A stretch of DNA of 64,000 bases from Acidobacteriota bacterium (GTDB lineage Bacteria; Acidobacteriota; UBA6911; RPQK01; JAJDTT01), in assembly GCA_965263035.1 (NCBI GenBank), contig OZ253580.1, forward strand, positions 5,504,001-5,568,000, in the 5' to 3' direction. The notes under the pieces are model-generated. The model was not told where the DNA came from and ran no database searches. It saw nothing but the letters and a program-made list of their open reading frames with translations. Shown in pieces: positions 1 to 64,000 of this stretch. The position numbers and the translations under genes are program-made. Each line of letters begins with the position of its first letter. Within the stretch, counting starts at the first letter, position 1.

Positions 1-347
1 CCGAAGAGCAGATCCAACTGGGCGGCGGCTACGACCACAACTTCGTCCTGAACCAAACGGGTGAGGGCCCGTCACTGGCGGCAAGAGTTCGTGAGCCCAC
101 CTCGGGACGCGTCATGGAGGTCTACACGACGGAGCCAGGAGTTCAGCTCTATACCGGCAACTTCCTCGACGGGACGCTGACCGGCAAGGGTGGACGCGTC
201 TACCAGCAACGTTTCGGCTTCTGCCTGGAAACCCAGCACTATCCGGACTCACCCAATCGGCCCGAGTTCCCCTCGACGATCCTGAGGCCGGGTGAGACCT
301 ACGAATCCCGGACCGTATTCAAATTCCCCGACGTCCCGGGAACCTGA
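1..347 (+). CDS. galM: Aldose 1-epimerase (galactose mutarotase), 3' part; start lies upstream of the window
   Basis: GGYDHNFVL at the window start, then TTEPGVQLYTGNFL and GFCLETQHYPDSPN motifs typical of GalM. Confidence 0.9.
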   Translation, partial: EEQIQLGGGYDHNFVLNQTGEGPSLAARVREPTSGRVMEVYTTEPGVQLYTGNFLDGTLTGKGGRVYQQRFGFCLETQHYPDSPNRPEFPSTILRPGETYESRTVFKFPDVPGT

Positions 348-360
348 TTCGTCGCCGGTC

Positions 361-2037
361 TTACCGGGCCTTCCGACCGCCGACCGAACCGCCGGTGGCG
401 TCCGTCACAAGAAACTCAAACGAATAGAGGCTGGCCTCTTCGAGGTAAAAACGCAGCCGGATCGGCTTTCCGGCCAGGGAGGTGACGGCGGAGCGCCCAT
501 TCCAGGTCACGGTCTGGCGGAGAGCGTCTTGCCGAAGGGGATCACAATCCTCCCGGGTGTAGCCGTGAACGGGGTCCCCCCCTTGGTCCAGAACCTCCAC
601 CAAGAAACGACCGTCCTCGGCATCGGCGTTGACGACCAGTTCATCTCCGGTGAAGGTGAAGCTCCTGGTGGTCAGGCTTCCACCCGGCTTGCCCGCTTGG
701 ACCGATACGAAGCCATCCAACCGCAGCTTCGCCAATCCGATGCCGTTGGGGAATCCGTCGACCCCGGGAGGACGGGTGTGATTGTGATCGACACCCACAG
801 CAGAGTAGTAGATCCGGATTTCGTCGCCGTGGACAAAGGGGCCCTGCAAGGGATGGATGGCGCCCCAGTCGAAATCGCCGGGCTGAGTGGAAAGCGGAAT
901 GAAGACGTTCCGGTTCCCAGCGCGGTCCCAAGTCCGTCCGTCCCGGCTGGAAGTCAACTGCACCGCGCCTCGGCAATAGTCGAGGTCGTAGCTGAAGACC
1001 GTGACGAGGCCGATGCGAAGGCCCTCATAGGTCATGACCTCCATGTTGTAGAACTGGTCCCGATTGAAAGGATCTTCCGCGTCCGGCCCCACGATGACCC
1101 GATAATCATTCCAGTGAACGAAATCGCGGCTCATGATCTGGCTGACCCGCCGGATGCTGTGGTTCTCGGGAGCGCGGTTCCTCTGCGGGTCCCAGTGCCG
1201 CCGCCAACCCGCCCGAGCCTCAGGGTCGCTCACCAAGCGCGGCCGCACCTGGGAGATCCTGCCGGTGCGATCCCGGATGATCCCGACGTAAAGGCCGAGG
1301 GCTTCGTCCCAGTAGGCGACCATCTGGCTGTCGTGGCCGGGAGGTTCGAAAAAGACGGCCTTGCCGTCGTTGTACGGAGTCCAGTCCAGGCCGTCCGCCG
1401 AATGGGAGGCGTAGATCTTGTAGTCTCCCCGCATGTGCAGCATCTTGAAACGCTGGGACGAATCCGCCTCGTGGATGTCCAGGAAGACGCCGCTGGCCAA
1501 GCCGCCGTGAGGCACGACGATGTTGTTTTCCGTCGTTCCCCGGTACTTGAATATTCCCAGCCTCGGCTTGTCCCACCGGATGCCGTCGCTGCTCTTGGCG
1601 AAGCAGAGGACCGCCTCTTCGTCCCCTCCGCTGCCGGCGTGCAGGCTGTACCAGAGCTTGAAGAGTCCGTCCGCTGGATCATGGAGAACGCTTGAAAAAG
1701 CGATGGGCATGCCCGCCTCCCACGCCTCCTCTCCTTCGGGAACTCTGGACAGGACCGGGTTGCCCTCGTACTTCCGCGGCTGGTTCAACCTCCGCTCCAC
1801 ACCTTCCGATTCGGAGATGAGGAAGTCGTCGACAAAGAGTTGCCGGTGGCTTTCCAGAGCGATCGGCGCCTCCTCGGATCGTGCCGAAACCGGAGCCGTA
1901 GCCCTCAGAACGGAGATTAAGGCCTCCGGGAGGTACGGCAACTCGATCCGGGCCAGGGGACCCGTTCCGCCCGTACCCAGGACCAACTCCGCGGTCATTT
2001 GAATCGTTACCAAGACGACTGTCCATGTTTTCGTCAT
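361..2037 (-). CDS. Secreted glycoside-hydrolase-like beta-propeller protein (GH32/43/130-like fold)
   Basis: QLFVDD, SxDGIxW-type repeats, C-terminal LRLDGFVS...ASLYSF; ATG at 2037 has an AGGAG RBS and a hydrophobic N-terminus. Confidence 0.6.
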   Translation of the reverse strand: MTKTWTVVLVTIQMTAELVLGTGGTGPLARIELPYLPEALISVLRATAPVSARSEEAPIALESHRQLFVDDFLISESEGVERRLNQPRKYEGNPVLSRVPEGEEAWEAGMPIAFSSVLHDPADGLFKLWYSLHAGSGGDEEAVLCFAKSSDGIRWDKPRLGIFKYRGTTENNIVVPHGGLASGVFLDIHEADSSQRFKMLHMRGDYKIYASHSADGLDWTPYNDGKAVFFEPPGHDSQMVAYWDEALGLYVGIIRDRTGRISQVRPRLVSDPEARAGWRRHWDPQRNRAPENHSIRRVSQIMSRDFVHWNDYRVIVGPDAEDPFNRDQFYNMEVMTYEGLRIGLVTVFSYDLDYCRGAVQLTSSRDGRTWDRAGNRNVFIPLSTQPGDFDWGAIHPLQGPFVHGDEIRIYYSAVGVDHNHTRPPGVDGFPNGIGLAKLRLDGFVSVQAGKPGGSLTTRSFTFTGDELVVNADAEDGRFLVEVLDQGGDPVHGYTREDCDPLRQDALRQTVTWNGRSAVTSLAGKPIRLRFYLEEASLYSFEFLVTDATGGSVGGRKAR

Positions 2038-2296
2038 CGCAGACTCCTGGTTGGACCGGGGAAGTGGCGGCAGTATATCAGCCGAATGACAGGAAATACG
2101 AAGCAAGCCACCTGGAGAGAGGACTCGAAGCCGAGGATAGGAGAACTCTTCGTCCGCTGCGACCGGATTTGTTGCCTGACTTCCCACACCGCCGTCCGCA
2201 ATCGACTGATCCTGCGCTCCCACTCCGCCGGCGTCCGCGATTTCGACGGTCAGACGAAGTTGGCTCGCCTTACGCGGCGGCAGTACTATTGACGGA

Positions 2297-5179
2297 ATGG
2301 AATTTTTTCAAGAGTTGTTCGGGACCTTTCTAATCGCCCTTGCGGCCTTTCTCCTGGCCGGGGTGATCCTGACTGTTGTTACCGCCGTTCTTGGGTGGTC
2401 GTTCTATCAAGCTCGGCGGCGGATAGATCACCTCGCCGCTCGCGCCAGCACCCTGGCGACGATGCTCGTTTCCAAGACACCCGCGTCGCAGGAGGGCGAG
2501 TCCGCTTGGGAACCCGGTCCTGCTGCCGGGTCGGAACGGACCGATTCACGGCGCTCCTTCCGCTTCCGTGACCACCCCGTCCTGACCATCGCTCTAGCTG
2601 TCGGTTTGTTCATGATCTTCTTCGGAGGGTTGCTGATCCCCTTTCTGCTTCTGGCCACCTTTCCCGTGGTTCCAGTCGTCCTTGGGGTGTTGCGGCATAG
2701 AGCTCAACGACGGATACGGGTACTGACCGCTCGAATCACCGCCTTGGAGGCAGAGCTGGCCGCCGGAACGCCCTCGTCCACACCGGCCGCCGTCGCAGTC
2801 CCGAGCTCGCCGGCAGCAGCGGCGGCGACGGAGCTGCCGGTGGAAGAAACGGAGGAGGTGGCCAAACCCGATCGGGAACCGGACCCTGCCAAGCCGGCGT
2901 GGTCCGATGCGCTGCACTCGTTCCTCTTCGGCGGCAACACCCTGACGCGGGTCGGCGTCATCCTTCTATTCTTCGGTTTCGCTTTCTTCCTGAGCTACGC
3001 GGCCGAACAGGGCTGGTTCTCGATCCAGCTCCGCCTGAGTGTCGCCGCGGCCGCCGGTGTTGCCCTGCTGACGCTTGGATGGCTCCTGCGGGACTTGCGC
3101 CGAGAGTATGCGCTTGCGCTGCAAGGCGGCGGCGCAGGCATCGCGTACCTCACTGCCTTTGCGGCCGTCAACTCTTACGATGTGATCGGCTCCGGGGCCG
3201 GGTTGTCTGCCATGATCCTGCTGGTCGCGGTCACCGGGGCTCTGGCGTTGAGGCAGGACGCGCCGAGTCTGGCTTTATTGTCCTCGCTGGGTGGATTCCT
3301 GGGCCCGGTCCTGGTCACCCGCGACGCCAGCCACGTGGCACTCTTCTCCTATTATGCCGTTCTCGACATCGGGATCGTGGCCGTGGCATGTTTCCGGGCC
3401 TGGCGCCTTCTGAGCCTGCTCGGGTTCGGGTTTACGTTCCTCGTCGGCGCTCTGTGGGGGGCCGTGTTCTATCAGCCTCAGCATTTCGCCACGACCCAAC
3501 CGTTCCTGGCTCTGTTCCTCGCACTCTTCGTCGCGGTTCCGGTACTGCATGCGTGGCGTCAACCGCCGCGGCTTGTCGGGTTCGTCGACGGCACCCTCGT
3601 CTTCGGAGTGCCGCTCGCGGCTTTCATCCTCCAGCATCGGCTCGCGAGCGGATTCGAATACGGTCCCGCGGTCAGTGCTCTCGCCTTTTGCGTCTTCTAC
3701 GCAGTCGTGGCCAGCCTGGTCAATGGCCGAGGTCGTGACTCGTTGAGGCCGCTGGTGGAATCGTTCGTCGCTCTCTCGGCAGTCTTTGGCACGCTTGCAA
3801 TCCCGCTCGCGGCGGACGAGCACTGGATCTCCGTTGGGTTGGCGATTGCGGGCGCGGCGATCGTCTGGATCAGCACCCGCCAGAATCGCCGCCTGCTCCT
3901 GCTTTCGGGAATCGGAATTCAGTTCCTGGCGGGCTGCATCGCTATCGGCGGGCATTCGTCGAGCGCTCTATCTGTACTGGACGTGGGACACCTGACGGTG
4001 GCCCTGTCCGGCCTCGTTTCGGCCTGGTTCCTGCGTCGACGCGAGGTGGTGGGCGTGGATTCGCGTCTGATCTCGGTGGTGGCGCTCATTTGGGGGTCGC
4101 TCTGGTGGTACGGAACCGGCGTCAACGAAATCTCGCGGCATCTGTCATCGCTCGACCAGGATTGCGCAATCCTCGCGTTTGTCGCCATCAGCGCCGCCGC
4201 GTTCGTCCTGCTGCGAACCCGGCTCGACTGGAAGGACTTGGCGTACCCGCCATTGCTTCTGCTCCCCGCGATGGTGCTTCTGACCATCGACTGGATCTCC
4301 ACGGCACCTCATCCGCTCGCCGGCTGGGGCGCCCTCGCCTGGCCGGCCGCGGTCCTGGTTCAGTATTGGTTGCTGTGGCGTTGCGAGACCGACTGGTCAA
4401 GAGCGACGCCCTGGGTCCACTGCGGCACGCTGTGGCTCGGCGTGTTTCTGGTTTGGCGGGAAGCCATGTGGCTCAGCGGGCAGATCGCCTCTGACGATCC
4501 AAGGTGGCCGTTCGTCATGTGGGCCCTCGTACCAGCTCTTTTTCTCTGGGCGCTCATGACGTTTCGGACTTTTCTTTCCTGGCCGATCGAGCGTTTTCGG
4601 CAGATCTATCTCGGCGTCGGGCAACTCCCCCTGGTGATCACCGTCTCGGCCTGGATGCTGGTTGCCAGCTTCCATCCGGGTGCTTCCCATCCGCAGAGCT
4701 ATATTCCGCTCCTGAATCCTGTCGAGTTCGTACAGTTGTTCTCCCTGGGTGTCCTGGTCCAGTGGTCGATGGCGGACGCCCGCATGAGGGTAAGCGCGAT
4801 CCGGTGGCCGACGCTCGGATTCATTTCGTTCGTGGCGCTGAACGGGGCTCTCGCCCGCACGGTCTGCCGCTTCCTCGAATTACCGTTCGAGGCCCAGGTG
4901 CTCCTTTCCTCCGGGCTGTTTCAGGTCATCTTGTCTGTCGTCTGGACGACCGCTGCCCTGGTCACCATGCTCGTTGCAACCCGGACGAGGCGCCGTCCCG
5001 CCTGGCAAGTCGGCACCGCCCTGCTGGTGGTGACCGTGATCAAGCTGCTCTTGTTCGACCTCGCCGATACCGGCACGCTGACGCGGATCGTATCTTTCAT
5101 AGTCGTGGGCGGTCTCATCCTCATCGTCGGCTATTTCTCACCGTTGCCGCCCAAAGACGCCGAATCGAAGAGAGACTGA
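2297..5179 (+). CDS. DUF2339-type multi-pass membrane protein
   Basis: 960 aa, many TM helices, GGNTLTRVGVILLFFG near the start of the domain and KLLLFDLA...RIVSFI at the C-terminus. Confidence 0.8.
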   Translation: MEFFQELFGTFLIALAAFLLAGVILTVVTAVLGWSFYQARRRIDHLAARASTLATMLVSKTPASQEGESAWEPGPAAGSERTDSRRSFRFRDHPVLTIALAVGLFMIFFGGLLIPFLLLATFPVVPVVLGVLRHRAQRRIRVLTARITALEAELAAGTPSSTPAAVAVPSSPAAAAATELPVEETEEVAKPDREPDPAKPAWSDALHSFLFGGNTLTRVGVILLFFGFAFFLSYAAEQGWFSIQLRLSVAAAAGVALLTLGWLLRDLRREYALALQGGGAGIAYLTAFAAVNSYDVIGSGAGLSAMILLVAVTGALALRQDAPSLALLSSLGGFLGPVLVTRDASHVALFSYYAVLDIGIVAVACFRAWRLLSLLGFGFTFLVGALWGAVFYQPQHFATTQPFLALFLALFVAVPVLHAWRQPPRLVGFVDGTLVFGVPLAAFILQHRLASGFEYGPAVSALAFCVFYAVVASLVNGRGRDSLRPLVESFVALSAVFGTLAIPLAADEHWISVGLAIAGAAIVWISTRQNRRLLLLSGIGIQFLAGCIAIGGHSSSALSVLDVGHLTVALSGLVSAWFLRRREVVGVDSRLISVVALIWGSLWWYGTGVNEISRHLSSLDQDCAILAFVAISAAAFVLLRTRLDWKDLAYPPLLLLPAMVLLTIDWISTAPHPLAGWGALAWPAAVLVQYWLLWRCETDWSRATPWVHCGTLWLGVFLVWREAMWLSGQIASDDPRWPFVMWALVPALFLWALMTFRTFLSWPIERFRQIYLGVGQLPLVITVSAWMLVASFHPGASHPQSYIPLLNPVEFVQLFSLGVLVQWSMADARMRVSAIRWPTLGFISFVALNGALARTVCRFLELPFEAQVLLSSGLFQVILSVVWTTAALVTMLVATRTRRRPAWQVGTALLVVTVIKLLLFDLADTGTLTRIVSFIVVGGLILIVGYFSPLPPKDAESKRD

Positions 5180-5353
5180 TGCACCGGAACGAACGGCGGC
5201 TTTCCCAACCAGACACGAATGCAACAATGAACGTGGCCGAGCCGAGTCCTCGCGGATCCCGCATGGGTCTGTCGAGGCTGAGCGGCCTGGGCCGGCTTTG
5301 TGTCAGACGTGGACACAACGACGTGCGTGAATGACCTTAACCGGGACAGGACC

Positions 5354-6844
5354 ATGCCCGAATCCAAGAGCGATACCGAGCACATCAATAGAGGAATGAC
5401 CGATACGGGCAGCATCGGGGGCGAATCGGCGCCGCGCAACACTTCGCCACTGCCAGACGCTCCGGCGCGTAATGTTGGAAGAACGCCGTTCCAGCACCCG
5501 TTCCGAGTCGGCGCGGGAGTGCAGCAGGCCGTCGCGTGGGTGAACACCGTGATAGTGGTGGGGCTCTTTGTCGCCCTCCTGGGCATATGGGCTCACTGGC
5601 TGTTCAGTGGCGGTGACGAGGCTTCAACGGATTCGATCACCAGCACTGGATCGATCCACGAGGCCGCCCCGCATTCGGCCGGGGATACCGATCTCCGTTC
5701 GTCGGTCGCATCGACGCCGACGGCGGAACCTTCAACGGCGAGGGCGGACGAGGATTCCCTCAATCTAAACCAAAGGGATCGCCGCCGCATTCAATCGGGC
5801 CTGAGGGCCTCGGGCCTCGATCCGGGACCCGCGGATGGCCATTTCGGCGCCGGTACGCGTGGGGTGATTCGAAACTGGCAGGCGGCTCGCGGTGTGCCGG
5901 CGACCGGCTATCTGAACTCGGTCGAGGCCCAAGAGCTGATCGCCTTAGGCACCCGTAGAGGCGCAGGCGTTCCCGCCGAGACGCCGCAGCCAGTCGGAGA
6001 CGATCGTCACCCTGCGACCGGTCTCGAATTCCCGTCGATCACCAGCCGCGGCGCCACGAAGGGCAGAACCGTCAACGACAGAAGCCGCGTCACCGGCAGC
6101 CGCGGTAACGACAACCTCACCGGCACTGACTCAGACGACACCATCAGCGGCCGGCACGGGAAGGACATCCTGAACGGCGCAGCGGGCAATGACAGGCTCG
6201 ACGGCGGCTTCGGCGACGACACCATCAACGGTGGCAGCGGTGACGATACCATCTACGGTGGACATGGGAACGATTTCATTGACGGGGGCCAGGGCAGCGA
6301 CGTCATCGATGGCGGTTTCGGCAACGACACCATCCATGGAAAGAACGGGGACGACAGGATTCGTGGTTCGCACGGCAACGACCTGCTTTTCGGTGGGTCA
6401 GGTGCCGATAACCTCGACGGCCGCTTCGGCGACGATGCCATCTACGGCGGGACCGGTGACGACATCCTCGCGGGCGGGCCCGGCAGGGATGTTTTTCACT
6501 TCGACGAACGGCATGGGATCGATCGGATCACAGATTTCAGGCCTCAGCAAGACCGGATCGATGTCAGCAAGCTTCCGGTTGGCGGGTTCGAGAACTTGAG
6601 TCTGAAAACTGTGAGACGTGGTGTCCGGATCGATCTGACAGGCGTGGGCGGAGGCACGGTTCTGCTCGTCGGCTTGACGCTCGCTGACCTGAATGCGACG
6701 CACTTTGTGTTTGGCTCCATCATTGGGGGTGGCAGGGACATGCACGCGATCGATGCCGAGGAGTTGATTGTTCTGGGTAGTGGCGAAGGAGAAAACGTTC
6801 GGGCCGAGGCGAGGAGACCTGCCGTAACGAATCGTGTCGGATGA
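5354..6844 (+). CDS. Membrane-anchored protein with a peptidoglycan-binding domain and RTX-type Ca-binding repeats
   Basis: One TM helix; IQSGL..GLDPGPADGHFGAGTR..IRNWQ...ATGYL (PG_binding_1-like); more than 10 GGxGxD nonapeptides; DRITDF tail. Start uncertain (5300 or 5354). Confidence 0.75.
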   Translation: MPESKSDTEHINRGMTDTGSIGGESAPRNTSPLPDAPARNVGRTPFQHPFRVGAGVQQAVAWVNTVIVVGLFVALLGIWAHWLFSGGDEASTDSITSTGSIHEAAPHSAGDTDLRSSVASTPTAEPSTARADEDSLNLNQRDRRRIQSGLRASGLDPGPADGHFGAGTRGVIRNWQAARGVPATGYLNSVEAQELIALGTRRGAGVPAETPQPVGDDRHPATGLEFPSITSRGATKGRTVNDRSRVTGSRGNDNLTGTDSDDTISGRHGKDILNGAAGNDRLDGGFGDDTINGGSGDDTIYGGHGNDFIDGGQGSDVIDGGFGNDTIHGKNGDDRIRGSHGNDLLFGGSGADNLDGRFGDDAIYGGTGDDILAGGPGRDVFHFDERHGIDRITDFRPQQDRIDVSKLPVGGFENLSLKTVRRGVRIDLTGVGGGTVLLVGLTLADLNATHFVFGSIIGGGRDMHAIDAEELIVLGSGEGENVRAEARRPAVTNRVG

Positions 6845-6905
6845 GTTTGACCTGACGGACAATCCTTCCGGCAGTCTGTCAGAAAATCCCCACGAATCCC
6901 TGGGT

Positions 6906-7589
6906 TCACCCGTCGGACCGTTTTCGGCCGACCAGCACCGAAACCGGGGTTCGACTCCAAACGCACCTGGCGTCGAAGCCCGCCCGGGTCATCGCCTCCA
7001 GCTCCCGCTCCATTGGGAAATACGTATCCTCATCCGACCATTCGGCGAAGTGCCGATAGGCGCGTTCTTCAGGGATTCCGCGCGAGACCATGTGCGCCGC
7101 CCAGGCCGCGTAGTCCGCAGCTCTGCGGGAGGCATCCTCCGGCATGGTCGCGTCGCCGTTGACGAACACGCCGGCCCGGACCAAGGTCTCATGGACGCGT
7201 CCATAGAGTTGGGCCTTGGCGTCCAAGTCCGGTACGTGGTGCAACGCCAGAGAGGCCACAACGGCGTCGCAACGGGGAAGGGCATCGTGAAACGACTGCC
7301 TTCTCAGGCGCACCCGATCTCCAAAACGTTGCAATCTAGCCTGCGCGCGGGCGAGCATTTCGTCGTCGACGTCGATCAACTCGACGACGCTTTCGCCGCA
7401 CTTCTCCAGGATCGCCTCGGACAGGGCCCCGGTTCCGGCGCCCAAGTCGAGCACCCTCTCGGGCTGGCTGAGGGCGACTGTGCGGGCGACCTGCTCCAAC
7501 ATTTGATCGTAGCCCGGAATGAACTGCCGGATGATCTCGTCGTATTCGTCGATTTCAAGATGCAGGTGCCGACGAACGGAGTGGCTCAT
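6906..7589 (-). CDS. Class I SAM-dependent methyltransferase
   Basis: VLDLGAGTG motif I and ASLALHH; ATG at 7589 preferred over 7625. Confidence 0.85.
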   Translation of the reverse strand: MSHSVRRHLHLEIDEYDEIIRQFIPGYDQMLEQVARTVALSQPERVLDLGAGTGALSEAILEKCGESVVELIDVDDEMLARAQARLQRFGDRVRLRRQSFHDALPRCDAVVASLALHHVPDLDAKAQLYGRVHETLVRAGVFVNGDATMPEDASRRAADYAAWAAHMVSRGIPEERAYRHFAEWSDEDTYFPMERELEAMTRAGFDARCVWSRTPVSVLVGRKRSDG

Positions 7590-7785
7590 GGGTCCAATAA
7601 ACGATCGGCACGCCGTGCGGACCAAAGTGGATACACTGGCGCCATACTCCCTCTAATCCCACCATTGAGTCCCAATTGCAAGTTGAATCGAGGAGGCACC
7701 GCTATGCAAACTCGGGGCACGAGGTACGTAGAAGACACACGGTTTCCGATATAATGGCGCCTTACGCCACGGGGGCAAGTTCGAC

Positions 7786-10590
7786 TTGACGCGTTATTCA
7801 CGGCAGAAATCCTTGCAGGACATCGACTCGGCATTCAGGCGCGGGGGATGGATCGCCACTGTTCTTCTGGTGAGTCTTCTCGTTTCTCCCCATGCCACAG
7901 GGGAAACCAAGTTGGACAAAGTTGAGCTGAACCAGGTCGAGGAGCGCTCCGAATCCCTGGCCAACTCCCTTCTGGAATTCTCGGTGACGGTCCGGGAGCG
8001 GGACATGGCTCGGATCGGCAAGTTCTTCGTGTCGCCGGCCAGGGTGACGGCGTGGCCTTCTCTCTCCGGCGCCACGGATACGGAGTTCAAGTGGATCTCG
8101 ACGGCCGCGCCCCGAATTGCACGGAAGCGTCCGGCGAAGATGACCCGGACTGAACTGATGAAGAACTGGAGCAAGTTTCTGGGAACCTTCTCCTCCGTGG
8201 AGGATGCCCGATTCCAGGTCAAGGGGGCCCGCTTCAGCCAACGGAAGGGGAGAGTCGAGGGCAAGGGGGATCTCAAATTCTTCCTGATCGGACGGGACGG
8301 CAAGAACCATAGATTCTGGGTGAAGGGAACGGGGCGGCTGGTCGCGGTCCAAACTGGGGAGGAGAACTGGCAAATCTCCGAATTCCGGGTAGACGGTGTC
8401 AGGACCATGCGGGCGGCTGCGGACCTCTTCTCCGAGGTCTGCATTCCGGCGGGAGTCTCCATTTCTTTGCCCCGATACGGCGAACCGGGAAACGACGATT
8501 TCGTCTATCACGGCGCCGCCGCGGGAGATCTGGACCGGGACGGGCTGCAGGACTTGGTGGTCACGGGAATCAACCGGAACTATCTCTACCTGAACCAGGG
8601 CGGCCGGTTTCAGGATGTGGCAGACAAGGCGGGAATCTCGGTGACGCCGCCGGGAACGGCTCCTCTGCTCTTCGACTTCGACAACGATGGGGACCTGGAC
8701 GTCTTCATGGCCTCGGTGGGAGAGCAGATGCTGTTCGAGAACCGTCTGGTGCCCTCCGGGAAGCTGCTTTTCTTCGACATCTCGCAAGAGGTCGGCGTAG
8801 CGGTGAATGCCATCGGTTTCAGCGCCACCGCCGGTGACGTCAACGGGGACGGCTGGACCGACGTCTACGTCGCCTCCTACAACCGCTACGGGCGGGTCAT
8901 GCCCGACTCCTGGCACCGCGCATCCAACGGGACTCCGAACCTGCTCTTTCTGAATCAAGGCGATGGGAGCTTCCGCGAATCGGGGGCCGCGTGGGGTGTC
9001 CGCGACCAGCGCTGGAGCTACGCCGCCCAGTTCGCCGACATCAACAGAGACGGACGGCTGGACCTCTACGTGGCCAACGATTTCGGCGAGAACGGCTACT
9101 ACGTCAATTTGGGGGACCGGTTCGAGGATCGGGCCTCCAGCCTGGGGCTTCTGGATCCGGGCAACGGCATGGGCGTCTCCTTCGGCGACTTCAACAACGA
9201 CGGGCGGATCGACCTTTACGTCACCAACATGTCCTCCACCGCCGGGAACCGGATCTTGGACCGGCTGTTTCCGCAGGGAAGGGGCGACCGCAGCGGACTC
9301 AAGAAGCTGGCAGCGGGAAATACGTTGTTCGAAGGGGTGGATGAGGGTGGCTTTCGGGACGTGAGCGCAAAGTTCGGACCGTTCGTCGCCGGATGGGCCT
9401 GGGGCGGAGTCTTCGTCGACTTCGACAACGACGGTTGGGAGGACCTCTACTCTCCCAACGGGTTCATCAGCGGCAAGTCCATGAAGGACACATGAAGCTT
9501 CTTCTGGCGCCACGTCGTGGCGTCCACGGTCGGCGACGAGAAGGCCGGCAACCAGGACTACCAGAAGAACCACATGGCTCTCCTCTTCGAGCAGGGTCTG
9601 TCCTTCAGCGGATTCGAACGGGACGCCCTTTTTCTGAATCGGGAGGGTACCCGATTCCAGGATATCTCAGGGGTCTCGGGCATCGACTCCATCTCCGACG
9701 GACGTTCGGCCGTCACCGTCGACCTGGATAACGACGGCGACCTGGACATCTTTCTCACCACCATCCAGGGGGAAGGACACCTCCTGTTCCGGAACAACGT
9801 GGGCCAGGACAAGGGCTTCATCCGCGTCGAACTGGAGGGTACGAAGAGCGGTAAGGATGCCTTCGGCGCCCAGGTTCGGGTGAAGACTCCCCTGGGTATC
9901 CAGACCCGGATCCTTTCGGGAGGAAACGGTTTCATGGCTCAGCCCGACCGCCGGCTCCTGTTCGGTCTGGGGGAATCCCGGGAGGCCGAATGGATGGACG
10001 TCACATGGCCTTCCGGCGTTCGCCAGCGGTTGGGTCCCATTCCCGCCGGCGTCTCCTTGAAGCTGGTAGAGGAACAACCCGACTACCAGACCCTGTCCCT
10101 GCCGTCGGCCGCTCTACCGGATCCCCTGGAGGAGGAGCAGGTCCTCTGGAGCAAGCTGCAGATCAAGCGGGGCCTACCCCTGCCTGAATTGGCGCTGAAG
10201 ACGCTTCCGGACGGGGAGGAGATCTCCCTTCCGCTGGAAAAGGGAACGTCCTATCTGGTGAATCTCTGGGCCACCTGGTGCGGGCCCTGCCGGCGGGAAA
10301 TGCCAGAGTTGGAGGCCGCCAAGGCCAAGTTGGAAGAGAACGGGATCAAGGTGATCGGTCTCAGTCTGGACCAGGGGGTTCCCCTCGCCGACGTGGAATC
10401 GTATGCCCGAGGCCTGGGCGTGTCGTATCCGATCTACCTGCTGGAGCAGAAGGAATTGAAGAAGATCTTTGCCGGAGACGAAAGGTTCGTCCCCTTCTCG
10501 ATCCTGGTGGACGAGGAGGGCCGGGTCGCCGATAGCCATGCCGGTTGGGGTGAGAAGGCCAAGCGGAAGCTGGATCGGCTCTGCCGGTAA
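7786..10590 (+). CDS. FG-GAP/VCBS + ASPIC/UnbV + TlpA-like thioredoxin fusion with in-frame TGA at 9493-9495 (probable selenocysteine)
   Basis: ORFs 7786..9495 and 9517..10590 are in the same frame and join as KDT-[TGA]-SFFWRHVV; DxDxDGxxD repeats on both sides; UnbV-like AFGAQVRV...LLFGLG; VNLWATWCGPCRREMP. Confidence 0.75.
9506..9524 (+). promoter_or_regulatory. Putative bacterial SECIS element
   Basis: GGCGCCAC-GTC-GTGGCGTC: 8-bp stem (one G-U) with a G-starting apical loop 18 nt after the in-frame TGA. Confidence 0.6.
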
Positions 10591-10600
10591 GGAGGGGCGA

Positions 10601-10700
10601 CCTGGGAGGGGGGTCATTCTTGTCCCCCACTCTTTCTTGCCCTAACCTCCGATGGGAATTCGGGGGTTGAAAACCCCCGCTCCCGGGTTCGGCGACTGCA
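10601..10700. repeat. REP-like hairpin cluster (family B copy plus two further hairpins)
   Basis: CCTGGGAGGGGGGTCATTCTTGTCCCCC, then GGGGGTTGAAAACCCCC and GGCGACTGCAAGTCGCC palindromes. Confidence 0.6.
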
Positions 10701-10911
10701 AGTCGCCGCTTGTCTGTTTAATTGGATCCTCCAGGATTCCCTTGCCCGGGAGAGCATGGAACGGAGTCAGAGGGCCGGAGTTCCCCTGTACCTGAGGAAC
10801 TTCATGTGGAACAGCCGGTACGGTGAGTTCCAGGGAGACCAGCTGGAGCTGGCCTTTCGCGATGGAGGCGTGTCCGGATACAATTTCCACGAGACCGGGA
10901 GTAGGAAAAGG

Positions 10912-12243
10912 ATGGAATTCTCCAGACGTGATTTCTTTCGAACGGCGGGACATCTGCATCTCCTGCTGCCGCTCCTATGCTGCATCCATCAGAGCGCTCA
11001 GGCGGAGCAATCGCTCTTCCGGAGCTCCGACATGACCCTGGTGCAGATGAATGGTTTGCGCCTCCGGTTGGGCAAGCCGGTCCAGGTCACGGAGAGCCAC
11101 GGTTACGCCTATGTGCCCACCTTGGCAAGGTTTCCCGGGGGTGAGCTTCTGGTCACCTATTCGCTGGTTCCCGACACCAACGAGAACCCGTCCAACGTGG
11201 GAGCGTTCCAGATCTCCCGGGATGGAGGAAGGACCTGGGGCCACCGATACGAGGTGCTGCCCGAGCACCACCCCCTGATCTATGTGCCCCAGGAGGACGG
11301 CTCCCTGGTGGCCATACCGTCCCACCTGTTTCCCGTTTCCCCTGGAGACAGGCACAATTTCCGGGCTGCCTATCTCCGCTTCGAGCCGGGCGCGCGCCGC
11401 ATGATCCTGGAGCCGGATGGGGTAAGGGTCGTGGACTGGCCCTGGCCCGTGAACGTGGTGCCCCGTCCCGTGCCGAAGTCGAACTGGTACGTGAGAATGG
11501 CCTTCGACGGAATCGCCCTGAAGCTGGAGGACAGATGGCTGGCCACCGCCTACGCCCGGAGGGGAGATGAGCCGATGCAGCTCAACGCCCTCCTTGTCTC
11601 TCGGGACCAGGGACGAACCTGGCGCTACCTCTCCACTATCGCGGACGCCTCGATTTTGCCCACTCCGCCCCGAAAGTGGGCCGGCGGCCCCAGCGAGACG
11701 GCCCTGGTCCGACTCGCCGACGGGGAGTTGATGGCGGTCTTTCGGGTGGGAAACGGACGGGACTGGAACCTGCGCCGGGCCTACAGCAAGGATGGTGGGA
11801 CGACATGGTCCCAAGCCGACGTGATCCCGGCCTACAGCGTGGCGCCCAGCATGGTTCGCACCCGAGGCGGCACCATCGTCCTCTCCACGGGCCGGCCAGG
11901 AATATCGCTCTGGTTCTCTACCGACGGGAGGGGACGCCGGTGGCAGGAGGTGGACGTGGTGAAACACCACAACCTCCACGTCCCAGATGAAACCTACCGC
12001 ATCCTGCCCTATCCGTTTGACAATCCCCGGGAGATGAACACTTGGTCCTACACGGAGCTGGTGGAAGTCGCCCCCAACCGCCTCCTCCTGGTGTACGACA
12101 GAGTGCCGCCCGACCCCAGAATCGTTGCCTATGGAACCGATCCCCGTAGCACCGCGGCGGAGCGCCTGAGCTGGAGGCCCAGTCCCGACTCCAGAGAGCG
12201 GTTCCGCATCTTCCTGCTGCCCATCGAGGTCGAGGGGAACTGA
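10912..12243 (+). CDS. Sialidase-like BNR/Asp-box protein, exported
   Basis: SRDGGRTW, SRDQGRTW, SKDGGTTW Asp-boxes; SRRDFF Tat-like motif after ATG 10912. Confidence 0.75.
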   Translation: MEFSRRDFFRTAGHLHLLLPLLCCIHQSAQAEQSLFRSSDMTLVQMNGLRLRLGKPVQVTESHGYAYVPTLARFPGGELLVTYSLVPDTNENPSNVGAFQISRDGGRTWGHRYEVLPEHHPLIYVPQEDGSLVAIPSHLFPVSPGDRHNFRAAYLRFEPGARRMILEPDGVRVVDWPWPVNVVPRPVPKSNWYVRMAFDGIALKLEDRWLATAYARRGDEPMQLNALLVSRDQGRTWRYLSTIADASILPTPPRKWAGGPSETALVRLADGELMAVFRVGNGRDWNLRRAYSKDGGTTWSQADVIPAYSVAPSMVRTRGGTIVLSTGRPGISLWFSTDGRGRRWQEVDVVKHHNLHVPDETYRILPYPFDNPREMNTWSYTELVEVAPNRLLLVYDRVPPDPRIVAYGTDPRSTAAERLSWRPSPDSRERFRIFLLPIEVEGN

Positions 12244-12831
12244 TCTCCACTGGATCGATCGTGCTCACGAGGAACGGCTCCCCTACACCTGCCTGACCCG
12301 GAAGATCGCCCGACCGGTACCCCTTCGTTCCGGGCAGCGAGGAGGACAACGGCGTGCCCGACAAGATCATGTCCGACTGAGCGGAGGATCTTTTCCGATC
12401 TGGCCACTCAGGCCTGGACCGCCCGTCGCGCCGCCGCCTCCAGAAACATCCGGAACTCCTCCAGGGAGACCAGACTGTCCATGTTCTGGCATTCGATCCA
12501 GCAGGGTAGGGTGTTGCGGTGGGTGAAATATAACAGTCCGTGGTGAAAGTCGCGCGAGCACCGAGACCGTTCCTGCGCCCGCCGGACAAGGCGCGATGAG
12601 GGAGCATACCGGGAGTATGTGAGCCGATAGCAACGCAGTCCGCCGGGATGCAGGGACGGTCGAATGCCGTGACGACTTTTACCACGGGCTGATAAGGGGG
12701 GACACTGGCGTCACAGCCGGGCAGAGCGGTAGTAGGGGGCCACGATGGCTTCGACGTCGTGGTTCCAGGCGCCCGCTCACTATCTTGCTATATGCGCACG
12801 TGGGAGTCCGGCGGCAAGAATGCCGCCACTC

Positions 12832-14283
12832 CTATGCGAGCAGTTTGTCCACCACGTGGCCGCCCACGTCCGTGAGGCGGAATTGGCGTCCCTGGAACTT
12901 GTAGACCAACCTCGTGTGGTCCAGACCCAGCAGATGCAGGATGGTGGCGTGCATATCGTGCATGTGGATGGGGTCTTCCACGATATCGTAGCCCAACTCG
13001 TCCGTCTTCCCGATGGTGATTCCCGGCTTGGTGCCGCCGCCGGCCAGCCACATGGTGAAGGCGTACGGATGGTGGTCCCGTCCCGGATACTTTCCAGGAT
13101 GCTCGTTCATGGGAGTCCGGCCGAATTCGCCGCCCCAGATCACCAGCGTGTCCTCCAGCAGGCCCCGATCCTTCAAGTCCTTGATCAGAGCGGCTGAGGC
13201 CTGGTCGGTCTCCCGGCAGCGGGTCTGCAAGCCCTCTTTGTGGACGATGGACCCCTGGGCGATCTGTCCGTGGTGGTCCCAGCCGTGATGGTAGAGCTGG
13301 ACGAACCGGACACCCCGCTCCACCAGGCGCCGGGCCAGGAGGCAGTTGTTGGCGAAAGACTCCTTTCCGGGCTCGGTCCCGTACATACGGTGGACGTGCT
13401 CCGGTTCGTCGCTGATGTCCATCAGCTCGGGGACACTGGTCTGCATCCGGTAGGCCAACTCGTAGGAGGCGATCCGGGTCAGGATCTCCGGATCACCCAC
13501 GGCCTGGTAACGCTTCTGATTGAGCTTCTTCAGCGCGTCGAGCGACCGCCGGCGCGCCTTGCGGGTCATCCATTCGGGATCGGACAGAAAGAGGACCGGA
13601 TCGCCCTGGGACCGGAACTGCACTCCCTGGTACACCGTGGGAAGGAAGGCGGGCCCCCAGCACGAATTGCCGGCAAAGACCTGCACCGGACCCGATTGCA
13701 GGACCACGAAGCCGGGCAGGTCGCGGTTCTCGCTGCCCAGGCCGTAGGTCAGCCACGAGCCCATGCTGGGCCGTCCGATGAGATGGTGGCCCGTGTTCAT
13801 GAAGAGCTGGGCTGGTGCGTGGTTGAACTGCTCGGCGTGGACGGACTTGACGATGGTGATGTCGTCCACGACCTCGCCAAGGTGGGGCAGCAGCTCGGAG
13901 AGCTCGGCCCCGGACTCACCGTAACGATCATAGGAGTAGGGAGAGGCCAGAACCTGGGGCGTCCCTCGCAGAAAGGCGAACCGTTTGCCGTCCAGCGTGC
14001 CTTCCGGGACGTTCTGGCCATCCAAGGCCGTGAGCCGCGGTTTGTTCTCAAACATATCGATCTGAGACGGACCGCCTGACATGAACAGGAAGATGATGTT
14101 CTTGGCCTTGGGTTCGAAGTGCCCCGCCTTGGGCGCCATGGGATGCCGGGCATCGAGGGCGGGGGCCGCAAAGAGCCCGTCGTCCATCATTCCGGCCAGG
14201 GCGATGGACCCGATGCTCATTCCTCCCCGGAAGAAGAAGTGGCGGCGGGTAACGGCTTTCAGCATCTCCTGTTGGATTTTCAT
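12832..14283 (-). CDS. DUF1501 family protein
   Basis: TRRHFF signal, [48 protein letters not shown]. Confidence 0.9.
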
Positions 14284-14302
14284 GAGTGCCTATTCCTCGG
14301 GC

Positions 14303-17300
14303 TCAAGGTCGAGAGATGGTTTCGTCCAGATTCAGGAGCACCTGGGCCACGCTGGTCCAAGCCATGAAGTCCTTGGAGTCCGGTCCTCGGGACGAAGGTC
14401 GGCTTCGCGCCGCATCCGACCCGGAGCCGGGCAGGTTTTTCAACTGGTCCTGGTACAGAGCCGTGAGCTCCCGGAGCTCCTCCTGGGAGGGCCGGCGGCC
14501 CAGGCAGAGCCGGAATCCGTGTGCGATCCGGTCGGCGACTGCCGGGCTCGTCTCCGAGACCATGCGGCCGGCCAGTCCTCGCGCGGCTTCCATAAAGGTC
14601 CGGTCGTTCATCAAGTTCAGGGCCTGCAACGGCGTATTGGAGCGGCTGCGGGCCACGCAAGTGGTCTCGCGGCTCGGGGCGTCGAAGTTGGCATAGAAGG
14701 GATAGGGACGAATCCGCTTCAAGAAGGTGTAGAGACCCCGCCGGTAGCGGTCGTCTCCCCGACCCGTGATCCAGGTGTCGGCCACGTACAGGTTGTCCCA
14801 GAGCCCTGCGGGCTGGGGAGGAAAGACGCTGGGGCCGTACGGTCTGAGACTGAGGAGCCCCGCGGCGCTCAACGCGCTGTCCCGGATCATTTCAGCGTCC
14901 ATCCGAAAGCGCGGGCCACGGGCGTAGAGCTCGTTGGTGAGGTCCTTTTCCCGCAGGGAATCTCCCATCCGCGAGTCCTGCCGGTAGGTCGCCGAGGTGA
15001 CCATCAATCGGTGCATGGCCTTCATGGACCATTTCTGCTCCACGAACTCGGTGGCGAGCCAATCCAAAAGCACCGGATGCGTCGGGCGTTCACCCTGGGT
15101 CCCCAGATTCTCGGGGGTCTTCACCAGGGGCCTCCCGAAATGATCGGCCCAAAGCCGATTCATGGTGACCCTTCCCACCAGCGGGTTCTCCGGAGAGACC
15201 AGCCAGCGGGCCAGGGTGAGCCGATTGGGCGGCGTCTCGTTCTCGGGCAGGGGATGGAGCACCGAGGGGACACCCGGCTGGACCTCCTTGCCCGGGTTCA
15301 GAAAACCTCCCTTGACGAAGACGTGGCTCGTGCGGGGCTTGTCCAATTCTTTCATGACCAGGCTGTTGGGCGTGGTCAACTGTTTCCAGAAAGCCAGGAG
15401 TTCGGAGAGCCGCTGCTTCTTCGGGGCCAAAATCGGGGCGAATCCGCGATAGTATTCGTTCAGGACCCTCCGTTGGATCTCGGTCCGCTGGTTGACGGGA
15501 ACGGCGAGGACGCGTTCCGCCCGGGTCGGGAGCTTGACGTTTCGGGCGGGATCCTGGTCCCGGGTGACGGAAAACCGGAAACGCCCGATGGTCTTGCCCG
15601 GCTTCTCTCCCTCATGCCTCAACCGGATGTTGAACCGGGTTCCACCCGGAAAGCCCAAGGCAGACTCCGGCATGAAAATGGCTTGGCGTTCGACCCTGTT
15701 CTTGTGACTGGTTCCGCTGTTGGACCAACCGGTGATGGGGTCGCCGTCCAGGACCCGGCGAATGCCGAAGGTAATGGGATCGATCTCCGCCGCGGCACCG
15801 CTGAACACCACCGGCGAGGAGGACCTCGGCGCCGTCATGGGCTCAGCCCGAACTTCGAATCCGGTCAGCAGGAAATCCCCCTCGGAATCCCGGCTCGAAC
15901 CGCCGTGAGGCAGGCTGGGATCGGTCAGGGTTTCCAGCCGGACGGCCGTGATCCCTTCGACCTCGGTTTCGGCCACGACCACGTACGTTTCGCGGCCCGG
16001 TTTCGGTCCTGAAGCCAACAGGGAGCCATCCTCCCGGCGGGTCAGCTCCGCGCCGCCCAGGGAAAAGTAGGTGGCCGGGTCCAGGAAGCTCCAAGAGACC
16101 AGGTCCGCGGCGGTCTTCGCCTCCCATTCCTTCTGAGCCGCCTCCAACTCCGGCGTGGAACGTTTCAGCGCAGCTTTCAGATCCACGATCTCCCGCTCGA
16201 TATCGGAGCGGTAAGTGGACAGATAGTCGGCTGGAGGCAGCGTGATGCTGGCGCTATGTGGCCGGATCTTCGTTTTCGGGTTGTTCTCCTCCATCGTGCT
16301 GTTGAAGAAAGCGAATATCCGGAAGTACTCCTCCTGCGTGATGGGATCGTACTTGTGATCGTGGCACTGGGCACAGGCGATGGTGCTCCCGAGCCAGACG
16401 GTTCCGGTGGTCTCGACCCGATCCAGGATGGCCGCCACCCGATACTCCTCCGGGTCGGTCCCACCCTCGGTATTGATCATGGTGTTGCGGTGGAATCCGG
16501 TGGCGATCTTCTGCTCGGGAGAGGCGTCGGTGAGCAGGTCTCCCGCCACCTGCTCGATGGTGAACTGATCGAAGGGCATGTCCGAGTTGATGGCCTTGAT
16601 CACCCAGTCGCGATAGAGCCACATGTTGCGCCGCCGATCATGGATATAGCCGTTGGTGTCGGCATAGCGGGCCAGATCCAGCCAGGGCCGGGCCCAACGT
16701 TCTCCATAGCGGGGCGACGAGAGGAGGCGGTCCACCAGACGCTCGTAGGCGAGCGGTCGCCGGTCTTCGACGAAGGCATCCACTTCATCGGGAGTCGGCG
16801 GAAGACCGATGAGATCCAGGGTGAGGCGCCGGACCAGGGTTTCCCGGGATGCTTCCGGGGACGGATCCAGACCCTCCTGTTCCAACCGCTCCAGGACGAA
16901 GCGGTCGATGGAATTGTGGACCCAGGCCGAATTCTTCACCTGCGGCAAAGGGAGACGGACCGGCTTGACGTAGGCCCAGTGTTTCTTTGGGGTGTCGCCC
17001 GTACCCTCGATGGCCCCGGTCCAGGGGGCTCCCTGATCCAACCAGGCTCGGATCACCTCGACCTGGTCCGGCGGCAGCTTGCCCGTGAGAGGCATGGGAG
17101 ACCCCGGGGCGTCGCCAAGGATCTTGCGGTAGAGCAGACTCGAGGAGCCGTCACCGGGCAGGATGGCCGGTCCGGACTGCCCCCCCTTCAGGGCCGCCTC
17201 CCGGGTATCCAGGCGAAGACCGTTCATGCTCTGGTCCACGCCGTGGCACTGGTTGCAACTGGCCTCGAGGATGGGCCGGATGTCCCGGGCGAAGTCGACG

Positions 17301-17416
17301 TCCCGGTCCGCGGAGGGGGACGAGCCCGATCCGCTCATCAGAGAAACGGTGCTCAAACCACTCAAAAAGAAGAGAAATATCCAGTTTGGGAATCGCAAGA
17401 CTCGCGCCCACCGCAT
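14303..17416 (-). CDS. PSD1 and planctomycete cytochrome c domain protein (PSCyt1/DUF1549/DUF1553)
   Basis: CNQCH and CAQCHDHKYDP heme motifs, WLDLARYADT, THPVLLDWLA, NTPLQAL. Confidence 0.92.
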   Translation of the reverse strand: MRWARVLRFPNWIFLFFLSGLSTVSLMSGSGSSPSADRDVDFARDIRPILEASCNQCHGVDQSMNGLRLDTREAALKGGQSGPAILPGDGSSSLLYRKILGDAPGSPMPLTGKLPPDQVEVIRAWLDQGAPWTGAIEGTGDTPKKHWAYVKPVRLPLPQVKNSAWVHNSIDRFVLERLEQEGLDPSPEASRETLVRRLTLDLIGLPPTPDEVDAFVEDRRPLAYERLVDRLLSSPRYGERWARPWLDLARYADTNGYIHDRRRNMWLYRDWVIKAINSDMPFDQFTIEQVAGDLLTDASPEQKIATGFHRNTMINTEGGTDPEEYRVAAILDRVETTGTVWLGSTIACAQCHDHKYDPITQEEYFRIFAFFNSTMEENNPKTKIRPHSASITLPPADYLSTYRSDIEREIVDLKAALKRSTPELEAAQKEWEAKTAADLVSWSFLDPATYFSLGGAELTRREDGSLLASGPKPGRETYVVVAETEVEGITAVRLETLTDPSLPHGGSSRDSEGDFLLTGFEVRAEPMTAPRSSSPVVFSGAAAEIDPITFGIRRVLDGDPITGWSNSGTSHKNRVERQAIFMPESALGFPGGTRFNIRLRHEGEKPGKTIGRFRFSVTRDQDPARNVKLPTRAERVLAVPVNQRTEIQRRVLNEYYRGFAPILAPKKQRLSELLAFWKQLTTPNSLVMKELDKPRTSHVFVKGGFLNPGKEVQPGVPSVLHPLPENETPPNRLTLARWLVSPENPLVGRVTMNRLWADHFGRPLVKTPENLGTQGERPTHPVLLDWLATEFVEQKWSMKAMHRLMVTSATYRQDSRMGDSLREKDLTNELYARGPRFRMDAEMIRDSALSAAGLLSLRPYGPSVFPPQPAGLWDNLYVADTWITGRGDDRYRRGLYTFLKRIRPYPFYANFDAPSRETTCVARSRSNTPLQALNLMNDRTFMEAARGLAGRMVSETSPAVADRIAHGFRLCLGRRPSQEELRELTALYQDQLKNLPGSGSDAARSRPSSRGPDSKDFMAWTSVAQVLLNLDETISRP

Positions 17417-17499
17417 GCCGTCAACCTCGATTCGGAGTGTCGCGCCAGTATATCAGTCCGGGGCGAAAATCGTCGCGTTGGACGTATCGGGAGGGGGGG

Positions 17500-17527
17500 C
17501 CTGGGAGGGGGGACATCCCTGTCCCCC
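17500..17527 (+). repeat. REP-like family B copy
   Basis: CCTGGGAGGGGGGACATCCCTGTCCCCC. Confidence 0.65.
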
Positions 17528-17586
17528 GTTCCCCTATCGCCCGTACCGTTATCTAACCAACTGTTCATTGGGAGTTCGGCGGCTAG

Positions 17587-19663
17587 CCCGAGTTTACCGT
17601 GTTGGACAAAAAGATAAAGATAAGTTCTTTTTTTGCAGAGACATAGGTCAGCCCTCCCGTATGACCTACGGAGCCGCATCAGAGGTTAGATCGTCTGGCT
17701 TTGTAGGTCTAGGATTTCGTACATCCTGCGCTGTTCGTCCGTCATCTGCGAGAGCGTCGTCCTGAGTTCGGGATTGCCGCCCTCCTCCTGTGCGGGATAG
17801 AGTACGTCGACTTCGCGGATCCCACCCAGTGCGTCGAGCAGTGCGGGGATCGAGCCCGACACGCCGTGGCGGCTCAGTTCCCGCTGCAGCAGTCCGCACA
17901 GCATCAGCGCCAGCACGCAGCAGAACACATGCACCGCGATCTTCTGATCCGTCCAGTGGTATTGCGGCCGGATCGCGATGCAGTTGCTGTCCTTGAGTTG
18001 CCGGAAGGCGCTCTCGACATGATGCTGGGCGCGGTAGCCGCGCACCAACTCGGCGTCGCTCCAGCCCGCTTGGTCGGTGAACAGCAGGGTCTTGCCCAGC
18101 AACCTGCGCTGCAGCTGCTCCCAGGCGCGCCGCTGGAAGCGGTAATTCACCTTCGGCAAGCCGTCCTCCTCACGCACCTGGACGTCGAACAGGTCCCGCA
18201 TGTGCCGGGCCCGCAGCCAGCCGTCAACCTTCTTGCGCGTGGTGGCCACGCCCGGCTTGCGCCCCCCACGGATCTTGCCGTCGCGCCAGCGGCGAAGCTG
18301 CCGCTGCAGCGCGCGCAGGTGCTGGCGCCGCTTCGCGATCTCACGCAGCAGCGTCCGGCACTGGGCGTCGAACAGCGCTTGGTTCCAAATCACCAGCACC
18401 GTGCGCTCGACGCCGAACACTTCGTAGTGGGTGCGGTAGGCGTGCACGCCGGGCAACCCGTCGGCCTCCAGCGAGCGCAACTGGTCCGCCGGCACGGCCA
18501 GCAGGTCCGGGTGTTGGGTCGGCACCAGCGAGCCGATGAAGTGGAAGGGGCCGCGCTCGACCCAGTCCAGGTTCTCGCGCGAGTTGTTGCCCTTGTCGAA
18601 GACCAGGGTGACCGTCTCGGCGCCGGCCGCGATCTCATGGTAGCGCCGGGCCAAGTCGGCGGAGAGGCTCTGGAACAGCGGCGCGTCGGGCCGGTTGCCG
18701 GGATAGGTGCGATGCAGCAGGGGCAGGCGGAAGTCGGCCGTGACCAGCAGCGCCACGCCGATGATGCGCAACGACCTGCGGCCCTCCTTGCTGTGGCCGC
18801 GCTGGGCCAGCTGGGAGCGCTCGTTGAAAGAATCGATGTAGGTGAAGACGTTGGTGGCGTCAAACAGCACTTGGCGCAGGTCGAGGCCGAACTCACGGGT
18901 CATGGCGGTCACGATGTCGCGTTCGATGGCGGGGATGGCTGAGACGGGGACGCGGTGCATGTGGTCCCAGAAGCGCTGGCTGGTGAGCTGGCTGGAGCGC
19001 AGGGGGAGGAGGCGGCCGAGGGCGGTGGAGTCGAACCAGCGGGCGAGGCTGGCCTTGGAGCCGGGGGCGAGGCAGCGGTTGAGGACGGCGGCGAGCAGGT
19101 AGGTGCCGACGGAGGGGCCGGAGCCGCGCTTGGGGACATGGCGGTCGATGTGCTCGACGAGCTGCAAGCGGCGGGCGAGGGCGAGCAGGGCGGTGGAGGC
19201 GCCGAATTCGCGCACGACCGCCTCCAGTGGTTGGGCCAGCACGGGGGCGGCCCGAAGCTTCTCGATGATTTTGTCGGCGCGGCCGAGATAGGTCTGGGAA
19301 ACGATCTTGGGCTTGCCGTGGACGCGTTTGCAGACGCGGGCGTAGTAGTAGGGGCGGCCGCGGATGATCTTCTTGACGATGCTGGCCATATATTAGGTCA
19401 TACACTAGCGTATCGAGAGGTCGATTGTCAAAGGTCCTCGCCTGAAATCAAAAATTTATCCTGCGAAATCAGATAGATACTTCCGGGATTAACCTAGAAC
19501 AGTCCAACAGGAATTAGGTCATACAAAAGTCGAGGTCACGGGCGCAGTGGCCTCGGTCGGGCTGGGTGGATAAACTCTTCCTTATCAATAACTTGAATTT
19601 GAGAAATCGGTCTGCCCATGCGCTAGGCCAGTGCTATGCTGACGCGAACACAGTAAACTCGGG
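17587..19663 (-). mobile_element. IS1634-family insertion sequence
   Basis: 17-bp IRs CCCGAGTTTACCGTGTT / AACACAGTAAACTCGGG (1 mismatch); CTAG on both flanks (17583-86, 19664-67). Confidence 0.88.
17686..19389 (-). CDS. IS1634-family DDE transposase
   Basis: KIIRGRPYYY N-terminus, FDATN, RGHSKE, VFDKG, YRAQHHVESAFRQLK, IRPQYHWTD. Confidence 0.88.
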   Translation of the reverse strand: MASIVKKIIRGRPYYYARVCKRVHGKPKIVSQTYLGRADKIIEKLRAAPVLAQPLEAVVREFGASTALLALARRLQLVEHIDRHVPKRGSGPSVGTYLLAAVLNRCLAPGSKASLARWFDSTALGRLLPLRSSQLTSQRFWDHMHRVPVSAIPAIERDIVTAMTREFGLDLRQVLFDATNVFTYIDSFNERSQLAQRGHSKEGRRSLRIIGVALLVTADFRLPLLHRTYPGNRPDAPLFQSLSADLARRYHEIAAGAETVTLVFDKGNNSRENLDWVERGPFHFIGSLVPTQHPDLLAVPADQLRSLEADGLPGVHAYRTHYEVFGVERTVLVIWNQALFDAQCRTLLREIAKRRQHLRALQRQLRRWRDGKIRGGRKPGVATTRKKVDGWLRARHMRDLFDVQVREEDGLPKVNYRFQRRAWEQLQRRLLGKTLLFTDQAGWSDAELVRGYRAQHHVESAFRQLKDSNCIAIRPQYHWTDQKIAVHVFCCVLALMLCGLLQRELSRHGVSGSIPALLDALGGIREVDVLYPAQEEGGNPELRTTLSQMTDEQRRMYEILDLQSQTI

Positions 19664-19751
19664 CTAGATCCGGGATAGCGAGGCGAATACCGCAAAAAGG
19701 TAATCAACGGACAGCCTCCTCTTTCTTAGAACGTAGCGCCGGCCAAATACT

Positions 19752-20630
19752 ATGACGGCTTTTTCTCCTGGGTGGCTACAGCGTAGAATTCCAGACTCTA
19801 ACGGCAAGCGTGGAAATTACGTATTCGAGGAGAGGGCCGTGAGTCGACTCGGAGATGAACTCCGGCAGAGAAGCCAGGCGCATCGGATCGTCAACCGAAG
19901 CACGCGGAAAAACTGGGACTTCTTCAGCAGGCATCGAAACCGGGTTATGGACCTGCTGGGCGCGGAGAGCCGGCGTCAGGGCAAGGTAGCCATCCTGGGG
20001 GCGGGGAACTGCAACGACCTGGATCTGCGCCAGTTGGCCGCCGAGTGCGGTGAGATCCATCTCTTCGACTTGGACCGGGAGGCCATGGAGCAGGCGCTTC
20101 TGAGACAAGGGATTCCGGAGGGTTCCAACATTCACTTGCGGGACGATCTGGACCTTTCGGGCCTCGGTGGTCCGGATGCCGCCACGGCGAAGGTCCCAGC
20201 CAAAGACTTCGAACTGGTGGTCTCCACCTGTGTGGTGAGCCAGCTCCTGGAATCCGTGAGCCGCCTCCATCCACCCGGATCCCGCCGCGATCGGACCATG
20301 CTGCGGGTCCGAGACGCGCACCTTCGTCTATTGACCGACCTGATCTCCCCGGGCGGAACGGGGATCGTGGTGACCGACATGGCCGAGGCCGTTGCGGACC
20401 CCGTCGCTGCCGAACCAAATGAGGCGGCGCCATCCCGTGAGCCGGAGCTGATGGAACGGTTCTTTCTCGGTCTGGGTCCGAAGGGGCTTGAGGATGCTCT
20501 CGGGGCGGTTCCCCATGCGTCGGAGTCGCTCCGGGGTGTGAAACAAGTTGAGCCGTGGACCTGGCGGTTGGATGCGATCCGCCGCTACCTGGTCCACGCC
20601 GTCCGCTTCACAAAGTCTGCCGGCCGGTGA
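19752..20630 (+). CDS. Hypothetical protein, methyltransferase-like fold
   Basis: VAILGAGNCNDLDL glycine-rich motif followed by acidic strand LFDLD; start may be GTG 19839. Confidence 0.55.
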   Translation: MTAFSPGWLQRRIPDSNGKRGNYVFEERAVSRLGDELRQRSQAHRIVNRSTRKNWDFFSRHRNRVMDLLGAESRRQGKVAILGAGNCNDLDLRQLAAECGEIHLFDLDREAMEQALLRQGIPEGSNIHLRDDLDLSGLGGPDAATAKVPAKDFELVVSTCVVSQLLESVSRLHPPGSRRDRTMLRVRDAHLRLLTDLISPGGTGIVVTDMAEAVADPVAAEPNEAAPSREPELMERFFLGLGPKGLEDALGAVPHASESLRGVKQVEPWTWRLDAIRRYLVHAVRFTKSAGR

Positions 20631-20651
20631 GCGCCCGGTTTCGGGGACCTC

Positions 20652-21710
20652 CTACCAGTCGATCTTCAGGCGGGTCCAGCGCACACCGAACCGGCCTCCT
20701 TCCCGGGACCAGTGTGTGGCCAAGTAGTCGCCGTCCTGGAGGCGGATGGCGGTGGGGAACCCGAACTGGAAGCCGCCGAACTCCTCCACTCCCGTAGCCA
20801 GACCGGCCGGCCGATCCTGCCGGGTCCCGGGATCGTACATCAGCCCCTCGTAGTGGATCTCCCATCCGTCAGGAGAGAAGGTCACCAGGTTCATCACGAT
20901 GCCCTGGTCTCCGTAGCGCCGGTTGTAGAGGACCAGGAGCCGGTCGCCGCCCAGGGGAATGGGAGTCATGGTCTGTCCCCGTATCCCGGTGCTGCGGGGA
21001 GCGCTCCAGGTGAGACCGTCGTCCCGGGAGAGCACGAACGAGTCTTCCGCGTCGACCACGTCTCCCAAGGTCACGGTCCAGCAGGTGGCGATGAGGAAGC
21101 CCTCGTCCGCCTGGGCCAGCTTCTGCTCCAGGTACCCCAGCCTCGCCTCCGGGTCCTCGAACACGATGGCGTGGCGCGGCCACGTTTCCCCGCCGTCGTC
21201 GGAAACGGCGGCCAGGACCTGTTTGCCCAACGTGTCCTTGGAATCGAGGGTGGCGGCCGGCGCCAGCAGGCGGCCGGACTGGAGGGGAAGGATTCCGTGA
21301 GAGATCTCCAGCTTCCTGTGGCCCTTCATGGGGACGGAGCGGGGAGGAGACCAAGTCCGTCCTCCGTCCGCTGACCGGAGGAAGACGGGCTCGTTTTCCG
21401 AATCGCCGAATACCTTGGTGGCCCGGGAAAAGTGACGGGAACCGTACGCATAGACCGTCCGACCGTCGGCAGAAAGACTCAGTTTCAGCGCGTTTGTGGA
21501 GCCTTCGTGGCGAGGCAGAAGCGTGCCTTCCACCTTCCAGGTTTCGCCTCCGTCGGTGGAGCGGGCCCAGTCCGAGCCGCCGGTGACGTGAGCGCCGCCT
21601 CCCACGTTGAAGGAACAGAGGATGTCTCCGTCGGGGAGTTGAACCGCCTGGGGAAATGCCGACTCACGCTCGTCGATTCGGCCCGTGCCCAGGATCTCGA
21701 TGGACGCCAT
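20652..21710 (-). CDS. Sialidase-like BNR/Asp-box protein
   Basis: STDGGETW, SADGGRTW, SDDGGETW, SRDDGLTW. Confidence 0.8.
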   Translation of the reverse strand: MASIEILGTGRIDERESAFPQAVQLPDGDILCSFNVGGGAHVTGGSDWARSTDGGETWKVEGTLLPRHEGSTNALKLSLSADGRTVYAYGSRHFSRATKVFGDSENEPVFLRSADGGRTWSPPRSVPMKGHRKLEISHGILPLQSGRLLAPAATLDSKDTLGKQVLAAVSDDGGETWPRHAIVFEDPEARLGYLEQKLAQADEGFLIATCWTVTLGDVVDAEDSFVLSRDDGLTWSAPRSTGIRGQTMTPIPLGGDRLLVLYNRRYGDQGIVMNLVTFSPDGWEIHYEGLMYDPGTRQDRPAGLATGVEEFGGFQFGFPTAIRLQDGDYLATHWSREGGRFGVRWTRLKIDW

Positions 21711-21803
21711 GGAACCCTCCTTGAAACGGTTTTTTGACGGAACTCCGCACGGCGGGACGCTCGATAGCTTGTGATTGTCGTCGGGGACTACCGCGGCAGC
21801 CGC

Positions 21804-21840
21804 AAAAAAGAAAACGCCTGCACCCCGGTGGATGCAGGCC
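21804..21840 (-). terminator. Probable intrinsic terminator of the upstream oxidoreductase gene
   Basis: GCCTGCA...TGCAGGC stem followed on the minus strand by a T-rich tract. Confidence 0.55.
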
Positions 21841-21858
21841 CTTTCGGAAAAATCGAGA

Positions 21859-23187
21859 TCAGCCAGCCTGAATCGTGCGCTTGACAGGTTCGAATGTCAT
21901 GCGCCGGCCGCTCCAATAGGAATCGGTGGACATGATGCAGGCGATGGAATGACCGTACCCGGCTTCCACGGGACAATGCAGCCTCTTGCTGTCCCGGGCG
22001 CGAACGGCGTCCAGCCAGTTGGCCACGTGGCTCCTTTCGCCCGGAGCGTCAGGAATGGGGACCTGGTCCTCGATCTTGCCCTCGGCCTCCACTCCCCGGC
22101 CCGAGAAGTGCCAAGGCACGTTGGGGTTGGCGCTGGACTCGGCCCGGCCCTTGCTCCAGTCCTCCTTGTTGGTGGAACCTCCGGCCTCGAAGCTGCCCAG
22201 GGTGCCGTGCAGTTGCGTGGCCTTGCCGTATCCGTTGATCAGGTTGGTGGAGTAGACCGTCAGGAACTTGTGGCCGTCCTTCTCGTACTCCAGGGAGACC
22301 TCGATGGTGTCGGCGTTCTCCCTCCAGTCCTTCCAGGCGTAGATTCCGCCGTGGGCCACGGCGCTCAGGGGATAGGAGGTGCCGGTGAGCATGTGGGCCA
22401 CATCGATGCCGTGGGTCATCCACTGGTCGACGATGCCGCTGGAAAAGTCCTTCCAGAGGCGGAAGCAGCGGAAGACCCGGGGATCGAACGGCCGATGGGG
22501 TTTCCCCATGAGCCAGGTGTTCCAATCCACGTCGCCCTCTTTGATCTTCGCCAAGTCCTTGTCCTTCTTGGCCCAGCGATAGGGGCTGTACCAACTCCAG
22601 TGGAGATCCACCTTGACCACGTCGCCGATGATCCCGTCGGCGATCATCTTGGCCGCCTGCCGGTACTTGGGGGAACTCCGCCTTTGAGTGCCGATCTGGA
22701 CGATGCTGCCCGATTTCTTCACCGCGTCCAGCGCCGCGTTGGTCTCCGAAAGGACGTTGCCCATGGGCTTCTCGCAATAGACGTCCTTGCCCGCTTGGGC
22801 GGCCATTTCGAGGATCTGCGCGTGGGCGTGATCCGGAGTGGCGATGATGAGGGCGTCGATTTCGGGGTCGTTCACGATCTGCTCGTGGTGGCGGTAGACC
22901 TTCGGGGTCGTTCCCTGCCGTTCCTCGGTCAGCGCCTTCGCTTGCTCCCGGGCATCGTTCCAGACGTCGCAAACCGCCGTGAGGCGGGCGTTGAAACGCT
23001 GGTTATGCTCGAAGAACTCCCTCATGATGCCCCTGCCGCGGCCGCCGGGACCGGCGATGCCGACTCGGATCTGGCCGTTTACGTCCCGGGATTTGGCTAT
23101 GGCGGGAAATCCGGCCAGTGCGAGTCCGGCTCCGGCGCCGGCCGAATGGGACAGGAAGGATCGCCTGTTGATGGAAGATTGACTCAT
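21859..23187 (-). CDS. Gfo/Idh/MocA oxidoreductase, Tat-exported
   Basis: NRRSFL Tat motif, GIAGPGGRG, ATPDHAH, YCEKPM, QIGTQRRS. Confidence 0.9.
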   Translation of the reverse strand: MSQSSINRRSFLSHSAGAGAGLALAGFPAIAKSRDVNGQIRVGIAGPGGRGRGIMREFFEHNQRFNARLTAVCDVWNDAREQAKALTEERQGTTPKVYRHHEQIVNDPEIDALIIATPDHAHAQILEMAAQAGKDVYCEKPMGNVLSETNAALDAVKKSGSIVQIGTQRRSSPKYRQAAKMIADGIIGDVVKVDLHWSWYSPYRWAKKDKDLAKIKEGDVDWNTWLMGKPHRPFDPRVFRCFRLWKDFSSGIVDQWMTHGIDVAHMLTGTSYPLSAVAHGGIYAWKDWRENADTIEVSLEYEKDGHKFLTVYSTNLINGYGKATQLHGTLGSFEAGGSTNKEDWSKGRAESSANPNVPWHFSGRGVEAEGKIEDQVPIPDAPGERSHVANWLDAVRARDSKRLHCPVEAGYGHSIACIMSTDSYWSGRRMTFEPVKRTIQAG

Positions 23188-23323
23188 GACTCATACTCCG
23201 TCAGGTTTGATCGACGGGTTCCGGTTGTCGGAACCGATTGGACAATGGTAGCGAAGTGGGTGGAACCCGACAAGGTCCGTACGATCCCTAAACGTAGACA
23301 CTGACTAAGGATAGGAAACCTCC

Positions 23324-24286
23324 ATGACTCAGAAGAGAATCCTGGTGACGGCCCCGGTGGAAGAGATCGTGATCGAGTTGCTGGAGGCCCATGCTCCCAC
23401 GGTGACCTCGCCCAGCACCGACCAAGAGACGTTGTTGGGTCTGCTCACGGACACGATCGGGATCGTCGCCCGAGGAGAGGCCCGGATCACACCGGAGTTG
23501 GTGGAGGCCGCCCCCGACCTCAAGGTCGTGGGCAGGACCGGCGTCGGGTACGACAACGTGGACGTGCCGGCCCTGACCCGCCGGTCGATTCCTCTGATCA
23601 TCGCCCCGGTGGGCGGATTCTCCGTGGCCGAAGGGGCCCTGGGAATGTTGCTCTGCCTGGTCAAGAACATGCGCATCATGGACACCGCGGTCCGAAGCGG
23701 CAACTGGGACCGCCGTTATGACGAACTGGTCGGGGACGTGGCCGGCCACACAGTGGGCATTGCGGGGTTGGGCCGGATCGGGTCGTATCTGGCCAGGCTG
23801 CTGCAACCCTTCGAAGTGACGGTCCTGGGCTATGATCCGTACGTGGACGCCGATCGGATGGCGGAGATCGGAGTCCGAAAGGTCTCGCTGAAGGAACTGC
23901 TGGCCCAGTCCGACTATGTCTCCTTGCACATGCTCCTGAACGACGAGACCCGGGGGATGATCGACCGGGAGGCCGTGGCCGGCATGAAGCGGGGAGCCGT
24001 TCTGCTGAACCTGGCCCGCGGCGGCATCACCGATGGTCTCGACACCTTGGCCGACGCGCTTGAAGACGGACAACTCAGCTACGTGGGACTGGACGTGTTT
24101 CCCACCGAGCCTCCCGACGTCTCCCACCGAATCTTCAAACATCCCCGGTGCCTCTTCGCGCCCCACGCCCTGGGAATGAGCCATCTGGCCATGGACCGGG
24201 TCGGGCGTTCCATGGCCAACGACATGTTGGCCGTGCTGCAGGGAAGACGGCCCCGGCACTGCGTCAATCCGGAGGTTTTCGCATAG
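23324..24286 (+). CDS. D-2-hydroxyacid dehydrogenase (SerA-like family)
   Basis: GVGYDNVD, GIAGLGRIG, LNLARGG, LDVFPTEP, APH. Confidence 0.9.
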   Translation: MTQKRILVTAPVEEIVIELLEAHAPTVTSPSTDQETLLGLLTDTIGIVARGEARITPELVEAAPDLKVVGRTGVGYDNVDVPALTRRSIPLIIAPVGGFSVAEGALGMLLCLVKNMRIMDTAVRSGNWDRRYDELVGDVAGHTVGIAGLGRIGSYLARLLQPFEVTVLGYDPYVDADRMAEIGVRKVSLKELLAQSDYVSLHMLLNDETRGMIDREAVAGMKRGAVLLNLARGGITDGLDTLADALEDGQLSYVGLDVFPTEPPDVSHRIFKHPRCLFAPHALGMSHLAMDRVGRSMANDMLAVLQGRRPRHCVNPEVFA

Positions 24287-24360
24287 GAGGGAGGATATTT
24301 TGTCCCCCATTCTTGATTGGGGGCAACGACGAAGAGGGGGACAAAATGTCCCCCCTCCTA
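24284..24360. repeat. Inverted doublet of REP-like family B between convergent genes
   Basis: TAGGAGGGAGGATATTTTGTCCCCC (24284-24308) and the reverse complement of TAGGAGGGGGGACATTTTGTCCCCC (24336-24360). Confidence 0.65.
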
Positions 24361-24363
24361 CCC

Positions 24364-25422
24364 CTACCCGTTCACTAGGCTCAGTAGTGGGGACAGTGCG
24401 CGTGGTCCCGAGGAGAGTTCCTTGCGCTCGATCTTCTTCATGAGTCGCCGGACCGCCTCATTGACCGGGGTCGGGATCCCTTTCTCCCGCCCCTTTCGGA
24501 CCACGAATCCATTGAAGTGATCCACTTCGGTGATCCGCCCCTTCCAGTGGTCCTGGAGCAGGGAAGTGGCGGCCGCGGGACTGATCCGTTGGGACATCCG
24601 GGCCAATCGCCGCTCCATGGTCCGGTCCCGACCGCGGGCGGCGTCCAGAACCTCGTCCGGCGTACAGTCGCCCAGCACCCGATGGATGCCGTAGCCATGG
24701 GACCTGGCCACCAGAACCACCTCCGCCGCCAGTTGGATCATGATCTTCCGGACCTCCGGCTCGCCCAGGAGGGGAGCCGACCGCAGGCCGGTGATTCCCG
24801 ACAGGGCATTGACCATGGCGCTGGTGGCCAGCTTGGTCCAGCGCATGGCCATCAGATCTCCGGTGGTCTTCACCGGCCATACGGCATTCAGATACCGGGA
24901 AACTTCTTTGGCCTTGCTTTCGGAGGTCCCCGCGTACTCGCCCACGTAGGCGCCGGGAGCGTTGACATCGGAGGACCGGGAGACGGACTGGGTGGAGACC
25001 CGGATCCGCCCGGGAGCCTCCAGCACGGCGTTTATCAGAATGACCACGCCCAGAATCCGGTCGCGATCGACTCGCTGGACGATGATCTCTTCGTTGATAC
25101 CGTTTTGGGTGCTCACGACCCAGGTCTGAGGTGAAAGGCAGGGAAGGACCCTCTTCAGGGCTGCACTGGAGTCGTACGACTTCACCGCCAGGAAGAGGAT
25201 GTCGACCGGGTCCAGCCGGTCGAGTTGGTCCGGTTGGACCACCGGCGGGCGGAAGAGAGACGACTCGTTTCCGTCTTCGATGCGCAGGCCCGAATCCCGA
25301 ATGGCACGGAACTGTTCCGGCCACGGTTCGATCAGCGTGACGTCGTGTCCCGCGGCGAACATCCGGGCGCCGACTTGGCCCCCGATGGCGCCGGCGCCGA
25401 AGACCGCTAGCCGCTTGCCCAT
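24364..25422 (-). CDS. Ketopantoate reductase (PanE/ApbA) family protein
   Basis: VFGAGAIGG, LAVKSYD, QNG, SLLQD...RITEVDHFNG...PTPVN. Confidence 0.85.
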   Translation of the reverse strand: MGKRLAVFGAGAIGGQVGARMFAAGHDVTLIEPWPEQFRAIRDSGLRIEDGNESSLFRPPVVQPDQLDRLDPVDILFLAVKSYDSSAALKRVLPCLSPQTWVVSTQNGINEEIIVQRVDRDRILGVVILINAVLEAPGRIRVSTQSVSRSSDVNAPGAYVGEYAGTSESKAKEVSRYLNAVWPVKTTGDLMAMRWTKLATSAMVNALSGITGLRSAPLLGEPEVRKIMIQLAAEVVLVARSHGYGIHRVLGDCTPDEVLDAARGRDRTMERRLARMSQRISPAAATSLLQDHWKGRITEVDHFNGFVVRKGREKGIPTPVNEAVRRLMKKIERKELSSGPRALSPLLSLVNG

Positions 25423-25426
25423 GTGG

Positions 25427-26587
25427 TCAGAGTTGGATCCGCCGCCGGATCTGCTGGTTGGCTTCCCAGTAGGTCTTCTTCAGCCGGATCATTTCGTCTT
25501 CCGGAGCCGGCTGGACCCGGCCACGGGCGTCGACGGCTCTGGACACCAAAGTATGCTCGCCCGGAGAGGGATCGTTCCAGACGTAGGACCAGAAGGTCCA
25601 GCAATGGGGATGGTCTTTCCCCTCGCCCAACGTGGTCTGCGTCCAGGCGCCGTCGTCCAGCTTCAGCTCGACCCCCTTCAACGGAGTCCCGTCGTTCCAG
25701 ACTGCGCCCATGACCCGGACGGCACCGCCATCCAGACGGGTCACCCGGGCCACGATGGACTTGAGATTCATGCGGCCCACCGAGGTCTCGCGCCAGATGG
25801 TTTCGCCGTCCCGCTCCTCACCGCGGATCGTAACGTAGTCGCGCCCCATGAATCGGCTCAGGAAACGGCGGTCATGGACCTCGATGCGCCAGAGCCACTT
25901 GACCCAGGCCACTCCGTACCAACCGGGAACCACCAGGCGGAGCGGAGCGCCGTGGGTCTGGCTCAACGGCTTCCCATTCATCTCGTAGGCCAGCAGGACC
26001 CGATCCCGAAACGCTTCTTTGACCGAAAGACTGCGCCCGAAGTTCTGTTCGTATTCATTGCCCCGGATCTCTTCCTTGCCGCGGTCCACTCCGAAGAAGA
26101 CCACCTCGGTGGCCTCCGGGCTCAGACCGCATTCCTCCAGGACCGGACCCAACCGGGTCCCGCTCCAGCGAGCGTTGCCGATAGCCCCCATGAATCGCTC
26201 CGAAGCCCCGTTTCCGGAGCACTCGAGCGTGGCGGTGTAGTGACTCTTGGGACGGGCCTTCAAGTCTTCCAGAGTCAAAGAAAGGGGCTGGTTCACAAAT
26301 CCTCCGATGCTGAGCCTCCACTTCCCCATGTCCACTTCCGGGATCCCGTAGTGTTTGACGCTGAAGAAGTCCGACTCGGGAGTGATCCAGGATTCGAGCT
26401 GGTCCCACTGGACCATGGACCGATCCGGATTCACCGGCTGTGGATCCAGGAAGGGCACCACCGTCTCTCCGGTCTCCACGGGAGGCAGCACGAAACCGAA
26501 TACTGAAGAGTGAAGGAGCGAAGCGCCGGTCGCCGCCAAACCTCCGCGCAGCACCTCGCGTCGTGAAAGGGATCGTTTCTCTCTCAT
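25427..26587 (-). CDS. Sulfite-oxidase-family molybdopterin oxidoreductase, Tat-exported
   Basis: SRREVL Tat motif, LECSGN, HGAPLRLVVPGWYG..VKWL. Confidence 0.9.
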   Translation of the reverse strand: MREKRSLSRREVLRGGLAATGASLLHSSVFGFVLPPVETGETVVPFLDPQPVNPDRSMVQWDQLESWITPESDFFSVKHYGIPEVDMGKWRLSIGGFVNQPLSLTLEDLKARPKSHYTATLECSGNGASERFMGAIGNARWSGTRLGPVLEECGLSPEATEVVFFGVDRGKEEIRGNEYEQNFGRSLSVKEAFRDRVLLAYEMNGKPLSQTHGAPLRLVVPGWYGVAWVKWLWRIEVHDRRFLSRFMGRDYVTIRGEERDGETIWRETSVGRMNLKSIVARVTRLDGGAVRVMGAVWNDGTPLKGVELKLDDGAWTQTTLGEGKDHPHCWTFWSYVWNDPSPGEHTLVSRAVDARGRVQPAPEDEMIRLKKTYWEANQQIRRRIQL

Positions 26588-26665
26588 GGCATGTCTCCGT
26601 AAGTTCCGGATTTCGGTAGGTTCAACCACATGCTAGCAGCACCTCTCGCAACCCGCCACGCCGCC

Positions 26666-26693
26666 CCTGGGAGGGGGGACAGTCCTGTCCCCC
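26666..26693 (+). repeat. REP-like family B copy
   Basis: CCTGGGAGGGGGGACAGTCCTGTCCCCC. Confidence 0.65.
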
Positions 26694-26696
26694 TCT

Positions 26697-28010
26697 TCAT
26701 CGCTTCTTCCCCACCAGTTCACGTGCCTTGGCGCCGTGGAAACGAGCTTTCTCAAAGGTTCCCATGGACTGGTAGATTCGTTCCAGCAGTTGATGGTGCT
26801 TGGGATCCTGATCGTTCAGTTCCAGCGCCTTGCGGGCCATCGGTTCGGCCTCGTCCAGCCGTTTTCGATAAAGGAGCGAGAGCGCCCTGATGAAGGGGCC
26901 CGAAGGGTCCGTGGAGTCGACTCGCATGATCCGCTCGGCCAGCGCGCCCGTCTGTTCCAGGTTGCCCCGTTCCATTTCCAGCCGGGCCGCTGTGGAGAGC
27001 AGGCCCACGTCTTGGGGACAGGCGTCCAAGCCCTTGGAGGCGGTGTCCCGGGCCTCCTGGTGGCGCTGGGTCCGTCGTTCCACCAGTGCCAGGAAGAGAT
27101 ACGCTTCGCAGCTCTGGCCGCCTTGGTCCAGGTAGCGGCGAAGGTGCGTCCCGGCGGCATGGAGATCTCCCCGTCCGAAACTGAGTTTTCCCCGCCCGAA
27201 ACCGGTCAGATGGGTGTTCGGCTCCAGTCTCTCCGCACGGGCGTAGGCATCCAGAGCCGCCCGCTGATCGCCGATCTCCAGGTTCGCGTCTCCCAGGTCG
27301 GCGAACACTTCCGCGCTGGCCCGGGGCGAGGCGGACATCCAACGAAGCGTCTTGAGCCGTCCCCGTAAATGTGCTCTCTGCCGGTGGTTCTTCAGGACCG
27401 CCCGGCCTTCCGCCTCTTTTCCCTGGCGCAGAAGGCTGGTCCCCAGATTGAAGAGGATGTTCTCGTGGCCCGGATTCAGGCGCAGGACCTGGCGGAAGTT
27501 CCTTTCCGCCGCGGGGTAAAGGCCTTCCTTCAGATCCAGCTCTCCCAGGTGGAAGAGAGTGGTCGGCTCGTCGGGCCGGAGCTGAAGCACCAGCTCCAAC
27601 TCCCGGCGGGCCTCCGAATCCCGGCCCATGCGGGCGAACGCGACTCCCAGACTCAGCCTCAGCTCCCAACTGTCCAGACCCTTGGCCATGGCCTGTTGGA
27701 AGTTCTCTATGGCCTCCGGGTAGTTGCGAAGGGAGGTCTGACAGATACCGGCCAGATAGTAGATGACCGGCGAAGGGTTGGGAGCCTTCAGCAGTTGTTG
27801 GAGGTCGGCCAGCGCTCCCAGGTAGTCCTGGTGCAGCTTCATCTTCTCCATGGCGCTGTCAGGCGACGGGACGGACTGGCTCCGGATTCCTCCCGCCAGA
27901 CAGAGAACCACAGCGATATAGGGGAGGAGCTTGGAGGAAGCAAAACGAGGAGATGCGCTCACGTTTTCCGTCTCCGGTCCATGGAGCACCGGCAAGACGC
28001 AGGATACCAT
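26697..28010 (-). CDS. Tetratricopeptide-repeat protein
   Basis: Repeated helical LG...G...EA...L.L.P units after a signal-like segment. Confidence 0.8.
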   Translation of the reverse strand: MVSCVLPVLHGPETENVSASPRFASSKLLPYIAVVLCLAGGIRSQSVPSPDSAMEKMKLHQDYLGALADLQQLLKAPNPSPVIYYLAGICQTSLRNYPEAIENFQQAMAKGLDSWELRLSLGVAFARMGRDSEARRELELVLQLRPDEPTTLFHLGELDLKEGLYPAAERNFRQVLRLNPGHENILFNLGTSLLRQGKEAEGRAVLKNHRQRAHLRGRLKTLRWMSASPRASAEVFADLGDANLEIGDQRAALDAYARAERLEPNTHLTGFGRGKLSFGRGDLHAAGTHLRRYLDQGGQSCEAYLFLALVERRTQRHQEARDTASKGLDACPQDVGLLSTAARLEMERGNLEQTGALAERIMRVDSTDPSGPFIRALSLLYRKRLDEAEPMARKALELNDQDPKHHQLLERIYQSMGTFEKARFHGAKARELVGKKR

Positions 28011-28115
28011 GACCGCCCAGATCGGCCCGGTTCCCGGGTGGCAGGGACCGGGGCGGGACGCGCGAACCTCCGGGTGTCGTAGTAGACTGACCGGGAATTA
28101 TCGGAGGGAATCGAG

Positions 28116-29534
28116 ATGACTCTACAGTCTGCGACCGATCGTCGGCGGTTCCTGGTCCAGGTGGGCGCCGTGTCGTTGCTCGCCCAGGGCCCCGTCGGGA
28201 GCCCGCAGGCGAAGGCAGCGGCAAAGGAATACGCCGGTCTGGCCACCCGTAGGTTCAGAGGACATATCGACGGGGCCAGAAAAGCCATTCTGGACGAAAT
28301 CAAGCCGACACCGGCCCAGTTGGAGCATGGACTCGAGCTCCATCGGGAATCCATGGTCTGCGATCTCTACGGAGGGTCCAATCCAGTTCACGTGACCGGG
28401 TTCTACTCCGAATCCATGAAGGCTTGGGCGCTTGAGGTTCTGGACCCGGAGCCGGACCCGGAACGGAAACTAGAGCTGTTCAGGTCCACCGTCCGGCCGC
28501 AGATTCAGAAATGGCGCGCGCTGGAGGTGGTCCACGATCCCGGTTTTCGGGCCAACCACCGGCTGGCGTGGGAATCGGCCCAGATCGACTTGGGCCTCGC
28601 CGACGTGGCCTGGGCTCCGGAAGGGGAAGGGGACCGGGGTTCCCTCGAGTACCTGGCCAGCGAAACCTACGCCTTCGACCACTTGGACTACCTGGAGAAA
28701 TTCTTGCGAATCGAGGACCTTAAGGGGTTCAAGCAGGCGGGAAAACATGCCGTCATCTGGCACCTCGGCCGGCCCGACGCCTGTTTTGCCGGCCCTCACA
28801 TCAAGGATCCCATCAAGAGTCTCGATCTCTTCTACGGCTTCGGCGTCCGCCACTGCCAGTTGACCAACAGCACCCGGAACCAGTTGGGAACTTCCCATTA
28901 TCAGGAGACGGACACCGGGCTCACCGAAATGGGGGAAGCCGTCATCCGGCGCATGAACCAACTGGGGATCATGGTGGATCTTTCCCACTGCGGAACCCAG
29001 ACGACGTTGGACGCCATCCGGGCCTCGCAGGAACCGGTACTCATCAGCCACACGGCTTGCCGCGCGCTATCCCGTGGAGGCAAGAGCCCGAACCGCAACG
29101 CCACCGACGAGGCGATTCGAAGTACGGCCGACAGAGGGGGCATGATCGGAATCATCACCGTGCCCAACCTGTTGGGTGGATTCGGTGCGGAGGCCGTCTA
29201 CCGGCACCTGGACCACGCGGTCAAGCTGGTGGGTGTGGACCACGTGGGCCTGGCCTCAGACCAAGGTCCCATGGGCCGGGCCGTGCAGGCTCCGGAAATT
29301 GTCAAGATCCTGAAACCCCGGAAGTTTCTGGCCACGGGCTTCAAGGGCACGCGGACCTACTGGGAATGGGAGACCGGGCCCCGTCCCCTGTCCTGGGTCA
29401 ACGCTCCCTATCTGACGGTGGGGTTGGTGGTGAGAGGCTACTCGGACGACGACATTCGCAAGATCATCGGCGGCAATTTCCTCAGGGTGGCCGGCAAGAT
29501 CATGGACAAGCGACCCCGGGGACGATTGACCTGA
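28116..29534 (+). CDS. Membrane dipeptidase (peptidase M19) family protein, Tat-exported
   Basis: DRRRFL Tat motif, GLTEMG...MNQLGIMVDLSH, ISHT, GVDHVGLASD, KIIGGNFLRV. Confidence 0.85.
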   Translation: MTLQSATDRRRFLVQVGAVSLLAQGPVGSPQAKAAAKEYAGLATRRFRGHIDGARKAILDEIKPTPAQLEHGLELHRESMVCDLYGGSNPVHVTGFYSESMKAWALEVLDPEPDPERKLELFRSTVRPQIQKWRALEVVHDPGFRANHRLAWESAQIDLGLADVAWAPEGEGDRGSLEYLASETYAFDHLDYLEKFLRIEDLKGFKQAGKHAVIWHLGRPDACFAGPHIKDPIKSLDLFYGFGVRHCQLTNSTRNQLGTSHYQETDTGLTEMGEAVIRRMNQLGIMVDLSHCGTQTTLDAIRASQEPVLISHTACRALSRGGKSPNRNATDEAIRSTADRGGMIGIITVPNLLGGFGAEAVYRHLDHAVKLVGVDHVGLASDQGPMGRAVQAPEIVKILKPRKFLATGFKGTRTYWEWETGPRPLSWVNAPYLTVGLVVRGYSDDDIRKIIGGNFLRVAGKIMDKRPRGRLT

Positions 29535-29590
29535 TTCGAAATTGAGTCGCCGCCCTCTGAAAGGCCCGGTGACATCGGGAGGCGTGAAGT

Positions 29591-32500
29591 ATGGAGTCCA
29601 ATCTGTGTCTGCGAACGGCTGGACGTTTCGTCGCGGGAGCGGTTCTGATCCCGTTCCTGGGTTGCGGGGTTGACGAAGACACGCGGGATCCGTTCCGCGA
29701 GATCGTGGACATTTCCCGGGACGAGGCGGCCTTGGCTGAGTATCTCCAGCCGGTTCCGCCCAAGGAGCCGCAGGAGGCCCTGGCATCGTTCGAGGCGGTC
29801 GACGGATTCCGTATGGAGATGGTGGCCCATGAGCCTCTCGTGAACGACCCGGTCGCGGCCGCGTTCGATGAAAACGGCCGCCTCTACGTGGCCGAGATGC
29901 GGGACTATCCCTACCAGCCAGGTCCGGGCGAAAAGCCCATGGGTGTGGTCCGCCTGCTGGAGGACACCGACGGCGACGGCACCCTGGACCAGAGCCACGT
30001 CTTCGCCGACCAACTGCTTTGGCCCACCGGAGTGACGGTCTGGAAGGGAGGGGTCTTCGTCACCGCTCCTCCCGACATCTGGTACCTCAAGGACACCGAC
30101 GGTGACGGCAAGGCAGACATCCGGAACAAGGTCTATTCGGGCTTTGGACACCAGAACGAGCAACAGATGATGAACAACATCATCATGGGGGTAGACCATT
30201 GGATCTATGGGATCGCCTCCGGAAACGCCGGCGAGATCCGATCCTTGGAGAATCCGGATTCGCCTCCGGTCTCCTTGGGCGCCCGGGATTTCCGTTTCGA
30301 TCCCGTGAACGGGCGGTTCGAGACCACGACCCAGACCTTCCAGTTCGGACACTCCTTCGACGAATGGTACAACCGCTTCGTCTGCAACCAGGGGATGCCG
30401 GGGCGCCATGTGGTGTTGCCGGCCCGCTACCTGGAACGGAATCCCCACCTTTTCGTCAACCTGCACCGGTGGCTGGGACCGGGCGCCAACCAGGTGAAGC
30501 CGCTGGTCCAAGGGCAGACCCGCCTCTACAAGATCAGTCCGGTGGAGCGCTGGCGCACGATTCGGCAGGCTCGGCGGATCTTCGCCGGGTCCTCTTCCCG
30601 GAGCGCGGGTGTCGGTCACGACTACCTGACGGCCGGTTCGGGGGTGACCATGTATACGGGCCACGCCTACCCGGAGAAGTATCGGGGCAGCTACTTCATG
30701 GGCGCCAACACGGGCAACCTGATCCACCGCCGGGTTCTCATCGACGACGGAGTCACTTTCCGCTCAGAGCGGGGGGAGACGGAGGGCTCGGAGTTCGTCC
30801 GCTCCACGGACAACTGGTTTCGCCCCGCCAATGCGGTCAATGCTCCTGATGGAACCGTCTACTTCCTGGACATGTCCCGGGAGCTGATCGAGGCGACCCA
30901 CGTCCCCGGACGGGTGATGAAGCACCTGGATTTCACCAACGGACGCGACCGGGGACGCATCTATCGCCTGGCGCCCCCAGGATTCGTGTCGCCACCTCCG
31001 CCCCGGTTGGGCGAGGCCACGACCGAGGAATTGGTCGCCCATCTGGAGCACGACGGGGGCTGGTGGCGGGCGACGGCCCACCGGCTGGTCCGCGAACGGC
31101 AGGACCGGTCGGCAGCGCCTCTCTTGCGCCGGCTCCTGAGGGAGAGTTCTCGTCCCCTTGCCCGGATGCATGCTCTCTGGTCCCTGGAGGGTCTCGGCTC
31201 CCTCCGGGAACGGGATCTGCTGCGGGGTCTGGGGGATCCTGAAGCCGGTGTCCGGGTCCATGCCGTTCGACTGGCCGAATCCCGTCTGAATCGTTCCCGC
31301 GCCCTGTCCCGGAAGGTTTCGGACCTGGCCCAGGACCCGGAAATCCGGGTCCGGTTCCAGGTGGCCCTGAGTCTGGGCGAGGTGCGAGGGCAGAGGGCTC
31401 TTCCCGCACTGGTCCGGATCGCACGGGAGGATACAGGCGACTTCTGGGTCCAGAACGCCGTCCTGAGCTCGTGTGCCGACTTTGCCCACCAACTGTTCGC
31501 CCGATTGGCGAACGAGGAGACGTTTCTGGCGCAACCCGAATCGGTCCAGTGGTTGTCTCAGCTCGCCCGGGCGGTGGGAGCCCGGGACCGCGCACGGGAG
31601 TTGAGGCGGGTCCTCGGCGTCATGGCCGCCAATCCGGTGCTGGCCGCAAAACCGTCCGCAAGGCAGGAGATCATCCTCGGCATGGCCGAAGGCCTGGCCT
31701 ATTCAGGCGGATCGCTCGTGGGGCTACGAAGACTCCCGGCCTCCGCGGCCTCTTTGATCAAGTCCCACATGGAGCGCGCGGGCAAGATCGTCGCCGACGG
31801 GTCCGCTTCCCTGGAGGACCGGCTCCAATCCATCCGCCTGCTTCACCACGACCGGCTGGATCGAGTGAAACCCGTACTGACCTCGCTGGTGGATCCGCAA
31901 CAGCCTCAGGATCTCCAGATCGCGGCGATCGATGCCTTGGCGGGCTTCGCCATCCCCGAGATACCAAGTCTCCTCCTCGAGGACTGGACGGCGCATTCTC
32001 CCCGAACCCGGAGCAAGATCCTGGAGAGTCTCTTTTCCCGGCAGGAATGGACCCTGGCGTTGCTCCAAGCCGTTTCGGAGGAGTCCGTCGCAGCGAGCCA
32101 GATCGACGCCAAGCGTCGAGAGCTCCTCATGAACCACGACGACGAGTCGATCCGGGAGCAGGCGGTCCGGCTCCTGGGGTCCGAGGAACTGGGGTCTCGC
32201 CAGGACGTGCTGGCCGAATTTCAGGCCAGCTTGTCTCTGACCGGCGACCACAAACGCGGCGAGGCCGTCTACCGGCGGGAATGCGTCAAGTGCCACCGGC
32301 TCTCGTCCCGGGAACACCCCACCGGACCGAACCTGATCCGCGGTTTGGAGAAGGATCCCGAGTCCTTGCTGGCGAACATCCTGGATCCCAACCGTTTCAT
32401 CGAACCCCAGTATCTGCAGTACGTGGCGACGGACCTCAAAGGGGGTCTCTACACCGGCCTGCTGCGGGATGAAACGGCCACCAGCGTCACCCTGGTGGAG

Positions 32501-32758
32501 GGAGACGACCTGCGGAACACCCTGTTGCGGGTGAACATCCGCGAGATCCGGGCGACGACCAAATCCCTCATGCCCGAGGGTCTGGAAGAGAACATCGACC
32601 ACCAGGAGATGGCCGATCTGATCTCCTTCATCCTCAAGTATCAGTACGAGGTCGGCACCGAGAGCGCAGGCATCGGCTACGGGGAGGAAGTCTACGAGGA
32701 GATGATGCTTCACCCGTCGCTGAGACCGGAGAATCAGGATTCGCAGAAGGGGAATTAG
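29591..32758 (+). CDS. PVC-type heme-binding CxxCH protein (putative membrane-bound dehydrogenase)
   Basis: N-terminal propeller (EPLVNDPVA..FDENGRLYV, DNWFRP, RGRIYR), HEAT-like middle, CVKCH...SLMPEGLE C-terminus. Confidence 0.9.
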   Translation: MESNLCLRTAGRFVAGAVLIPFLGCGVDEDTRDPFREIVDISRDEAALAEYLQPVPPKEPQEALASFEAVDGFRMEMVAHEPLVNDPVAAAFDENGRLYVAEMRDYPYQPGPGEKPMGVVRLLEDTDGDGTLDQSHVFADQLLWPTGVTVWKGGVFVTAPPDIWYLKDTDGDGKADIRNKVYSGFGHQNEQQMMNNIIMGVDHWIYGIASGNAGEIRSLENPDSPPVSLGARDFRFDPVNGRFETTTQTFQFGHSFDEWYNRFVCNQGMPGRHVVLPARYLERNPHLFVNLHRWLGPGANQVKPLVQGQTRLYKISPVERWRTIRQARRIFAGSSSRSAGVGHDYLTAGSGVTMYTGHAYPEKYRGSYFMGANTGNLIHRRVLIDDGVTFRSERGETEGSEFVRSTDNWFRPANAVNAPDGTVYFLDMSRELIEATHVPGRVMKHLDFTNGRDRGRIYRLAPPGFVSPPPPRLGEATTEELVAHLEHDGGWWRATAHRLVRERQDRSAAPLLRRLLRESSRPLARMHALWSLEGLGSLRERDLLRGLGDPEAGVRVHAVRLAESRLNRSRALSRKVSDLAQDPEIRVRFQVALSLGEVRGQRALPALVRIAREDTGDFWVQNAVLSSCADFAHQLFARLANEETFLAQPESVQWLSQLARAVGARDRARELRRVLGVMAANPVLAAKPSARQEIILGMAEGLAYSGGSLVGLRRLPASAASLIKSHMERAGKIVADGSASLEDRLQSIRLLHHDRLDRVKPVLTSLVDPQQPQDLQIAAIDALAGFAIPEIPSLLLEDWTAHSPRTRSKILESLFSRQEWTLALLQAVSEESVAASQIDAKRRELLMNHDDESIREQAVRLLGSEELGSRQDVLAEFQASLSLTGDHKRGEAVYRRECVKCHRLSSREHPTGPNLIRGLEKDPESLLANILDPNRFIEPQYLQYVATDLKGGLYTGLLRDETATSVTLVEGDDLRNTLLRVNIREIRATTKSLMPEGLEENIDHQEMADLISFILKYQYEVGTESAGIGYGEEVYEEMMLHPSLRPENQDSQKGN

Positions 32759-32891
32759 TTAATAAGGCCTGTGCAAACGAATGGACAGCATTGTTACCGG
32801 GTCACCAAAAGGGATCGACACTGACTCGGATGCGCCGGTATTTGAAGCATTAGTCCATGATAATTTGAAGAAAACTAACCCCCATTTCTCA

Positions 32892-34887
32892 GTGCGCCGT
32901 GGAAAGGCGCTGTTTCTCAGTGGGTGCGAATCCCACCCGGCAACTGTCGCTCCAGCCGGTAGCAGTCGGAGCGGTTCATGGAGGCAACGATATGGACTGA
33001 AGCACTCCGATGTCAAAGGGTCGCTTTAGGCGACTCAGCGAGTCCGCAGGCCGCAACATGTGAACGCTGCGCAGGCCTCGAAACGGGTAATGCGGAAGCC
33101 GACCCGCCTGAGAAACGCACGAAGGCTGCCAGCGGTCGGGAAGCGAGCGACGCAAGCACCGACCGGTTCCGCCGGGGTATTGGCGGTGGCATGTGGACAA
33201 GAGGGAGACAGCAGCAACACGGGAAGCCCCGCCGGTGGCGTGGCACGCGTCAACCGGGAACCCGTGAGGGCCAGCCTGGGCCGTCGGGGTGGCGGAGAGG
33301 CCCGTAGTACTGGAGAAGCCGGGTAACGCCGGTGGAGGGAAGGGGCCTTGGTTCGAGAACCGCGTTGGACGGGGAAAAGGACGTGAAGACTGGTGAGAAC
33401 CTAGTAGCTTCAGAGAAAGTTCAGAGACTCCGGAAGACGCTCCATGCGAGCATCGAAGGAGGCTCCGGGCTTCCGGTTCTACTCGCTGTGCGACAAGGTG
33501 TGGCGGTTGGACGTGCTCCGTGTGGCCTGGCAGGAGGTCCGCCGCAACGGCGGGTCGGCCGGGGTGGACGGGGAGGCGATCGCCGACATCGAGTCGTCGG
33601 GGGTGGACGGGTGGCTCGGGGAACTGGCGCGGGACCTGAAGGAAGGGACCTACCGGCCCAACGCGGTGCGGCAGGTTCTGATCCCGAAGAAGCAACGCGG
33701 GAAGTTCCGGCCTTTGGGCATTCCGTGTGTGCGGGATCGGGTGGCGCAGACGGCGGCAATGTTGGTGTTGTCGCCGATCTTCGAAGCCGATCTGGCCCCG
33801 GAACAATATGCCTATCGGCCGGGCCGGAGCGCGGGCGATGCCGTCAAGCACGTGCACCGACTGCTGAACCGGGGCCACCGCGAGGTGGTGGACGCCGACC
33901 TGACGGACTACTTCGGCCAGATCCCCCATGCCCAACTGATCAAGTCCGTGGCCCGCCGCATCAGTGATGGGCGGGTGGTGGGTTGGATCAAGGCTTGGTT
34001 GGAGATGGCGGTGGAGGAAGAGGACGGCTGCGGCGGACGACGCCGAACGACCCGGGCGCGGCAAGAGAGGAAAGGGACCCCGCAAGGGGCGCCCATCTCA
34101 CCGCTGCTGAGCAACTTGTACATGCGACGCTTCATTCTGGGCTGGAAGGGACTGGGCTACGCTCGGCGCTTCAAGGCGGAAATCGTCAACTACGCAGACG
34201 ACTTTGTGGTCCTGGGCCAAGCTCCGGCCGCGATCATGCGGACGGCGGTCGAGGATCTGGTGAAGCGTCTGAAGCTGGCGTTGAACGCGGAGAAGACCCG
34301 AGAGGTGCGGGTGCCGGAGGAACCGCTGGAGTTCCTCGGCTACCGGATTGGGCGCAACTACCGCCGGGATACGGGGCGAGCCTACATTGGGACGCGCCCG
34401 AGCCCGGCGAGCGTTCAGAGCCTCTGCCGCAGGGTGAGCGCGTTGACCGAGAGACGCTATGGACTCCTGGAACCCGAGCGAGTCGTGGGACGCCTCAACC
34501 GGCTTCTGAACGGTTGGGCGAACTACTTCTCGTTGGGTCAGGTGAGTCCCGCTTATGCGACGATCGATCGGCACGCGACCCGGCGGCTGCGCCAGTGGCT
34601 GAGCCGCAAGCACAAGGTGAGGGCCGGGAAGACGGTGCGCTTCCCGGACAAGCGACTCTGGAAGGAGTGGGAGCTCACTCGTCTTGGTCCGCGAACGGCC
34701 AGCTTTCCGTGGGCGCGCGTATGATCTCGTCCGAGAGCCGGATGCGTTAGTAGCGCACGTCCGGTTCGATGAGCGGGGAGAGGAAACGGGGTCACGGTGG
34801 AGATTGAGGCACCGGCATGAGGGCGAAAGCCGCCGGCAACAGCGACTCCCTTCGACCTACGGCCGTCGCGCCTCTCCTCGACTCTAC
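32892..34887 (+). mobile_element. Group II intron with RT/maturase ORF
   Basis: 5' GTGCG; domain V GAGCCGGATGCG...CGCACGTCCGGTTC at about 34735-34767; 3' end CGACTCTAC; EBS1-like TGAGAAA (33109-15) complementary to exon TTTCTCA (32885-91). Confidence 0.92.
33444..34724 (+). CDS. ltrA: Group II intron reverse transcriptase/maturase, no endonuclease domain; N-terminus frameshifted
   Basis: RPLGIP, GTPQGAPISPLLSN, YADD, EFLGY, GWANYF. Confidence 0.9.
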   Translation: MRASKEAPGFRFYSLCDKVWRLDVLRVAWQEVRRNGGSAGVDGEAIADIESSGVDGWLGELARDLKEGTYRPNAVRQVLIPKKQRGKFRPLGIPCVRDRVAQTAAMLVLSPIFEADLAPEQYAYRPGRSAGDAVKHVHRLLNRGHREVVDADLTDYFGQIPHAQLIKSVARRISDGRVVGWIKAWLEMAVEEEDGCGGRRRTTRARQERKGTPQGAPISPLLSNLYMRRFILGWKGLGYARRFKAEIVNYADDFVVLGQAPAAIMRTAVEDLVKRLKLALNAEKTREVRVPEEPLEFLGYRIGRNYRRDTGRAYIGTRPSPASVQSLCRRVSALTERRYGLLEPERVVGRLNRLLNGWANYFSLGQVSPAYATIDRHATRRLRQWLSRKHKVRAGKTVRFPDKRLWKEWELTRLGPRTASFPWARV

Positions 34888-36882
34888 CCAGATTATTCAT
34901 CACGCAAACATAAAATGAGCAAGCGTGCCCGTCATGTCGAGTCGGATCAGAGGGTTACGGGATACCCACAGAAAACGGATGGGATCCGACCTGGGTGAAA
35001 CGCTATCTTTGTTGTCAACGTCGGTTTAACCCCAGGATTCAAGGGGGGCCGAAACCCAAGCATTTCCACGGTTTGCGTCCCCTCCAAGGGCGGCATAAAG
35101 AGACGGCGTGCCCGTCATTTGTGGTATGATTATAGTGCTAAGAAACAACCACAATAAACGGAGCACGCCATGCCTGAGACGATACCGCAGATCCGGCCCT
35201 CATTCAACCGATCCCTCCGCCTCGAGACCCGCCCCGAGTTGCTCAGTGCGGACACGGGAGCCCTGGTGCAGCGGGAGCTGATGGAGCGCAGCGGCCTCAT
35301 CGACTGGTTGACCGAGCGGTTGCACGATCCGCGACACCCGAGTTCGATCCGCTATCCGCTGTCGGATCTGCTGCGAACTCGACTCCTGCTGCTGGGGCAG
35401 GGCTGGCGCGACCAGTCCGACGCCGACCGCCTGCGTCAGGATCCGAGCTTGCGGGTGGCGAGCCAGACCCGTCGGGGCACGGCGGCCTTGGAGGAGGGCC
35501 ACGGGCTGGCGTCACAGCCGACCTTGTCCCGACTGTTGGACACGCTCAGCCGGGAGGAGAACCTTCCGGTCCTGCACCAGGCGGTGACGGAGCTGGCGTG
35601 CCGTCGGATCGAGATGATCGAAGGTCGGCGGCGAAAACGGGGGAAAAAGACCCCACGGAAGAAGAGACGGAAAAAGACGATGGTCCTGGACGTGGACGGT
35701 CTCCCGGTCGAGGTCCATGGGCATCCCCCGGGAAGCGAATGGAACGGATACTATCGCCAGCGGATGTACCACGGATTGGTGGCGAGTTGTGCCGAGACGG
35801 GGGACCTGATCGACGGGGAGATTTTTCCGGGAGCCAGCTACCTGGGGAAGAAGGCGCTGAAGTTGACGCTCCGGGTGGTGGACCGCTGTCGGGGGCGTGT
35901 GTGCGGCTCGATGATCGTGCGGATGGATGCGGGGTTCCCGGAGCCGGGGCTGCTGCAGGGGCTGGAGTCGAGAAGCGTGCCCTATATCGCTCGAATCCGC
36001 AAGAATGAGGTCCTGAACCGGATGGCGAAGCCCTACTTGACCCAGCCGGCGGGGCGATCCCCGAAAGCACCACCGAGGCTCTGGTTCCATGAGCTGACCT
36101 ATCAGGCGGAGAGCTGGGATCGGGCGCGCCGGGTGGTGCTGGTGGTGCGGGAGCGACCGGGGGAGTTGTATCCGGATCATTTCTGGTTGCTGACGAGCCT
36201 GAGTCGGAAACGATACGAGGCGGAAGCGTTGCTGGCGCGGTACCGCAAACGGGGGAAGGCGGAAGGCCACATGGGGGAGTTGATGGACGTGCTCGATCCG
36301 GCCTTGTCCTCCGCGAGCCGGCCCAAGACGCACTACCGGGGGAAGCCGCTGAAGTCGGAAGCCAAGCCGGAAGCGAGGACGGAGGCCGGGGTTCGACCCC
36401 ACAACGAAGTCTTGTTTCTGCTGAATCTGCTGGGGTACGAGATCCTGCACCTGGGTCGGGTGCTGATGGAGCAGGCGACGCGTCGGGGCTGGAGTCTGCG
36501 TCGTTTTCGCGAGCGGGTGTTGCGAGTGGCATCTCGGGCGCTACGTCAGGGGAGGCGATTGATTTTCGTCATCAGTCAAGGGGCGACGGACTGGAAGCGG
36601 TTGTGGAAGAGACTGGCGCGGGTGTCCTGGGCGCCGGGATAGCGGACGGAGGAGGAATCGGGCCCGTGGAAGGGACCGAAACGGTGGGGATTTCTCACCG
36701 GAGAGTCAATCTGTCGGCGGGTGACGGCCCCCTTGGCCGTTAAACGGTTTATGACTGGTTCAATCGTCCTGTTTTTGAGCCGATTCAGTCGAATCGACAG
36801 AGGTTCAAGAGAAACCGGGCTGCGACCGCACGAAAACGCCGGGTTGGAAGCCCTTATCAACATGTTCCATGAATAATCTGGG
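34887..36882 (+). mobile_element. Inner IS1380-family element
   Basis: Perfect 14-bp IR CCCAGATTATTCAT / ATGAATAATCTGGG; 5-bp target duplication CTCTA (34882-86, 36883-87). Confidence 0.92.
35170..36642 (+). CDS. IS1380-family transposase
   Basis: LSADTGAL, LASQPTLSRL, LDVD, VRMDAGF, YRKRGKAE. Confidence 0.9.
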   Translation: MPETIPQIRPSFNRSLRLETRPELLSADTGALVQRELMERSGLIDWLTERLHDPRHPSSIRYPLSDLLRTRLLLLGQGWRDQSDADRLRQDPSLRVASQTRRGTAALEEGHGLASQPTLSRLLDTLSREENLPVLHQAVTELACRRIEMIEGRRRKRGKKTPRKKRRKKTMVLDVDGLPVEVHGHPPGSEWNGYYRQRMYHGLVASCAETGDLIDGEIFPGASYLGKKALKLTLRVVDRCRGRVCGSMIVRMDAGFPEPGLLQGLESRSVPYIARIRKNEVLNRMAKPYLTQPAGRSPKAPPRLWFHELTYQAESWDRARRVVLVVRERPGELYPDHFWLLTSLSRKRYEAEALLARYRKRGKAEGHMGELMDVLDPALSSASRPKTHYRGKPLKSEAKPEARTEAGVRPHNEVLFLLNLLGYEILHLGRVLMEQATRRGWSLRRFRERVLRVASRALRQGRRLIFVISQGATDWKRLWKRLARVSWAPG

Positions 36883-37126
36883 CTCTACACACCGACACGA
36901 TAATCAGTTGGTTTAACAGCATTTCAGTGGTTTTCTTATCTACATGAATTCGAGAGCCGTCTGGCCGACTCGAATGCGGTGACGAATGCCGAAATCCGGC
37001 GATGGTCAGGGGCATTTGACCTCCCACCGGCACTCATGAGCGAGGTTTCTCCCCCAAGAGCCGACTCCAGGGCAGAGTCCGTCCCGCGGACTCCCAACCG
37101 GGCGTCTTCCATAGGGCTGGTTCTCG

Positions 37127-38539
37127 CTAACAGCGAAGCGGGAGGGCTTGCACTTGTGCCAGAACCGTCCGCAACAACGCCGCATGGGGGTAGCTCTCGG
37201 AAAACGACAGCCAGACCTTGCGCGTCGTGACCCGGACCTGTGCCCCGATCTTCAGCAATCTCACCCGCAGGGTCCAGCTCTGCGCCCGCGCCAGCTTCGT
37301 CCCTGCCAGTCCCACCCGCCGCAACGTCTCCATCATCACGTAGGCGAACGCCGAGAAATACAACCGCAGTTGATTCCCCGCCAGCTTCCGGGTCGACGTG
37401 CGGTCCGCAAACAGACCCAGCTGCTGTTCCTTTATCCGATTCTCCATGTCTCCCCGCGCGCAGTAGACCTCCTCGTACAATCTGCGCCCATCGCATTCCT
37501 GGACCGGGACCGAAGTCACGATGAACCGCGGGTTCTTTCCCCGGGGCAGGTGCTCCACCTTCGCCACCACCCGACGCTCGCACGACCACGTGTCCCGCGT
37601 CTGGTAGCGTAGTTCCTGAAACTGCCTCACCGCCTTCCCGATCGCCCGCTGCAACTGCCGGACGGTCTCCATCCGGGTCGCGATCCTCCGCTTCAGCCGA
37701 TCGTTCTGCGCCAACCCCAGGACGTAATCGATCCCTTCCTTCTCGCACCAGACCATCAACTCGTCGTTGGAGAAGGCACTGTCCCCTCGAACCACGATCC
37801 GGACCTGGGGCCACGCTTCACGCAGCCGCCTCACGATCGGTTCCAACTCCGCCACCACCCCGTGGGCCGCGCCTCGATCCGCCGTGCGCAGCCGCGCACA
37901 CAACAGGTGTTCCCCACAGAAGACGTACAGCGGCAGGTAGCAGTAGCGTTTGTAATAGCCGTGGAAAAACCGTCCCTCCTGCTTCCCATGCAGCGGATCG
38001 TCCGTGGCGTCCACGTCCAGGATCACCTCCTCCGGGGGCTCCGGATGCGCTTCCACAAACACCTCCAGCAGCAGTTCGTCCATCCCCGCCGGGTCGGCCA
38101 CGATCTTCTTGTACGCGCCCTCCGGTCCCTCCAACGGAGTCCGCTCCAGTCGGTTCAGGGTGCTCTTGCCTGCCAGCGGTTTGCCTCGATCCGACTCCAC
38201 GCGCCGGAACTCCCCCGTCAGGTCGTCCCGGTCGCACAGTAGCGCCAGGAGCCGGTCCCGGCACAACTCGTCGTGGTCGTTGAGGTCCTCGTAGCCCAGG
38301 CACAGCCCCAGCACCCGCTGTTTGATCAACGCCTCCACCGGGTGTTCGACTCGATCCGGGTCTCGATAGTCGGTGAAGCATTCGCTCAGACGACCCAGAA
38401 TCCGGGTCCGCTGCTCCACTTCGCGCAAGAGGACACCACCGGCGTCGGAGGTGATCTCGCCGCCGTCGAACCGGCCCACGACGTCCCGTCCGTCCAGGCC
38501 CTGAAATCTGAGCTTTATTCTGGTACACTCTGCGTTCAT
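37127..38539 (-). CDS. IS1380-family transposase of the outer element
   Basis: FDGGEITSDAG, GYEDLNDHD, LDVDATDD, RGDSAF, YCARGDMENRIKEQ. Confidence 0.93.
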   Translation of the reverse strand: MNAECTRIKLRFQGLDGRDVVGRFDGGEITSDAGGVLLREVEQRTRILGRLSECFTDYRDPDRVEHPVEALIKQRVLGLCLGYEDLNDHDELCRDRLLALLCDRDDLTGEFRRVESDRGKPLAGKSTLNRLERTPLEGPEGAYKKIVADPAGMDELLLEVFVEAHPEPPEEVILDVDATDDPLHGKQEGRFFHGYYKRYCYLPLYVFCGEHLLCARLRTADRGAAHGVVAELEPIVRRLREAWPQVRIVVRGDSAFSNDELMVWCEKEGIDYVLGLAQNDRLKRRIATRMETVRQLQRAIGKAVRQFQELRYQTRDTWSCERRVVAKVEHLPRGKNPRFIVTSVPVQECDGRRLYEEVYCARGDMENRIKEQQLGLFADRTSTRKLAGNQLRLYFSAFAYVMMETLRRVGLAGTKLARAQSWTLRVRLLKIGAQVRVTTRKVWLSFSESYPHAALLRTVLAQVQALPLRC

Positions 38540-39167
38540 AAGGTCGCGTTCCTTCTGCTTTGTAAGTTATTGATTACACAACACTTATAGCAGAATACGC
38601 GGCCTTTATCTATCTTTCTGTTGAGATTTCCGGGCTACGCGAGCACTTCGGGTTGGAGCAAGACTGATATCTACGGCGATCATTCCGATGTCTATACGTC
38701 TGTGGATTTGCCCGAGATCATTTTGCCGCGGCATCAACACCTCGGTGATTACGCTAGCGTTGTATCGCGGCTCATCGAGATTTTTTCGAAAATCGCCAAG
38801 ACGGACGAACTCACCCTCTATCGCAACTTGGTTGCGGCCGACCGTGATGTCATACGGGTACGCACTGCTGAAAGCGACGATGGCAGCGTAGTCGCAAGCG
38901 GCGGAATCAATCTCATGCGGGGTGCGCACGACATGCTCTTGGCTGCGGCCTGCTCACTAAGGAATCCCCAACCTCTCTATCGGGCCGGTGCAAACAAAGA
39001 GGCCAGCGACTACTTGCGCCGAGTTCGCTTGGGACAGACTGAACAGGGTAGTTTCGTTATCACACTGCTGACACCTGTTGTTCCGCCACGGATACAGCCA
39101 ACACTCGGCCGAGAATATGATCGAGACGACGATCCAATCGAGCGGCAGGTGACACGGCGTCTAGCTA

Positions 39168-40817
39168 ATTCTCATCCAGAAAGTTGGGTTTTGGGGGATT
39201 GGGTAGCCCGAGGAAGGCCGGAGAAACTGCAATAAACCGGCTCGATGGGGGCCGAAAGCAGGAAATTCAAGTCCGTTGAGAGCCGATCCCGGATTTTGAA
39301 GACACGAGTCCCTGACGGGGCATCGGCAATGGATTCAAGCTGCGCTTACAGCAGCAGGCGGGCCAGAACCAGCAGGTTGAAGCTGATGATCGAGAGGTAC
39401 ACATATTGCTGGAAGTGGGGCCAGCCCTTCCAGGTGCAGCGTCCGAGTCCGAACACTCGCTTGAGCCACGAGATGCACCCTTCGATGCCGGCCCGGAAGC
39501 GTCGCAGTTGCCGGTAGACCCAACTGGAGCGCACCATCTCAGGGACCTTCAGTCCGCGTTTCTTGGCAAAGGCGACATCCTGGACGCCTTGCTTTTTGGC
39601 CCACTCCAGATTGGAGCGGCTGGCAAAGCATCCGTCACAACTGACCTGTCGAGGCCAACGGCCGTACAGATCATACTGGCGCCGCATCCAGGGCTGGAAC
39701 TGACCGGCATCGTTAGGGTTCCCCCGCACCACCTCAGCATCCAGCATCAGGCCGGAGACGCCGCCGGTCAGAAACAGCTTGTGCCCAAAGACCGTTTCCC
39801 GGCGCTTCTTTTTGATGATGTCGGTGTGCTCCTCAAACAAGGAGAGGACTTTCTCGGCGGCCGGAACCGTCTCTCCCCGCAGCACACGCCGCTCGGTCTG
39901 GTCGATGATCTTCTTCGTCAAATCCAAGTAATGGCGCAGTTGACCGGCGATGACCAGACTGGGCAGGTCGGTGAACCGATCCGCTTGCCGCAGCGCCCTC
40001 TCGGCGTCATGAGCGGTCTTGCGAGCGACCTTCAACAGATCCCGATAGGCTCGCAGACGACGCTTGCCCCGGTGGTTGGCGATGTTCGCAACAGCGTCGC
40101 TTGGCCCGGCGCCGGTGATCCGAAAAGACGATCTTGTGAGGTCGGGCCAAGCGGCGCAGCCAGCGGGTGAGGACTCGAACCGAGTCGGACAACATCTGGG
40201 AATCCCGCGGATAGGGGATGGGGCTTTCCACGGCCGTGGCATCGGCTCGGATCTTCCGTCCCCGTTCCAGTCCCTGGCCCTCCGCCCATTGCACCAGGAG
40301 CCGGTTGATCTGCTGCCAGGTTCCGGCTTGAATCCGGCTGATGTTGTCCTGGAGGCAGGAGGCACTGGGGGTCCATTGCCAAGGGAGTCGAGCGAAGCGA
40401 CGAAAGCTCTGAGAGTCGCTCCAGAGGAACGCCAACTTGGTGTAGGGCAGCTGATGCCAGTTCTTGAGGATGGCCGCGCGCAGGACCTGCTCTGCGGAGA
40501 GACCCGGAGCCCCCTGGCCTGAACCGGCGGTGTCACACAGATCGTGTAGAACCAGACCCAGGATCGAGGGGTTGTCATCCAAGATCTTGGAAACAGCTTT
40601 CAATTCCTGGGCGAGTCGGTGACCGGGCCAGAGCCCGGAGAGCGGAAGCTGGTTTTCCCGTTTTCGGCGCATTGTTCAAGCCCCCGGTTTTGTGTAAGTC
40701 ATTTGGTTGCTTTTATTTAGCACCAATAGACTACCAAACGACTATGACAGAACCGGGGCTTGAAAATGCCTCCTTAGTCCTTATTTCCCAATAACTTACG
40801 GCTTTCCGGATGAGAAC
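39168..40817 (-). mobile_element. ISNCY-type (ISDol1-like) insertion sequence
   Basis: 16-bp IR ATTCTCATCCAGAAAG / CTTTCCGGATGAGAAC (2 mismatches); 6-bp direct repeat TAGCTA at 39162-67 and 40818-23. Confidence 0.8.
39346..40672 (-). pseudogene. Frameshifted DDE transposase
   Basis: MRRKRENQLPL...RADAT frame breaks near 40090 (AKRR|..NIAN); second frame has EKVLSLFEEHTD, FGHK, FRAGIEG. Confidence 0.8.
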
Positions 40818-41943
40818 TAGCTAGCGCTCTTGCCGCTACTCGAAAAGCGACTGAAAGAACGGTCAAAGGAGATGCCAGCGCCTTCTCGGAGGCCGTGAAT
40901 GACGGTGTAAGCGCCAATCTGTGTGAGGCACTTGTTGAAGTGATTGAACCATTCCAGACAGTGGATGTTAGTCTGACCTGGGCTCGGACACGTCCGACAC
41001 ATCAAGCCCAGGATATCATTCACTTTGCCGCTGACGATGCTCCCATTTTGCGCGAAGCCTCACGGTTGTTCCGAGACCACGAACCGTGCCCGGATAAGAC
41101 TTTGTTTGGCGTTGTGCGGACGCTGAGTCGTGGCGAGGCCGAAACGAAAGGAACAGTTACTTTGCTGGCATCCATCGACGGGACGATCAAGTCAGTCAAA
41201 ACCGTTTTGCAGCAGTCTGACTACGAGCGGGCGATCTTGGCTCATAAAGAGAAGGCCCCAGTAGTAATGAAGGGTGATCTTGAGCGCTCTGGACAACGAT
41301 GGCGCTTGCTGAACCCGAAAATTGTAAATGTCATCCAGGGTAGCGAGTAGAGCCCGGGGTTATCGTGCCAAAGAAACAGCCCACACCCCAACCCGACCCC
41401 AAAGACAGAGCCCCGCTTCCATGCGCGACCTGGAAGATGTTTTCGGTCAGCTAATAGCAGCACCTCCTGGCAAGTTGAAGAGTGAGAATAGGGAGCCTGC
41501 ACGGCAGAATTGAGGCAGCGTTACAGACTGGTCCGTCGGCGTTGATGGCCAGCCTTGCTGATTTTGCTACATAAATCCCTTAAGTTAACGGACGAAGCCC
41601 GGTGCGGAACCGTGCCGGAAAGTATATTCTGGTCGGCAGGAGGAAGGCCCACCGAGACTCCGCATAATCGGCGGGAGCACGGGCTCCGCCCAGTTCTGAC
41701 CATGGCGACGGGATCCCCTTCGGTCCGTTCGATGGTCGTTTTTAGTGGAACGCTCCTCATTCTCCCATCATCGGCGGATACGGATTCCTGCGGCGCAGGC
41801 TCCTAGCCCGGATAGCCTCCGCCGGTCTCCGCGCCGGCCCTCCGGGTGACACCCCTGGCCCGCTGCGGCTCAGAGGCCCTTAGGGCCGGAAGGTGCCCTT
41901 CCGGCCAGGCAGCACGCCCAGGAAGACCACCGGTGAGGGGGCG

Positions 41944-42130
41944 TCAGGCGTCTTTGGGCCGTGGCGCCAAGTCGAACAGTGCCCGGTCCTGGTCGCGCTC
42001 CAGGAACTCATCGAGGCCCTTCATGAACCGGGTCATGAACACCGGGTCGGCTTGGCTGACGCTGTCGATGTAGGACCCGAGCAGGATCAAGCGGCGGGTG
42101 CGGCGCTTGCGGTCGGCGGCGGTGACGCGC
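41944..42130 (-). pseudogene. mobC: 5'-truncated plasmid mobilisation accessory gene (IncQ MobC-like)
   Basis: Manual translation: RVTAADRKRRTRRLILLGSYID...LDEFLERDQDRALFDLAPRPKDA*; no start codon, overlapped by the methyltransferase 3' end. Confidence 0.6.
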
Positions 42131-42998
42131 CCAGGCGCTGAGCAATTATCAGCACGTGGTCATTGTCATGCGTGATGTGCGTCATGTCGCGGAACGCCTG
42201 CCGCACGCGCTGGCGGAAGGTGTCGATCGCCGCGCGGAGCGCATCTTCTGAATACAGCCGAAAGGTCGAATAATGATAGTGGGTGACTTGTTCGACGAGT
42301 CGAACCAAGGAGGAGGTGACCGGCCACGCAACCGTCTGCGCGCGCACCGACCTGAAGGCACCGGTGGCTTCCAGGGCGGCTCGCACATCGTTGACCTCAT
42401 GGAGTCTCGTTTCCCGCGTGGCAAACTCGGGAAAGTGGCGGCCCCAGATTGTGCGGCGGTTCTGCTCTGGGGTTCGCATATAGACGACGAGCTGGCCGGA
42501 GGGGGTGAGCACCCGAGACGCCTCGCCAGCAAACCGGGCGAGGTCGAAGTGGTGCACGGCATTGAAGCAGGTCATCACGTCACAGATGGAGGCCCGGAAC
42601 GGGAGCGTTTCGACGGCCCCGACCAGGTGCCGCGTACGCAGACCCGCGTGTCTGTTGCGGATGCGTGCTTGCCTGAGCATGGGCGGACTCAGATCCAGGC
42701 CGATGGAAACGACCTGCATGGCAAGAGCTGAGCCTAAGCAATGATTGACCGCGTCCAGGTACCGTCCCGAGCCCGTGGCGACGTCCACAAGCCGCACGGG
42801 TCTCCCTAAGTCCACGGCGCGAGCCACTACGTCGCTGATGATACGCACGGCCTCGAAATCCAGCTCGCGCAGCGTTCGATACCGTGCAGACACCTTGGCG
42901 AAGTGGTCGCTCAACCGCACCGTGCGACCGCGCGCTTCCCAGTCGTCCGGCCCAGGGGTAATCTCGACAGTCAATTCCGGAGTGCCTCCCGTGGCCAT
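42087..42998 (-). CDS. Class I SAM-dependent methyltransferase
   Basis: LVDVATGSG, GLDLSPPML, ETLPF, AVHHF, RVLTPSG. Confidence 0.8.
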   Translation of the reverse strand: MATGGTPELTVEITPGPDDWEARGRTVRLSDHFAKVSARYRTLRELDFEAVRIISDVVARAVDLGRPVRLVDVATGSGRYLDAVNHCLGSALAMQVVSIGLDLSPPMLRQARIRNRHAGLRTRHLVGAVETLPFRASICDVMTCFNAVHHFDLARFAGEASRVLTPSGQLVVYMRTPEQNRRTIWGRHFPEFATRETRLHEVNDVRAALEATGAFRSVRAQTVAWPVTSSLVRLVEQVTHYHYSTFRLYSEDALRAAIDTFRQRVRQAFRDMTHITHDNDHVLIIAQRLGASPPPTASAAPAA

Positions 42999-43257
42999 CA
43001 GTTTTCTACGTGGAACGCCGGACCCCACGGCGGGATCGATTCAGGGGGCTCGACGACAATGCACCCTCAAACTCTGCCGCTACTCCGGCAACCTGTCAAG
43101 CGCTACGGTGATAGGAACCTCCAACCCGCCTGGTGCGCGGAGGCGGCCCGGGCTGATTGGGGGAGGCCCTCTCCCCCATCAGACTCCAGATCCTCTTCCG
43201 CCAGCGGCGCAAAGCGGGGCGACCCCCGCAGAAATCAGAGGTCAGGGACGTGGGTCA

Positions 43258-43285
43258 GAGTACGATAAAGTATATTATACGTAGC
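43258..43285. other. dif-like tyrosine-recombinase core site
   Basis: GAGTACGATAA-AGTATA-TTATACGTAGC: 11-6-11 layout with inner ATAA/TTAT symmetry, ending 4 nt before the recombinase ATG. Confidence 0.55.
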
Positions 43286-43289
43286 TAAT

Positions 43290-44480
43290 ATGAGCGACAC
43301 CGACCTCGCCCTCAGAACCGACGATTCGCCTGCCGAAAAGGACCTCGAAGGGACCTTCCCGGCCATTCTCGTGAGGGCCGGCGCGAGCGCCTGCCTCGCC
43401 GCGGACGAGTTCTTCTCCGCGCGGATCTCCAACCCCCATACGCGAACCGCCTACGCCCACCAGGTGAGCCGGTTCCTCGCTTGGTGCGAGGACGAGGGGC
43501 TGGAGCTGCACCAGGTCACGCCAGGGTTGGCCGGCCGGTTCCTGGACGAGCTCCCCGGTGGTGCCCCCACCCGGAACCAGGCCCTGGCCGGACTGCGCCA
43601 CTTCTTCGATACCCTGGTGGCCCGGCACGCGGCGGTCCTCAATCCCTTTCAGTCGGTCCGGGGGGTGCGCCACCCGCACGGGGAGGGCCGGACGCCCGAG
43701 GTGACGGTCGACCAGGCCCGGCAGCTCCTCGCCTCCATCAAAACCCGCGACGTGTACGGGCTTCGGGACCGGGCGGTCCTCGGGACGCTCATCTACACCG
43801 GCGCCCGGGTCGGGGCCATCGCCCGGCTCCGGATGCAGGATCTTCGCGACAACGGCAAGTACCGGTCGCTGCAGTTTGCGGAAAAAGGAGGGAAGGCGCG
43901 GGAGATCCCGGTGCGCCACGATCTCGACGAGTGGATCGCGGCCTACCTCGAGGGGGCCGGGCTTGAGGACGCGCCCCAGGCCTCGCCGCTGTATCGGGCC
44001 GGGCAGCGCCGCGGCAGTCCGTTGACCGATCGGGCGATGTCGCCTCTCGCCATCCAGCTGATACTCAAGCGCCGGCTCAAGGCGGCCGGGTTGCCGAAGA
44101 TCCTCTCGCCCCACTCGTTCCGGGTCCTGGTGGTCACGGACCTGCTTTCCCAGAACGTGCCGCTTGAGTACGTTCAGTACCTGGCCGGTCACGCCCACCC
44201 CCGCACTACCCAGATCTACGACCGGCGCCGCCGCCGCGTCTCCCGCAATTTGGTGGAAGGGGACGGAGAAGGGGACAGTCACCTCGTCTCGCGTCAAGTG
44301 CCACCGGCTCTCGTCCCGGGAACACCCTACCGGACCGAACCTGATCCGCGGTTTGGAGAAGGATCCCGAGTCCTTGCTGGCGAACATCCTGGATCCCAAC
44401 CGTTTCATCGAACCCCAGTATCTGCAGTACGTGGCGACGGACCTCAAAGGGGGTCTCTACACCGGCCTGCTGCGGGATGA
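43290..44480 (+). CDS. Tyrosine recombinase; the native C-terminus appears replaced by read-through across a repeat junction at about 44260
   Basis: Catalytic set TGAR, EKGGK, HSFR, AGH, TTQIY; residues after RNLVE are encoded by the repeat and by an off-frame heme-gene copy. Confidence 0.88.
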   Translation: MSDTDLALRTDDSPAEKDLEGTFPAILVRAGASACLAADEFFSARISNPHTRTAYAHQVSRFLAWCEDEGLELHQVTPGLAGRFLDELPGGAPTRNQALAGLRHFFDTLVARHAAVLNPFQSVRGVRHPHGEGRTPEVTVDQARQLLASIKTRDVYGLRDRAVLGTLIYTGARVGAIARLRMQDLRDNGKYRSLQFAEKGGKAREIPVRHDLDEWIAAYLEGAGLEDAPQASPLYRAGQRRGSPLTDRAMSPLAIQLILKRRLKAAGLPKILSPHSFRVLVVTDLLSQNVPLEYVQYLAGHAHPRTTQIYDRRRRRVSRNLVEGDGEGDSHLVSRQVPPALVPGTPYRTEPDPRFGEGSRVLAGEHPGSQPFHRTPVSAVRGDGPQRGSLHRPAAG

Positions 44481-44766
44481 AACGGCCACCAGCGTCACCC
44501 TGGTGGAGGGCGACGACCTGCGGAACACCCTGTTGCGGGAGAACATCCGCGAGATCCGGGCGACGACCAACTCCCTCATGCCCGAGGGCCTGGAAGAGAA
44601 CATCGACCACCAGGAGATGGCCGATCTGATCTCCTTCATCCTCAAGTATCAGTACGAGGTCGGCACCGAGAGCGCCGGCATCGGCTACGGGGAGGAAGTC
44701 TACGAGGAGATGATGCTTCACCCGTCGCTGAGGCCGGAGAGTCCGAAACCGCAAAAGGGGAATTAG
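44291..44766 (+). pseudogene. Near-identical duplicate of the last 476 bp of the PVC heme-protein gene (32283-32758)
   Basis: Direct comparison shows about a dozen substitutions; begins right after the first family A repeat. Confidence 0.92.
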
Positions 44767-45132
44767 CTGGCTTCAGGTAGGACGAGCGACGCGCAATAGC
44801 GTGCGATAATGCGCAGAATAGGATCATCTGAAGACAGTTAAACGACCCTATTTTCCGCTCTGCGGCGGCGCCGTACGCCGGCGTTTCTGGTCCGCACGGG
44901 AAAGCGGGATCCCGAGCTCGAGCTCTGGACTTGGTCCATACCGGCCGACATCTACAGCCGTGGTCCACGTCGAGGACTTGGTCCACAGGGAAGCCCGGAT
45001 CCGGAACTCGAGGCCCTGGATCCCGAGCGAACGGCCGCGGCGCCGTATGCCGGTGCCTCCAGCTGCTCACGGGCCGGGGCCGACCATACCTGATCCTTGT
45101 ACGGAGAAGGGGACAGTCACTTCCTTTCGTCA

Positions 45133-45951
45133 TTATCCGGTATCTTCTCCATCCGAACCTGGGGGCGGCGACTCAATGGCCGATGATCTCACACGCGCTC
45201 TGACCGACGACCGATGCACAACCGTTTTCACGACCTGGGCGAACCACGGCGCGGCATGCGGCGGCACCACGACCTCTTTCACCAGGATGTCCAGATTCAC
45301 AGAAATGTATCGACCTCGCTGAACCGCAACGTCGGGATCGAGGCGAATGTCCCCGTCCTCCGAAGGCGGGCAGGGCAGAACTGCACGCACCTCGCCCTCT
45401 CCGCGGTACTCGATCCGCTTATGGAAGAGCGGGGCCCATCCGAACCTCGACACTTCCTGTTGGCGGTAATCGATGTACTTTACCTGCCCGAAGGTGATTG
45501 GCAGTTCGGGAACCGAGCAAATTGACTCTTGCAAAGCCTGGTAGGTGGTACGGACCGCTACTCCTTCCGTGCCGGCGTAGGCTTCCCACATGAGGCTGGA
45601 TTCGTGGCCGGACTCCGTCCAGCAACTTATCAAGGCGGCCCGCGCCATCTTGTGCAGAGTGTCGCGAACGAGGTCTTCCGCTTCCCGCAGAGGATCTCCA
45701 GACTTGGGAGTTAGCGGCGGATAGATAAATCCCTCGTACCTGTCCGCCATTTCGCCGACCAAGGAGAAAAACAGCGCCCTGCGTTCCAGCAGGGAGGAGA
45801 ACTTTGCGAAGCTCATGTAACGCCAGAGCGTGGCGGTTGCATCTGGTTCCGACGGCTCCCACGGAGTCTCCCAAGCGGAATCGCCACTTGAAAACAACCG
45901 TTGCTCGCCCAACGCCGCTCCGATTAGCGGCTTTCCATATTCATGAGTCAT
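45133..45951 (-). CDS. DUF2971-like hypothetical protein
   Basis: LWRYMS, ISCW, ESSLMWEAYA, VKYID, FHKR..Y..E.EVR; fills the interval between two family A repeats almost exactly. Confidence 0.65.
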   Translation of the reverse strand: MTHEYGKPLIGAALGEQRLFSSGDSAWETPWEPSEPDATATLWRYMSFAKFSSLLERRALFFSLVGEMADRYEGFIYPPLTPKSGDPLREAEDLVRDTLHKMARAALISCWTESGHESSLMWEAYAGTEGVAVRTTYQALQESICSVPELPITFGQVKYIDYRQQEVSRFGWAPLFHKRIEYRGEGEVRAVLPCPPSEDGDIRLDPDVAVQRGRYISVNLDILVKEVVVPPHAAPWFAQVVKTVVHRSSVRARVRSSAIESPPPGSDGEDTG

Positions 45952-46534
45952 TGCCAGCAGCCTGCTCTAAAACGCGGGAGAAGGGGACAGTCACCACCTC
46001 TCATTCTACAAAGGGACACCTTCAAGACCATCGAAGCCGTCCTGGGACCGCATCGTCCTCATCGTCCGAGCGGCCGCGTGCTGTTCAGAGTTCGCGGCGC
46101 AACCGGCACAGCTTACTCTGGCCAGTGCTTCTTCCGCTATTCGAATAATGACGACAGTCTCCTCGCGAGAAGGGGACAGTCACCTCGTCTCGCCGGTCAC
46201 TTTTGCGACGCAGGATTCCAGGCCCGTCGGCGCGGGAGAAGGGGACGGTCACCTCGTCTCGCCGCGCGAGTTCTCAAGGGACGGACAAGGGGACAGTCAC
46301 CTCCTCTCGCACCGCACCATGCGTACGGCTGCCCATTTCCCGATACATACGATGAACTACAGAACCACTTCAAGAGTGCCTTTGATCTCTTGGAGGGTCA
46401 GGCCTGTCTATTTCATGGCGTCTGCAGGAAACTGACAGGTGGAATCAACGGCAACGGCATTATTACGTTTCGTGTGTTTCTGGTCCTTATCAGTCAATCA
46501 TGGGAAAATCGGTGCGCTGGTACTGAAAGAATTA

Positions 46535-47356
46535 ATGAGTGTCGAACATTATTGCGTCGCGGCTACGGTGCTTGGGGCTGCTGTTGCCATAGTGGGCCTT
46601 GGCACTACGCTTAGGCTAGTGCAGGGGATTGTGGACCGGGAATGGAGAAGACTCCGATACAAGGTAGACCAAATTGTCGCGGAGATGGACTCTGCTGATT
46701 CTCCAAAGCCATCCCATCAGATGTGTCAGTTTTTGGTGGTCGGGGAAGATCGTCGGTTCCATCATCATCCAGGTGTGGATCCAATAGCGCTGGGCAGAGC
46801 CGTTTGGAAGACGTTCTATTGCGGCCAACGCCAGGGAGCGTCAACTATTGCGATGCAATTCGTGCGCACTTTAACTGGGCGCTACGAATGCACCTATCGG
46901 CGCAAGTTGCTTGAAATGATTCTTGCAGTTCGGGTGACCCACCACATTGGCCGCGCTCGGCTGCCGGCTCTCTATCTCTGGATCGCATATTACGGGTGGC
47001 AGATGAGAGGTTTCAGGCAGGCTTGTCTACGAGTTCGTATCGACCCACATACCTCCGGCGCAGCCGAATCGGCACTGCTTGTTGCTCGACTCAAGTACCC
47101 GGAAACACGGAGCGTGAGCCGCAAACAAGAGCGAAGAATTCAACGTCGGGCGGACCACCTAACGTCGTTTCGAACTTCCAGTAAAAACAATAGACTTTGG
47201 AGCCAATTAGCATTCTGGATCAATGTCACGTGTTGGAATTGGCAGGCTGAGGTCGAGAGTAGACACGGACAACGATCATCTAATTATGGCCTTCGCGGGA
47301 TGTTCGTAACAGATTCCAAAAGTACCGGCCAGTCTACGATTCCATCTGGTCTTTGA
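46535..47356 (+). CDS. Stand-alone GT51 transglycosylase-domain protein
   Basis: EDRRFHHHPGVD, GASTIAMQ, RKLLE, LYL..AYYG motifs after one TM helix; low GC; start uncertain. Confidence 0.7.
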   Translation: MSVEHYCVAATVLGAAVAIVGLGTTLRLVQGIVDREWRRLRYKVDQIVAEMDSADSPKPSHQMCQFLVVGEDRRFHHHPGVDPIALGRAVWKTFYCGQRQGASTIAMQFVRTLTGRYECTYRRKLLEMILAVRVTHHIGRARLPALYLWIAYYGWQMRGFRQACLRVRIDPHTSGAAESALLVARLKYPETRSVSRKQERRIQRRADHLTSFRTSSKNNRLWSQLAFWINVTCWNWQAEVESRHGQRSSNYGLRGMFVTDSKSTGQSTIPSGL

Positions 47357-47371
47357 TGAGCGTATTTCTCG

Positions 47372-48442
47372 GTGGGAATTCGAAGGGAATCGGGGTCTTT
47401 ATTTGAAGATTTCGAGCCCCCATATGCAGCCACTTGGATTACGGAGAACCCGGGCGGTTCTGCGGGGCAAATACGTAGACTAATGGCCGTAGAAATGCAG
47501 GGCAAATTCATTCCAAACACCTATCAAATTCTCGTGATGATTCTAGCGTTTGCGTTCTGCGGGCTGGTGTGGGCAGGAGACCACTATCAAAGTCTTGCAC
47601 CGAGTCCCGTCAATTACGAGGACTTCTCTCTATCCGATTTGGGGTCCCAACGAACAGTTATCGTCCGAACTCTAACAGGCGGAATCGGAGTCCTGGCCTT
47701 AAAGGTCGGATGGGGTGGCAGGGAGTCGCCCACTTTTCTCGTTGAAACGCTTGCAAGCCAGGATCGAGCGGGTAAGAGCGACCCGACGAATACGGAAACA
47801 TGGTATCTCAAGCTTTGCAATCAGATCCGCGAGGCGCTCATTGCAGCGACTGTCGAGGCTCTTGTTACAGTTATCATATTCGGCCTCGGCGGATTCATAT
47901 TCTTCAAGTACGTTGTTCGACCGCCCGATCTATCTGGGTGTTGGAAATTCACTGTGGAATACGAAAACACCGCCTACTCCAAGTTCAGCGGTCTACAGGT
48001 TACATACCAGGTCTTACTGATTCAGCAGGGCCTCAAACTATCTGGTACGGGCGAGAAACTATCTGATCGCGGACCAATACAGGATGCTAAAGACTACGTT
48101 GGTAAATACCGAACGAAGATCCAAATCGTTGGCAACGTCACACACAATTATTTCTCGCGTGATGTCGTCGCGCTTCATTACGATGAGGGCGGTGAGCGTC
48201 GCAAGAGTTCGACTGTGCACCGGCTCGTGGAATGCGGTGGGGGAAGAATGAGTGGTTGTTTTTGGTCCACGATCGCCAACACCTCGGGCCCAGTCTGGTG
48301 GGAACGTTGTGCCTCTAACATCGACTATGAGCCCGTGACGCCTCCTGGACGTTTGATGGTGGCTTCCACGATTTCGGACCGTGCAAGGAACAACTTGATG
48401 GTGAAGGCACGAAGGTGCCTTCACCCACCCAATGGCGACTGA
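47372..48442 (+). CDS. Hypothetical membrane protein with TM plus beta-strand-rich C-terminal domain (Cap15/S-2TM-beta-like)
   Basis: TM helix followed by PDLSGCW and about 8 predicted beta strands; low GC; start uncertain. Confidence 0.4.
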   Translation: MGIRRESGSLFEDFEPPYAATWITENPGGSAGQIRRLMAVEMQGKFIPNTYQILVMILAFAFCGLVWAGDHYQSLAPSPVNYEDFSLSDLGSQRTVIVRTLTGGIGVLALKVGWGGRESPTFLVETLASQDRAGKSDPTNTETWYLKLCNQIREALIAATVEALVTVIIFGLGGFIFFKYVVRPPDLSGCWKFTVEYENTAYSKFSGLQVTYQVLLIQQGLKLSGTGEKLSDRGPIQDAKDYVGKYRTKIQIVGNVTHNYFSRDVVALHYDEGGERRKSSTVHRLVECGGGRMSGCFWSTIANTSGPVWWERCASNIDYEPVTPPGRLMVASTISDRARNNLMVKARRCLHPPNGD

Positions 48443-48581
48443 ACGCGTGAGATTAGAGGGGGACGGCGGGAGAACGGGCCAGTCTCCTCCTCTTGTCCTT
48501 GCGGCTTTCCGGATGAGAACCAAGTAAAGGTCCGATACCGGCCGCGCGAGTTCCCAACGCCGCCGGGCTCTCCTGGATCGG

Positions 48582-49811
48582 CTAACTGACCGGTCCAAAA
48601 TCGGGAATCTTCAGCCAGTCTCCACCCTTCAGCGCCGAGTGGAATCCGACGATTCCGGGCGCAGTATAGGACAGGGCTTGATGGACATCGACCGACGGGG
48701 CGCGTTGCTCCAGACATGCCGAAACGAACTCATGAATGATAAAGGGATGGGAACCCCCGTGCCCTCCAACGTTCCTCAGTGACGGCGGCAGTCCTGCGGA
48801 GTGGTCCGCCTGCAACAGTTCAGGTTCTGAATGAGGACGGGTCACGTAAGCGGAAGGGCACAGACCCTTCCACCTCTCGAACAACGACATTTCGGTCCCA
48901 AAATAATCCGCTCCTTCACGGCCGGGAGCGGCGGTCCACCAGTGGATGTTGATTCGGGAGGAGTTTCCACCCGACGTTTTGAAGAAGAAGGTCGTGTTCA
49001 AAAACGGGTTGCCGTACTCGTTCTCCTTGAAGAACGGGTGATCCAGCGGCGTTCCGACCGCCGCGACCTCAACCAGGCTCTCGCCGGTCACATGAACGAT
49101 CGGACCGCTGGCATGGGTGATATAGAGGCCTTGAGCGTTGCCATACCGCCATGTCGGCTTACCCTCGTGAAAGAACATCCGCTCCAGATACTCCGGCATC
49201 TCTCCCTTCGCCAAGTAGGTACCGTGGTCATGGATGTAATCCCCCTGAGTGTAGTAGATCCTCCCGAACTCTCCTTCTTCCCTCAGTCTGCGGGCAGTCA
49301 TGGTGGATGGGTGAAAGCAGCTGGTTTCGGCCATCATGTAGATCTGGCCGGTCTTTTTGACGGACTCCAGAAGCTGCTGGCACTGTTCCAAGGTTGTGGC
49401 GGCCGGAACCGCACTGATGGCGTGCCGACCGGATTCCATGACCTCCACGCAGTGCGGAACGTGATGGGGCGCCCCGGTGAAGATGGCGACCGCATCCACT
49501 GAGGGGTTCTTGAGCATGGCACGGAAATCGGCATAGGCGTTAGAGCACTCGAACCGCTCTTCCAGCCTTTTCCGGCGGTCCTCCCTGAGGTCAGCGACCG
49601 CGGTCACCTTGCAGTTGGGATGCCGCTGCCAGGGAAACGCGGCGCCGAATCCGCCGCCTACCACGCCGATCCGCAACTGTTTGCCAGCCTCGAGCGGGCG
49701 GTACCCTTTTCCGAGTAGCGAAGCGGTCAATGCGGTCGTACCGGCTGCCTTCGCACCCTGGAAAAACACTCGGCGGCTTATGGATTGGGATCGCGCCTCC
49801 GATCTCACCAT
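48582..49811 (-). CDS. Gfo/Idh/MocA oxidoreductase, Tat-exported
   Basis: SRRVFF, IGVVGGGFG, SAVPAA, YMMAET, GGHGGSH. Confidence 0.85.
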   Translation of the reverse strand: MVRSEARSQSISRRVFFQGAKAAGTTALTASLLGKGYRPLEAGKQLRIGVVGGGFGAAFPWQRHPNCKVTAVADLREDRRKRLEERFECSNAYADFRAMLKNPSVDAVAIFTGAPHHVPHCVEVMESGRHAISAVPAATTLEQCQQLLESVKKTGQIYMMAETSCFHPSTMTARRLREEGEFGRIYYTQGDYIHDHGTYLAKGEMPEYLERMFFHEGKPTWRYGNAQGLYITHASGPIVHVTGESLVEVAAVGTPLDHPFFKENEYGNPFLNTTFFFKTSGGNSSRINIHWWTAAPGREGADYFGTEMSLFERWKGLCPSAYVTRPHSEPELLQADHSAGLPPSLRNVGGHGGSHPFIIHEFVSACLEQRAPSVDVHQALSYTAPGIVGFHSALKGGDWLKIPDFGPVS

Positions 49812-50074
49812 GATGGGCGTCCTTTCTGGGGGCTGGAATTTGGGTGAATCCTAGAGGACACCGAATCGGGCGGTCAAGGCAGCGTAGCGTGGGCTCGGCT
49901 ACGGAAACGGCGCTTGGAGGGAAGGAAACCAGAGAAGGGGACAGTCACCGTCTCTGGTGCCCCACGCGGTCGGGCTCGCTTCGTCGGCGACGCAAGCCTT
50001 TAGCTCGGGGGCGCCAGCGATCAGTTCCGCGAAGCACTGGCACGCTCTGAGAGAAGGAAGAAAAGTCGAACCGA

Positions 50075-51031
50075 TCAGATCAGCATCTTTCTAAGCCGTC
50101 GGAGCTTCAGCTTCACCCCAACCTTCTCGTCAACATCGAGGGCATTCTCGTACTGCTCGATCGCTTGGTGGAGATCTCCCGCCTGTTCATGAATTTCTCC
50201 CGACAACCGAAGGGCCTTGGCGATGATGCGGTCATCGTCTTGGACGTCCTGCTTGTCAAATGCCTTCTTAACTAGGGCTAGGAATTTCTCTGCATTTCCA
50301 CTAGAAATATCGTCAGAGTAGGCTGCAAGTTTTTCTCTGCAAACATCAAGGATATCCTGACCTGATCCGTAGCGGATTCGGCTCTGATCCCAATTATCGG
50401 AGTCCTCGAACCGTCCATCCTCATACGAGTATTCGAACGTCCCAAATTGCTCATAGACAAGGCCGAGCTTCCGGTCCATGTCGTCGAACCAATAGGACTC
50501 GGCCCAGCCGGTTTCCGGCTTCTTTTTCCAACGAATCTCGCCGGTGGTGAGGTCGAGAAATACCAATGCTCCCCCATCTTCTTTGGAGGGCGCATTCGCA
50601 AGCTGTACGACGGCGTACTTGCCGCTGTCACTGATGCCTGTACTGATCGCATTGGCTCGAAACTCATGCTTTAGGATTTGGTCTCCGTCAGAGGAGAATC
50701 CGTAAACTCGGCTCTTGAGGGCGTTGCCGAAACACCAGTCTGTCAGGATAATGGTTCCGTTTCTTGCCACCTTTCCATCGTTCGGGCGTTCAAGCTTCCC
50801 TGAGCACAACTTCGAATTCCCACGCTTCAGGACATACGCTCCATGCGGATCGTCGCCGTCGCTAAAGAATTGAGACCACGTCAGCCGGTATGTTCCGTCC
50901 GTTGATTCGGCATATGGTCCGACGCTCTCAATGAAATCCAGGTCGATAACTTTGGGCTTGATTCCGGTTGGCTTCGGCTTGGATCCTTGCGGAGATCGGA
51001 GAGCTCTCAGGACGGCATTGATGAAACTCAT
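50075..51031 (-). CDS. Hypothetical protein (beta-propeller-like N-part, TPR-like C-terminus)
   Basis: ATG 51031 with GGAG RBS; GEIHEQAGDLHQAIEQYENAL..D TPR-like helix pair; lower GC. Confidence 0.6.
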   Translation of the reverse strand: MSFINAVLRALRSPQGSKPKPTGIKPKVIDLDFIESVGPYAESTDGTYRLTWSQFFSDGDDPHGAYVLKRGNSKLCSGKLERPNDGKVARNGTIILTDWCFGNALKSRVYGFSSDGDQILKHEFRANAISTGISDSGKYAVVQLANAPSKEDGGALVFLDLTTGEIRWKKKPETGWAESYWFDDMDRKLGLVYEQFGTFEYSYEDGRFEDSDNWDQSRIRYGSGQDILDVCREKLAAYSDDISSGNAEKFLALVKKAFDKQDVQDDDRIIAKALRLSGEIHEQAGDLHQAIEQYENALDVDEKVGVKLKLRRLRKMLI

Positions 51032-51298
51032 AGGAATCTCCTTTGGCTCATAATGACCTTCAGCGTGCGGGGCGCGGACGTCCAAACTGACCAAGTGGAG
51101 TTCCCTGCGGCCGCCGCGGACCGCCAGCAGCCAGTGTATCAGGGGAAACGATAGGGGAAAGTCACCTTCTCTCGCCGGCGGCGCGGGGCGGTCCCAGGGA
51201 GAAGGGGATAGTGCGCCAGGTTCGCGAGCCGTGCGGGGGGAAACGGAGAAGGGGACAGTCACTTCCTCTCGGTCACCTCCTCTCGCGGGCCTGTTACG

Positions 51299-51414
51299 GG
51301 GTCTGGAAGAGAACAGCGACCGCCAGGAAATGGCCGACCTGATCACCTTCATCCTCAAGTATCAAACCGAGGTCGGCACGTAGAGCGGCGGCATCGGCTA
51401 TGGGGAGGACGTCT
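51299..51414 (+). pseudogene. Degenerate third copy of the heme-protein gene 3' region
   Basis: GLEENSDRQEMADLITFILKYQTEVGT then frame loss; follows a family A repeat. Confidence 0.8.
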
Positions 51415-51430
51415 CTTTAGTTGAGTCTCG

Positions 51431-51853
51431 TCACTGCGGGACGGGAACCACCGGCAAAGTCGTGAAGATTCGGCTTCCGGCATCCAACTCCAGGGCGATC
51501 CCGGCGAACCGTTCCCCTTCAGGAGCGGTGCAACGAACCGATCCGACGAAGTCGGACGTATCGGTCTGGGTGAACAACTCGTGGATAAACTTGGCCGTCT
51601 GGCCGTTGCCGGCCAGTGGAATGTCCTTCGTCTCCAATTCCGCGCCTGCTTTCATCAATTGGCAACTCACGTCGATCGGATTCTCTCCCAGGTTCCGGAT
51701 CGCGGCTCCCGTGTTGATTCCGCCCTCTTGGCGGCGGGCCGGGAAAATGACGTCGTTTGCGGGCGCACTGACCCCCACGCCGGCCACGCCCAGGGACGGG
51801 GCATCGAACCGCAGGACCCCGCCGATGCGGGCTGCGCCGCCCGCGTCCTCCCG
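51431..51853 (-). pseudogene. 5'-truncated copy of the surface-protein C-terminal domain
   Basis: Near-identical to 53364-53768; similarity stops at the edge of the repeat at about 51854. Confidence 0.8.
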
Positions 51854-51887
51854 AGAGAGAAAGGGACAGTCACCTCCTTGCGCCTCT

Positions 51888-51908
51888 TGTTATCATAATC
51901 TGATAACA
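51888..51908. promoter_or_regulatory. Putative operator of the TA operon
   Basis: Perfect inverted repeat TGTTATCA-TAATC-TGATAACA ending 7 nt before the ATG. Confidence 0.65.
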
Positions 51909-51915
51909 TCAATCG

Positions 51916-52287
51916 ATGACGACGCCGGACCGAGACCCGGGACTGGACACCCTGCTCGACCTTCACGGCGAGACGCTGTTTGTGGACGACACGGGGCATT
52001 GGGTGAAGTTCGTCGTAGTGCGGACCGAGGCGACGCCCGAACGACCGCACGCCCTCCGCTACTCGTTGACACTGCACGCGCCGGATGGCGCCAGATTGGT
52101 TGGATTCGATAATGCGCACCCGGTTAGGGAGCGGCCAGGCCCGGGCAGGCGGCGACGGACAGAGCGCGACCATCGGCATCGGCTGCGGAAGGTCCGGCCC
52201 TATGAGTACAGAGACGCAGTGACGCTCCTCGAGGATTTCTGGAAAGAAGTGGACCAAGTTCTTGAAGAAGGAGGCTCGATTCCATGA
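51916..52287 (+). CDS. DUF6516/TumE-like putative toxin
   Basis: RPHALRYSLTLH...RLVGFDNAH...DHRH...PYEY..LLEDFW. Confidence 0.75.
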   Translation: MTTPDRDPGLDTLLDLHGETLFVDDTGHWVKFVVVRTEATPERPHALRYSLTLHAPDGARLVGFDNAHPVRERPGPGRRRRTERDHRHRLRKVRPYEYRDAVTLLEDFWKEVDQVLEEGGSIP

Positions 52288-52652
52288 AGACACTAGAGAT
52301 CGGGATTGCCGGTTACGACCAGATGAAGGCGCGCACCCTGGCGATTGCCCGCGGGGAGCACACGCCCGCGAAAGGTGAGCCGAAGGTGTGGTTCACCTCG
52401 ATCGAGAGCTTTGCAAAGTTGCTCTCCGAGCACAACAGACATCTCCTGGAGCTGATTGCCCGAGAGAAACCGGGTTCGCTCACGGAGCTCGCGGAGATGG
52501 CCGGGCGAAGCAAGTCGAACCTCTCGCGAACCCTGAAGACGATGTCTAAATACGGGCTCGTGGAATTGCGACACGGAGAGCGTGGGAGGCTGGTACCGCG
52601 GGTGCCTTACGATCACGTGAGGCTCGATGTCTCGTTGACTTCAACGTGGTGA
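52284..52652 (+). CDS. Winged-HTH putative antitoxin
   Basis: ATGA overlap with the upstream gene; SLTELAEMAGRSKSNLSRTLKTM..YGLV HTH. Confidence 0.8.
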   Translation: MKTLEIGIAGYDQMKARTLAIARGEHTPAKGEPKVWFTSIESFAKLLSEHNRHLLELIAREKPGSLTELAEMAGRSKSNLSRTLKTMSKYGLVELRHGERGRLVPRVPYDHVRLDVSLTSTW

Positions 52653-52825
52653 AGCAGCGGTACACATAAGCCCCACAGAAGGTGGGCCGCCGGTCCCCGT
52701 CTCTCAGCCCGGAACAGCCCATCAATGGTACCGGGCAGTGATCCAGATCACCGCTCTCCAGCCGTGTCCATGCGAGAGTCAGGAGGGGGCCCTTCAGCCT
52801 CTCCGAAACTCCCGGAATCGGCGGT

Positions 52826-53117
52826 TCAAAATTCCCGCTCCTTTTTCTTGGAAGGGGTCTGAAGCCTCGCGACTCTCTCCAGGAACTCCCGGGCGACCCG
52901 TTCGTACCGGTCCCGATCCAGGTTCCAGGCCCTGCCGTGGCTGGCGCCGGGGACCGTCACGCACCGGACCAGATCGGATCGGGAATTCGCCAGCAGTTGG
53001 CTGGTTCGGAGCGGAACCAGGGTGTCCTCGCCGCCGTGGAAAACCAGCGTGGGCGCCTGCAAGTATTTCGTGTTCCCGACATAATTTAGTGCCTTCCAGG
53101 GGACTCCGAATCGAACC
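52826..53117 (-). pseudogene. C-terminal fragment of an alpha/beta hydrolase
   Basis: PTLVFHGGEDTLVP...VPGASH; the frame stays open up to the family A repeat at about 53118 and the nucleophile region is missing. Confidence 0.7.
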
Positions 53118-53159
53118 GGAGAAGGGGACAGTCACCTCCTCTGAAGGGACCGGACGCGT

Positions 53160-53358
53160 GCTGAGGGATGAAGCGGGCACCGGCGTGACCCTGGTGGAGG
53201 GCGACGACCTCCGGAATACCCTGTTGCAGGAGAACATCCGTGAAATCCGGGCCACGACCAACTCCCTCATGCCCGAGGGTCTGGAGGAGAACATCGACCA
53301 CCAGGAGATGGCCGACCTTATCTCCTTCATCCTCAAGTATCAGTACGAGGTCGGTACC
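53160..53358 (+). pseudogene. Fourth partial copy of the heme-protein gene 3' region
   Basis: LRDEAGTGVTLVEGDDLRNTLL...SLMPEGLEENIDHQEMADLISFILKYQYEVGT; follows a family A repeat. Confidence 0.85.
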
Positions 53359-54872
53359 GGAATCACCGGCAAAGTCGTGAAGATTCGGCTATCGGCATCC
53401 ATCTCCAGGGCGACCCCGGTGAACCGTTCCCCTTCAGGAGCGGTGCAACGAACGGACCCGACGAAGTCGGACGTATCGGTCTGGGTGAACAACTCGTGGA
53501 TGAACTTGGCCGTCTGTCCGTTGCCGGCCAGTGGAATGTCCTTCGTCTCCAATACCGCGCCTGCTTTCATCAATTGGCAACTCACTTCGATCGGATTCTC
53601 TCCCAGGTTCCGGATCGCGGCTCCGGTGTTGATTCCACCCTCTTGGCGGCGGGCCGGAAAAATGACGTCGTTTCCGGGCGCACTTGCCCCCACGCCGGCC
53701 ACGCCCAGGGACGGGGCGTCGAACCGCAGGACCCCGCCGATGCGGGCCGCGCCGCCCGCGTCCTCCCGGTTTTTGTCGCCCGCGAGATTAAAGCGCACAA
53801 TGTCGGAGAACACCGTTACCGATCCGGTCACCAACTCCCCTCGCCCATGGGTCGAAATCACCAGTTCACCCAGAGGTTCAATCCCCGTCCGGACAGTCAA
53901 CGCTCCGTCCTCCCGGACTTCCAGATCTTCCGTCACGTCCACCACCGATTCGGGGTCGATGAGTGCGCCCATTTGATCGTAGAAGTAGATGGCCGAGTAA
54001 GTCGCCGAGGGCTCCACGTTCACCAACACCAAGTCCGAGGTGATGGACCCTCCATTCCCGAAATGCGCAAAGCTCAGAGACTGTCGCAGGTCCGCCGTGA
54101 TTGGAAGCATGGCGTTGTCCGATTGAACCTGGAGAAGTCGGTCGAAGTAAGCGATCCGATTCGGCATAGTCTCCAATATTGTCCGCTCGTAAGGTCGGGA
54201 GATTCGAGCCGAACGATATCGGACAGCCAAGTACGCCAGGAACGACTCGGTGATGTCTTCTCGCTCCGGATGATCTCGTGCGTAGTCGGAAATGAAGTTG
54301 CCATCGGCTGTCTGGGCGGCACGCCAATCGACGGCGTTGACAATCCCCATCCAGGGTGGGTCCAGGGAAGTGTGCGCCCCCTCGTGGACCAATTCCTCCT
54401 CCAAAAAACCCTTGGCGATGGACTCTTCCGCATGATCTGCATGAATGAGAATATTGTTGTTTCCACCCCCGAGAGGCTGATTCCCTTTATGGATCCAGAC
54501 CGTCTTGACATTGGTTCGAAGAAGGGTTGGCAATTGGCCGATGAATCCCCCATATTTGCTAGCCTCCGCCATCGCGGCCGATGCACTGCCGAACTCTGGA
54601 TTGACCTGAATCTCCGCAGTCAGCCCATCATCAAATCGGGCCATGAACAAATAGGCGTTGACCACGATCCAGTCCTTGACCCGCTGGTCGAACATCGTCC
54701 GTTGCCCCCGTCCGGCTTCCGTCACACTCACGAGCGCAGTCGGATCTGATAGCGTGATGATGTCCGGGTCGATCCAGACGGTGCCCGAATAGGGTGGATC
54801 GGTCTGGTCCTTGCTCTGAACCTCTCGGCCGAGCGTGGCCAGCAGGAATACAGCTAGCATTATGTGCCTCAT
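53340..54872 (-). CDS. Secreted HExxH (zincin-like) protein with the shared C-terminal FAHFGNG...IFTTLPV domain
   Basis: Signal peptide; EEELVHEGAH and a downstream EDITES; C-terminal domain shared with the giant surface protein. Confidence 0.7.
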   Translation of the reverse strand: MRHIMLAVFLLATLGREVQSKDQTDPPYSGTVWIDPDIITLSDPTALVSVTEAGRGQRTMFDQRVKDWIVVNAYLFMARFDDGLTAEIQVNPEFGSASAAMAEASKYGGFIGQLPTLLRTNVKTVWIHKGNQPLGGGNNNILIHADHAEESIAKGFLEEELVHEGAHTSLDPPWMGIVNAVDWRAAQTADGNFISDYARDHPEREDITESFLAYLAVRYRSARISRPYERTILETMPNRIAYFDRLLQVQSDNAMLPITADLRQSLSFAHFGNGGSITSDLVLVNVEPSATYSAIYFYDQMGALIDPESVVDVTEDLEVREDGALTVRTGIEPLGELVISTHGRGELVTGSVTVFSDIVRFNLAGDKNREDAGGAARIGGVLRFDAPSLGVAGVGASAPGNDVIFPARRQEGGINTGAAIRNLGENPIEVSCQLMKAGAVLETKDIPLAGNGQTAKFIHELFTQTDTSDFVGSVRCTAPEGERFTGVALEMDADSRIFTTLPVIPVPTSY

Positions 54873-54944
54873 GGACGAAGGATAGTCGCGGAGGAGGGGG
54901 ACGTAGTCGCGGAGGAGGGGACAGTCACCTTCTCGCGCGGTGTC

Positions 54945-57638
54945 CTACCTGCCCCACGCGTAGCGGATGCGCACGTAGTAGTACGCGCCGTTGAATCCCC
55001 AAGGTGTGTACTCGCTGTACTTCTCCCCGACCGACATCGCTCGCGCGCTCTCGTCGGGATAGGTATTGAGCAGGTTCTGGGCGCCGATCGCCAGCGTCAT
55101 GCCCTCGGAGAGATCGATGCTGCCCTCCACGTCGACGATCGGGCGCCCGTCGAAGAAGCCCTGCTCGATACCGGCGGACGGGATGAACGCCTGCCGAAAC
55201 CCGCTGTCCCAGTCGTACCAGCCGCCATAGTAGCTCACGCGCCCGAGCAGTTGGACCCGCCCGAGGCGCTGGTTGATGCCGGCGCTCCAGCGGACCCGCG
55301 GCAGCGCGTAGGCGTACTCGGCCAGCCGCCGGTCGCTGAGCAGACCCTTCTCGTTGTCGGTCACCTCGGTGTCGGTGTAGTTGAAGACGGCGCTGAACAC
55401 CGTGTTGCCACGCAGCGCAATTGGCGTGTAGGTCGAGACTACGTCGATCCCCTGCGACCGCGTGGAGAACGCGTTGGTGAAGAACCGGAAATTCTTCAGG
55501 TCGCGGGCGCTCTCGATGTCTTGCGCCAGCAGGTTCTCGATCTCGGCGTCCTGCAGGCTGAAGTTGCTCGTGATGCCGATCCGGTCGGCGACGTTGACGA
55601 GGAAGTAGTCGGCGCTGAAGTTGAACGGCCCGGTGTCGAAGACGACGCCGGCAGTGTAGTTGACGGAGCGTTCAGGCTCCAGCGGCACGCCGCCGCGCAA
55701 CGCCGCCACCGGCGAGATCGACGGGATGACGCCGTTGTTGACCAGGTCTCCGATGGCCGGGTCGAAGGTGGTCGAGATGTTGAAGCCGTTCTGCTGGCCG
55801 GGTGTGGGTGCGCGGAACCCGCTGCTGACGCTGGCGCGCACGAAGGCGAAGCGGGCGGAGACCTTGCCGTTCGTGGTTGTGCCGAAGTCCTCGAAGTGCT
55901 CGACCCGCAGCGCACCGCCCAGGGTCCATCCGCCGTCCACGTCGTTCACTTCGACATCGCCGTACGCCGCGACATTGTTCCGGTTCCAGGTGCCGGCGGC
56001 GAGCGGTCCGTAGCCGAAGAAGCCGTTGGAGCCGGCTGAGAATCCCTGTCCCCGGCCGTACGGGCCGACCGTCCACGACGCCGGCTCGCCCTCGGTGGTC
56101 TGGTACTGCTCGTCGCGCCACTCCGCGCCGGCCGCGATGTTGACCCTGTCCGTCGCGGCGTAGGAGAGATCGAAGTTCAGCCCGATCTCCCGCTGCCGGT
56201 TGCTGCCGAGTTCGAAGGCGGTCGGAGTATCGTAGCCGAGCGAGGCGTTGACGGTGTCGCGGATGAAGAGGTCGGTCTCGTGGGCGCCGACCGAGACGCT
56301 CGTATCCCAGATGACGCCGGCGCCGGTGAAGCCGCGGATGCCGCCCACTACCGACATGTCCTGCGCCTCGCCGCCGAAGTTGGGCGTGAAGCCGCCGGGG
56401 AACCGCTCGTAGAGCGTGAAGCAGTTCGGATTTTCTGCGACCGCCGCGAGCGCCTCGCCGTCGGGGACGTTGCCGACTATCGGCACCGTCGGGCAGTTGC
56501 CGGCGCCGGGCATCCCGGTCTCGGCCCACAGCCGGTCGCCCACGAGTAGCGTGCTGCCGCCGTCCGGGCTGAAGACCCCGCCCCGCGTATTCGGGTTGCG
56601 GAAGAAGAAGCCGCCGGTCACCCGCTTGCTCGCATAGTTGGTATGGCCGTAAAGCTGCACCCCGGTGGAGAACGTGTAACCGAAGTTCCCGAACAGCTTC
56701 AGATCGTCGTCGACCTCCGGTGAACCCCAGATCTGCGGCGTATCCGATGCGACATGTGTGTTCCCCGCGGCGAGAAGCGCGGTGGCGTCGCTACGGGGGG
56801 CGCTCCGGTTCGTCGGATTCGAGCTGCCGTATTCCAGGCTGAGGTTGGCGAAGCCGGTGGCGCCCAGCGGCAGGCCGACATTGCCGGCGACGTTGAAGGC
56901 CTCGCCGTCCCCTTCCTGAAAGGTGCCGGTGTCGAATTCGAGACTACCGCCGGAGGCGGCATCCTTGAGCTGGAAATTCATGACGCCGGCGATGGCGTCC
57001 GAGCCGTACTGCGCCGCCGCACCGTCGCGCAACACTTCGACTTGGCGCAGCGCGATGGCCGGGATGGCGGAGATGTCCGGGCCCTGCGAGCCGTAGGCCA
57101 CGCCGTTGCCGCCGTGCCAGTCGATGATGGACGAGCGGTGGCGTCGCTTTCCGTTCACCAGGACCAGCGTGTGGTCCGGCGCCAGGTTGCGAAGCATCGC
57201 CGGACGGACGACCGTCGACGCATCGCTGATCGGCTGCGTGTTGACGTTGAACGACGGAATGACCGTGCGTAGCTGATCCTGCAGATTGGAGACACCCTGG
57301 TTGGTGATGTCGGACGTCGAGAGCACGTCGACCGGTACCGGCGACTCCGCAACGGTCCGTGGCCGGGCACGGGAGCCGACGACGACGGTCTCCTCAGTGA
57401 GCCCGTCGAGCAACACCTTCAGCTCGTCAGGCGACAGCCCCATCGCCTGGATTTCGGCCACCGAAACGCCGAGCGCGCGGCTGAGCGCTTCGTACCGTTC
57501 TGCCGTCAGGTCTTCCTGTGCGAACGCCGGAGCCGGCAAACCGGCAACGAGTGCAATGAGCAGACTCGATAGGAACACGATGAACATTGATCGATGCGTC
57601 ACTTGCGGTTTCCTCCCTCGGATTCGGCCGGAGGGCAT
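54945..57638 (-). CDS. TonB-dependent receptor
   Basis: ETVVVGSR TonB-box-like, LVLVNGKRRH, VEVLRDGAAAQYGSDAIAGVMN, C-terminal YYVRIRYAW; ATG 57638 has an AGGAGG RBS. Confidence 0.92.
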   Translation of the reverse strand: MPSGRIRGRKPQVTHRSMFIVFLSSLLIALVAGLPAPAFAQEDLTAERYEALSRALGVSVAEIQAMGLSPDELKVLLDGLTEETVVVGSRARPRTVAESPVPVDVLSTSDITNQGVSNLQDQLRTVIPSFNVNTQPISDASTVVRPAMLRNLAPDHTLVLVNGKRRHRSSIIDWHGGNGVAYGSQGPDISAIPAIALRQVEVLRDGAAAQYGSDAIAGVMNFQLKDAASGGSLEFDTGTFQEGDGEAFNVAGNVGLPLGATGFANLSLEYGSSNPTNRSAPRSDATALLAAGNTHVASDTPQIWGSPEVDDDLKLFGNFGYTFSTGVQLYGHTNYASKRVTGGFFFRNPNTRGGVFSPDGGSTLLVGDRLWAETGMPGAGNCPTVPIVGNVPDGEALAAVAENPNCFTLYERFPGGFTPNFGGEAQDMSVVGGIRGFTGAGVIWDTSVSVGAHETDLFIRDTVNASLGYDTPTAFELGSNRQREIGLNFDLSYAATDRVNIAAGAEWRDEQYQTTEGEPASWTVGPYGRGQGFSAGSNGFFGYGPLAAGTWNRNNVAAYGDVEVNDVDGGWTLGGALRVEHFEDFGTTTNGKVSARFAFVRASVSSGFRAPTPGQQNGFNISTTFDPAIGDLVNNGVIPSISPVAALRGGVPLEPERSVNYTAGVVFDTGPFNFSADYFLVNVADRIGITSNFSLQDAEIENLLAQDIESARDLKNFRFFTNAFSTRSQGIDVVSTYTPIALRGNTVFSAVFNYTDTEVTDNEKGLLSDRRLAEYAYALPRVRWSAGINQRLGRVQLLGRVSYYGGWYDWDSGFRQAFIPSAGIEQGFFDGRPIVDVEGSIDLSEGMTLAIGAQNLLNTYPDESARAMSVGEKYSEYTPWGFNGAYYYVRIRYAWGR

Positions 57639-57749
57639 CGCCTCCTGATGGCTTGTGGTCTTGTTTGGGTGGACGTGAGAAAGTGGGACGAACAGAGTAC
57701 GAATTGGAAAGAACCCAAGATGATGAAGAAGCTCATCTCCGCTATCGTA

Positions 57750-57776
57750 CCCAGACCCCTCGCGGAGGGGTCTGGG
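57750..57776. other. Strong intergenic hairpin
   Basis: CCCAGACCCCTC-GCG-GAGGGGTCTGGG, perfect 12-bp stem between the surface-protein and TBDR genes; no clear U-tract. Confidence 0.5.
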
Positions 57777-57828
57777 CCTCTTCTTCCGGCCCGTGTGTCC
57801 GGGCGGCTCGGTGCAGGTCCTGTTGGAA

Positions 57829-60800
57829 TTACTCCTGAGAGATTGTGGTTTGAATCGGCACGACCGGCAGAGTGGTGAAGATCCGGTTGCCGGTATCCAG
57901 CTCAACCGCGACTCCCGTGAACGTGCCTTCCCCGGCCGCCGTGCATCTCACCGACCCGACGAAGTCTCTGGTATCCGTCCTGGTGAACACCTCTTCGATG
58001 AACCGGGCATGCTGTCCTTGTCCGTTGAGATGGATGTCCACCTCTTCCAGCGCTTCGCCCCCGCTCATCAACCGGCACCGCACCGTTGCGCGCTGCGCCG
58101 CCAGGTTGCGGATCGCCGCAGCGGTGCGAATCCCTCCTGCTTGCCGCCGGGCCGGGAACAGCGCGTCCGCCGTGGCTTGACTCGCGCCCACGCCGGCCAC
58201 GCCGACGCCTGGGATGTCAAAGCGCAGGACGCCGCCGATAGGTCCGTTCGCCACGACTCGGACGGACCCGGTCACCACCTCTCCCCGGCCGTGGGTCGAG
58301 ATCGTCAGCTCGCCCAGACGAGCCATGGCCGTTCGTAGGGTCAGGCCTCCGTCCTCTCGAACGACCAGATCCTCCCCCACGTCCACCGTTGATTCCGGCT
58401 CCAGCAGCTCTCCGCGCTGATCGTAAAAGTAGATGGCCGGCCGGGCCGTTGAGGCCGCCACGTTCACCAGCACCAGGTCGGACGTAATCAAGGTCCCGTC
58501 GCCGGAAGTGCCATTGGCGAAGTGCGCGAAAGTCAGGGTCGTTTCTTCCTCTTCGCCACCCCCAGGATCCACCGGCACCACCGGCAGGGTGGTGAAGATC
58601 CGGTTGTCCGCATCCAACTCCACCGCCACGCCCGTGAACGACTCGCCGCGCGGGACCGTACAGCGCACCGAACCGACGAAGTCCGTGGTGTCGGTCGCGG
58701 TGAACAGTTCCTCGATGAACTGGGCGTCCTGACCGTTGGCGTCCAGTTCGATCGCTCTTTCTTCCAGGACGGCGCCGTTTTTCATCAACCGGCACTGGAC
58801 GTCGACGGCCTCCATCCCCAAGTTGTGGATGGCCGCCGCGGTGCGGATCCCTCCTGCCTGACGCCGCGCCGGGAACAGGGCGTCCCCCGTGGGTTCGCTG
58901 GCTCCGACCCCGGCCACGCCGATCCCGGGGATGTCGAAGCGCACCACGCCGCCGATGGGACCGTCCGACACGACCCGCACCGATCCGGTCACCACCTCTC
59001 CCCGGCCATGGGTCGAGATCGTCAGCTCGCCCAGCGACGCGATCTCCGTCCGGGGCGACAGCCCTCCGTCCTCCCGGATCTCCAGATCGTCCCCGACATC
59101 CACCACGGACTCGGCTTCAAACAGATCTCCCTCCCGGTCGAAGAAGTAGACGGCGGGACGAATCTCCGACTCGGCGACGTTCACCAGCACCAGGTCGGAG
59201 GTAATGAGAACGTCGTTGCCCGAATACCCGTTGCCGAAATGGGCGAACTCCAGGATCACCTCCTCCGCCATGGGCGTGGCCTCGACCGGGCTGGAGGGGG
59301 GACTCTGGCCGACTTCGTTCACCGCCCGCACCTCGAAGACGTAGGTCCGGCCGTTGGTCAGTCCGATGACCGTATAGGTCAGGTCCGTGGAACCGATGGA
59401 GGTCCAGTCCCCGGGCCGGTCGATCCGGACCTGGTAGCCGGTGAGGGCGGAGCGACCGTCGCTCTCGGGCACCTCCCAGGTCAGCGTCACTTCACCGTCC
59501 CCGGCTTCTGCCTGCAGGTTCAACGGTGCCGTGGGTACCGTCGCAGCCGGCGGCGGCGGAGGAGGAGGCGGCGGCGGCGGAGGAGGAGGCGGCGGCGGCG
59601 GAGGAGGAGGCGGCGGCGGCGGTGGTGGTGGCGGGGCCGAGACTTCGTTGTCCAGGACCGTCACGCGAGCGCTCTGAGTCGAAGCGGAACCCAGCCGGTA
59701 CTCGGCTCCCGGCCGCAGCCGGGCGGTGACCCGGCTGGTGGATTCGGCGACGTCGTCATCGTCGGTCAACACCTCCAACGTCGCCGTGTCCTGTCCGGTC
59801 CGGAACTCCACCTCGTCCGGCGGTTCGTACCCGTCCGAGGTCTTGATCATCGATCCCGTCTCCGTGACCTCCAGGCTCACCGTCAGCGCGGCCTCCGTCG
59901 GAGGCCCCCGCGTCAGGGTGAACTCCACGGTGGCGCCTTCCGTGACCGTCTCGGATCCCTGCTTGGCTTCGATGGTGACCAGTGGCGGGTCCGCCCGTTG
60001 ATCGGTCAACGCCTCCACCGCGTTACCCACCTCGTCCTGGATCGGGTCGAACCTGGGTGTATAGCTCACTCTTACCGTCTCGCCCGCCGCCACCGGAGAG
60101 GTCAGCGTCAAGGTGACGCTGTTTCCTCTCACCTGGACCTGGATGACCGTCCGGTCATTCCCCTCCACCGTCACCGCGAAGTCGTCCCTGGCCGGCCTCG
60201 AGTCCTCATCCAACGCCTCGTCGTAGGTCAGCGCCACCCGCAAGCCATGCACCGTCACGGTCTGCAGTCCCGGCACGCTCGCGTCCACCTTTTGGTTCGC
60301 CTGCGCCTCCACCGCCTCGTAGCTCCGTGCCGCCGGGTTGTCCGCCAGATCCAGGATCTTCCCCCCATTGAGCGCGATGCTCCCCCGCGGCACGCTCACG
60401 CCGTCCTCGTCCTCGTCCCCCTTCTCCACCGTGTAGACGAACACCACTGCGGCCCGCGCCGACCCCACACTGGCGCTGGCCCGCTTCCTCTGGTTCCCCA
60501 CCAGCAGGTCCAGCGTCGGCGTCCCCTGCACCGTGTCAACCGTCACCGTCTCGTCGTAGCGCACCGTCACGGAGATCATGTCGTCGACCGCGTAGGTCTC
60601 GTCCGTCCCCGGGTCCGAGCTGATCTCGATCCCTTCGATCGATGGGGCCGTCGTGTCCGGCGTCCGGTTGTCTACGAACTCGTCCCGGAAGGCCTCGGCA
60701 TCGTTGCCGATCGCGTCCTGGATCGGATTCGACCGCGACTCGTAGCTCACCCGGATGTCCGTCTCTCCGTACTCCGCCGCTGGACTCACCGTCAGCCGAA

Positions 60801-63800
60801 CCTCACTCTCGGTCACCTGAACCCGGGTCACCGTGCGCGTCTCGTTGCCCCCGGCCAGGGTGAAGTCGCTGGTCGCCGGCCGCGAAGAGGTGTTGAGCGG
60901 TTCGTTGTAGGTCAGCGTCAGCGTCGTTCCGTTCACCACCGCCGGGTCGGTCACGGCCAGGGCCGGGGCCACCGCGTCCACCTTGTGGCTTGAGCTGGCC
61001 GCCACGGCCGTATGGTCCAAGGTGGCGTCATTGCCCGCCCCGTCCCGGATCGTCCCTCTGGCTCGCGACAGGCGGTTCTCCTCGATACTCACACCGTCCT
61101 CGTCGACGTCGTCCGTCACCACCCGATAGGTGAACTTCACCGCCCGGTTCGTGACGCTCTGGTACTCCGCCGTCCGGTTCCGGCCGCCCACATTCAGCGT
61201 CACTTCGGGCGTCCCCGTCACCACCACCGTCTCGTCGAACGTCACCGTCACCTCGATGGTCTCGTCCACGCCGTAGGTCCGATCCGACCCCGCACTGGAC
61301 GTGATCCGAACCGTCTCCACCACCGGCTCCGTCGTGTCTCCCGTCTTGTTCGTGACCGGTTGGTTGTTCAACTCATCCGCGGCGTTGCCCACCAAGTCCC
61401 GGATTGGATTCGACCCCGGCTGGTAGCTCAACCGGAGGCCGCTCTCTGTGGCCGTGACGGCCGAACTCAGCGTCAGGAAAACGGCACTCCCGTCGACCCG
61501 AACTGCCCTGACCGTCCGCGTCTTGCTCCCTCCCGTCACGGTGAAGTCGTCCGTCGACGGTCTCGAAGAGGAATCCAGCGGCTCGCCGTAGGCCAGCGTC
61601 AGCGTCGTCCCGTTCACGACTGTCCCGTCGGACGTCGCCAGCACCGGCTTGACCCCATCCACCTTGTGGCTCGAATCGGCCGCCACCGGCGCGTGGTTCA
61701 GCACGGCGTTATTCTGGGCGCCGTCGCGGATCGTGCCGCTGGACAGGCGGTTCGCCTCGATCCTCACCCCGTACGGGGCCGCGTCGCCCGAGACCACTTT
61801 GTATTCGAACCTCACGGCCGCCCCCGTGACGTCCTGGTAGTTGGCCGTTCGGCTCCGGCCGCCCACGTTCAGCGTCAACCGCGGGGTCCCCGTCACCACC
61901 ACCGTCTCGTCAAACGTCACCGTGACCTCGATGAGATCATCCACCGCGTAGGTCTGATCCGACCCCGCATTGGAGGTGATCCGAACCGTCTTCACCACCG
62001 GCTCCGTCGTGTCTCCCGTCTTGTTCGTGACCGGTTGGTTGTTCAACTCATCCGCGGCGTTGCCCACCAAGTCCCGGATTGGATTCGACCCCGGCTGGTA
62101 GCTCAACCGGAGGCCGCTCTCTGTGTCTTGCACCGCCGGGCTCAAGGTCAGGAAAACGGCGTTTCCGCTCACCTGGACTCGGGTCACCGTCCGTGTCTCA
62201 CTGCCCCCGGTCACCGAGAAGGCGCTCGCCGCCGGTCTCGAGGAGGAGTTCAGTGGCTCGCTGTAGGCCAGCGTCAGCGTCGTTCCGGTCGCCACCGCCC
62301 CGTCGGGCAGCGCCAGCGCCGGCGGAATCCCGTCCACCTTGTGGCTCGAATCGGCCGCCACCGCCGCGTGGTCCAAGGTCGCGTTATTCCGGGCCCCGTC
62401 CCGGATCGCCCCACCGCCTCGCGACAGGCTGTCGGCCTCGAGGCTCACGCCGTCCCGGTCGCGGTCGCCCCGGGCGACCCTATACTCGAACTTGACGGCG
62501 GAGCCCGCAACGCTTACGTATTCCGCCGTTCGATTCCGGCCACCCACGTTCAGCGTCAACTGCGGGGTCCCCGTCACCACCACCGTCTCGTCGAACATCA
62601 CCGTCGCTTCGATGGGAGCTTCCACCGCGTAGGTTCCATCCGAACCCGCATTCGAGGTGATCCTCACCATCTCGACCGCCGGCCCCGTCGTGTCGCCTGT
62701 GTTGTTGGTGACGCTCTTGTTGCTCAACCGATCCGCGTCGTTGCCCGCCGTGTCCTGAATCGGACTCTCTCCCATCTCGGTCGGTACCGTGTAGTTCACC
62801 CGAAGGCCCGTTTCCCCGTGCTCCACCGGTGGATCCAGGGTCAACTCCACCGCGCTCCCACTCACCCGCACCCCGGTGACCGTGCGCGTCTGGTTGCCCC
62901 CCGTCACCGTGAAGGCGCCCGTCGGCGGCACTGAGAACCGGTCCAGCTCCTCGCTGTAGGCCAGCGTCAGCGTCGCCCCGTTCACCACCGCAGAAGAAAA
63001 CGCCGGCGCCGTATCGTCCACATCCTGAAGCCGGACGATGAAGTCCGCCTCCACGGGATTGAACCCGTCGGTGACCTGCACCCTGATTTCGTAGTCCCCG
63101 TCCCGATTGGCGTCGTCCGGACTCTCGTAGTCCTTCGCCGTCTTGAACGCGAGTTCGCCGTCGGACGTCAGCGTGAACTTGCTCCGGTCCGCGCCTCCCG
63201 CCAGCTCCCACTCCAGATCTTCTACCCGGCCATCCGCGTCCGTGGCCGCCAGCGTCTCCACCTCCGTCTCGTTCTCCGCCACCAGAAGCGGAGGGGTCGT
63301 CGTAATTTCCGGTGCGAAGTCGTCATCGGTAATGGTGACCGTCTGCTGCGTGCCCACGGCCTCACGATTGTGAGTCGCCGTGATCAGGATCTCTTCATCG
63401 TTTTCGACGAGTTCGTCCTCCACCGCGGTGAGGGTGGTCGTCACCGAACTTCCACCCAGCGTGAGGGTGAGCCGCTCCGTTCCCACCGTGTAGTCCGTAT
63501 CCTTCGCCGCAGTCCCTGCCCAGGACAGTCGGATCTCCTGATCCGCTGCGAAGGTGACACCGTTGGTGATTCTCACCGTCACCGTCGAGGTCCCCGCCGC
63601 CTCCACCATCGTCGACGGACCGACCTCCAGGGTCATCACCGGCTCATCGTCATCGTCGGTGACTGTCAGCGTCTTCTCGGACGGACCCGTCACCCCATGG
63701 TCGTTGCTGGCCCTCCCCGATACCCGAACCGTCCGGTCCGGCGCGTCCACATCGTTATCGTTGGCGCTGATCGTCACCGTCCCGATGCTGTCCGTCTCTC

Positions 63801-64000
63801 CCGCCAGAATGATCAGGTCCCGGTTCGTGCTCAGCCTGAAATCCTCCTCTGCCGCCGGACTCACCGGCGTCGCCGAGACCGTCACCGTCGTCCTCTCACC
63901 CGAGGCCCGGCTCAGACTTGCCGTCACCGTGCTCGACTCCCCGTTCTCACCGATCGAGTCTGGCGACAACTCCAGCGTCACCGCGGGCGTTCCATCGTCA
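57829..64000 (-). CDS. Giant repetitive surface/adhesin-like protein, 3' part (Calx-beta-like, cadherin-like, SwmB-like repeats, poly-Pro, FN3, two C-terminal domains)
   Basis: Frame open to the window edge; DYESP.D...YEI.V cadherin-like motif; about 225-aa repeats with GxTLTLxYxExL; LTW..P..DG...Y...LTNG..Y.FEVRAVN FN3. Confidence 0.85.
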   Translation of the reverse strand, partial: DDGTPAVTLELSPDSIGENGESSTVTASLSRASGERTTVTVSATPVSPAAEEDFRLSTNRDLIILAGETDSIGTVTISANDNDVDAPDRTVRVSGRASNDHGVTGPSEKTLTVTDDDDEPVMTLEVGPSTMVEAAGTSTVTVRITNGVTFAADQEIRLSWAGTAAKDTDYTVGTERLTLTLGGSSVTTTLTAVEDELVENDEEILITATHNREAVGTQQTVTITDDDFAPEITTTPPLLVAENETEVETLAATDADGRVEDLEWELAGGADRSKFTLTSDGELAFKTAKDYESPDDANRDGDYEIRVQVTDGFNPVEADFIVRLQDVDDTAPAFSSAVVNGATLTLAYSEELDRFSVPPTGAFTVTGGNQTRTVTGVRVSGSAVELTLDPPVEHGETGLRVNYTVPTEMGESPIQDTAGNDADRLSNKSVTNNTGDTTGPAVEMVRITSNAGSDGTYAVEAPIEATVMFDETVVVTGTPQLTLNVGGRNRTAEYVSVAGSAVKFEYRVARGDRDRDGVSLEADSLSRGGGAIRDGARNNATLDHAAVAADSSHKVDGIPPALALPDGAVATGTTLTLAYSEPLNSSSRPAASAFSVTGGSETRTVTRVQVSGNAVFLTLSPAVQDTESGLRLSYQPGSNPIRDLVGNAADELNNQPVTNKTGDTTEPVVKTVRITSNAGSDQTYAVDDLIEVTVTFDETVVVTGTPRLTLNVGGRSRTANYQDVTGAAVRFEYKVVSGDAAPYGVRIEANRLSSGTIRDGAQNNAVLNHAPVAADSSHKVDGVKPVLATSDGTVVNGTTLTLAYGEPLDSSSRPSTDDFTVTGGSKTRTVRAVRVDGSAVFLTLSSAVTATESGLRLSYQPGSNPIRDLVGNAADELNNQPVTNKTGDTTEPVVETVRITSSAGSDRTYGVDETIEVTVTFDETVVVTGTPEVTLNVGGRNRTAEYQSVTNRAVKFTYRVVTDDVDEDGVSIEENRLSRARGTIRDGAGNDATLDHTAVAASSSHKVDAVAPALAVTDPAVVNGTTLTLTYNEPLNTSSRPATSDFTLAGGNETRTVTRVQVTESEVRLTVSPAAEYGETDIRVSYESRSNPIQDAIGNDAEAFRDEFVDNRTPDTTAPSIEGIEISSDPGTDETYAVDDMISVTVRYDETVTVDTVQGTPTLDLLVGNQRKRASASVGSARAAVVFVYTVEKGDEDEDGVSVPRGSIALNGGKILDLADNPAARSYEAVEAQANQKVDASVPGLQTVTVHGLRVALTYDEALDEDSRPARDDFAVTVEGNDRTVIQVQVRGNSVTLTLTSPVAAGETVRVSYTPRFDPIQDEVGNAVEALTDQRADPPLVTIEAKQGSETVTEGATVEFTLTRGPPTEAALTVSLEVTETGSMIKTSDGYEPPDEVEFRTGQDTATLEVLTDDDDVAESTSRVTARLRPGAEYRLGSASTQSARVTVLDNEVSAPPPPPPPPPPPPPPPPPPPPPPPPPPPPPAATVPTAPLNLQAEAGDGEVTLTWEVPESDGRSALTGYQVRIDRPGDWTSIGSTDLTYTVIGLTNGRTYVFEVRAVNEVGQSPPSSPVEATPMAEEVILEFAHFGNGYSGNDVLITSDLVLVNVAESEIRPAVYFFDREGDLFEAESVVDVGDDLEIREDGGLSPRTEIASLGELTISTHGRGEVVTGSVRVVSDGPIGGVVRFDIPGIGVAGVGASEPTGDALFPARRQAGGIRTAAAIHNLGMEAVDVQCRLMKNGAVLEERAIELDANGQDAQFIEELFTATDTTDFVGSVRCTVPRGESFTGVAVELDADNRIFTTLPVVPVDPGGGEEEETTLTFAHFANGTSGDGTLITSDLVLVNVAASTARPAIYFYDQRGELLEPESTVDVGEDLVVREDGGLTLRTAMARLGELTISTHGRGEVVTGSVRVVANGPIGGVLRFDIPGVGVAGVGASQATADALFPARRQAGGIRTAAAIRNLAAQRATVRCRLMSGGEALEEVDIHLNGQGQHARFIEEVFTRTDTRDFVGSVRCTAAGEGTFTGVAVELDTGNRIFTTLPVVPIQTTISQE
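59548..59634 (-). repeat. Trinucleotide-based tract encoding 29 prolines
   Basis: Roughly three 21-nt units of GGC and GGA triplets followed by GGT triplets on the + strand. Confidence 0.95.

What the first reader, a model, noticed from the sequence alone, without database searches (positions are those of the whole stretch)
7786..10590. Hidden selenoprotein candidate: exported FG-GAP/ASPIC-UnbV propeller fused to a thioredoxin, recoded at UGA
Seen: two annotated ORFs are one frame broken by a single TGA (9493-95), reading SGKSMKDT-[TGA]-SFFWRHVV. FG-GAP repeats continue on both sides, and the GTG at 9517 has no RBS and lies inside a hairpin. That hairpin (9506-9524) has a G-starting loop 18 nt after the TGA. 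Established: bacterial SECIS elements are hairpins just 3' of the UGA with a G early in the apical loop, and Sec usually occupies redox-active Cys positions. Inference: a 934-aa exported protein with Sec in a beta-propeller loop, possibly recycled by its own WCGPC TlpA domain. That would imply redox chemistry in a family usually annotated as adhesion-like.
Basis: partly seen in the sequence, partly recalled or inferred. Interest (0 to 1): 0.88.

Follow-up and report, generated by a model that had tools for sequence, protein, structure and literature searches.

The report
Selenocysteine codon in exported propeller protein
The stop codon that seems to split this gene is almost certainly read as selenocysteine, giving one 934-residue exported propeller-thioredoxin protein of a widespread selenium-protein family that catalogues omit and gene callers cut in two.

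Summary
ORFs 7786-9495 and 9517-10590 share one frame, broken only by TGA 9493-95, with a hairpin at 9506-9524.

The TGA sits at the same column in 20 of 20 fetched orthologues (54-100% identity) and 9 of 9 fetched distant paralogues. It also sits there in 35 species-level loci from Acidobacteriota, Verrucomicrobiota and Planctomycetota.

The hairpin is kept with compensatory changes. The ten codons after the TGA have the lowest synonymous diversity in the gene.

The genome has selA, selB, selD and tRNA-Sec. RNA-library contigs bridge the TGA.

The protein has a signal peptide, an alpha/beta domain, a CRTAC1-like FG-GAP propeller, UnbV_ASPIC and a TlpA-like thioredoxin domain. Sec is the first residue of a predicted helix.

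Homologues without Sec rarely have Cys there (2 of 47). Most have lost the thioredoxin CxxC. Sec forms keep the CxxC, or have U-x-C when the domain is missing, which argues for a Sec/thiol redox relay.

The family is absent from a 2026 catalogue of 119 families. A 2016 supplementary table lists it only as candidates. This scan has met it before in other genomes. Substrate and selenium incorporation are untested.

The parts
7771..7775 (+). Shine-Dalgarno-like GGGGG, 10 nt before the start codon
   Evidence: A purine-rich GGGGG/GAGGG run stands at the same distance in 9 of 9 genomes of the genus.
7786..10590 (+). One gene of 934 codons plus TAA. It encodes an exported CRTAC1-like propeller / UnbV_ASPIC / TlpA-like thioredoxin selenoprotein and is now called as two ORFs.
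   Evidence: 23 of 23 full-length matches have exactly one TGA. One search gives an AlphaFold2 model with pLDDT 89.7 and pTM 0.88. In one search, RNA-library contigs lie on 7780-10589 and 7773-10589.
7786..7902 (+). TTG start and signal-peptide-like N-terminus (residues 1-39: basic stretch, hydrophobic WIATVLLVSLLVS, small residues before E40)
   Evidence: The TTG and this pattern are conserved in 9 of 9 genus members. No signal-peptide predictor was run, so this is an inference.
7918..8430 (+). N-terminal alpha+beta domain (residues about 45-215), matched by no Pfam family
   Evidence: helices 45-70 and 121-132, long strands 137-210, pLDDT mostly above 90; no family.
8458..9855 (+). FG-GAP beta-propeller (residues about 225-690) with DxDxDG-type repeats on both sides of the TGA
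   Evidence: FG-GAP_3 1.4e-40, 6 stretches; top fold match 9etn_A murine CRTAC1, E 4.4e-28, TM 0.73 on the target; invariant Asp columns.
9493..9495 (+). UGA read as selenocysteine (U570). It is the first residue of predicted helix 570-582, in the family motif D-x-U-S-x-x-W-R.
   Evidence: In one search, 116 of 116 database fragments end at the residue before it.
9506..9524 (+). SECIS-like hairpin: stem 9506-9513 / 9517-9524, loop GUC 9514-16. The conserved core of 6 pairs is 9507-9512 / 9518-9523.
   Evidence: In one search, 86.5% of cells are paired against 77.1% in shuffles (0 of 500 reach it) and pair 24-34 shows five pair types. In one search these codons show the lowest synonymous diversity of the gene.
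9859..10053 (+). UnbV_ASPIC domain (residues 692-756)
   Evidence: 1.2e-14, 54.4 bits, cut-off 23.4; aligns to CRTAC1 residues 369-482.
10171..10545 (+). TlpA/ResA-like thioredoxin-fold domain (residues 796-920)
   Evidence: Redoxin 50.3 bits, AhpC-TSA 48.6 bits, both over their cut-offs; ResA, TlpA and DsbE structures, TM 0.6-0.8 on the target.
10276..10290 (+). W-C-G-P-C redox motif (Cys832, Cys835), 262 residues after Sec
   Evidence: A CxxC lies at this distance in 55 of 59 Sec forms whose C-terminus could be read.
10608..10628 (+). Terminator-like hairpin after the stop codon; a second lies at 10690-10708
   Evidence: The count is not above shuffles (3 found, 2.9 expected), so this is weak.

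Best explanation
The region 7786-10590 is one gene for a 934-residue selenoprotein.

Decoding. UGA 9493-95 is decoded as selenocysteine by the SelB/tRNA-Sec pathway. The hairpin 11-29 nt downstream, inside the reading frame, acts as the SECIS element.

Product. The protein is exported (inferred). It consists of a signal peptide, an alpha/beta domain, a CRTAC1-like FG-GAP propeller with an UnbV_ASPIC domain, and a C-terminal TlpA/ResA-like thioredoxin domain with WCGPC. Sec570 opens a short helix inserted in the propeller.

Most likely mechanism (inferred, about 60%). Sec is the reactive centre of an extracytoplasmic oxidoreductase. It reacts with an oxidised substrate or oxidant. The resulting selenenic acid or selenenylsulfide is resolved by Cys832/Cys835 of the protein's own thioredoxin domain. 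That domain is re-reduced through the DsbD/CcdA route. In relatives without the thioredoxin domain, a Cys two residues after Sec (U-x-C) takes the resolving role. The substrate is unknown.
For: Shown here:

(1) In-frame TGA at one column. It is found in 23 of 23 full-length matches in relatives and was checked residue by residue in 20 of 20 fetched loci. It is also at that column in 9 of 9 fetched TGA paralogues at 29-39% identity, and in 35 of the 36 motif-bearing loci among the 80 best species-level loci, spanning three phyla. TAA or TAG was never seen there.

(2) All 116 N-terminal fragments among the 120 best database proteins end at the residue before the TGA.

(3) The hairpin is kept at the same place in 35 of 35 new loci. 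Covariation was counted on 54 sequences: 86.5% of cells paired against 77.1% in shuffles (0 of 500 reach it), score 0.277 against 0.118 (0 of 500), slid registers 27-68%, and one pair with GU 16, CG 12, UA 7, AU 6, GC 6.

(4) Ten-codon windows starting at 570-572 have the lowest synonymous diversity of 552 windows (0.17-0.20 against a gene mean of 0.46).

(5) SelA (444 bits), the SelB wing domain, SelD (297 bits) and tRNA-Sec(UCA) are in the genome.

(6) RNA-library contigs of 2834 and 2841 nt from one study lie on 7780-10589 and 7773-10589 without gaps, bridging the TGA.

(7) The model is confident (pLDDT 89.7, pTM 0.88) and places U570 as the first residue of helix 570-582.

For the redox relay:

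(8) Of 63 distinct Sec-form loci, 55 have a CxxC about 253-286 residues downstream. Four lack the thioredoxin domain, and all four have Cys at +2; none of the 55 does. Four are cut by the locus end.

(9) Of 45 homologues with neither Sec nor Cys, 21 have no thioredoxin domain, 13 have a decayed motif with at most one Cys, 3 have partial hits, and 8 keep CxxC. The 2 Cys forms both have W-C-x-P-C.

(10) One Sec paralogue carries an N-terminal DsbD_N domain (43 bits, cut-off 25).

(11) A DsbD_TM gene is present in the genome.
Against: - No direct evidence of selenium in the protein.
- At the Sec column, homologues without Sec show mostly S, E, A, D or N and only 2 Cys of 47. That is unusual for a catalytic Sec and leaves room for a non-redox role.
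- Eight non-Sec forms still keep CxxC.
- The co-variation counts are not corrected for relatedness.
- SelA was not found in 2 of 41 relatives (G009 and G012, 95% complete) that carry the TGA gene, although both have SelB.
- In this copy the apical loop has only 3 nt, against 5 in most relatives.
- bSECISearch was not available, and Rfam holds nothing for this stretch.
- Residues 561-570 have a mean pLDDT of only 66. No coordinates were available, so the contact between U570 and Cys832 is untested.
- Neighbouring genes are conserved only within the genus and give no hint of a substrate.
- RNA-library contigs can contain DNA, and only 40 of 122 differences were printed, so identity at 9493-95 in those contigs is likely but was not read directly.
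Confidence: 0.85

Rival explanations
1. Sec is inserted, but its role is not a thiol-coupled redox cycle. It could bind a metal or another ligand, or stabilise the propeller insert. On this reading the thioredoxin domain acts on a separate client.
For: Non-Sec homologues tolerate many residues at the column: of 47, S 15, E 7, A 6, D 5, N 3 and only C 2. The surrounding S-x-x-W-R helix is conserved with or without Sec, so it looks structural. Eight non-Sec forms keep CxxC. Group-2 forms add TPR repeats, which suggests protein clients.
Against: Sec goes with an intact CxxC in 55 of 59 readable Sec forms, and the other 4 have U-x-C. CxxC decay or domain loss is seen in 37 of 45 forms with neither Sec nor Cys. 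There is a DsbD_N fusion. Sec stands at a helix N-terminus.
Confidence: 0.25
2. The UGA is mainly a real stop, or a leaky stop read by a near-cognate tRNA. The cell then makes a 569-residue truncated propeller, with or without some full-length protein carrying a standard residue. The hairpin would tune termination rather than recruit SelB.
For: The column tolerates many residues in relatives. Termination always competes with Sec insertion (general knowledge, recalled). There are no proteomic data.
Against: The codon is always TGA in 63 distinct loci across three phyla, never TAA or TAG. The codons after it are under protein-level and RNA-level constraint. Half a propeller blade is unlikely to fold alone. 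The complete Sec machinery is kept in a genome without a Sec-type formate dehydrogenase.
Confidence: 0.04
3. The gene is broken (a recent nonsense mutation or a sequencing error), or these are two independent genes.
For: Gene callers and database records split it: 116 truncated entries are named hypothetical, VCBS or FG-GAP repeat proteins.
Against: The same TGA is present in independent genomes down to 29% protein identity. Neither half carries other stops or frameshifts. GTG 9517 has no ribosome-binding site and lies inside the conserved motif. Contigs from other runs carry the same gene.
Confidence: 0.01

Closest known systems
Bacterial SelB/SECIS-dependent selenoprotein genes (archetype E. 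coli fdhF; consensus recalled, not computed)
   Same: An in-frame UGA is followed within about 11-30 nt by a hairpin inside the coding region, with G at the start of the apical loop. selA, selB, selD and tRNA-Sec are in the genome.
   Different: The protein family is unrelated. The hairpin is short (6-8 pairs, 3-5 nt loop). It was not scored with bSECISearch.
[quoted passage not shown] 2016, PMC4807772, Table S9; supplementary file 12 read in full)
   Same: The domain description is the same. Each candidate is annotated as two genes. The homologous residue in the closest hit is not Cys (G there). bSECISearch found a SECIS in 3 of 4.
   Different: That table gives only four rows in a supplement, with no family analysis. 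The sequences were not on hand, so identity of the family was not tested by alignment. The thioredoxin coupling, the U-x-C forms and the three-phylum spread are not described there.
Murine CRTAC1 (PDB 9etn) and the bacterial 'CRTAC1 family' (FG-GAP propeller plus UnbV_ASPIC)
   Same: It is the best fold match (E 4.4e-28, TM 0.73 on the target). There are sequence matches on both sides of the break.
   Different: The sequence match to CRTAC1 does not cover residues 483-632, which hold the Sec helix. CRTAC1 is not a selenoprotein (recalled), and its deposited chain showed no thioredoxin-domain match here.
TlpA / ResA / DsbE (CcmG) extracytoplasmic thiol-disulfide reductases
   Same: The C-terminal domain matches by fold and Pfam family and has a W-C-x-P-C motif.
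   Different: The NCBIfam equivalog cut-offs are far from met (65 against 170 bits, 57 against 230 bits). Here the domain is fused behind a propeller.
Catalogued TlpA-type selenoproteins (UGC-containing TlpA family, WAxxUGC; review PMC13188914 Table 1; NF041054)
   Same: They are exported thioredoxin-fold proteins of Sec-using bacteria.
   Different: In those, Sec lies inside the thioredoxin motif. Here the motif is all-Cys and Sec lies 262 residues upstream in another domain. NF041054 scores 36.5 bits against a cut-off of 300.

Membership tests
Bacterial SelB/SECIS-dependent selenoprotein gene | In-frame UGA conserved at one alignment column among orthologues, with the frame open and conserved on both sides | tested here: met
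   It holds in 20 of 20 fetched orthologues, 9 of 9 fetched TGA paralogues and 35 species-level loci, always as TGA.
Bacterial SelB/SECIS-dependent selenoprotein gene | Stem-loop shortly 3' of the UGA, kept by selection, with G early in the apical loop | tested here: met
   covariation; 0 of 500 shuffles reach the observed value; synonymous constraint. Loops are GUC, GGUCG, AGUUG or GGUC. Scoring with bSECISearch was not possible.
Bacterial SelB/SECIS-dependent selenoprotein gene | selA, selB, selD and tRNA-Sec in the same genome | tested here: met
   SelA was found in 39 of 41 relatives. The two without it have SelB.
Bacterial SelB/SECIS-dependent selenoprotein gene | Cys-containing homologues at the Sec column | tested here: inconclusive
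   Only 2 Cys of 47 non-Sec motif-bearing homologues. None of the 80 best species-level loci has Cys.
Bacterial SelB/SECIS-dependent selenoprotein gene | Selenium shown in the protein (75Se labelling or mass spectrometry) | not testable with these tools
   No proteomic data on hand.
CRTAC1 family (FG-GAP propeller plus UnbV_ASPIC) | FG-GAP repeats and an UnbV_ASPIC domain over Pfam cut-offs, and a CRTAC1-like fold | tested here: met
   138 bits and 54 bits; 9etn_A is the top match.
TlpA/ResA/DsbE thiol-disulfide oxidoreductases | Thioredoxin fold of the Redoxin/AhpC-TSA type with a CxxC motif | tested here: met
TlpA/ResA/DsbE thiol-disulfide oxidoreductases | Score over the NCBIfam equivalog or subfamily cut-off (true TlpA, ResA, DsbE) | tested here: not met
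   ResA 65.1 against 170, TlpA 57.1 against 230, DsbE 35.5 against 123. The domain belongs to the superfamily but is not an equivalog.
Catalogued prokaryotic selenoprotein families (119 in PMC13188914, Table 1) | Listed domain architecture or Sec motif | tested here: not met
   There is no FG-GAP, VCBS, ASPIC, CRTAC or propeller entry, and a term search gave 0 hits. No NCBIfam model covers the propeller part.
ASPIC/UnbV FG-GAP selenoprotein candidates (Kim et al. 2016, Table S9) | Same family by sequence | not testable with these tools
   Only IMG identifiers and descriptions are given. Planctomycete Sec forms of the family were found here independently (L070, L081, L082, L089).

The most novel reading that the evidence does not exclude
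These proteins are a new class of exported selenoenzyme. A catalytic selenocysteine is built on a CRTAC1-like beta-propeller rather than on a thioredoxin fold. It is serviced by its own TlpA-type reductase module, or by a neighbouring Cys in U-x-C forms, and fed through DsbD. Sec is close to obligatory: Cys almost never replaces it, and loss of Sec is followed by decay of the reductase module. Several paralogues per genome occur in Acidobacteriota, Verrucomicrobiota and Planctomycetota, and this genome has no Sec-type formate dehydrogenase. The family may therefore be a main reason why these mostly aerobic bacteria keep the Sec machinery. It would also give the first biochemical handle on the function of bacterial CRTAC1-like proteins.
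Probability: 0.45. Interest if true: 0.75.

Novelty: new member of a known kind. Interest (0 to 1): 0.6.

Why it matters
Annotation. The gene and hundreds of relatives are split into a 'VCBS/FG-GAP repeat' fragment and a 'thioredoxin' fragment. In one search, 116 of the 120 best hits were such fragments. Both the selenoproteomes and the domain architectures of three large environmental phyla are therefore under-read.

Selenium biology. This is a family with many members in which Sec lies outside any thioredoxin-like motif and is rarely replaced by Cys. Natural 'experiments' tie it to a fused reductase domain: loss of Sec goes with CxxC decay, and loss of the domain goes with U-x-C.

CRTAC1-like propellers. 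These are abundant bacterial proteins of unknown function. A redox-active site gives a concrete, testable activity.

Tried and rejected
- The structure tool returns no coordinates, so the U570-Cys832 distance could not be measured.
- Rfam gave no match at 9300-9700 at E up to 1.
- NCBIfam has no model for the propeller part.
- Neighbouring genes are DUF2339, an RTX/PG-binding protein, an unknown 306-residue ORF and a BNR-like protein. They are conserved only within the genus and give no functional lead.
- The terminator-like hairpins are no more frequent than in shuffles.
- A Sec-type formate dehydrogenase and a WAxxUGC selenoprotein were sought in the genome as in-genome SECIS controls and not found.
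- A first script that read through every TGA in the loci mis-joined frames in this GC-rich DNA and was replaced by tblastn-anchored extraction.
- A first alignment call was too large to print and was sent again with fewer recoded references.
- Literature searches found nothing relevant: selenoprotein + FG-GAP, selenocysteine + CRTAC1 (39), selenoprotein + Acidobacteria + SECIS, novel selenoprotein families, selenoprotein + VCBS, selenocysteine + UnbV, selenoprotein + beta-propeller + SECIS + bacteria. The exceptions are the 2026 review and the 2016 paper, whose supplement holds the candidates. Supplements of other large selenoprotein surveys were not seen and may list the family.
- In read laying, parts of the stretch without cover in X18, and the many short 'joints' from FG-GAP repeats of other organisms, were not interpreted.
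Full report
OBSERVATION. The window holds an ORF from TTG 7786 to TGA 9493-95 (569 codons) and, in the same frame, an ORF from GTG 9517 to TAA 10588-90. Reading the TGA through gives 934 residues with no other stop. Pfam finds FG-GAP_3 (6 stretches), FG-GAP, UnbV_ASPIC (residues 692-756) and Redoxin/AhpC-TSA (796-920). The motif WCGPC is at 831-835. Bases 9506-9513 pair with 9517-9524 around the loop GUC, and GTG 9517 lies in the 3' arm with no ribosome-binding site before it.

IS THE TGA CONSERVED? I searched the 934-residue reading in 41 genomes: the window's own and 40 relatives of the same order. This gave 23 full-length matches at 54-100% identity in 23 genomes, and each has exactly one TGA and no other stop. 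In the 20 loci that were fetched, the TGA lies at the same column, within an invariant D-T-U-S-F-F-W-R-H-V-V-A-S. Sixteen further rows at 30-39% identity also showed one TGA. I fetched 9 of them, and all 9 have the TGA at that same column in a motif D-x-U-S-x-x-W-R. One of these is a second copy in the window's own genome, at G000:C1:3454815-3457238. The 11 fetched paralogues without a stop over the column lack the motif altogether. The tallies include the unpublished genome G016, and one listed paralogue row is from it. No locus was fetched from G016 and no other claim rests on it.

WIDER COLLECTIONS. In the 5.8-billion-protein collection, a search with residues 540-610 gave 685 hits. Of the 120 best, 116 are proteins of 517-654 residues that cover only the part before the TGA. 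All 116 end in K/E/N-D-T, the residue before the Sec codon. Where sources name them, they are called hypothetical, VCBS or FG-GAP repeat proteins of Acidobacteria, Pyrinomonadaceae, Blastocatellia and Latescibacterota.

A scan of one genome per species returned the 80 best of 510 confirmed loci. Of these, 35 have the motif with TGA at the column, one has Asp, none has Cys, and 44 lack the motif. The 35 come from three groups:
- Acidobacteriota (Pyrinomonadaceae, Vicinamibacteria, Bryobacterales);
- Verrucomicrobiota (Verrucomicrobiales, Akkermansiaceae, Roseibacillus);
- Planctomycetota (Pirellulaceae, Planctomycetales).
One locus (L068) is the same contig as L048, so there are 63 distinct Sec-form loci in all.

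THE RNA ELEMENT. Across 20 orthologues, ten-codon windows starting at codons 570-572 have the lowest synonymous diversity of all 552 windows (0.17-0.20 against a gene mean of 0.46). Codons just before the TGA vary freely. RNAfold places a hairpin at the same position in 35 of 35 new loci, with stems of different sequence. On an ungapped alignment of 54 sequences, the six-pair core is paired in 86.5% of cells against 77.1% in shuffles (0 of 500 reach it). The covariation score is 0.277 against 0.118 (0 of 500), and registers slid by 1-3 columns give 27-68%. Pair 24-34 shows GU 16, CG 12, UA 7, AU 6 and GC 6. A smaller set gave the same trend. A few divergent copies build the hairpin one to several bases out of register and count as unpaired there. 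Loops begin with G, or have G second. Rfam has no match, and bSECISearch was not available.

MACHINERY AND EXPRESSION. The genome encodes SelA (444 bits), the SelB wing domain (74.9 bits), SelD (297.5 bits) and a tRNA-Sec with anticodon UCA. SelA is found in 39 of 41 relatives. The two without it (95% complete) carry SelB and the TGA gene. No Sec-type formate dehydrogenase was found.

Twenty run rows from 10 studies hold the gene or part of it, and 5 of those rows are RNA. In two metatranscriptome runs of one study, contigs of 2834 and 2841 nt lie on 7780-10589 and 7773-10589 with 58 and 59 differences and no gaps. They bridge the TGA and end at the gene's ends. Such libraries can hold DNA, and only 40 of 122 differences were printed. 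None of those printed is at 9493-95.

THE PROTEIN. An AlphaFold2 model built from a 73-row alignment has mean pLDDT 89.7 and pTM 0.88. Residues 45-215 form an alpha/beta domain. The propeller follows. U570 is the first residue of helix 570-582, directly after strand 565-568, and the block 561-570 has pLDDT 66. Foldseek's best match is murine CRTAC1 (9etn_A, E 4.4e-28), and the C-terminal domain matches ResA, TlpA and DsbE structures. The sequence match to CRTAC1 skips residues 483-632, which hold the Sec helix.

The TTG start, a G-rich run 10 nt upstream and a signal-peptide-like N-terminus are conserved in 9 of 9 genomes of the genus. Export is inferred from this, from the TlpA-type domain, and from a DsbD_N domain fused to one Sec paralogue. 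That these domains act outside the cytoplasm is recalled knowledge.

WHAT SEC DOES. A profile of the 161 residues around Sec, run against 1.84 billion representatives, gave 55,523 hits. Among the 150 best, 43 full-length proteins carry the S-x-x-W-R motif without a stop. With the four this makes 47. The residue at the Sec column is S 15, E 7, A 6, D 5, N 3, C 2, Q 2, M 2, R 2, L 2 and G 1. My motif pattern may miss some proteins.

A thioredoxin-domain profile built from 28 Sec forms was then run on these 47. The results were:
- The two Cys forms both have W-C-x-P-C.
- Of the other 45, 21 have no such domain, 13 have it with at most one Cys left in the motif, 3 give partial hits, and 8 keep CxxC.

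By contrast, the 63 distinct Sec forms divide as follows:
- 55 have a CxxC about 253-286 residues downstream.
- 4 end after UnbV_ASPIC without the domain, and all 4 have Cys two residues after Sec.
- 4 are cut by the locus end.
- None of the 55 has Cys at +2.

Two Pirellulaceae copies have Cys directly before Sec. Group-2 paralogues add TPR repeats. A DsbD_TM gene is present in the genome. These patterns are descriptive and not corrected for relatedness. They are what a Sec-thiol relay predicts: Sec needs a resolving thiol, and once Sec is lost the reductase module decays. I put this mechanism at about 60% and the Sec reading itself at above 90%.

WHAT IS KNOWN. Seven full-text searches found no paper on a selenoprotein of this architecture. 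The May 2026 review of prokaryotic selenoproteins lists 119 families (PMC13188914; outline, section 7 parts 1-2 with the whole of Table 1, and a term search read). None has FG-GAP, VCBS, ASPIC, CRTAC or a propeller. The 2006 survey, read as passages only, does not mention it (PMC1794560).

Earlier notes of this scan describe the same family in at least nine other windows of other genomes. They pointed to Kim et al. 2016. I checked that lead. The main text does not mention it. [quoted passage not shown] Each is annotated as two genes, with G at the homologous position of the closest hit, and bSECISearch was positive in 3 of 4. Two supplementary files of that paper were not searched.

The family is therefore barely documented rather than unknown. 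The decoding mechanism is the standard bacterial one.

VERDICT. This is a real feature and a genuine selenoprotein gene miscalled as two ORFs. It is a new member of a known kind. Interest 0.6.

Noticed in passing
G000:C1:3454815-3457238 (+), outside the window; locus L030: This is a second Sec-containing CRTAC1-like gene in the same genome. It has about 1360 codons: propeller with U, UnbV_ASPIC, thioredoxin domain with WCPPC, then TPR repeats. Its TGA is at the same column and the hairpin is in the same register.
   Followed up: yes
whole genome G000: The Sec machinery is complete, but no Sec-type formate dehydrogenase alpha subunit (best 133 bits, no stop inside) and no WAxxUGC selenoprotein was found. 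What else keeps the Sec trait in this genome was not surveyed.
   Followed up: partly
G000:C1:1477250-1483452, outside the window: The only DsbD_TM match of the genome (1482811-1483452, minus strand, open frame 824 aa) lies about 5 kb from the SelB wing-domain match (1477250-1477369). This may be coincidence.
   Followed up: no
G009 and G012 (same family, other genus): SelA was not found. The best matches of about 40 bits are other PLP enzymes. Both genomes nevertheless carry SelB and the TGA orthologue, and both are 95% complete.
   Followed up: partly
L070, L081 (Pirellulaceae); L036, L086, L089, L093; L069; P0003: Several variants of the Sec site exist. Two loci have Cys directly before Sec (D-C-U). 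Four forms without the thioredoxin domain have U-x-C. One Planctomycetaceae copy has Asp at the column. One metagenome protein has Leu there and an S-C-A-A-C thioredoxin motif.
   Followed up: partly
window 12832-17416 (-): A DUF1501 gene is followed by a PSCyt1/PSCyt2/PSD1 (planctomycete cytochrome c type) gene. This gene pair is common in Planctomycetes-like genomes (recalled). Upstream of the finding lie a DUF2339 membrane protein (2297-5179) and an RTX-repeat protein with a peptidoglycan-binding domain (5300-6844).
   Followed up: no
G000:C1:42767-48752 and 2512570-2514053, outside the window: ARAGORN calls unusually long tRNA-Leu(CAG), tRNA-Phe(GAA) and tRNA-Ser(GGA) genes of 89-95 nt, in clusters next to three tRNA-Ala genes. 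It also calls a 'tRNA-???' at 5613131-5613216.
   Followed up: no
window 7600-10800, runs X18-X20: RNA-library contigs 90-99% alike to the gene occur in runs whose record label is a sponge metagenome. X18 was laid and gave 18 pieces. This was not pursued and is no statement about the window's own source.
   Followed up: no

Follow-up and report, generated by a model that had tools for sequence, protein, structure and literature searches.

The 64,000-nt window analysed here, from an Acidobacteriota genome (G000), carries an array of short co-oriented repeats that delimit modular gene cassettes, and related species have different cassettes at this locus. On our best reading, the array repeat is a member of the family of repeats that accompany a multi-copy Y1 (HUH) single-strand transposase of RAYT/TIRYT type. 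We lean towards the explanation that the co-oriented copies of this TIRYT-type family serve as cassette recombination sites, with an enzymatic step that we infer.

The whole window was scanned on both strands for GGGGACAGTCAC. At ≤1 mismatch there were 13 copies (9 exact, 4 with one mismatch), every one of them on the + strand and inside the interval 44271-54928, with no such copy elsewhere. The other six matches, each with two mismatches, lie on both strands; the total of 19 compares with 9.3 expected, and none of 100 shuffles reached 19. The one-mismatch match at 52949 is without arms and probably due to chance. The first-pass annotation had described a one-strand array found nowhere else in the window, and this was borne out; its count of 12 clear and 2 degenerate copies became 11 clear and 2 degenerate when arms were considered (Table 1). 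Copies are spaced 48 to 2186 nt apart, close to the earlier estimate of about 50 bp to 2.2 kb, and the GGGGAC half-sites reported upstream of copies are present, e.g. at 44256 and 46274.

Table 1. Array locus, cassettes and motif copies (positions counted from the first nucleotide of the window).
Feature	Position	Strand	Remark
Anchor gene, 1055 aa	29591..32758	+	DUF7133, HEAT and cytochrome c domains; haem-binding
Insertion between anchor gene and array	32761..44260		G000 only, among relatives' loci compared
Xer-like tyrosine recombinase	43290..44260	+	3' end truncated; directly 5' of first motif copy
Motif copy 1	44261..44290	+	in place of recombinase gene's last 4 codons; abuts duplicated gene end
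Duplicate of anchor gene's final 476 nt	44291..44766	+	97% identical; begins at motif edge
Motif copy 2	45099..45128	+	
One-gene cassette, 272 aa	45133..45951	-	weak DUF2971 match
Motif copy 3	45973..46002	+	
Motif copy 4	46162..46191	+	
Motif copy 5	46231..46260	+	core GGGGACGGTCAC
Motif copy 6	46279..46308	+	heads transglycosylase cassette
Low-GC3 cassette	46439..48442	+	transglycosylase (46439-47356) and 356-aa ORF
Degenerate motif copy	48465..48494	+	
Gfo/Idh/MocA oxidoreductase cassette	48541..49893	-	
Motif copy	49927..49956	+	outer stem 8 bp, perfect
TPR-protein cassette	50075..51358	-	
Degenerate motif copy	51153..51178	+	core GGGGAAAGTCAC
Motif copy	51241..51270	+	followed by partial right arm
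Fragment cassette	51299..51848		anchor-gene piece 51299-51414 joined to repeat-domain gene 3' fragment 51431-51787 (-)
Motif copy	51852..51881	+	core AGGGACAGTCAC; heads toxin-antitoxin cassette
TumE toxin and winged-helix antitoxin pair	51916..52652	+	
Alpha/beta-hydrolase gene fragment	52877..53116	-	ends at motif
Motif copy	53114..53143	+	
Further anchor-gene fragment and 510-aa gene	53156..54890		fragment 53156-53371; gene 53340-54872 (-)
Last motif copy	54907..54936	+	start of homology to TonB-receptor region of G006 and G007

The array repeat consists of GAGAAGGGGACAGTCAC plus a weak CTTCTC arm. Alignment of 72 copies gave a repeat unit of about 30 nt whose conserved part is a 17-nt sequence with neither RYYYAAC nor GTTRRRY-type boxes; the alignment showed no GTAG or CGTC tag at the palindrome foot. 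The outer stems had been thought to vary together. The palindrome itself was supported, with 72-74% of cells pairing in register versus 47-65% with the partner slid, but compensatory covariation in the outer stem was weak: 16/500 and 144/500 shuffles reached the observed score. In the genus of G000 the top strand folds as an 8-9-bp hairpin. This hairpin is absent in G023, from another family (MFE -3.8 vs -4.3 for flank shuffles), and, as judged by reading, in the Planctomycetota MAG G041.

The array lies directly downstream of the anchor-gene ortholog in 8/8 relatives, and a comparison of cargo at this shared position, as the first-pass annotation had proposed, showed that both content and order differ. 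The insertion that separates anchor gene and array in G000 contains a group II intron RT, three DDE transposases, a methyltransferase and the Xer-like recombinase. Pfam-supported cassette genes are found on either strand. Gene fragments make up many of the cassettes and sit at varying distances from the motif (8, about 20 and about 29 nt), and the anchor gene's 3' part occurs in three copies within the array. A DUF2971-like gene had been said to fit exactly between two repeats: the fit of ORF 45133-45951 (-) held, with gaps of 4 and 21 nt, but the DUF2971 match is sub-threshold (E 0.037, 15.8 bits vs a cut-off of 22). The TonB-dependent receptor ORF ends 8 nt beyond the last motif copy, in agreement with the earlier placement of its stop codon beside a repeat.

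Individual cassettes have different distributions. The oxidoreductase cassette was present in 8/8 relatives at 88-93% identity, with a different left neighbour each time. Compared with G007, the oxidoreductase cassette is interrupted after 14-19 nt by the transglycosylase cassette; in G007, motif copy 5 has the same left flank and is followed directly by the oxidoreductase cassette. One insertion has a 14-nt flanking duplication. The fragment cassette is also found in G007, the TPR-protein cassette was not found in the relatives' arrays, and the 510-aa gene shares 92% identity with a paralog at 6.15 Mb that has no motif. Among the accessory genes swapped between species are metabolic and restriction-like genes as well as toxin-antitoxin pairs.

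Cassette homology among nine species of the genus begins or ends inside the motif. Breakpoints were assessed on assembled contigs at 183 motif copies from these nine species plus G023. One-sided in-register homology reached its limit within -18 to +30 of the core in 6 left-only and 31 right-only pairs, supporting the view that the repeats delimit modular cassettes; in 10 pairs in-register homology ran through the motif. G000 and G005 showed a clean difference of one motif versus motif-90 nt-motif. A 15-mer of the motif was found in 8/8 congeners, in G023 and in G039 (2 copies), and in 0/6 sister-genus genomes; G041 contains a 4-copy cluster.

The motif is not confined to the window locus. The G000 genome holds about 75 copies in about 12 clusters, located in accessory DNA and in both orientations overall. 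The predicted clustering and local strand bias were evident: 52 of 74 neighbour gaps were <10 kb, compared to 8.4 under random placement, and 47 of these 52 close pairs were co-oriented. Arms were more similar within clusters (0.537) than between them (0.455), a result reached in 0/500 shuffles. No replication-strand bias of the motif was seen (44/76 copies).

A Y1 HUH transposase of the RAYT/TIRYT kind (311 aa) is encoded by four gene copies in G000, at 0.80, 1.56, 1.83 and 5.96 Mb. None lies in the window and none beside most arrays. The protein matched Pfam Y1_Tnp at 36.6 and 29.1 bits (cut-off 23) and the NCBIfam RAYT model over its full length, at 46.8 against a cut-off of 80. Across 11 homologs there is little or no variation in the HUH motif (NH[FY]H) or in YVELNAVRAG, and a C-terminal extension of 130 aa is conserved; Pfam reported no HTH at E up to 5. 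The AlphaFold model was poor (pLDDT 51).

The linkage to Y1/RAYT genes that the first-pass annotation had suggested looking for was found, with the core flanking Y1 genes as inverted repeats and co-occurring with one gene clade. Inverted GGGACAGTC-core hairpins stand on either side of the four G000 genes, and array-type core flanks those of G002 and G005. In G023 the gene is preceded by 3 core copies in forward orientation and followed by 6 exact array motifs in inverted orientation; in G044 a Y1 gene of only 31% identity lies between perfect inverted GGGGACAGTCAC repeats. Homologs of ≥71% identity occurred in G000, 8/8 congeners (partial in G008) and G023, and all others were ≤58% identical, the clade being confined to motif-bearing genomes among those searched. 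Congeners have 3-12 matches each including fragments, the maximum of 12 being in G007. The G023 and G000 proteins are 84-85% identical, and the transposase seems to be horizontally shared between families. In G041 the best match was only 31% identical, a figure to be read with MAG completeness in mind. The earlier statement that the responsible enzyme is absent from the window holds for the likely Y1 enzyme, but it overlooked the tyrosine recombinase at 43290-44260.

These relationships suggest a mechanism. The Y1 enzyme would bind the motif on one DNA strand, nick it and rejoin strands, and two co-oriented motifs may then act as an IS200/IS605-type element's left and right ends. The intervening DNA would be released as a circle with a single motif, and re-entry of the circle at another motif would regenerate two direct copies. 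Occasional joining of motif to non-motif DNA could leave truncated gene fragments abutting copies. On best reading, the outcome resembles the gene shuffling of integrons, with no IntI, attC or attI involved. What stands of the integron-analogous capture array first proposed is its modular cassettes and varying cargo; it is not an integron, and enzyme-driven capture would be the work of the putative Y1 mechanism. Tentatively, and as a possibility we hold with more doubt than confidence, the system may be an HUH-driven counterpart of the integron, in which a Y1 single-strand transposase excises and inserts cassettes at a 17-nt site and occasionally captures fragments of resident genes by linking its site to non-site DNA, with long-lived, locus-anchored arrays shared and reshuffled genus-wide and passed between families with the enzyme.

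Several observations count against a Y1-driven explanation. The window and most arrays lack a Y1 gene, and the G041 cluster is accompanied only by the distant match. Replication-strand bias is missing, unlike in IS200/IS605 elements; the hairpin is absent in G023 and, as judged by reading, in G041, and covariation is weak. The variable fragment-to-motif distances sit poorly with the model and the 14-nt flanking duplication is not predicted by it. The RAYT model score is below cut-off, and general recombination, by deletions and duplications, could yield all the species differences.

In an alternative that we consider unlikely, if far from negligible, the repeats are passive, spread by or relics of the Y1 enzyme and piling up in dispensable DNA, with no enzyme acting on cassettes, and cassette differences come from ordinary recombination across 25-30-nt direct repeats, whether homologous or slipped, and from horizontal transfer with flanking homology. 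Breakpoints are resolvable no finer than the conserved core, fragment junctions lie at no fixed distance from it, many differences fit deletion between direct repeats, and G002 has tandem 697-nt duplications. Passive repeats fit less well with the reversed cassette order in G004, the duplicated cassettes in new contexts in G007, the foreign low-GC3 cassettes exactly between copies, and the unrelated gene fragments joined right at motif edges; independent insertions also leave unexplained why neighbours are locally co-oriented with no replichore-wide bias. A true site-specific recombinase with an integron-like mechanism, in which a tyrosine or serine enzyme such as the Xer-like protein acts on a double-stranded core site, is improbable. 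The recombinase gene does end exactly at the first motif copy, the near-palindromic motif resembles a core site in its conserved centre, and co-oriented direct repeats are the product of conservative integration. However, G023 and G008 yielded no member of the Xer-like family and G004 and G005 only fragments, while all 6/6 genomes from the sister genus, which has no motif, carry the family, and at least five paralogs in G000 are without the motif; of 27 Phage_integrase matches in G000, none lies beside the other large arrays. IntI was not found, the best whole-genome match to TIGR02249 being 78.7 bits against a cut-off of 265 (53.1 bits for the Xer-like protein). The Xer-like recombinase was rejected as the enzyme because it is not IntI and its presence does not correlate with the motif. 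Identity with an integron was also rejected, given no IntI, no GTTRRRY-type boxes and genes on both strands.

The conserved position of the array after one gene, together with the three copies of that gene's 3' part, could indicate tandem integrative islands at a single attachment site, the repeats being att scars duplicated from the end of the target gene, as happens in tRNA/ssrA island arrays. This is very improbable: the anchor gene does not contain the motif, cassettes are without integrases, and about 11 other clusters occupy unrelated contexts. Least probable is an RNA-level or regulatory element (terminator, processing site or operator). Hairpin folding of the top strand in the genus would suit such a role, which is opposed by the loss of the hairpin in G023, the spacing of copies, which can be as little as 20-30 nt, the absence of any Rfam family matching at E up to 1, and the position of copies at both starts and ends of genes on either strand, with no fixed relation to gene direction.

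The cellular role of 'domesticated' RAYT/TIRYT transposases and their repeats is still debated; the documented RAYT activity that we found is in vitro only, E. coli RAYT cleaving and recombining its own repeats in the cited passages (PMC3333891). Here, repeats of one RAYT/TIRYT-type family mark exact swap points of accessory genes between species. If the enzyme drives swapping, this would be a second, independent bacterial route to gene-cassette arrays from single-strand recombination sites and a natural system for direct tests of RAYT-family function. If the repeats are passive, a short oriented repeat is still seen to structure the Acidobacteriota accessory genome.

Like integrons, including CALINs, the arrays place co-oriented sites between one- or two-gene cassettes at a fixed chromosomal locus, with toxin-antitoxin cassettes and cargo that varies between relatives. 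Integron attC sites are 57-141 nt with RYYYAAC and GTTRRRY boxes and are conserved in structure only, whereas the unit here is about 30 nt, has neither IntI nor attC architecture and is conserved in sequence. Integron cassette genes are mostly co-oriented behind a common promoter; here they run on either strand, many of the cassettes consist of gene fragments, and a dozen arrays occur per genome. IS200/IS605 elements and transposase-less PATEs share the Y1 enzyme and co-oriented hairpins as possible left and right ends, and movement would likewise be single-strand excision and insertion, but here the enzyme lies outside the units, a fixed 4-5-nt target was not apparent, and the copies show no bias towards the lagging-strand template. 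Only 2/13 tblastn tnpB matches in G000 are near the motif, most being without it. As in REP/RAYT systems (REPtrons, REPINs), the Y1 gene sits between inverted copies of a short, dispersed palindromic repeat; the present family differs in lacking a GTAG or CGTC tag, in numbering tens of copies and not hundreds, in having co-oriented neighbours rather than inverted doublets, and in a multi-copy, seemingly horizontally shared transposase rather than a single-copy, vertically inherited one.

The closest likeness is to the TIRYT/TIRtron class described in 2013 by Di Nocera et al. (PMC3733652), subclass 2.1 of Quentin et al. 2018 (PMC6006769), for which the cited sections include an Acidobacteria-specific group (PMC3733652; PMC6006769, section 20). 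Subclass 2.1 is given there a C-terminal HTH, whereas Pfam detected none here; the gene here is multi-copy, and the consulted parts of the published description (PMC3733652, PMC6006769) do not include co-oriented cassette-bounding arrays or cross-species shuffling. The element is not of a wholly new kind, and its repeat fits the class as set out in the cited part of PMC3733652: the transposase again exceeds RAYTs in length, inverted repeats with the consensus GGGGWSAS (here GGGGACAG) flank its gene, and the repeats form a moderately abundant family, single, paired and grouped.

The 12-mer GGGGACAGTCAC occurs in the window as nine exact and four one-mismatch copies, all 13 on the + strand between 44271 and 54928. 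Another six matches in the window differ at two positions each and are spread over both strands. In all, 19 matches were found where 9.3 are expected, and 0 of 100 shuffles reached 19. Eleven copies have clear arms and two are degenerate (48465, 51153); an armless match at 52949 is probably due to chance. Spacing within the array ranges from 48 to 2186 nt, in agreement with the approximately 50 bp to 2.2 kb given by the first-pass annotation. That annotation had also described 12 clear and 2 degenerate copies on one strand and none elsewhere: the single strand and, at up to one mismatch, the confinement to this region hold, the clear copies number 11, and two-mismatch matches do occur elsewhere.

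Alignment of 72 motif copies of the genus revealed a conserved GAGAAGGGGACAGTCAC, after which come CTTCTC-like pyrimidines. In-register pairing was seen in 72-74% of cells, compared to 47-65% with a slid partner. The palindrome is therefore real; the co-variation proposed for its outer stems was reduced to weak compensatory change. Rfam gave no match within 42000-57000 at E values up to 1.

Array cargo was called with Pfam and NCBIfam. The genes between copies are unrelated and include a transglycosylase unit of low GC3, in keeping with the differing GC noted earlier; the match behind the DUF2971-like label is sub-threshold. Several intervals hold gene fragments only, and the homologies of these intervals begin or end at motif edges. 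Outside the window in the source genome (G000), motif copies are likewise adjoined by recombinase fragments and one fragment of tnpB. Cargo of other arrays comprised ten HigA-type antitoxins, a Schlafen/AlbA_2 protein, GmrSD, an APH kinase, a P450, cytochromes and one tnpB. Downstream, a 2050-aa ORF (57829-63981, - strand) consists of a domain that recurs many times in the genome; a fragment at 51431-51787 and the 510-aa ORF of the array belong to the same repeat-domain family.

Features of the array, the adjoining mobile DNA and the Y1 transposase genes (window positions unless marked G000:C1; relatives scored at at least 78% identity over at least 100 nt)
Feature	Position	Strand	Remark	Relatives
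Group II intron RT/maturase	33444-34724		in 11.5-kb pile	
DDE transposase	35170-36642		in 11.5-kb pile	
DDE transposase	37127-38539		in 11.5-kb pile	
DDE transposase	39346-40578		in 11.5-kb pile	
Methyltransferase			in 11.5-kb pile	
Xer-like recombinase	43290-44260		in 11.5-kb pile	
Anchor-gene 3' copy	44291-44766		97% identical to last 476 nt of the 1055-aa gene at 29591-32758	
272-aa ORF		-	DUF2971 match below threshold	DUF2971-like cassette: 0/8 arrays at this locus
Transglycosylase + 356-aa ORF		+	GC3 about 0.5 vs about 0.8 in native genes	transglycosylase cassette: 0/8 arrays at this locus
Gfo/Idh/MocA oxidoreductase		-		8/8, 88-93% identity; left neighbour differs each time; G008 cut at contig end
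TPR protein		-		0/8 arrays at this locus
TumE toxin + winged-helix partner		+		toxin-antitoxin cassette: 5/8; directly after oxidoreductase in 4, before it in G004
510-aa ORF		-		
Shorter anchor-gene pieces	53156-53371, 51299-51414			
Hydrolase fragment	52877-53116			
TonB-dependent receptor			directly beyond last motif copy	
Y1 transposase	G000:C1 800924-801856			
Y1 transposase	G000:C1 1560688-1561614			
Y1 transposase	G000:C1 1832165-1833097			
Y1 transposase	G000:C1 5961195-5962121			

Between the haem-binding anchor gene and the array lies an 11.5-kb pile of mobile DNA (32761-44260), found only in G000. A 476-nt direct duplication of the anchor gene 3' end (97% identical) delimits this pile. 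The IS at 39162-40823 within it recurs with 99-100% identity at genome positions 476876, 3962159 and 5010532.

Across the 6.2-Mb, 62% GC genome of G000, the motif was present in 45 exact copies, compared to 0 for a reversed-pattern control, and a profile search recovered about 75 good copies. Of 74 gaps between neighbouring copies, 52 were below 10 kb; random placement gave 8.4 such gaps on average and at most 17. Close pairs (<10 kb) were co-oriented in 47 of 52 cases, compared to 6 of 22 distant pairs. Both replichores bear clusters of either orientation, and no replication-strand bias was detected in G000 (44 of 76 copies on the leading strand). Local co-orientation without replichore bias indicates that polarity is a local property of each array. 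The clustering and local strand bias expected from the earlier reading were observed; the motif is not confined to this locus and takes both orientations genome-wide. Arm similarity was greater within clusters than between them (0.537 vs 0.455), a value reached in 0 of 500 label shuffles. A separate G000 repeat carries GGGGACCGTCAC in a conserved 50-nt context (TCATAAACCGTTTTCCGGCCAG...) at about 20 sites (e.g. 52750, 154675 and 1048917); this repeat has no connection with the array motif and probably marks one end of a further IS.

To compare arrays between species, we examined the anchor locus in eight relatives of the same genus. An anchor-gene ortholog followed by a motif array was present in all eight, and cargo, order and left neighbours differed among them, as had been anticipated for a cassette array. 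G000 carries two extra cassettes between the oxidoreductase and toxin-antitoxin cassettes, and the oxidoreductase cassette is duplicated in the relative G007. On a separate 144-kb contig of G007 (C1, locus L014), arrays include a cassette 95% identical to one at 3.04 Mb of the G000 chromosome.

Breakpoints were located by comparing the 250-nt flanks of 183 distinct motif copies. In-register homology ran through the motif in 10 pairs, was confined to the left in 6, with ends at +16 to +30, and to the right in 31, with starts at -18 to 0; since one cassette family supplies many of these pairs, they are not independent. In recent examples (95-100% identity) the switch in homology fell inside the conserved 17-mer. 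Where a single motif stands in G000, the relative G005 has motif-90 nt-motif between the same outer flanks. Counts that take in G016, an unpublished genome, hold without it. Tandem arrangements were also seen: a whole motif-bounded unit of 697 nt is repeated three times at L012 (G002:C1:232900-236150), and units of about 133-203 nt lie in tandem at L009 (G023:C1:1459200-1460750), with motif copies only 20-35 nt apart at these arrays. Cross-mapping from other copies of the motif and from paralogs accounts for the joints seen at motif positions in sequencing-run Logan contigs. In run X1 cover was lacking over about 46272-48407, and none of the contigs listed for this run bridges the gap.

The first-pass annotation had suggested a link to Y1/RAYT genes, and this was confirmed: the motif is linked to one clade of Y1 transposases. 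A Pfam scan of G000 overlooked this clade, which was recovered solely via G023, a genome from another family of the order. G023 holds 18 copies of the motif 15-mer, and its 311-aa Y1_Tnp gene has three core copies in forward orientation upstream and six exact array motifs, inverted, downstream. Homologs of this protein were 81-85% identical in G000 (four copies) and 71-80% identical in 8/8 congeners (partial in G008); no other genome searched had a homolog above 58% identity, the sister genus lying at 44-56%. The distribution of homologs equals that of the 15-mer, except in G039 (two copies, weak Y1 fragments only). Over about 1.15-1.2 kb the four G000 genes are 90-97% identical in nucleotide sequence; inverted GGGACAGTC-core hairpins flank all four, outside this conserved block and at variable distance. 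Array-type cores also flank the Y1 genes of G002 and G005, and in another Acidobacteriota MAG a Y1 gene only 31% identical lies between perfect inverted GGGGACAGTCAC repeats. The short core RAAGGGGACAG reached 31-130 copies in the genus and G023, compared to 2-9 for a control; enrichment was weak in the sister genus and near background elsewhere. The Y1 protein is long, with a conserved C-terminal part in which Pfam detected no HTH. Its predicted structure had a mean pLDDT of 51.4 (11 sequences), and a PDB sequence search returned no meaningful match.

Other candidate enzymes were rejected. The Xer-like tyrosine recombinase stops exactly at the first motif copy, which replaces its last four codons. 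It was set aside because five or more paralogs lack the motif, because neither G023 nor G008 yielded a member of its family and G004 and G005 gave fragments only, and because the family occurs in 6/6 genomes of the motif-free sister genus; this family thus does not track the motif across genomes. Two 'NHVH' Y1 genes of G000 found with Pfam (2482813, 3478063) have no motif flanks. The motif lay near only 2 of 13 tblastn matches to tnpB, one being cargo and one truncated at the motif. No integron integrase was found in the whole G000 genome, the best TIGR02249 score being 78.7 bits against a cut-off of 265.

Motif copies are locally co-oriented and breakpoints fall inside the motif. The Y1 enzyme may nick and rejoin one strand at the motif; two direct copies would then act as element ends, and a circle bearing one copy could re-enter at another. 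The E. coli RAYT nicks and rejoins its own repeats in vitro, according to the portion of PMC3333891 available. General recombination between passive repeats is the main alternative. Several observations count against the Y1 reading: the Y1 genes are not adjacent to arrays, replication-strand bias is absent, the hairpin is missing in G023, distances between fragments and motif junctions vary, and one insertion has a 14-nt flanking duplication. A motif cluster without a close Y1 match in a Planctomycetota MAG counts against it also. This cluster (L086, G041:C37:15357-15776), from another phylum, consists of five co-oriented exact 17-mers in units of about 100-130 nt, and no close Y1 homolog was found in that MAG.

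Y1 genes flanked by inverted repeats were named TIRYTs by Di Nocera et al. (PMC3733652). In the portions available of that paper, the repeat consensus is GGGGWSAS, the repeats may make up families of moderate abundance, as dimers or in clusters, and an Acidobacteria group is defined; the corresponding portions of Quentin et al. (PMC6006769) place most TIRYTs in subclass 2.1. The array core GGGGACAG fits this consensus, and the fit, together with the long Y1 protein and its conserved C-terminal part, indicates that the element belongs to this known kind. The main-text portions of the RAYT, TIRYT/TIRtron, REP and HUH literature consulted yielded no description of co-oriented repeats bounding accessory cassettes reshuffled across species, and among the matches listed for motif strings in the literature only unrelated eukaryotic papers appeared. 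Of the integron-analogous array on a non-attC site first proposed, the cassette-like organization stands: the array is real, non-integron and cassette-like, and is built on TIRYT-type repeats.
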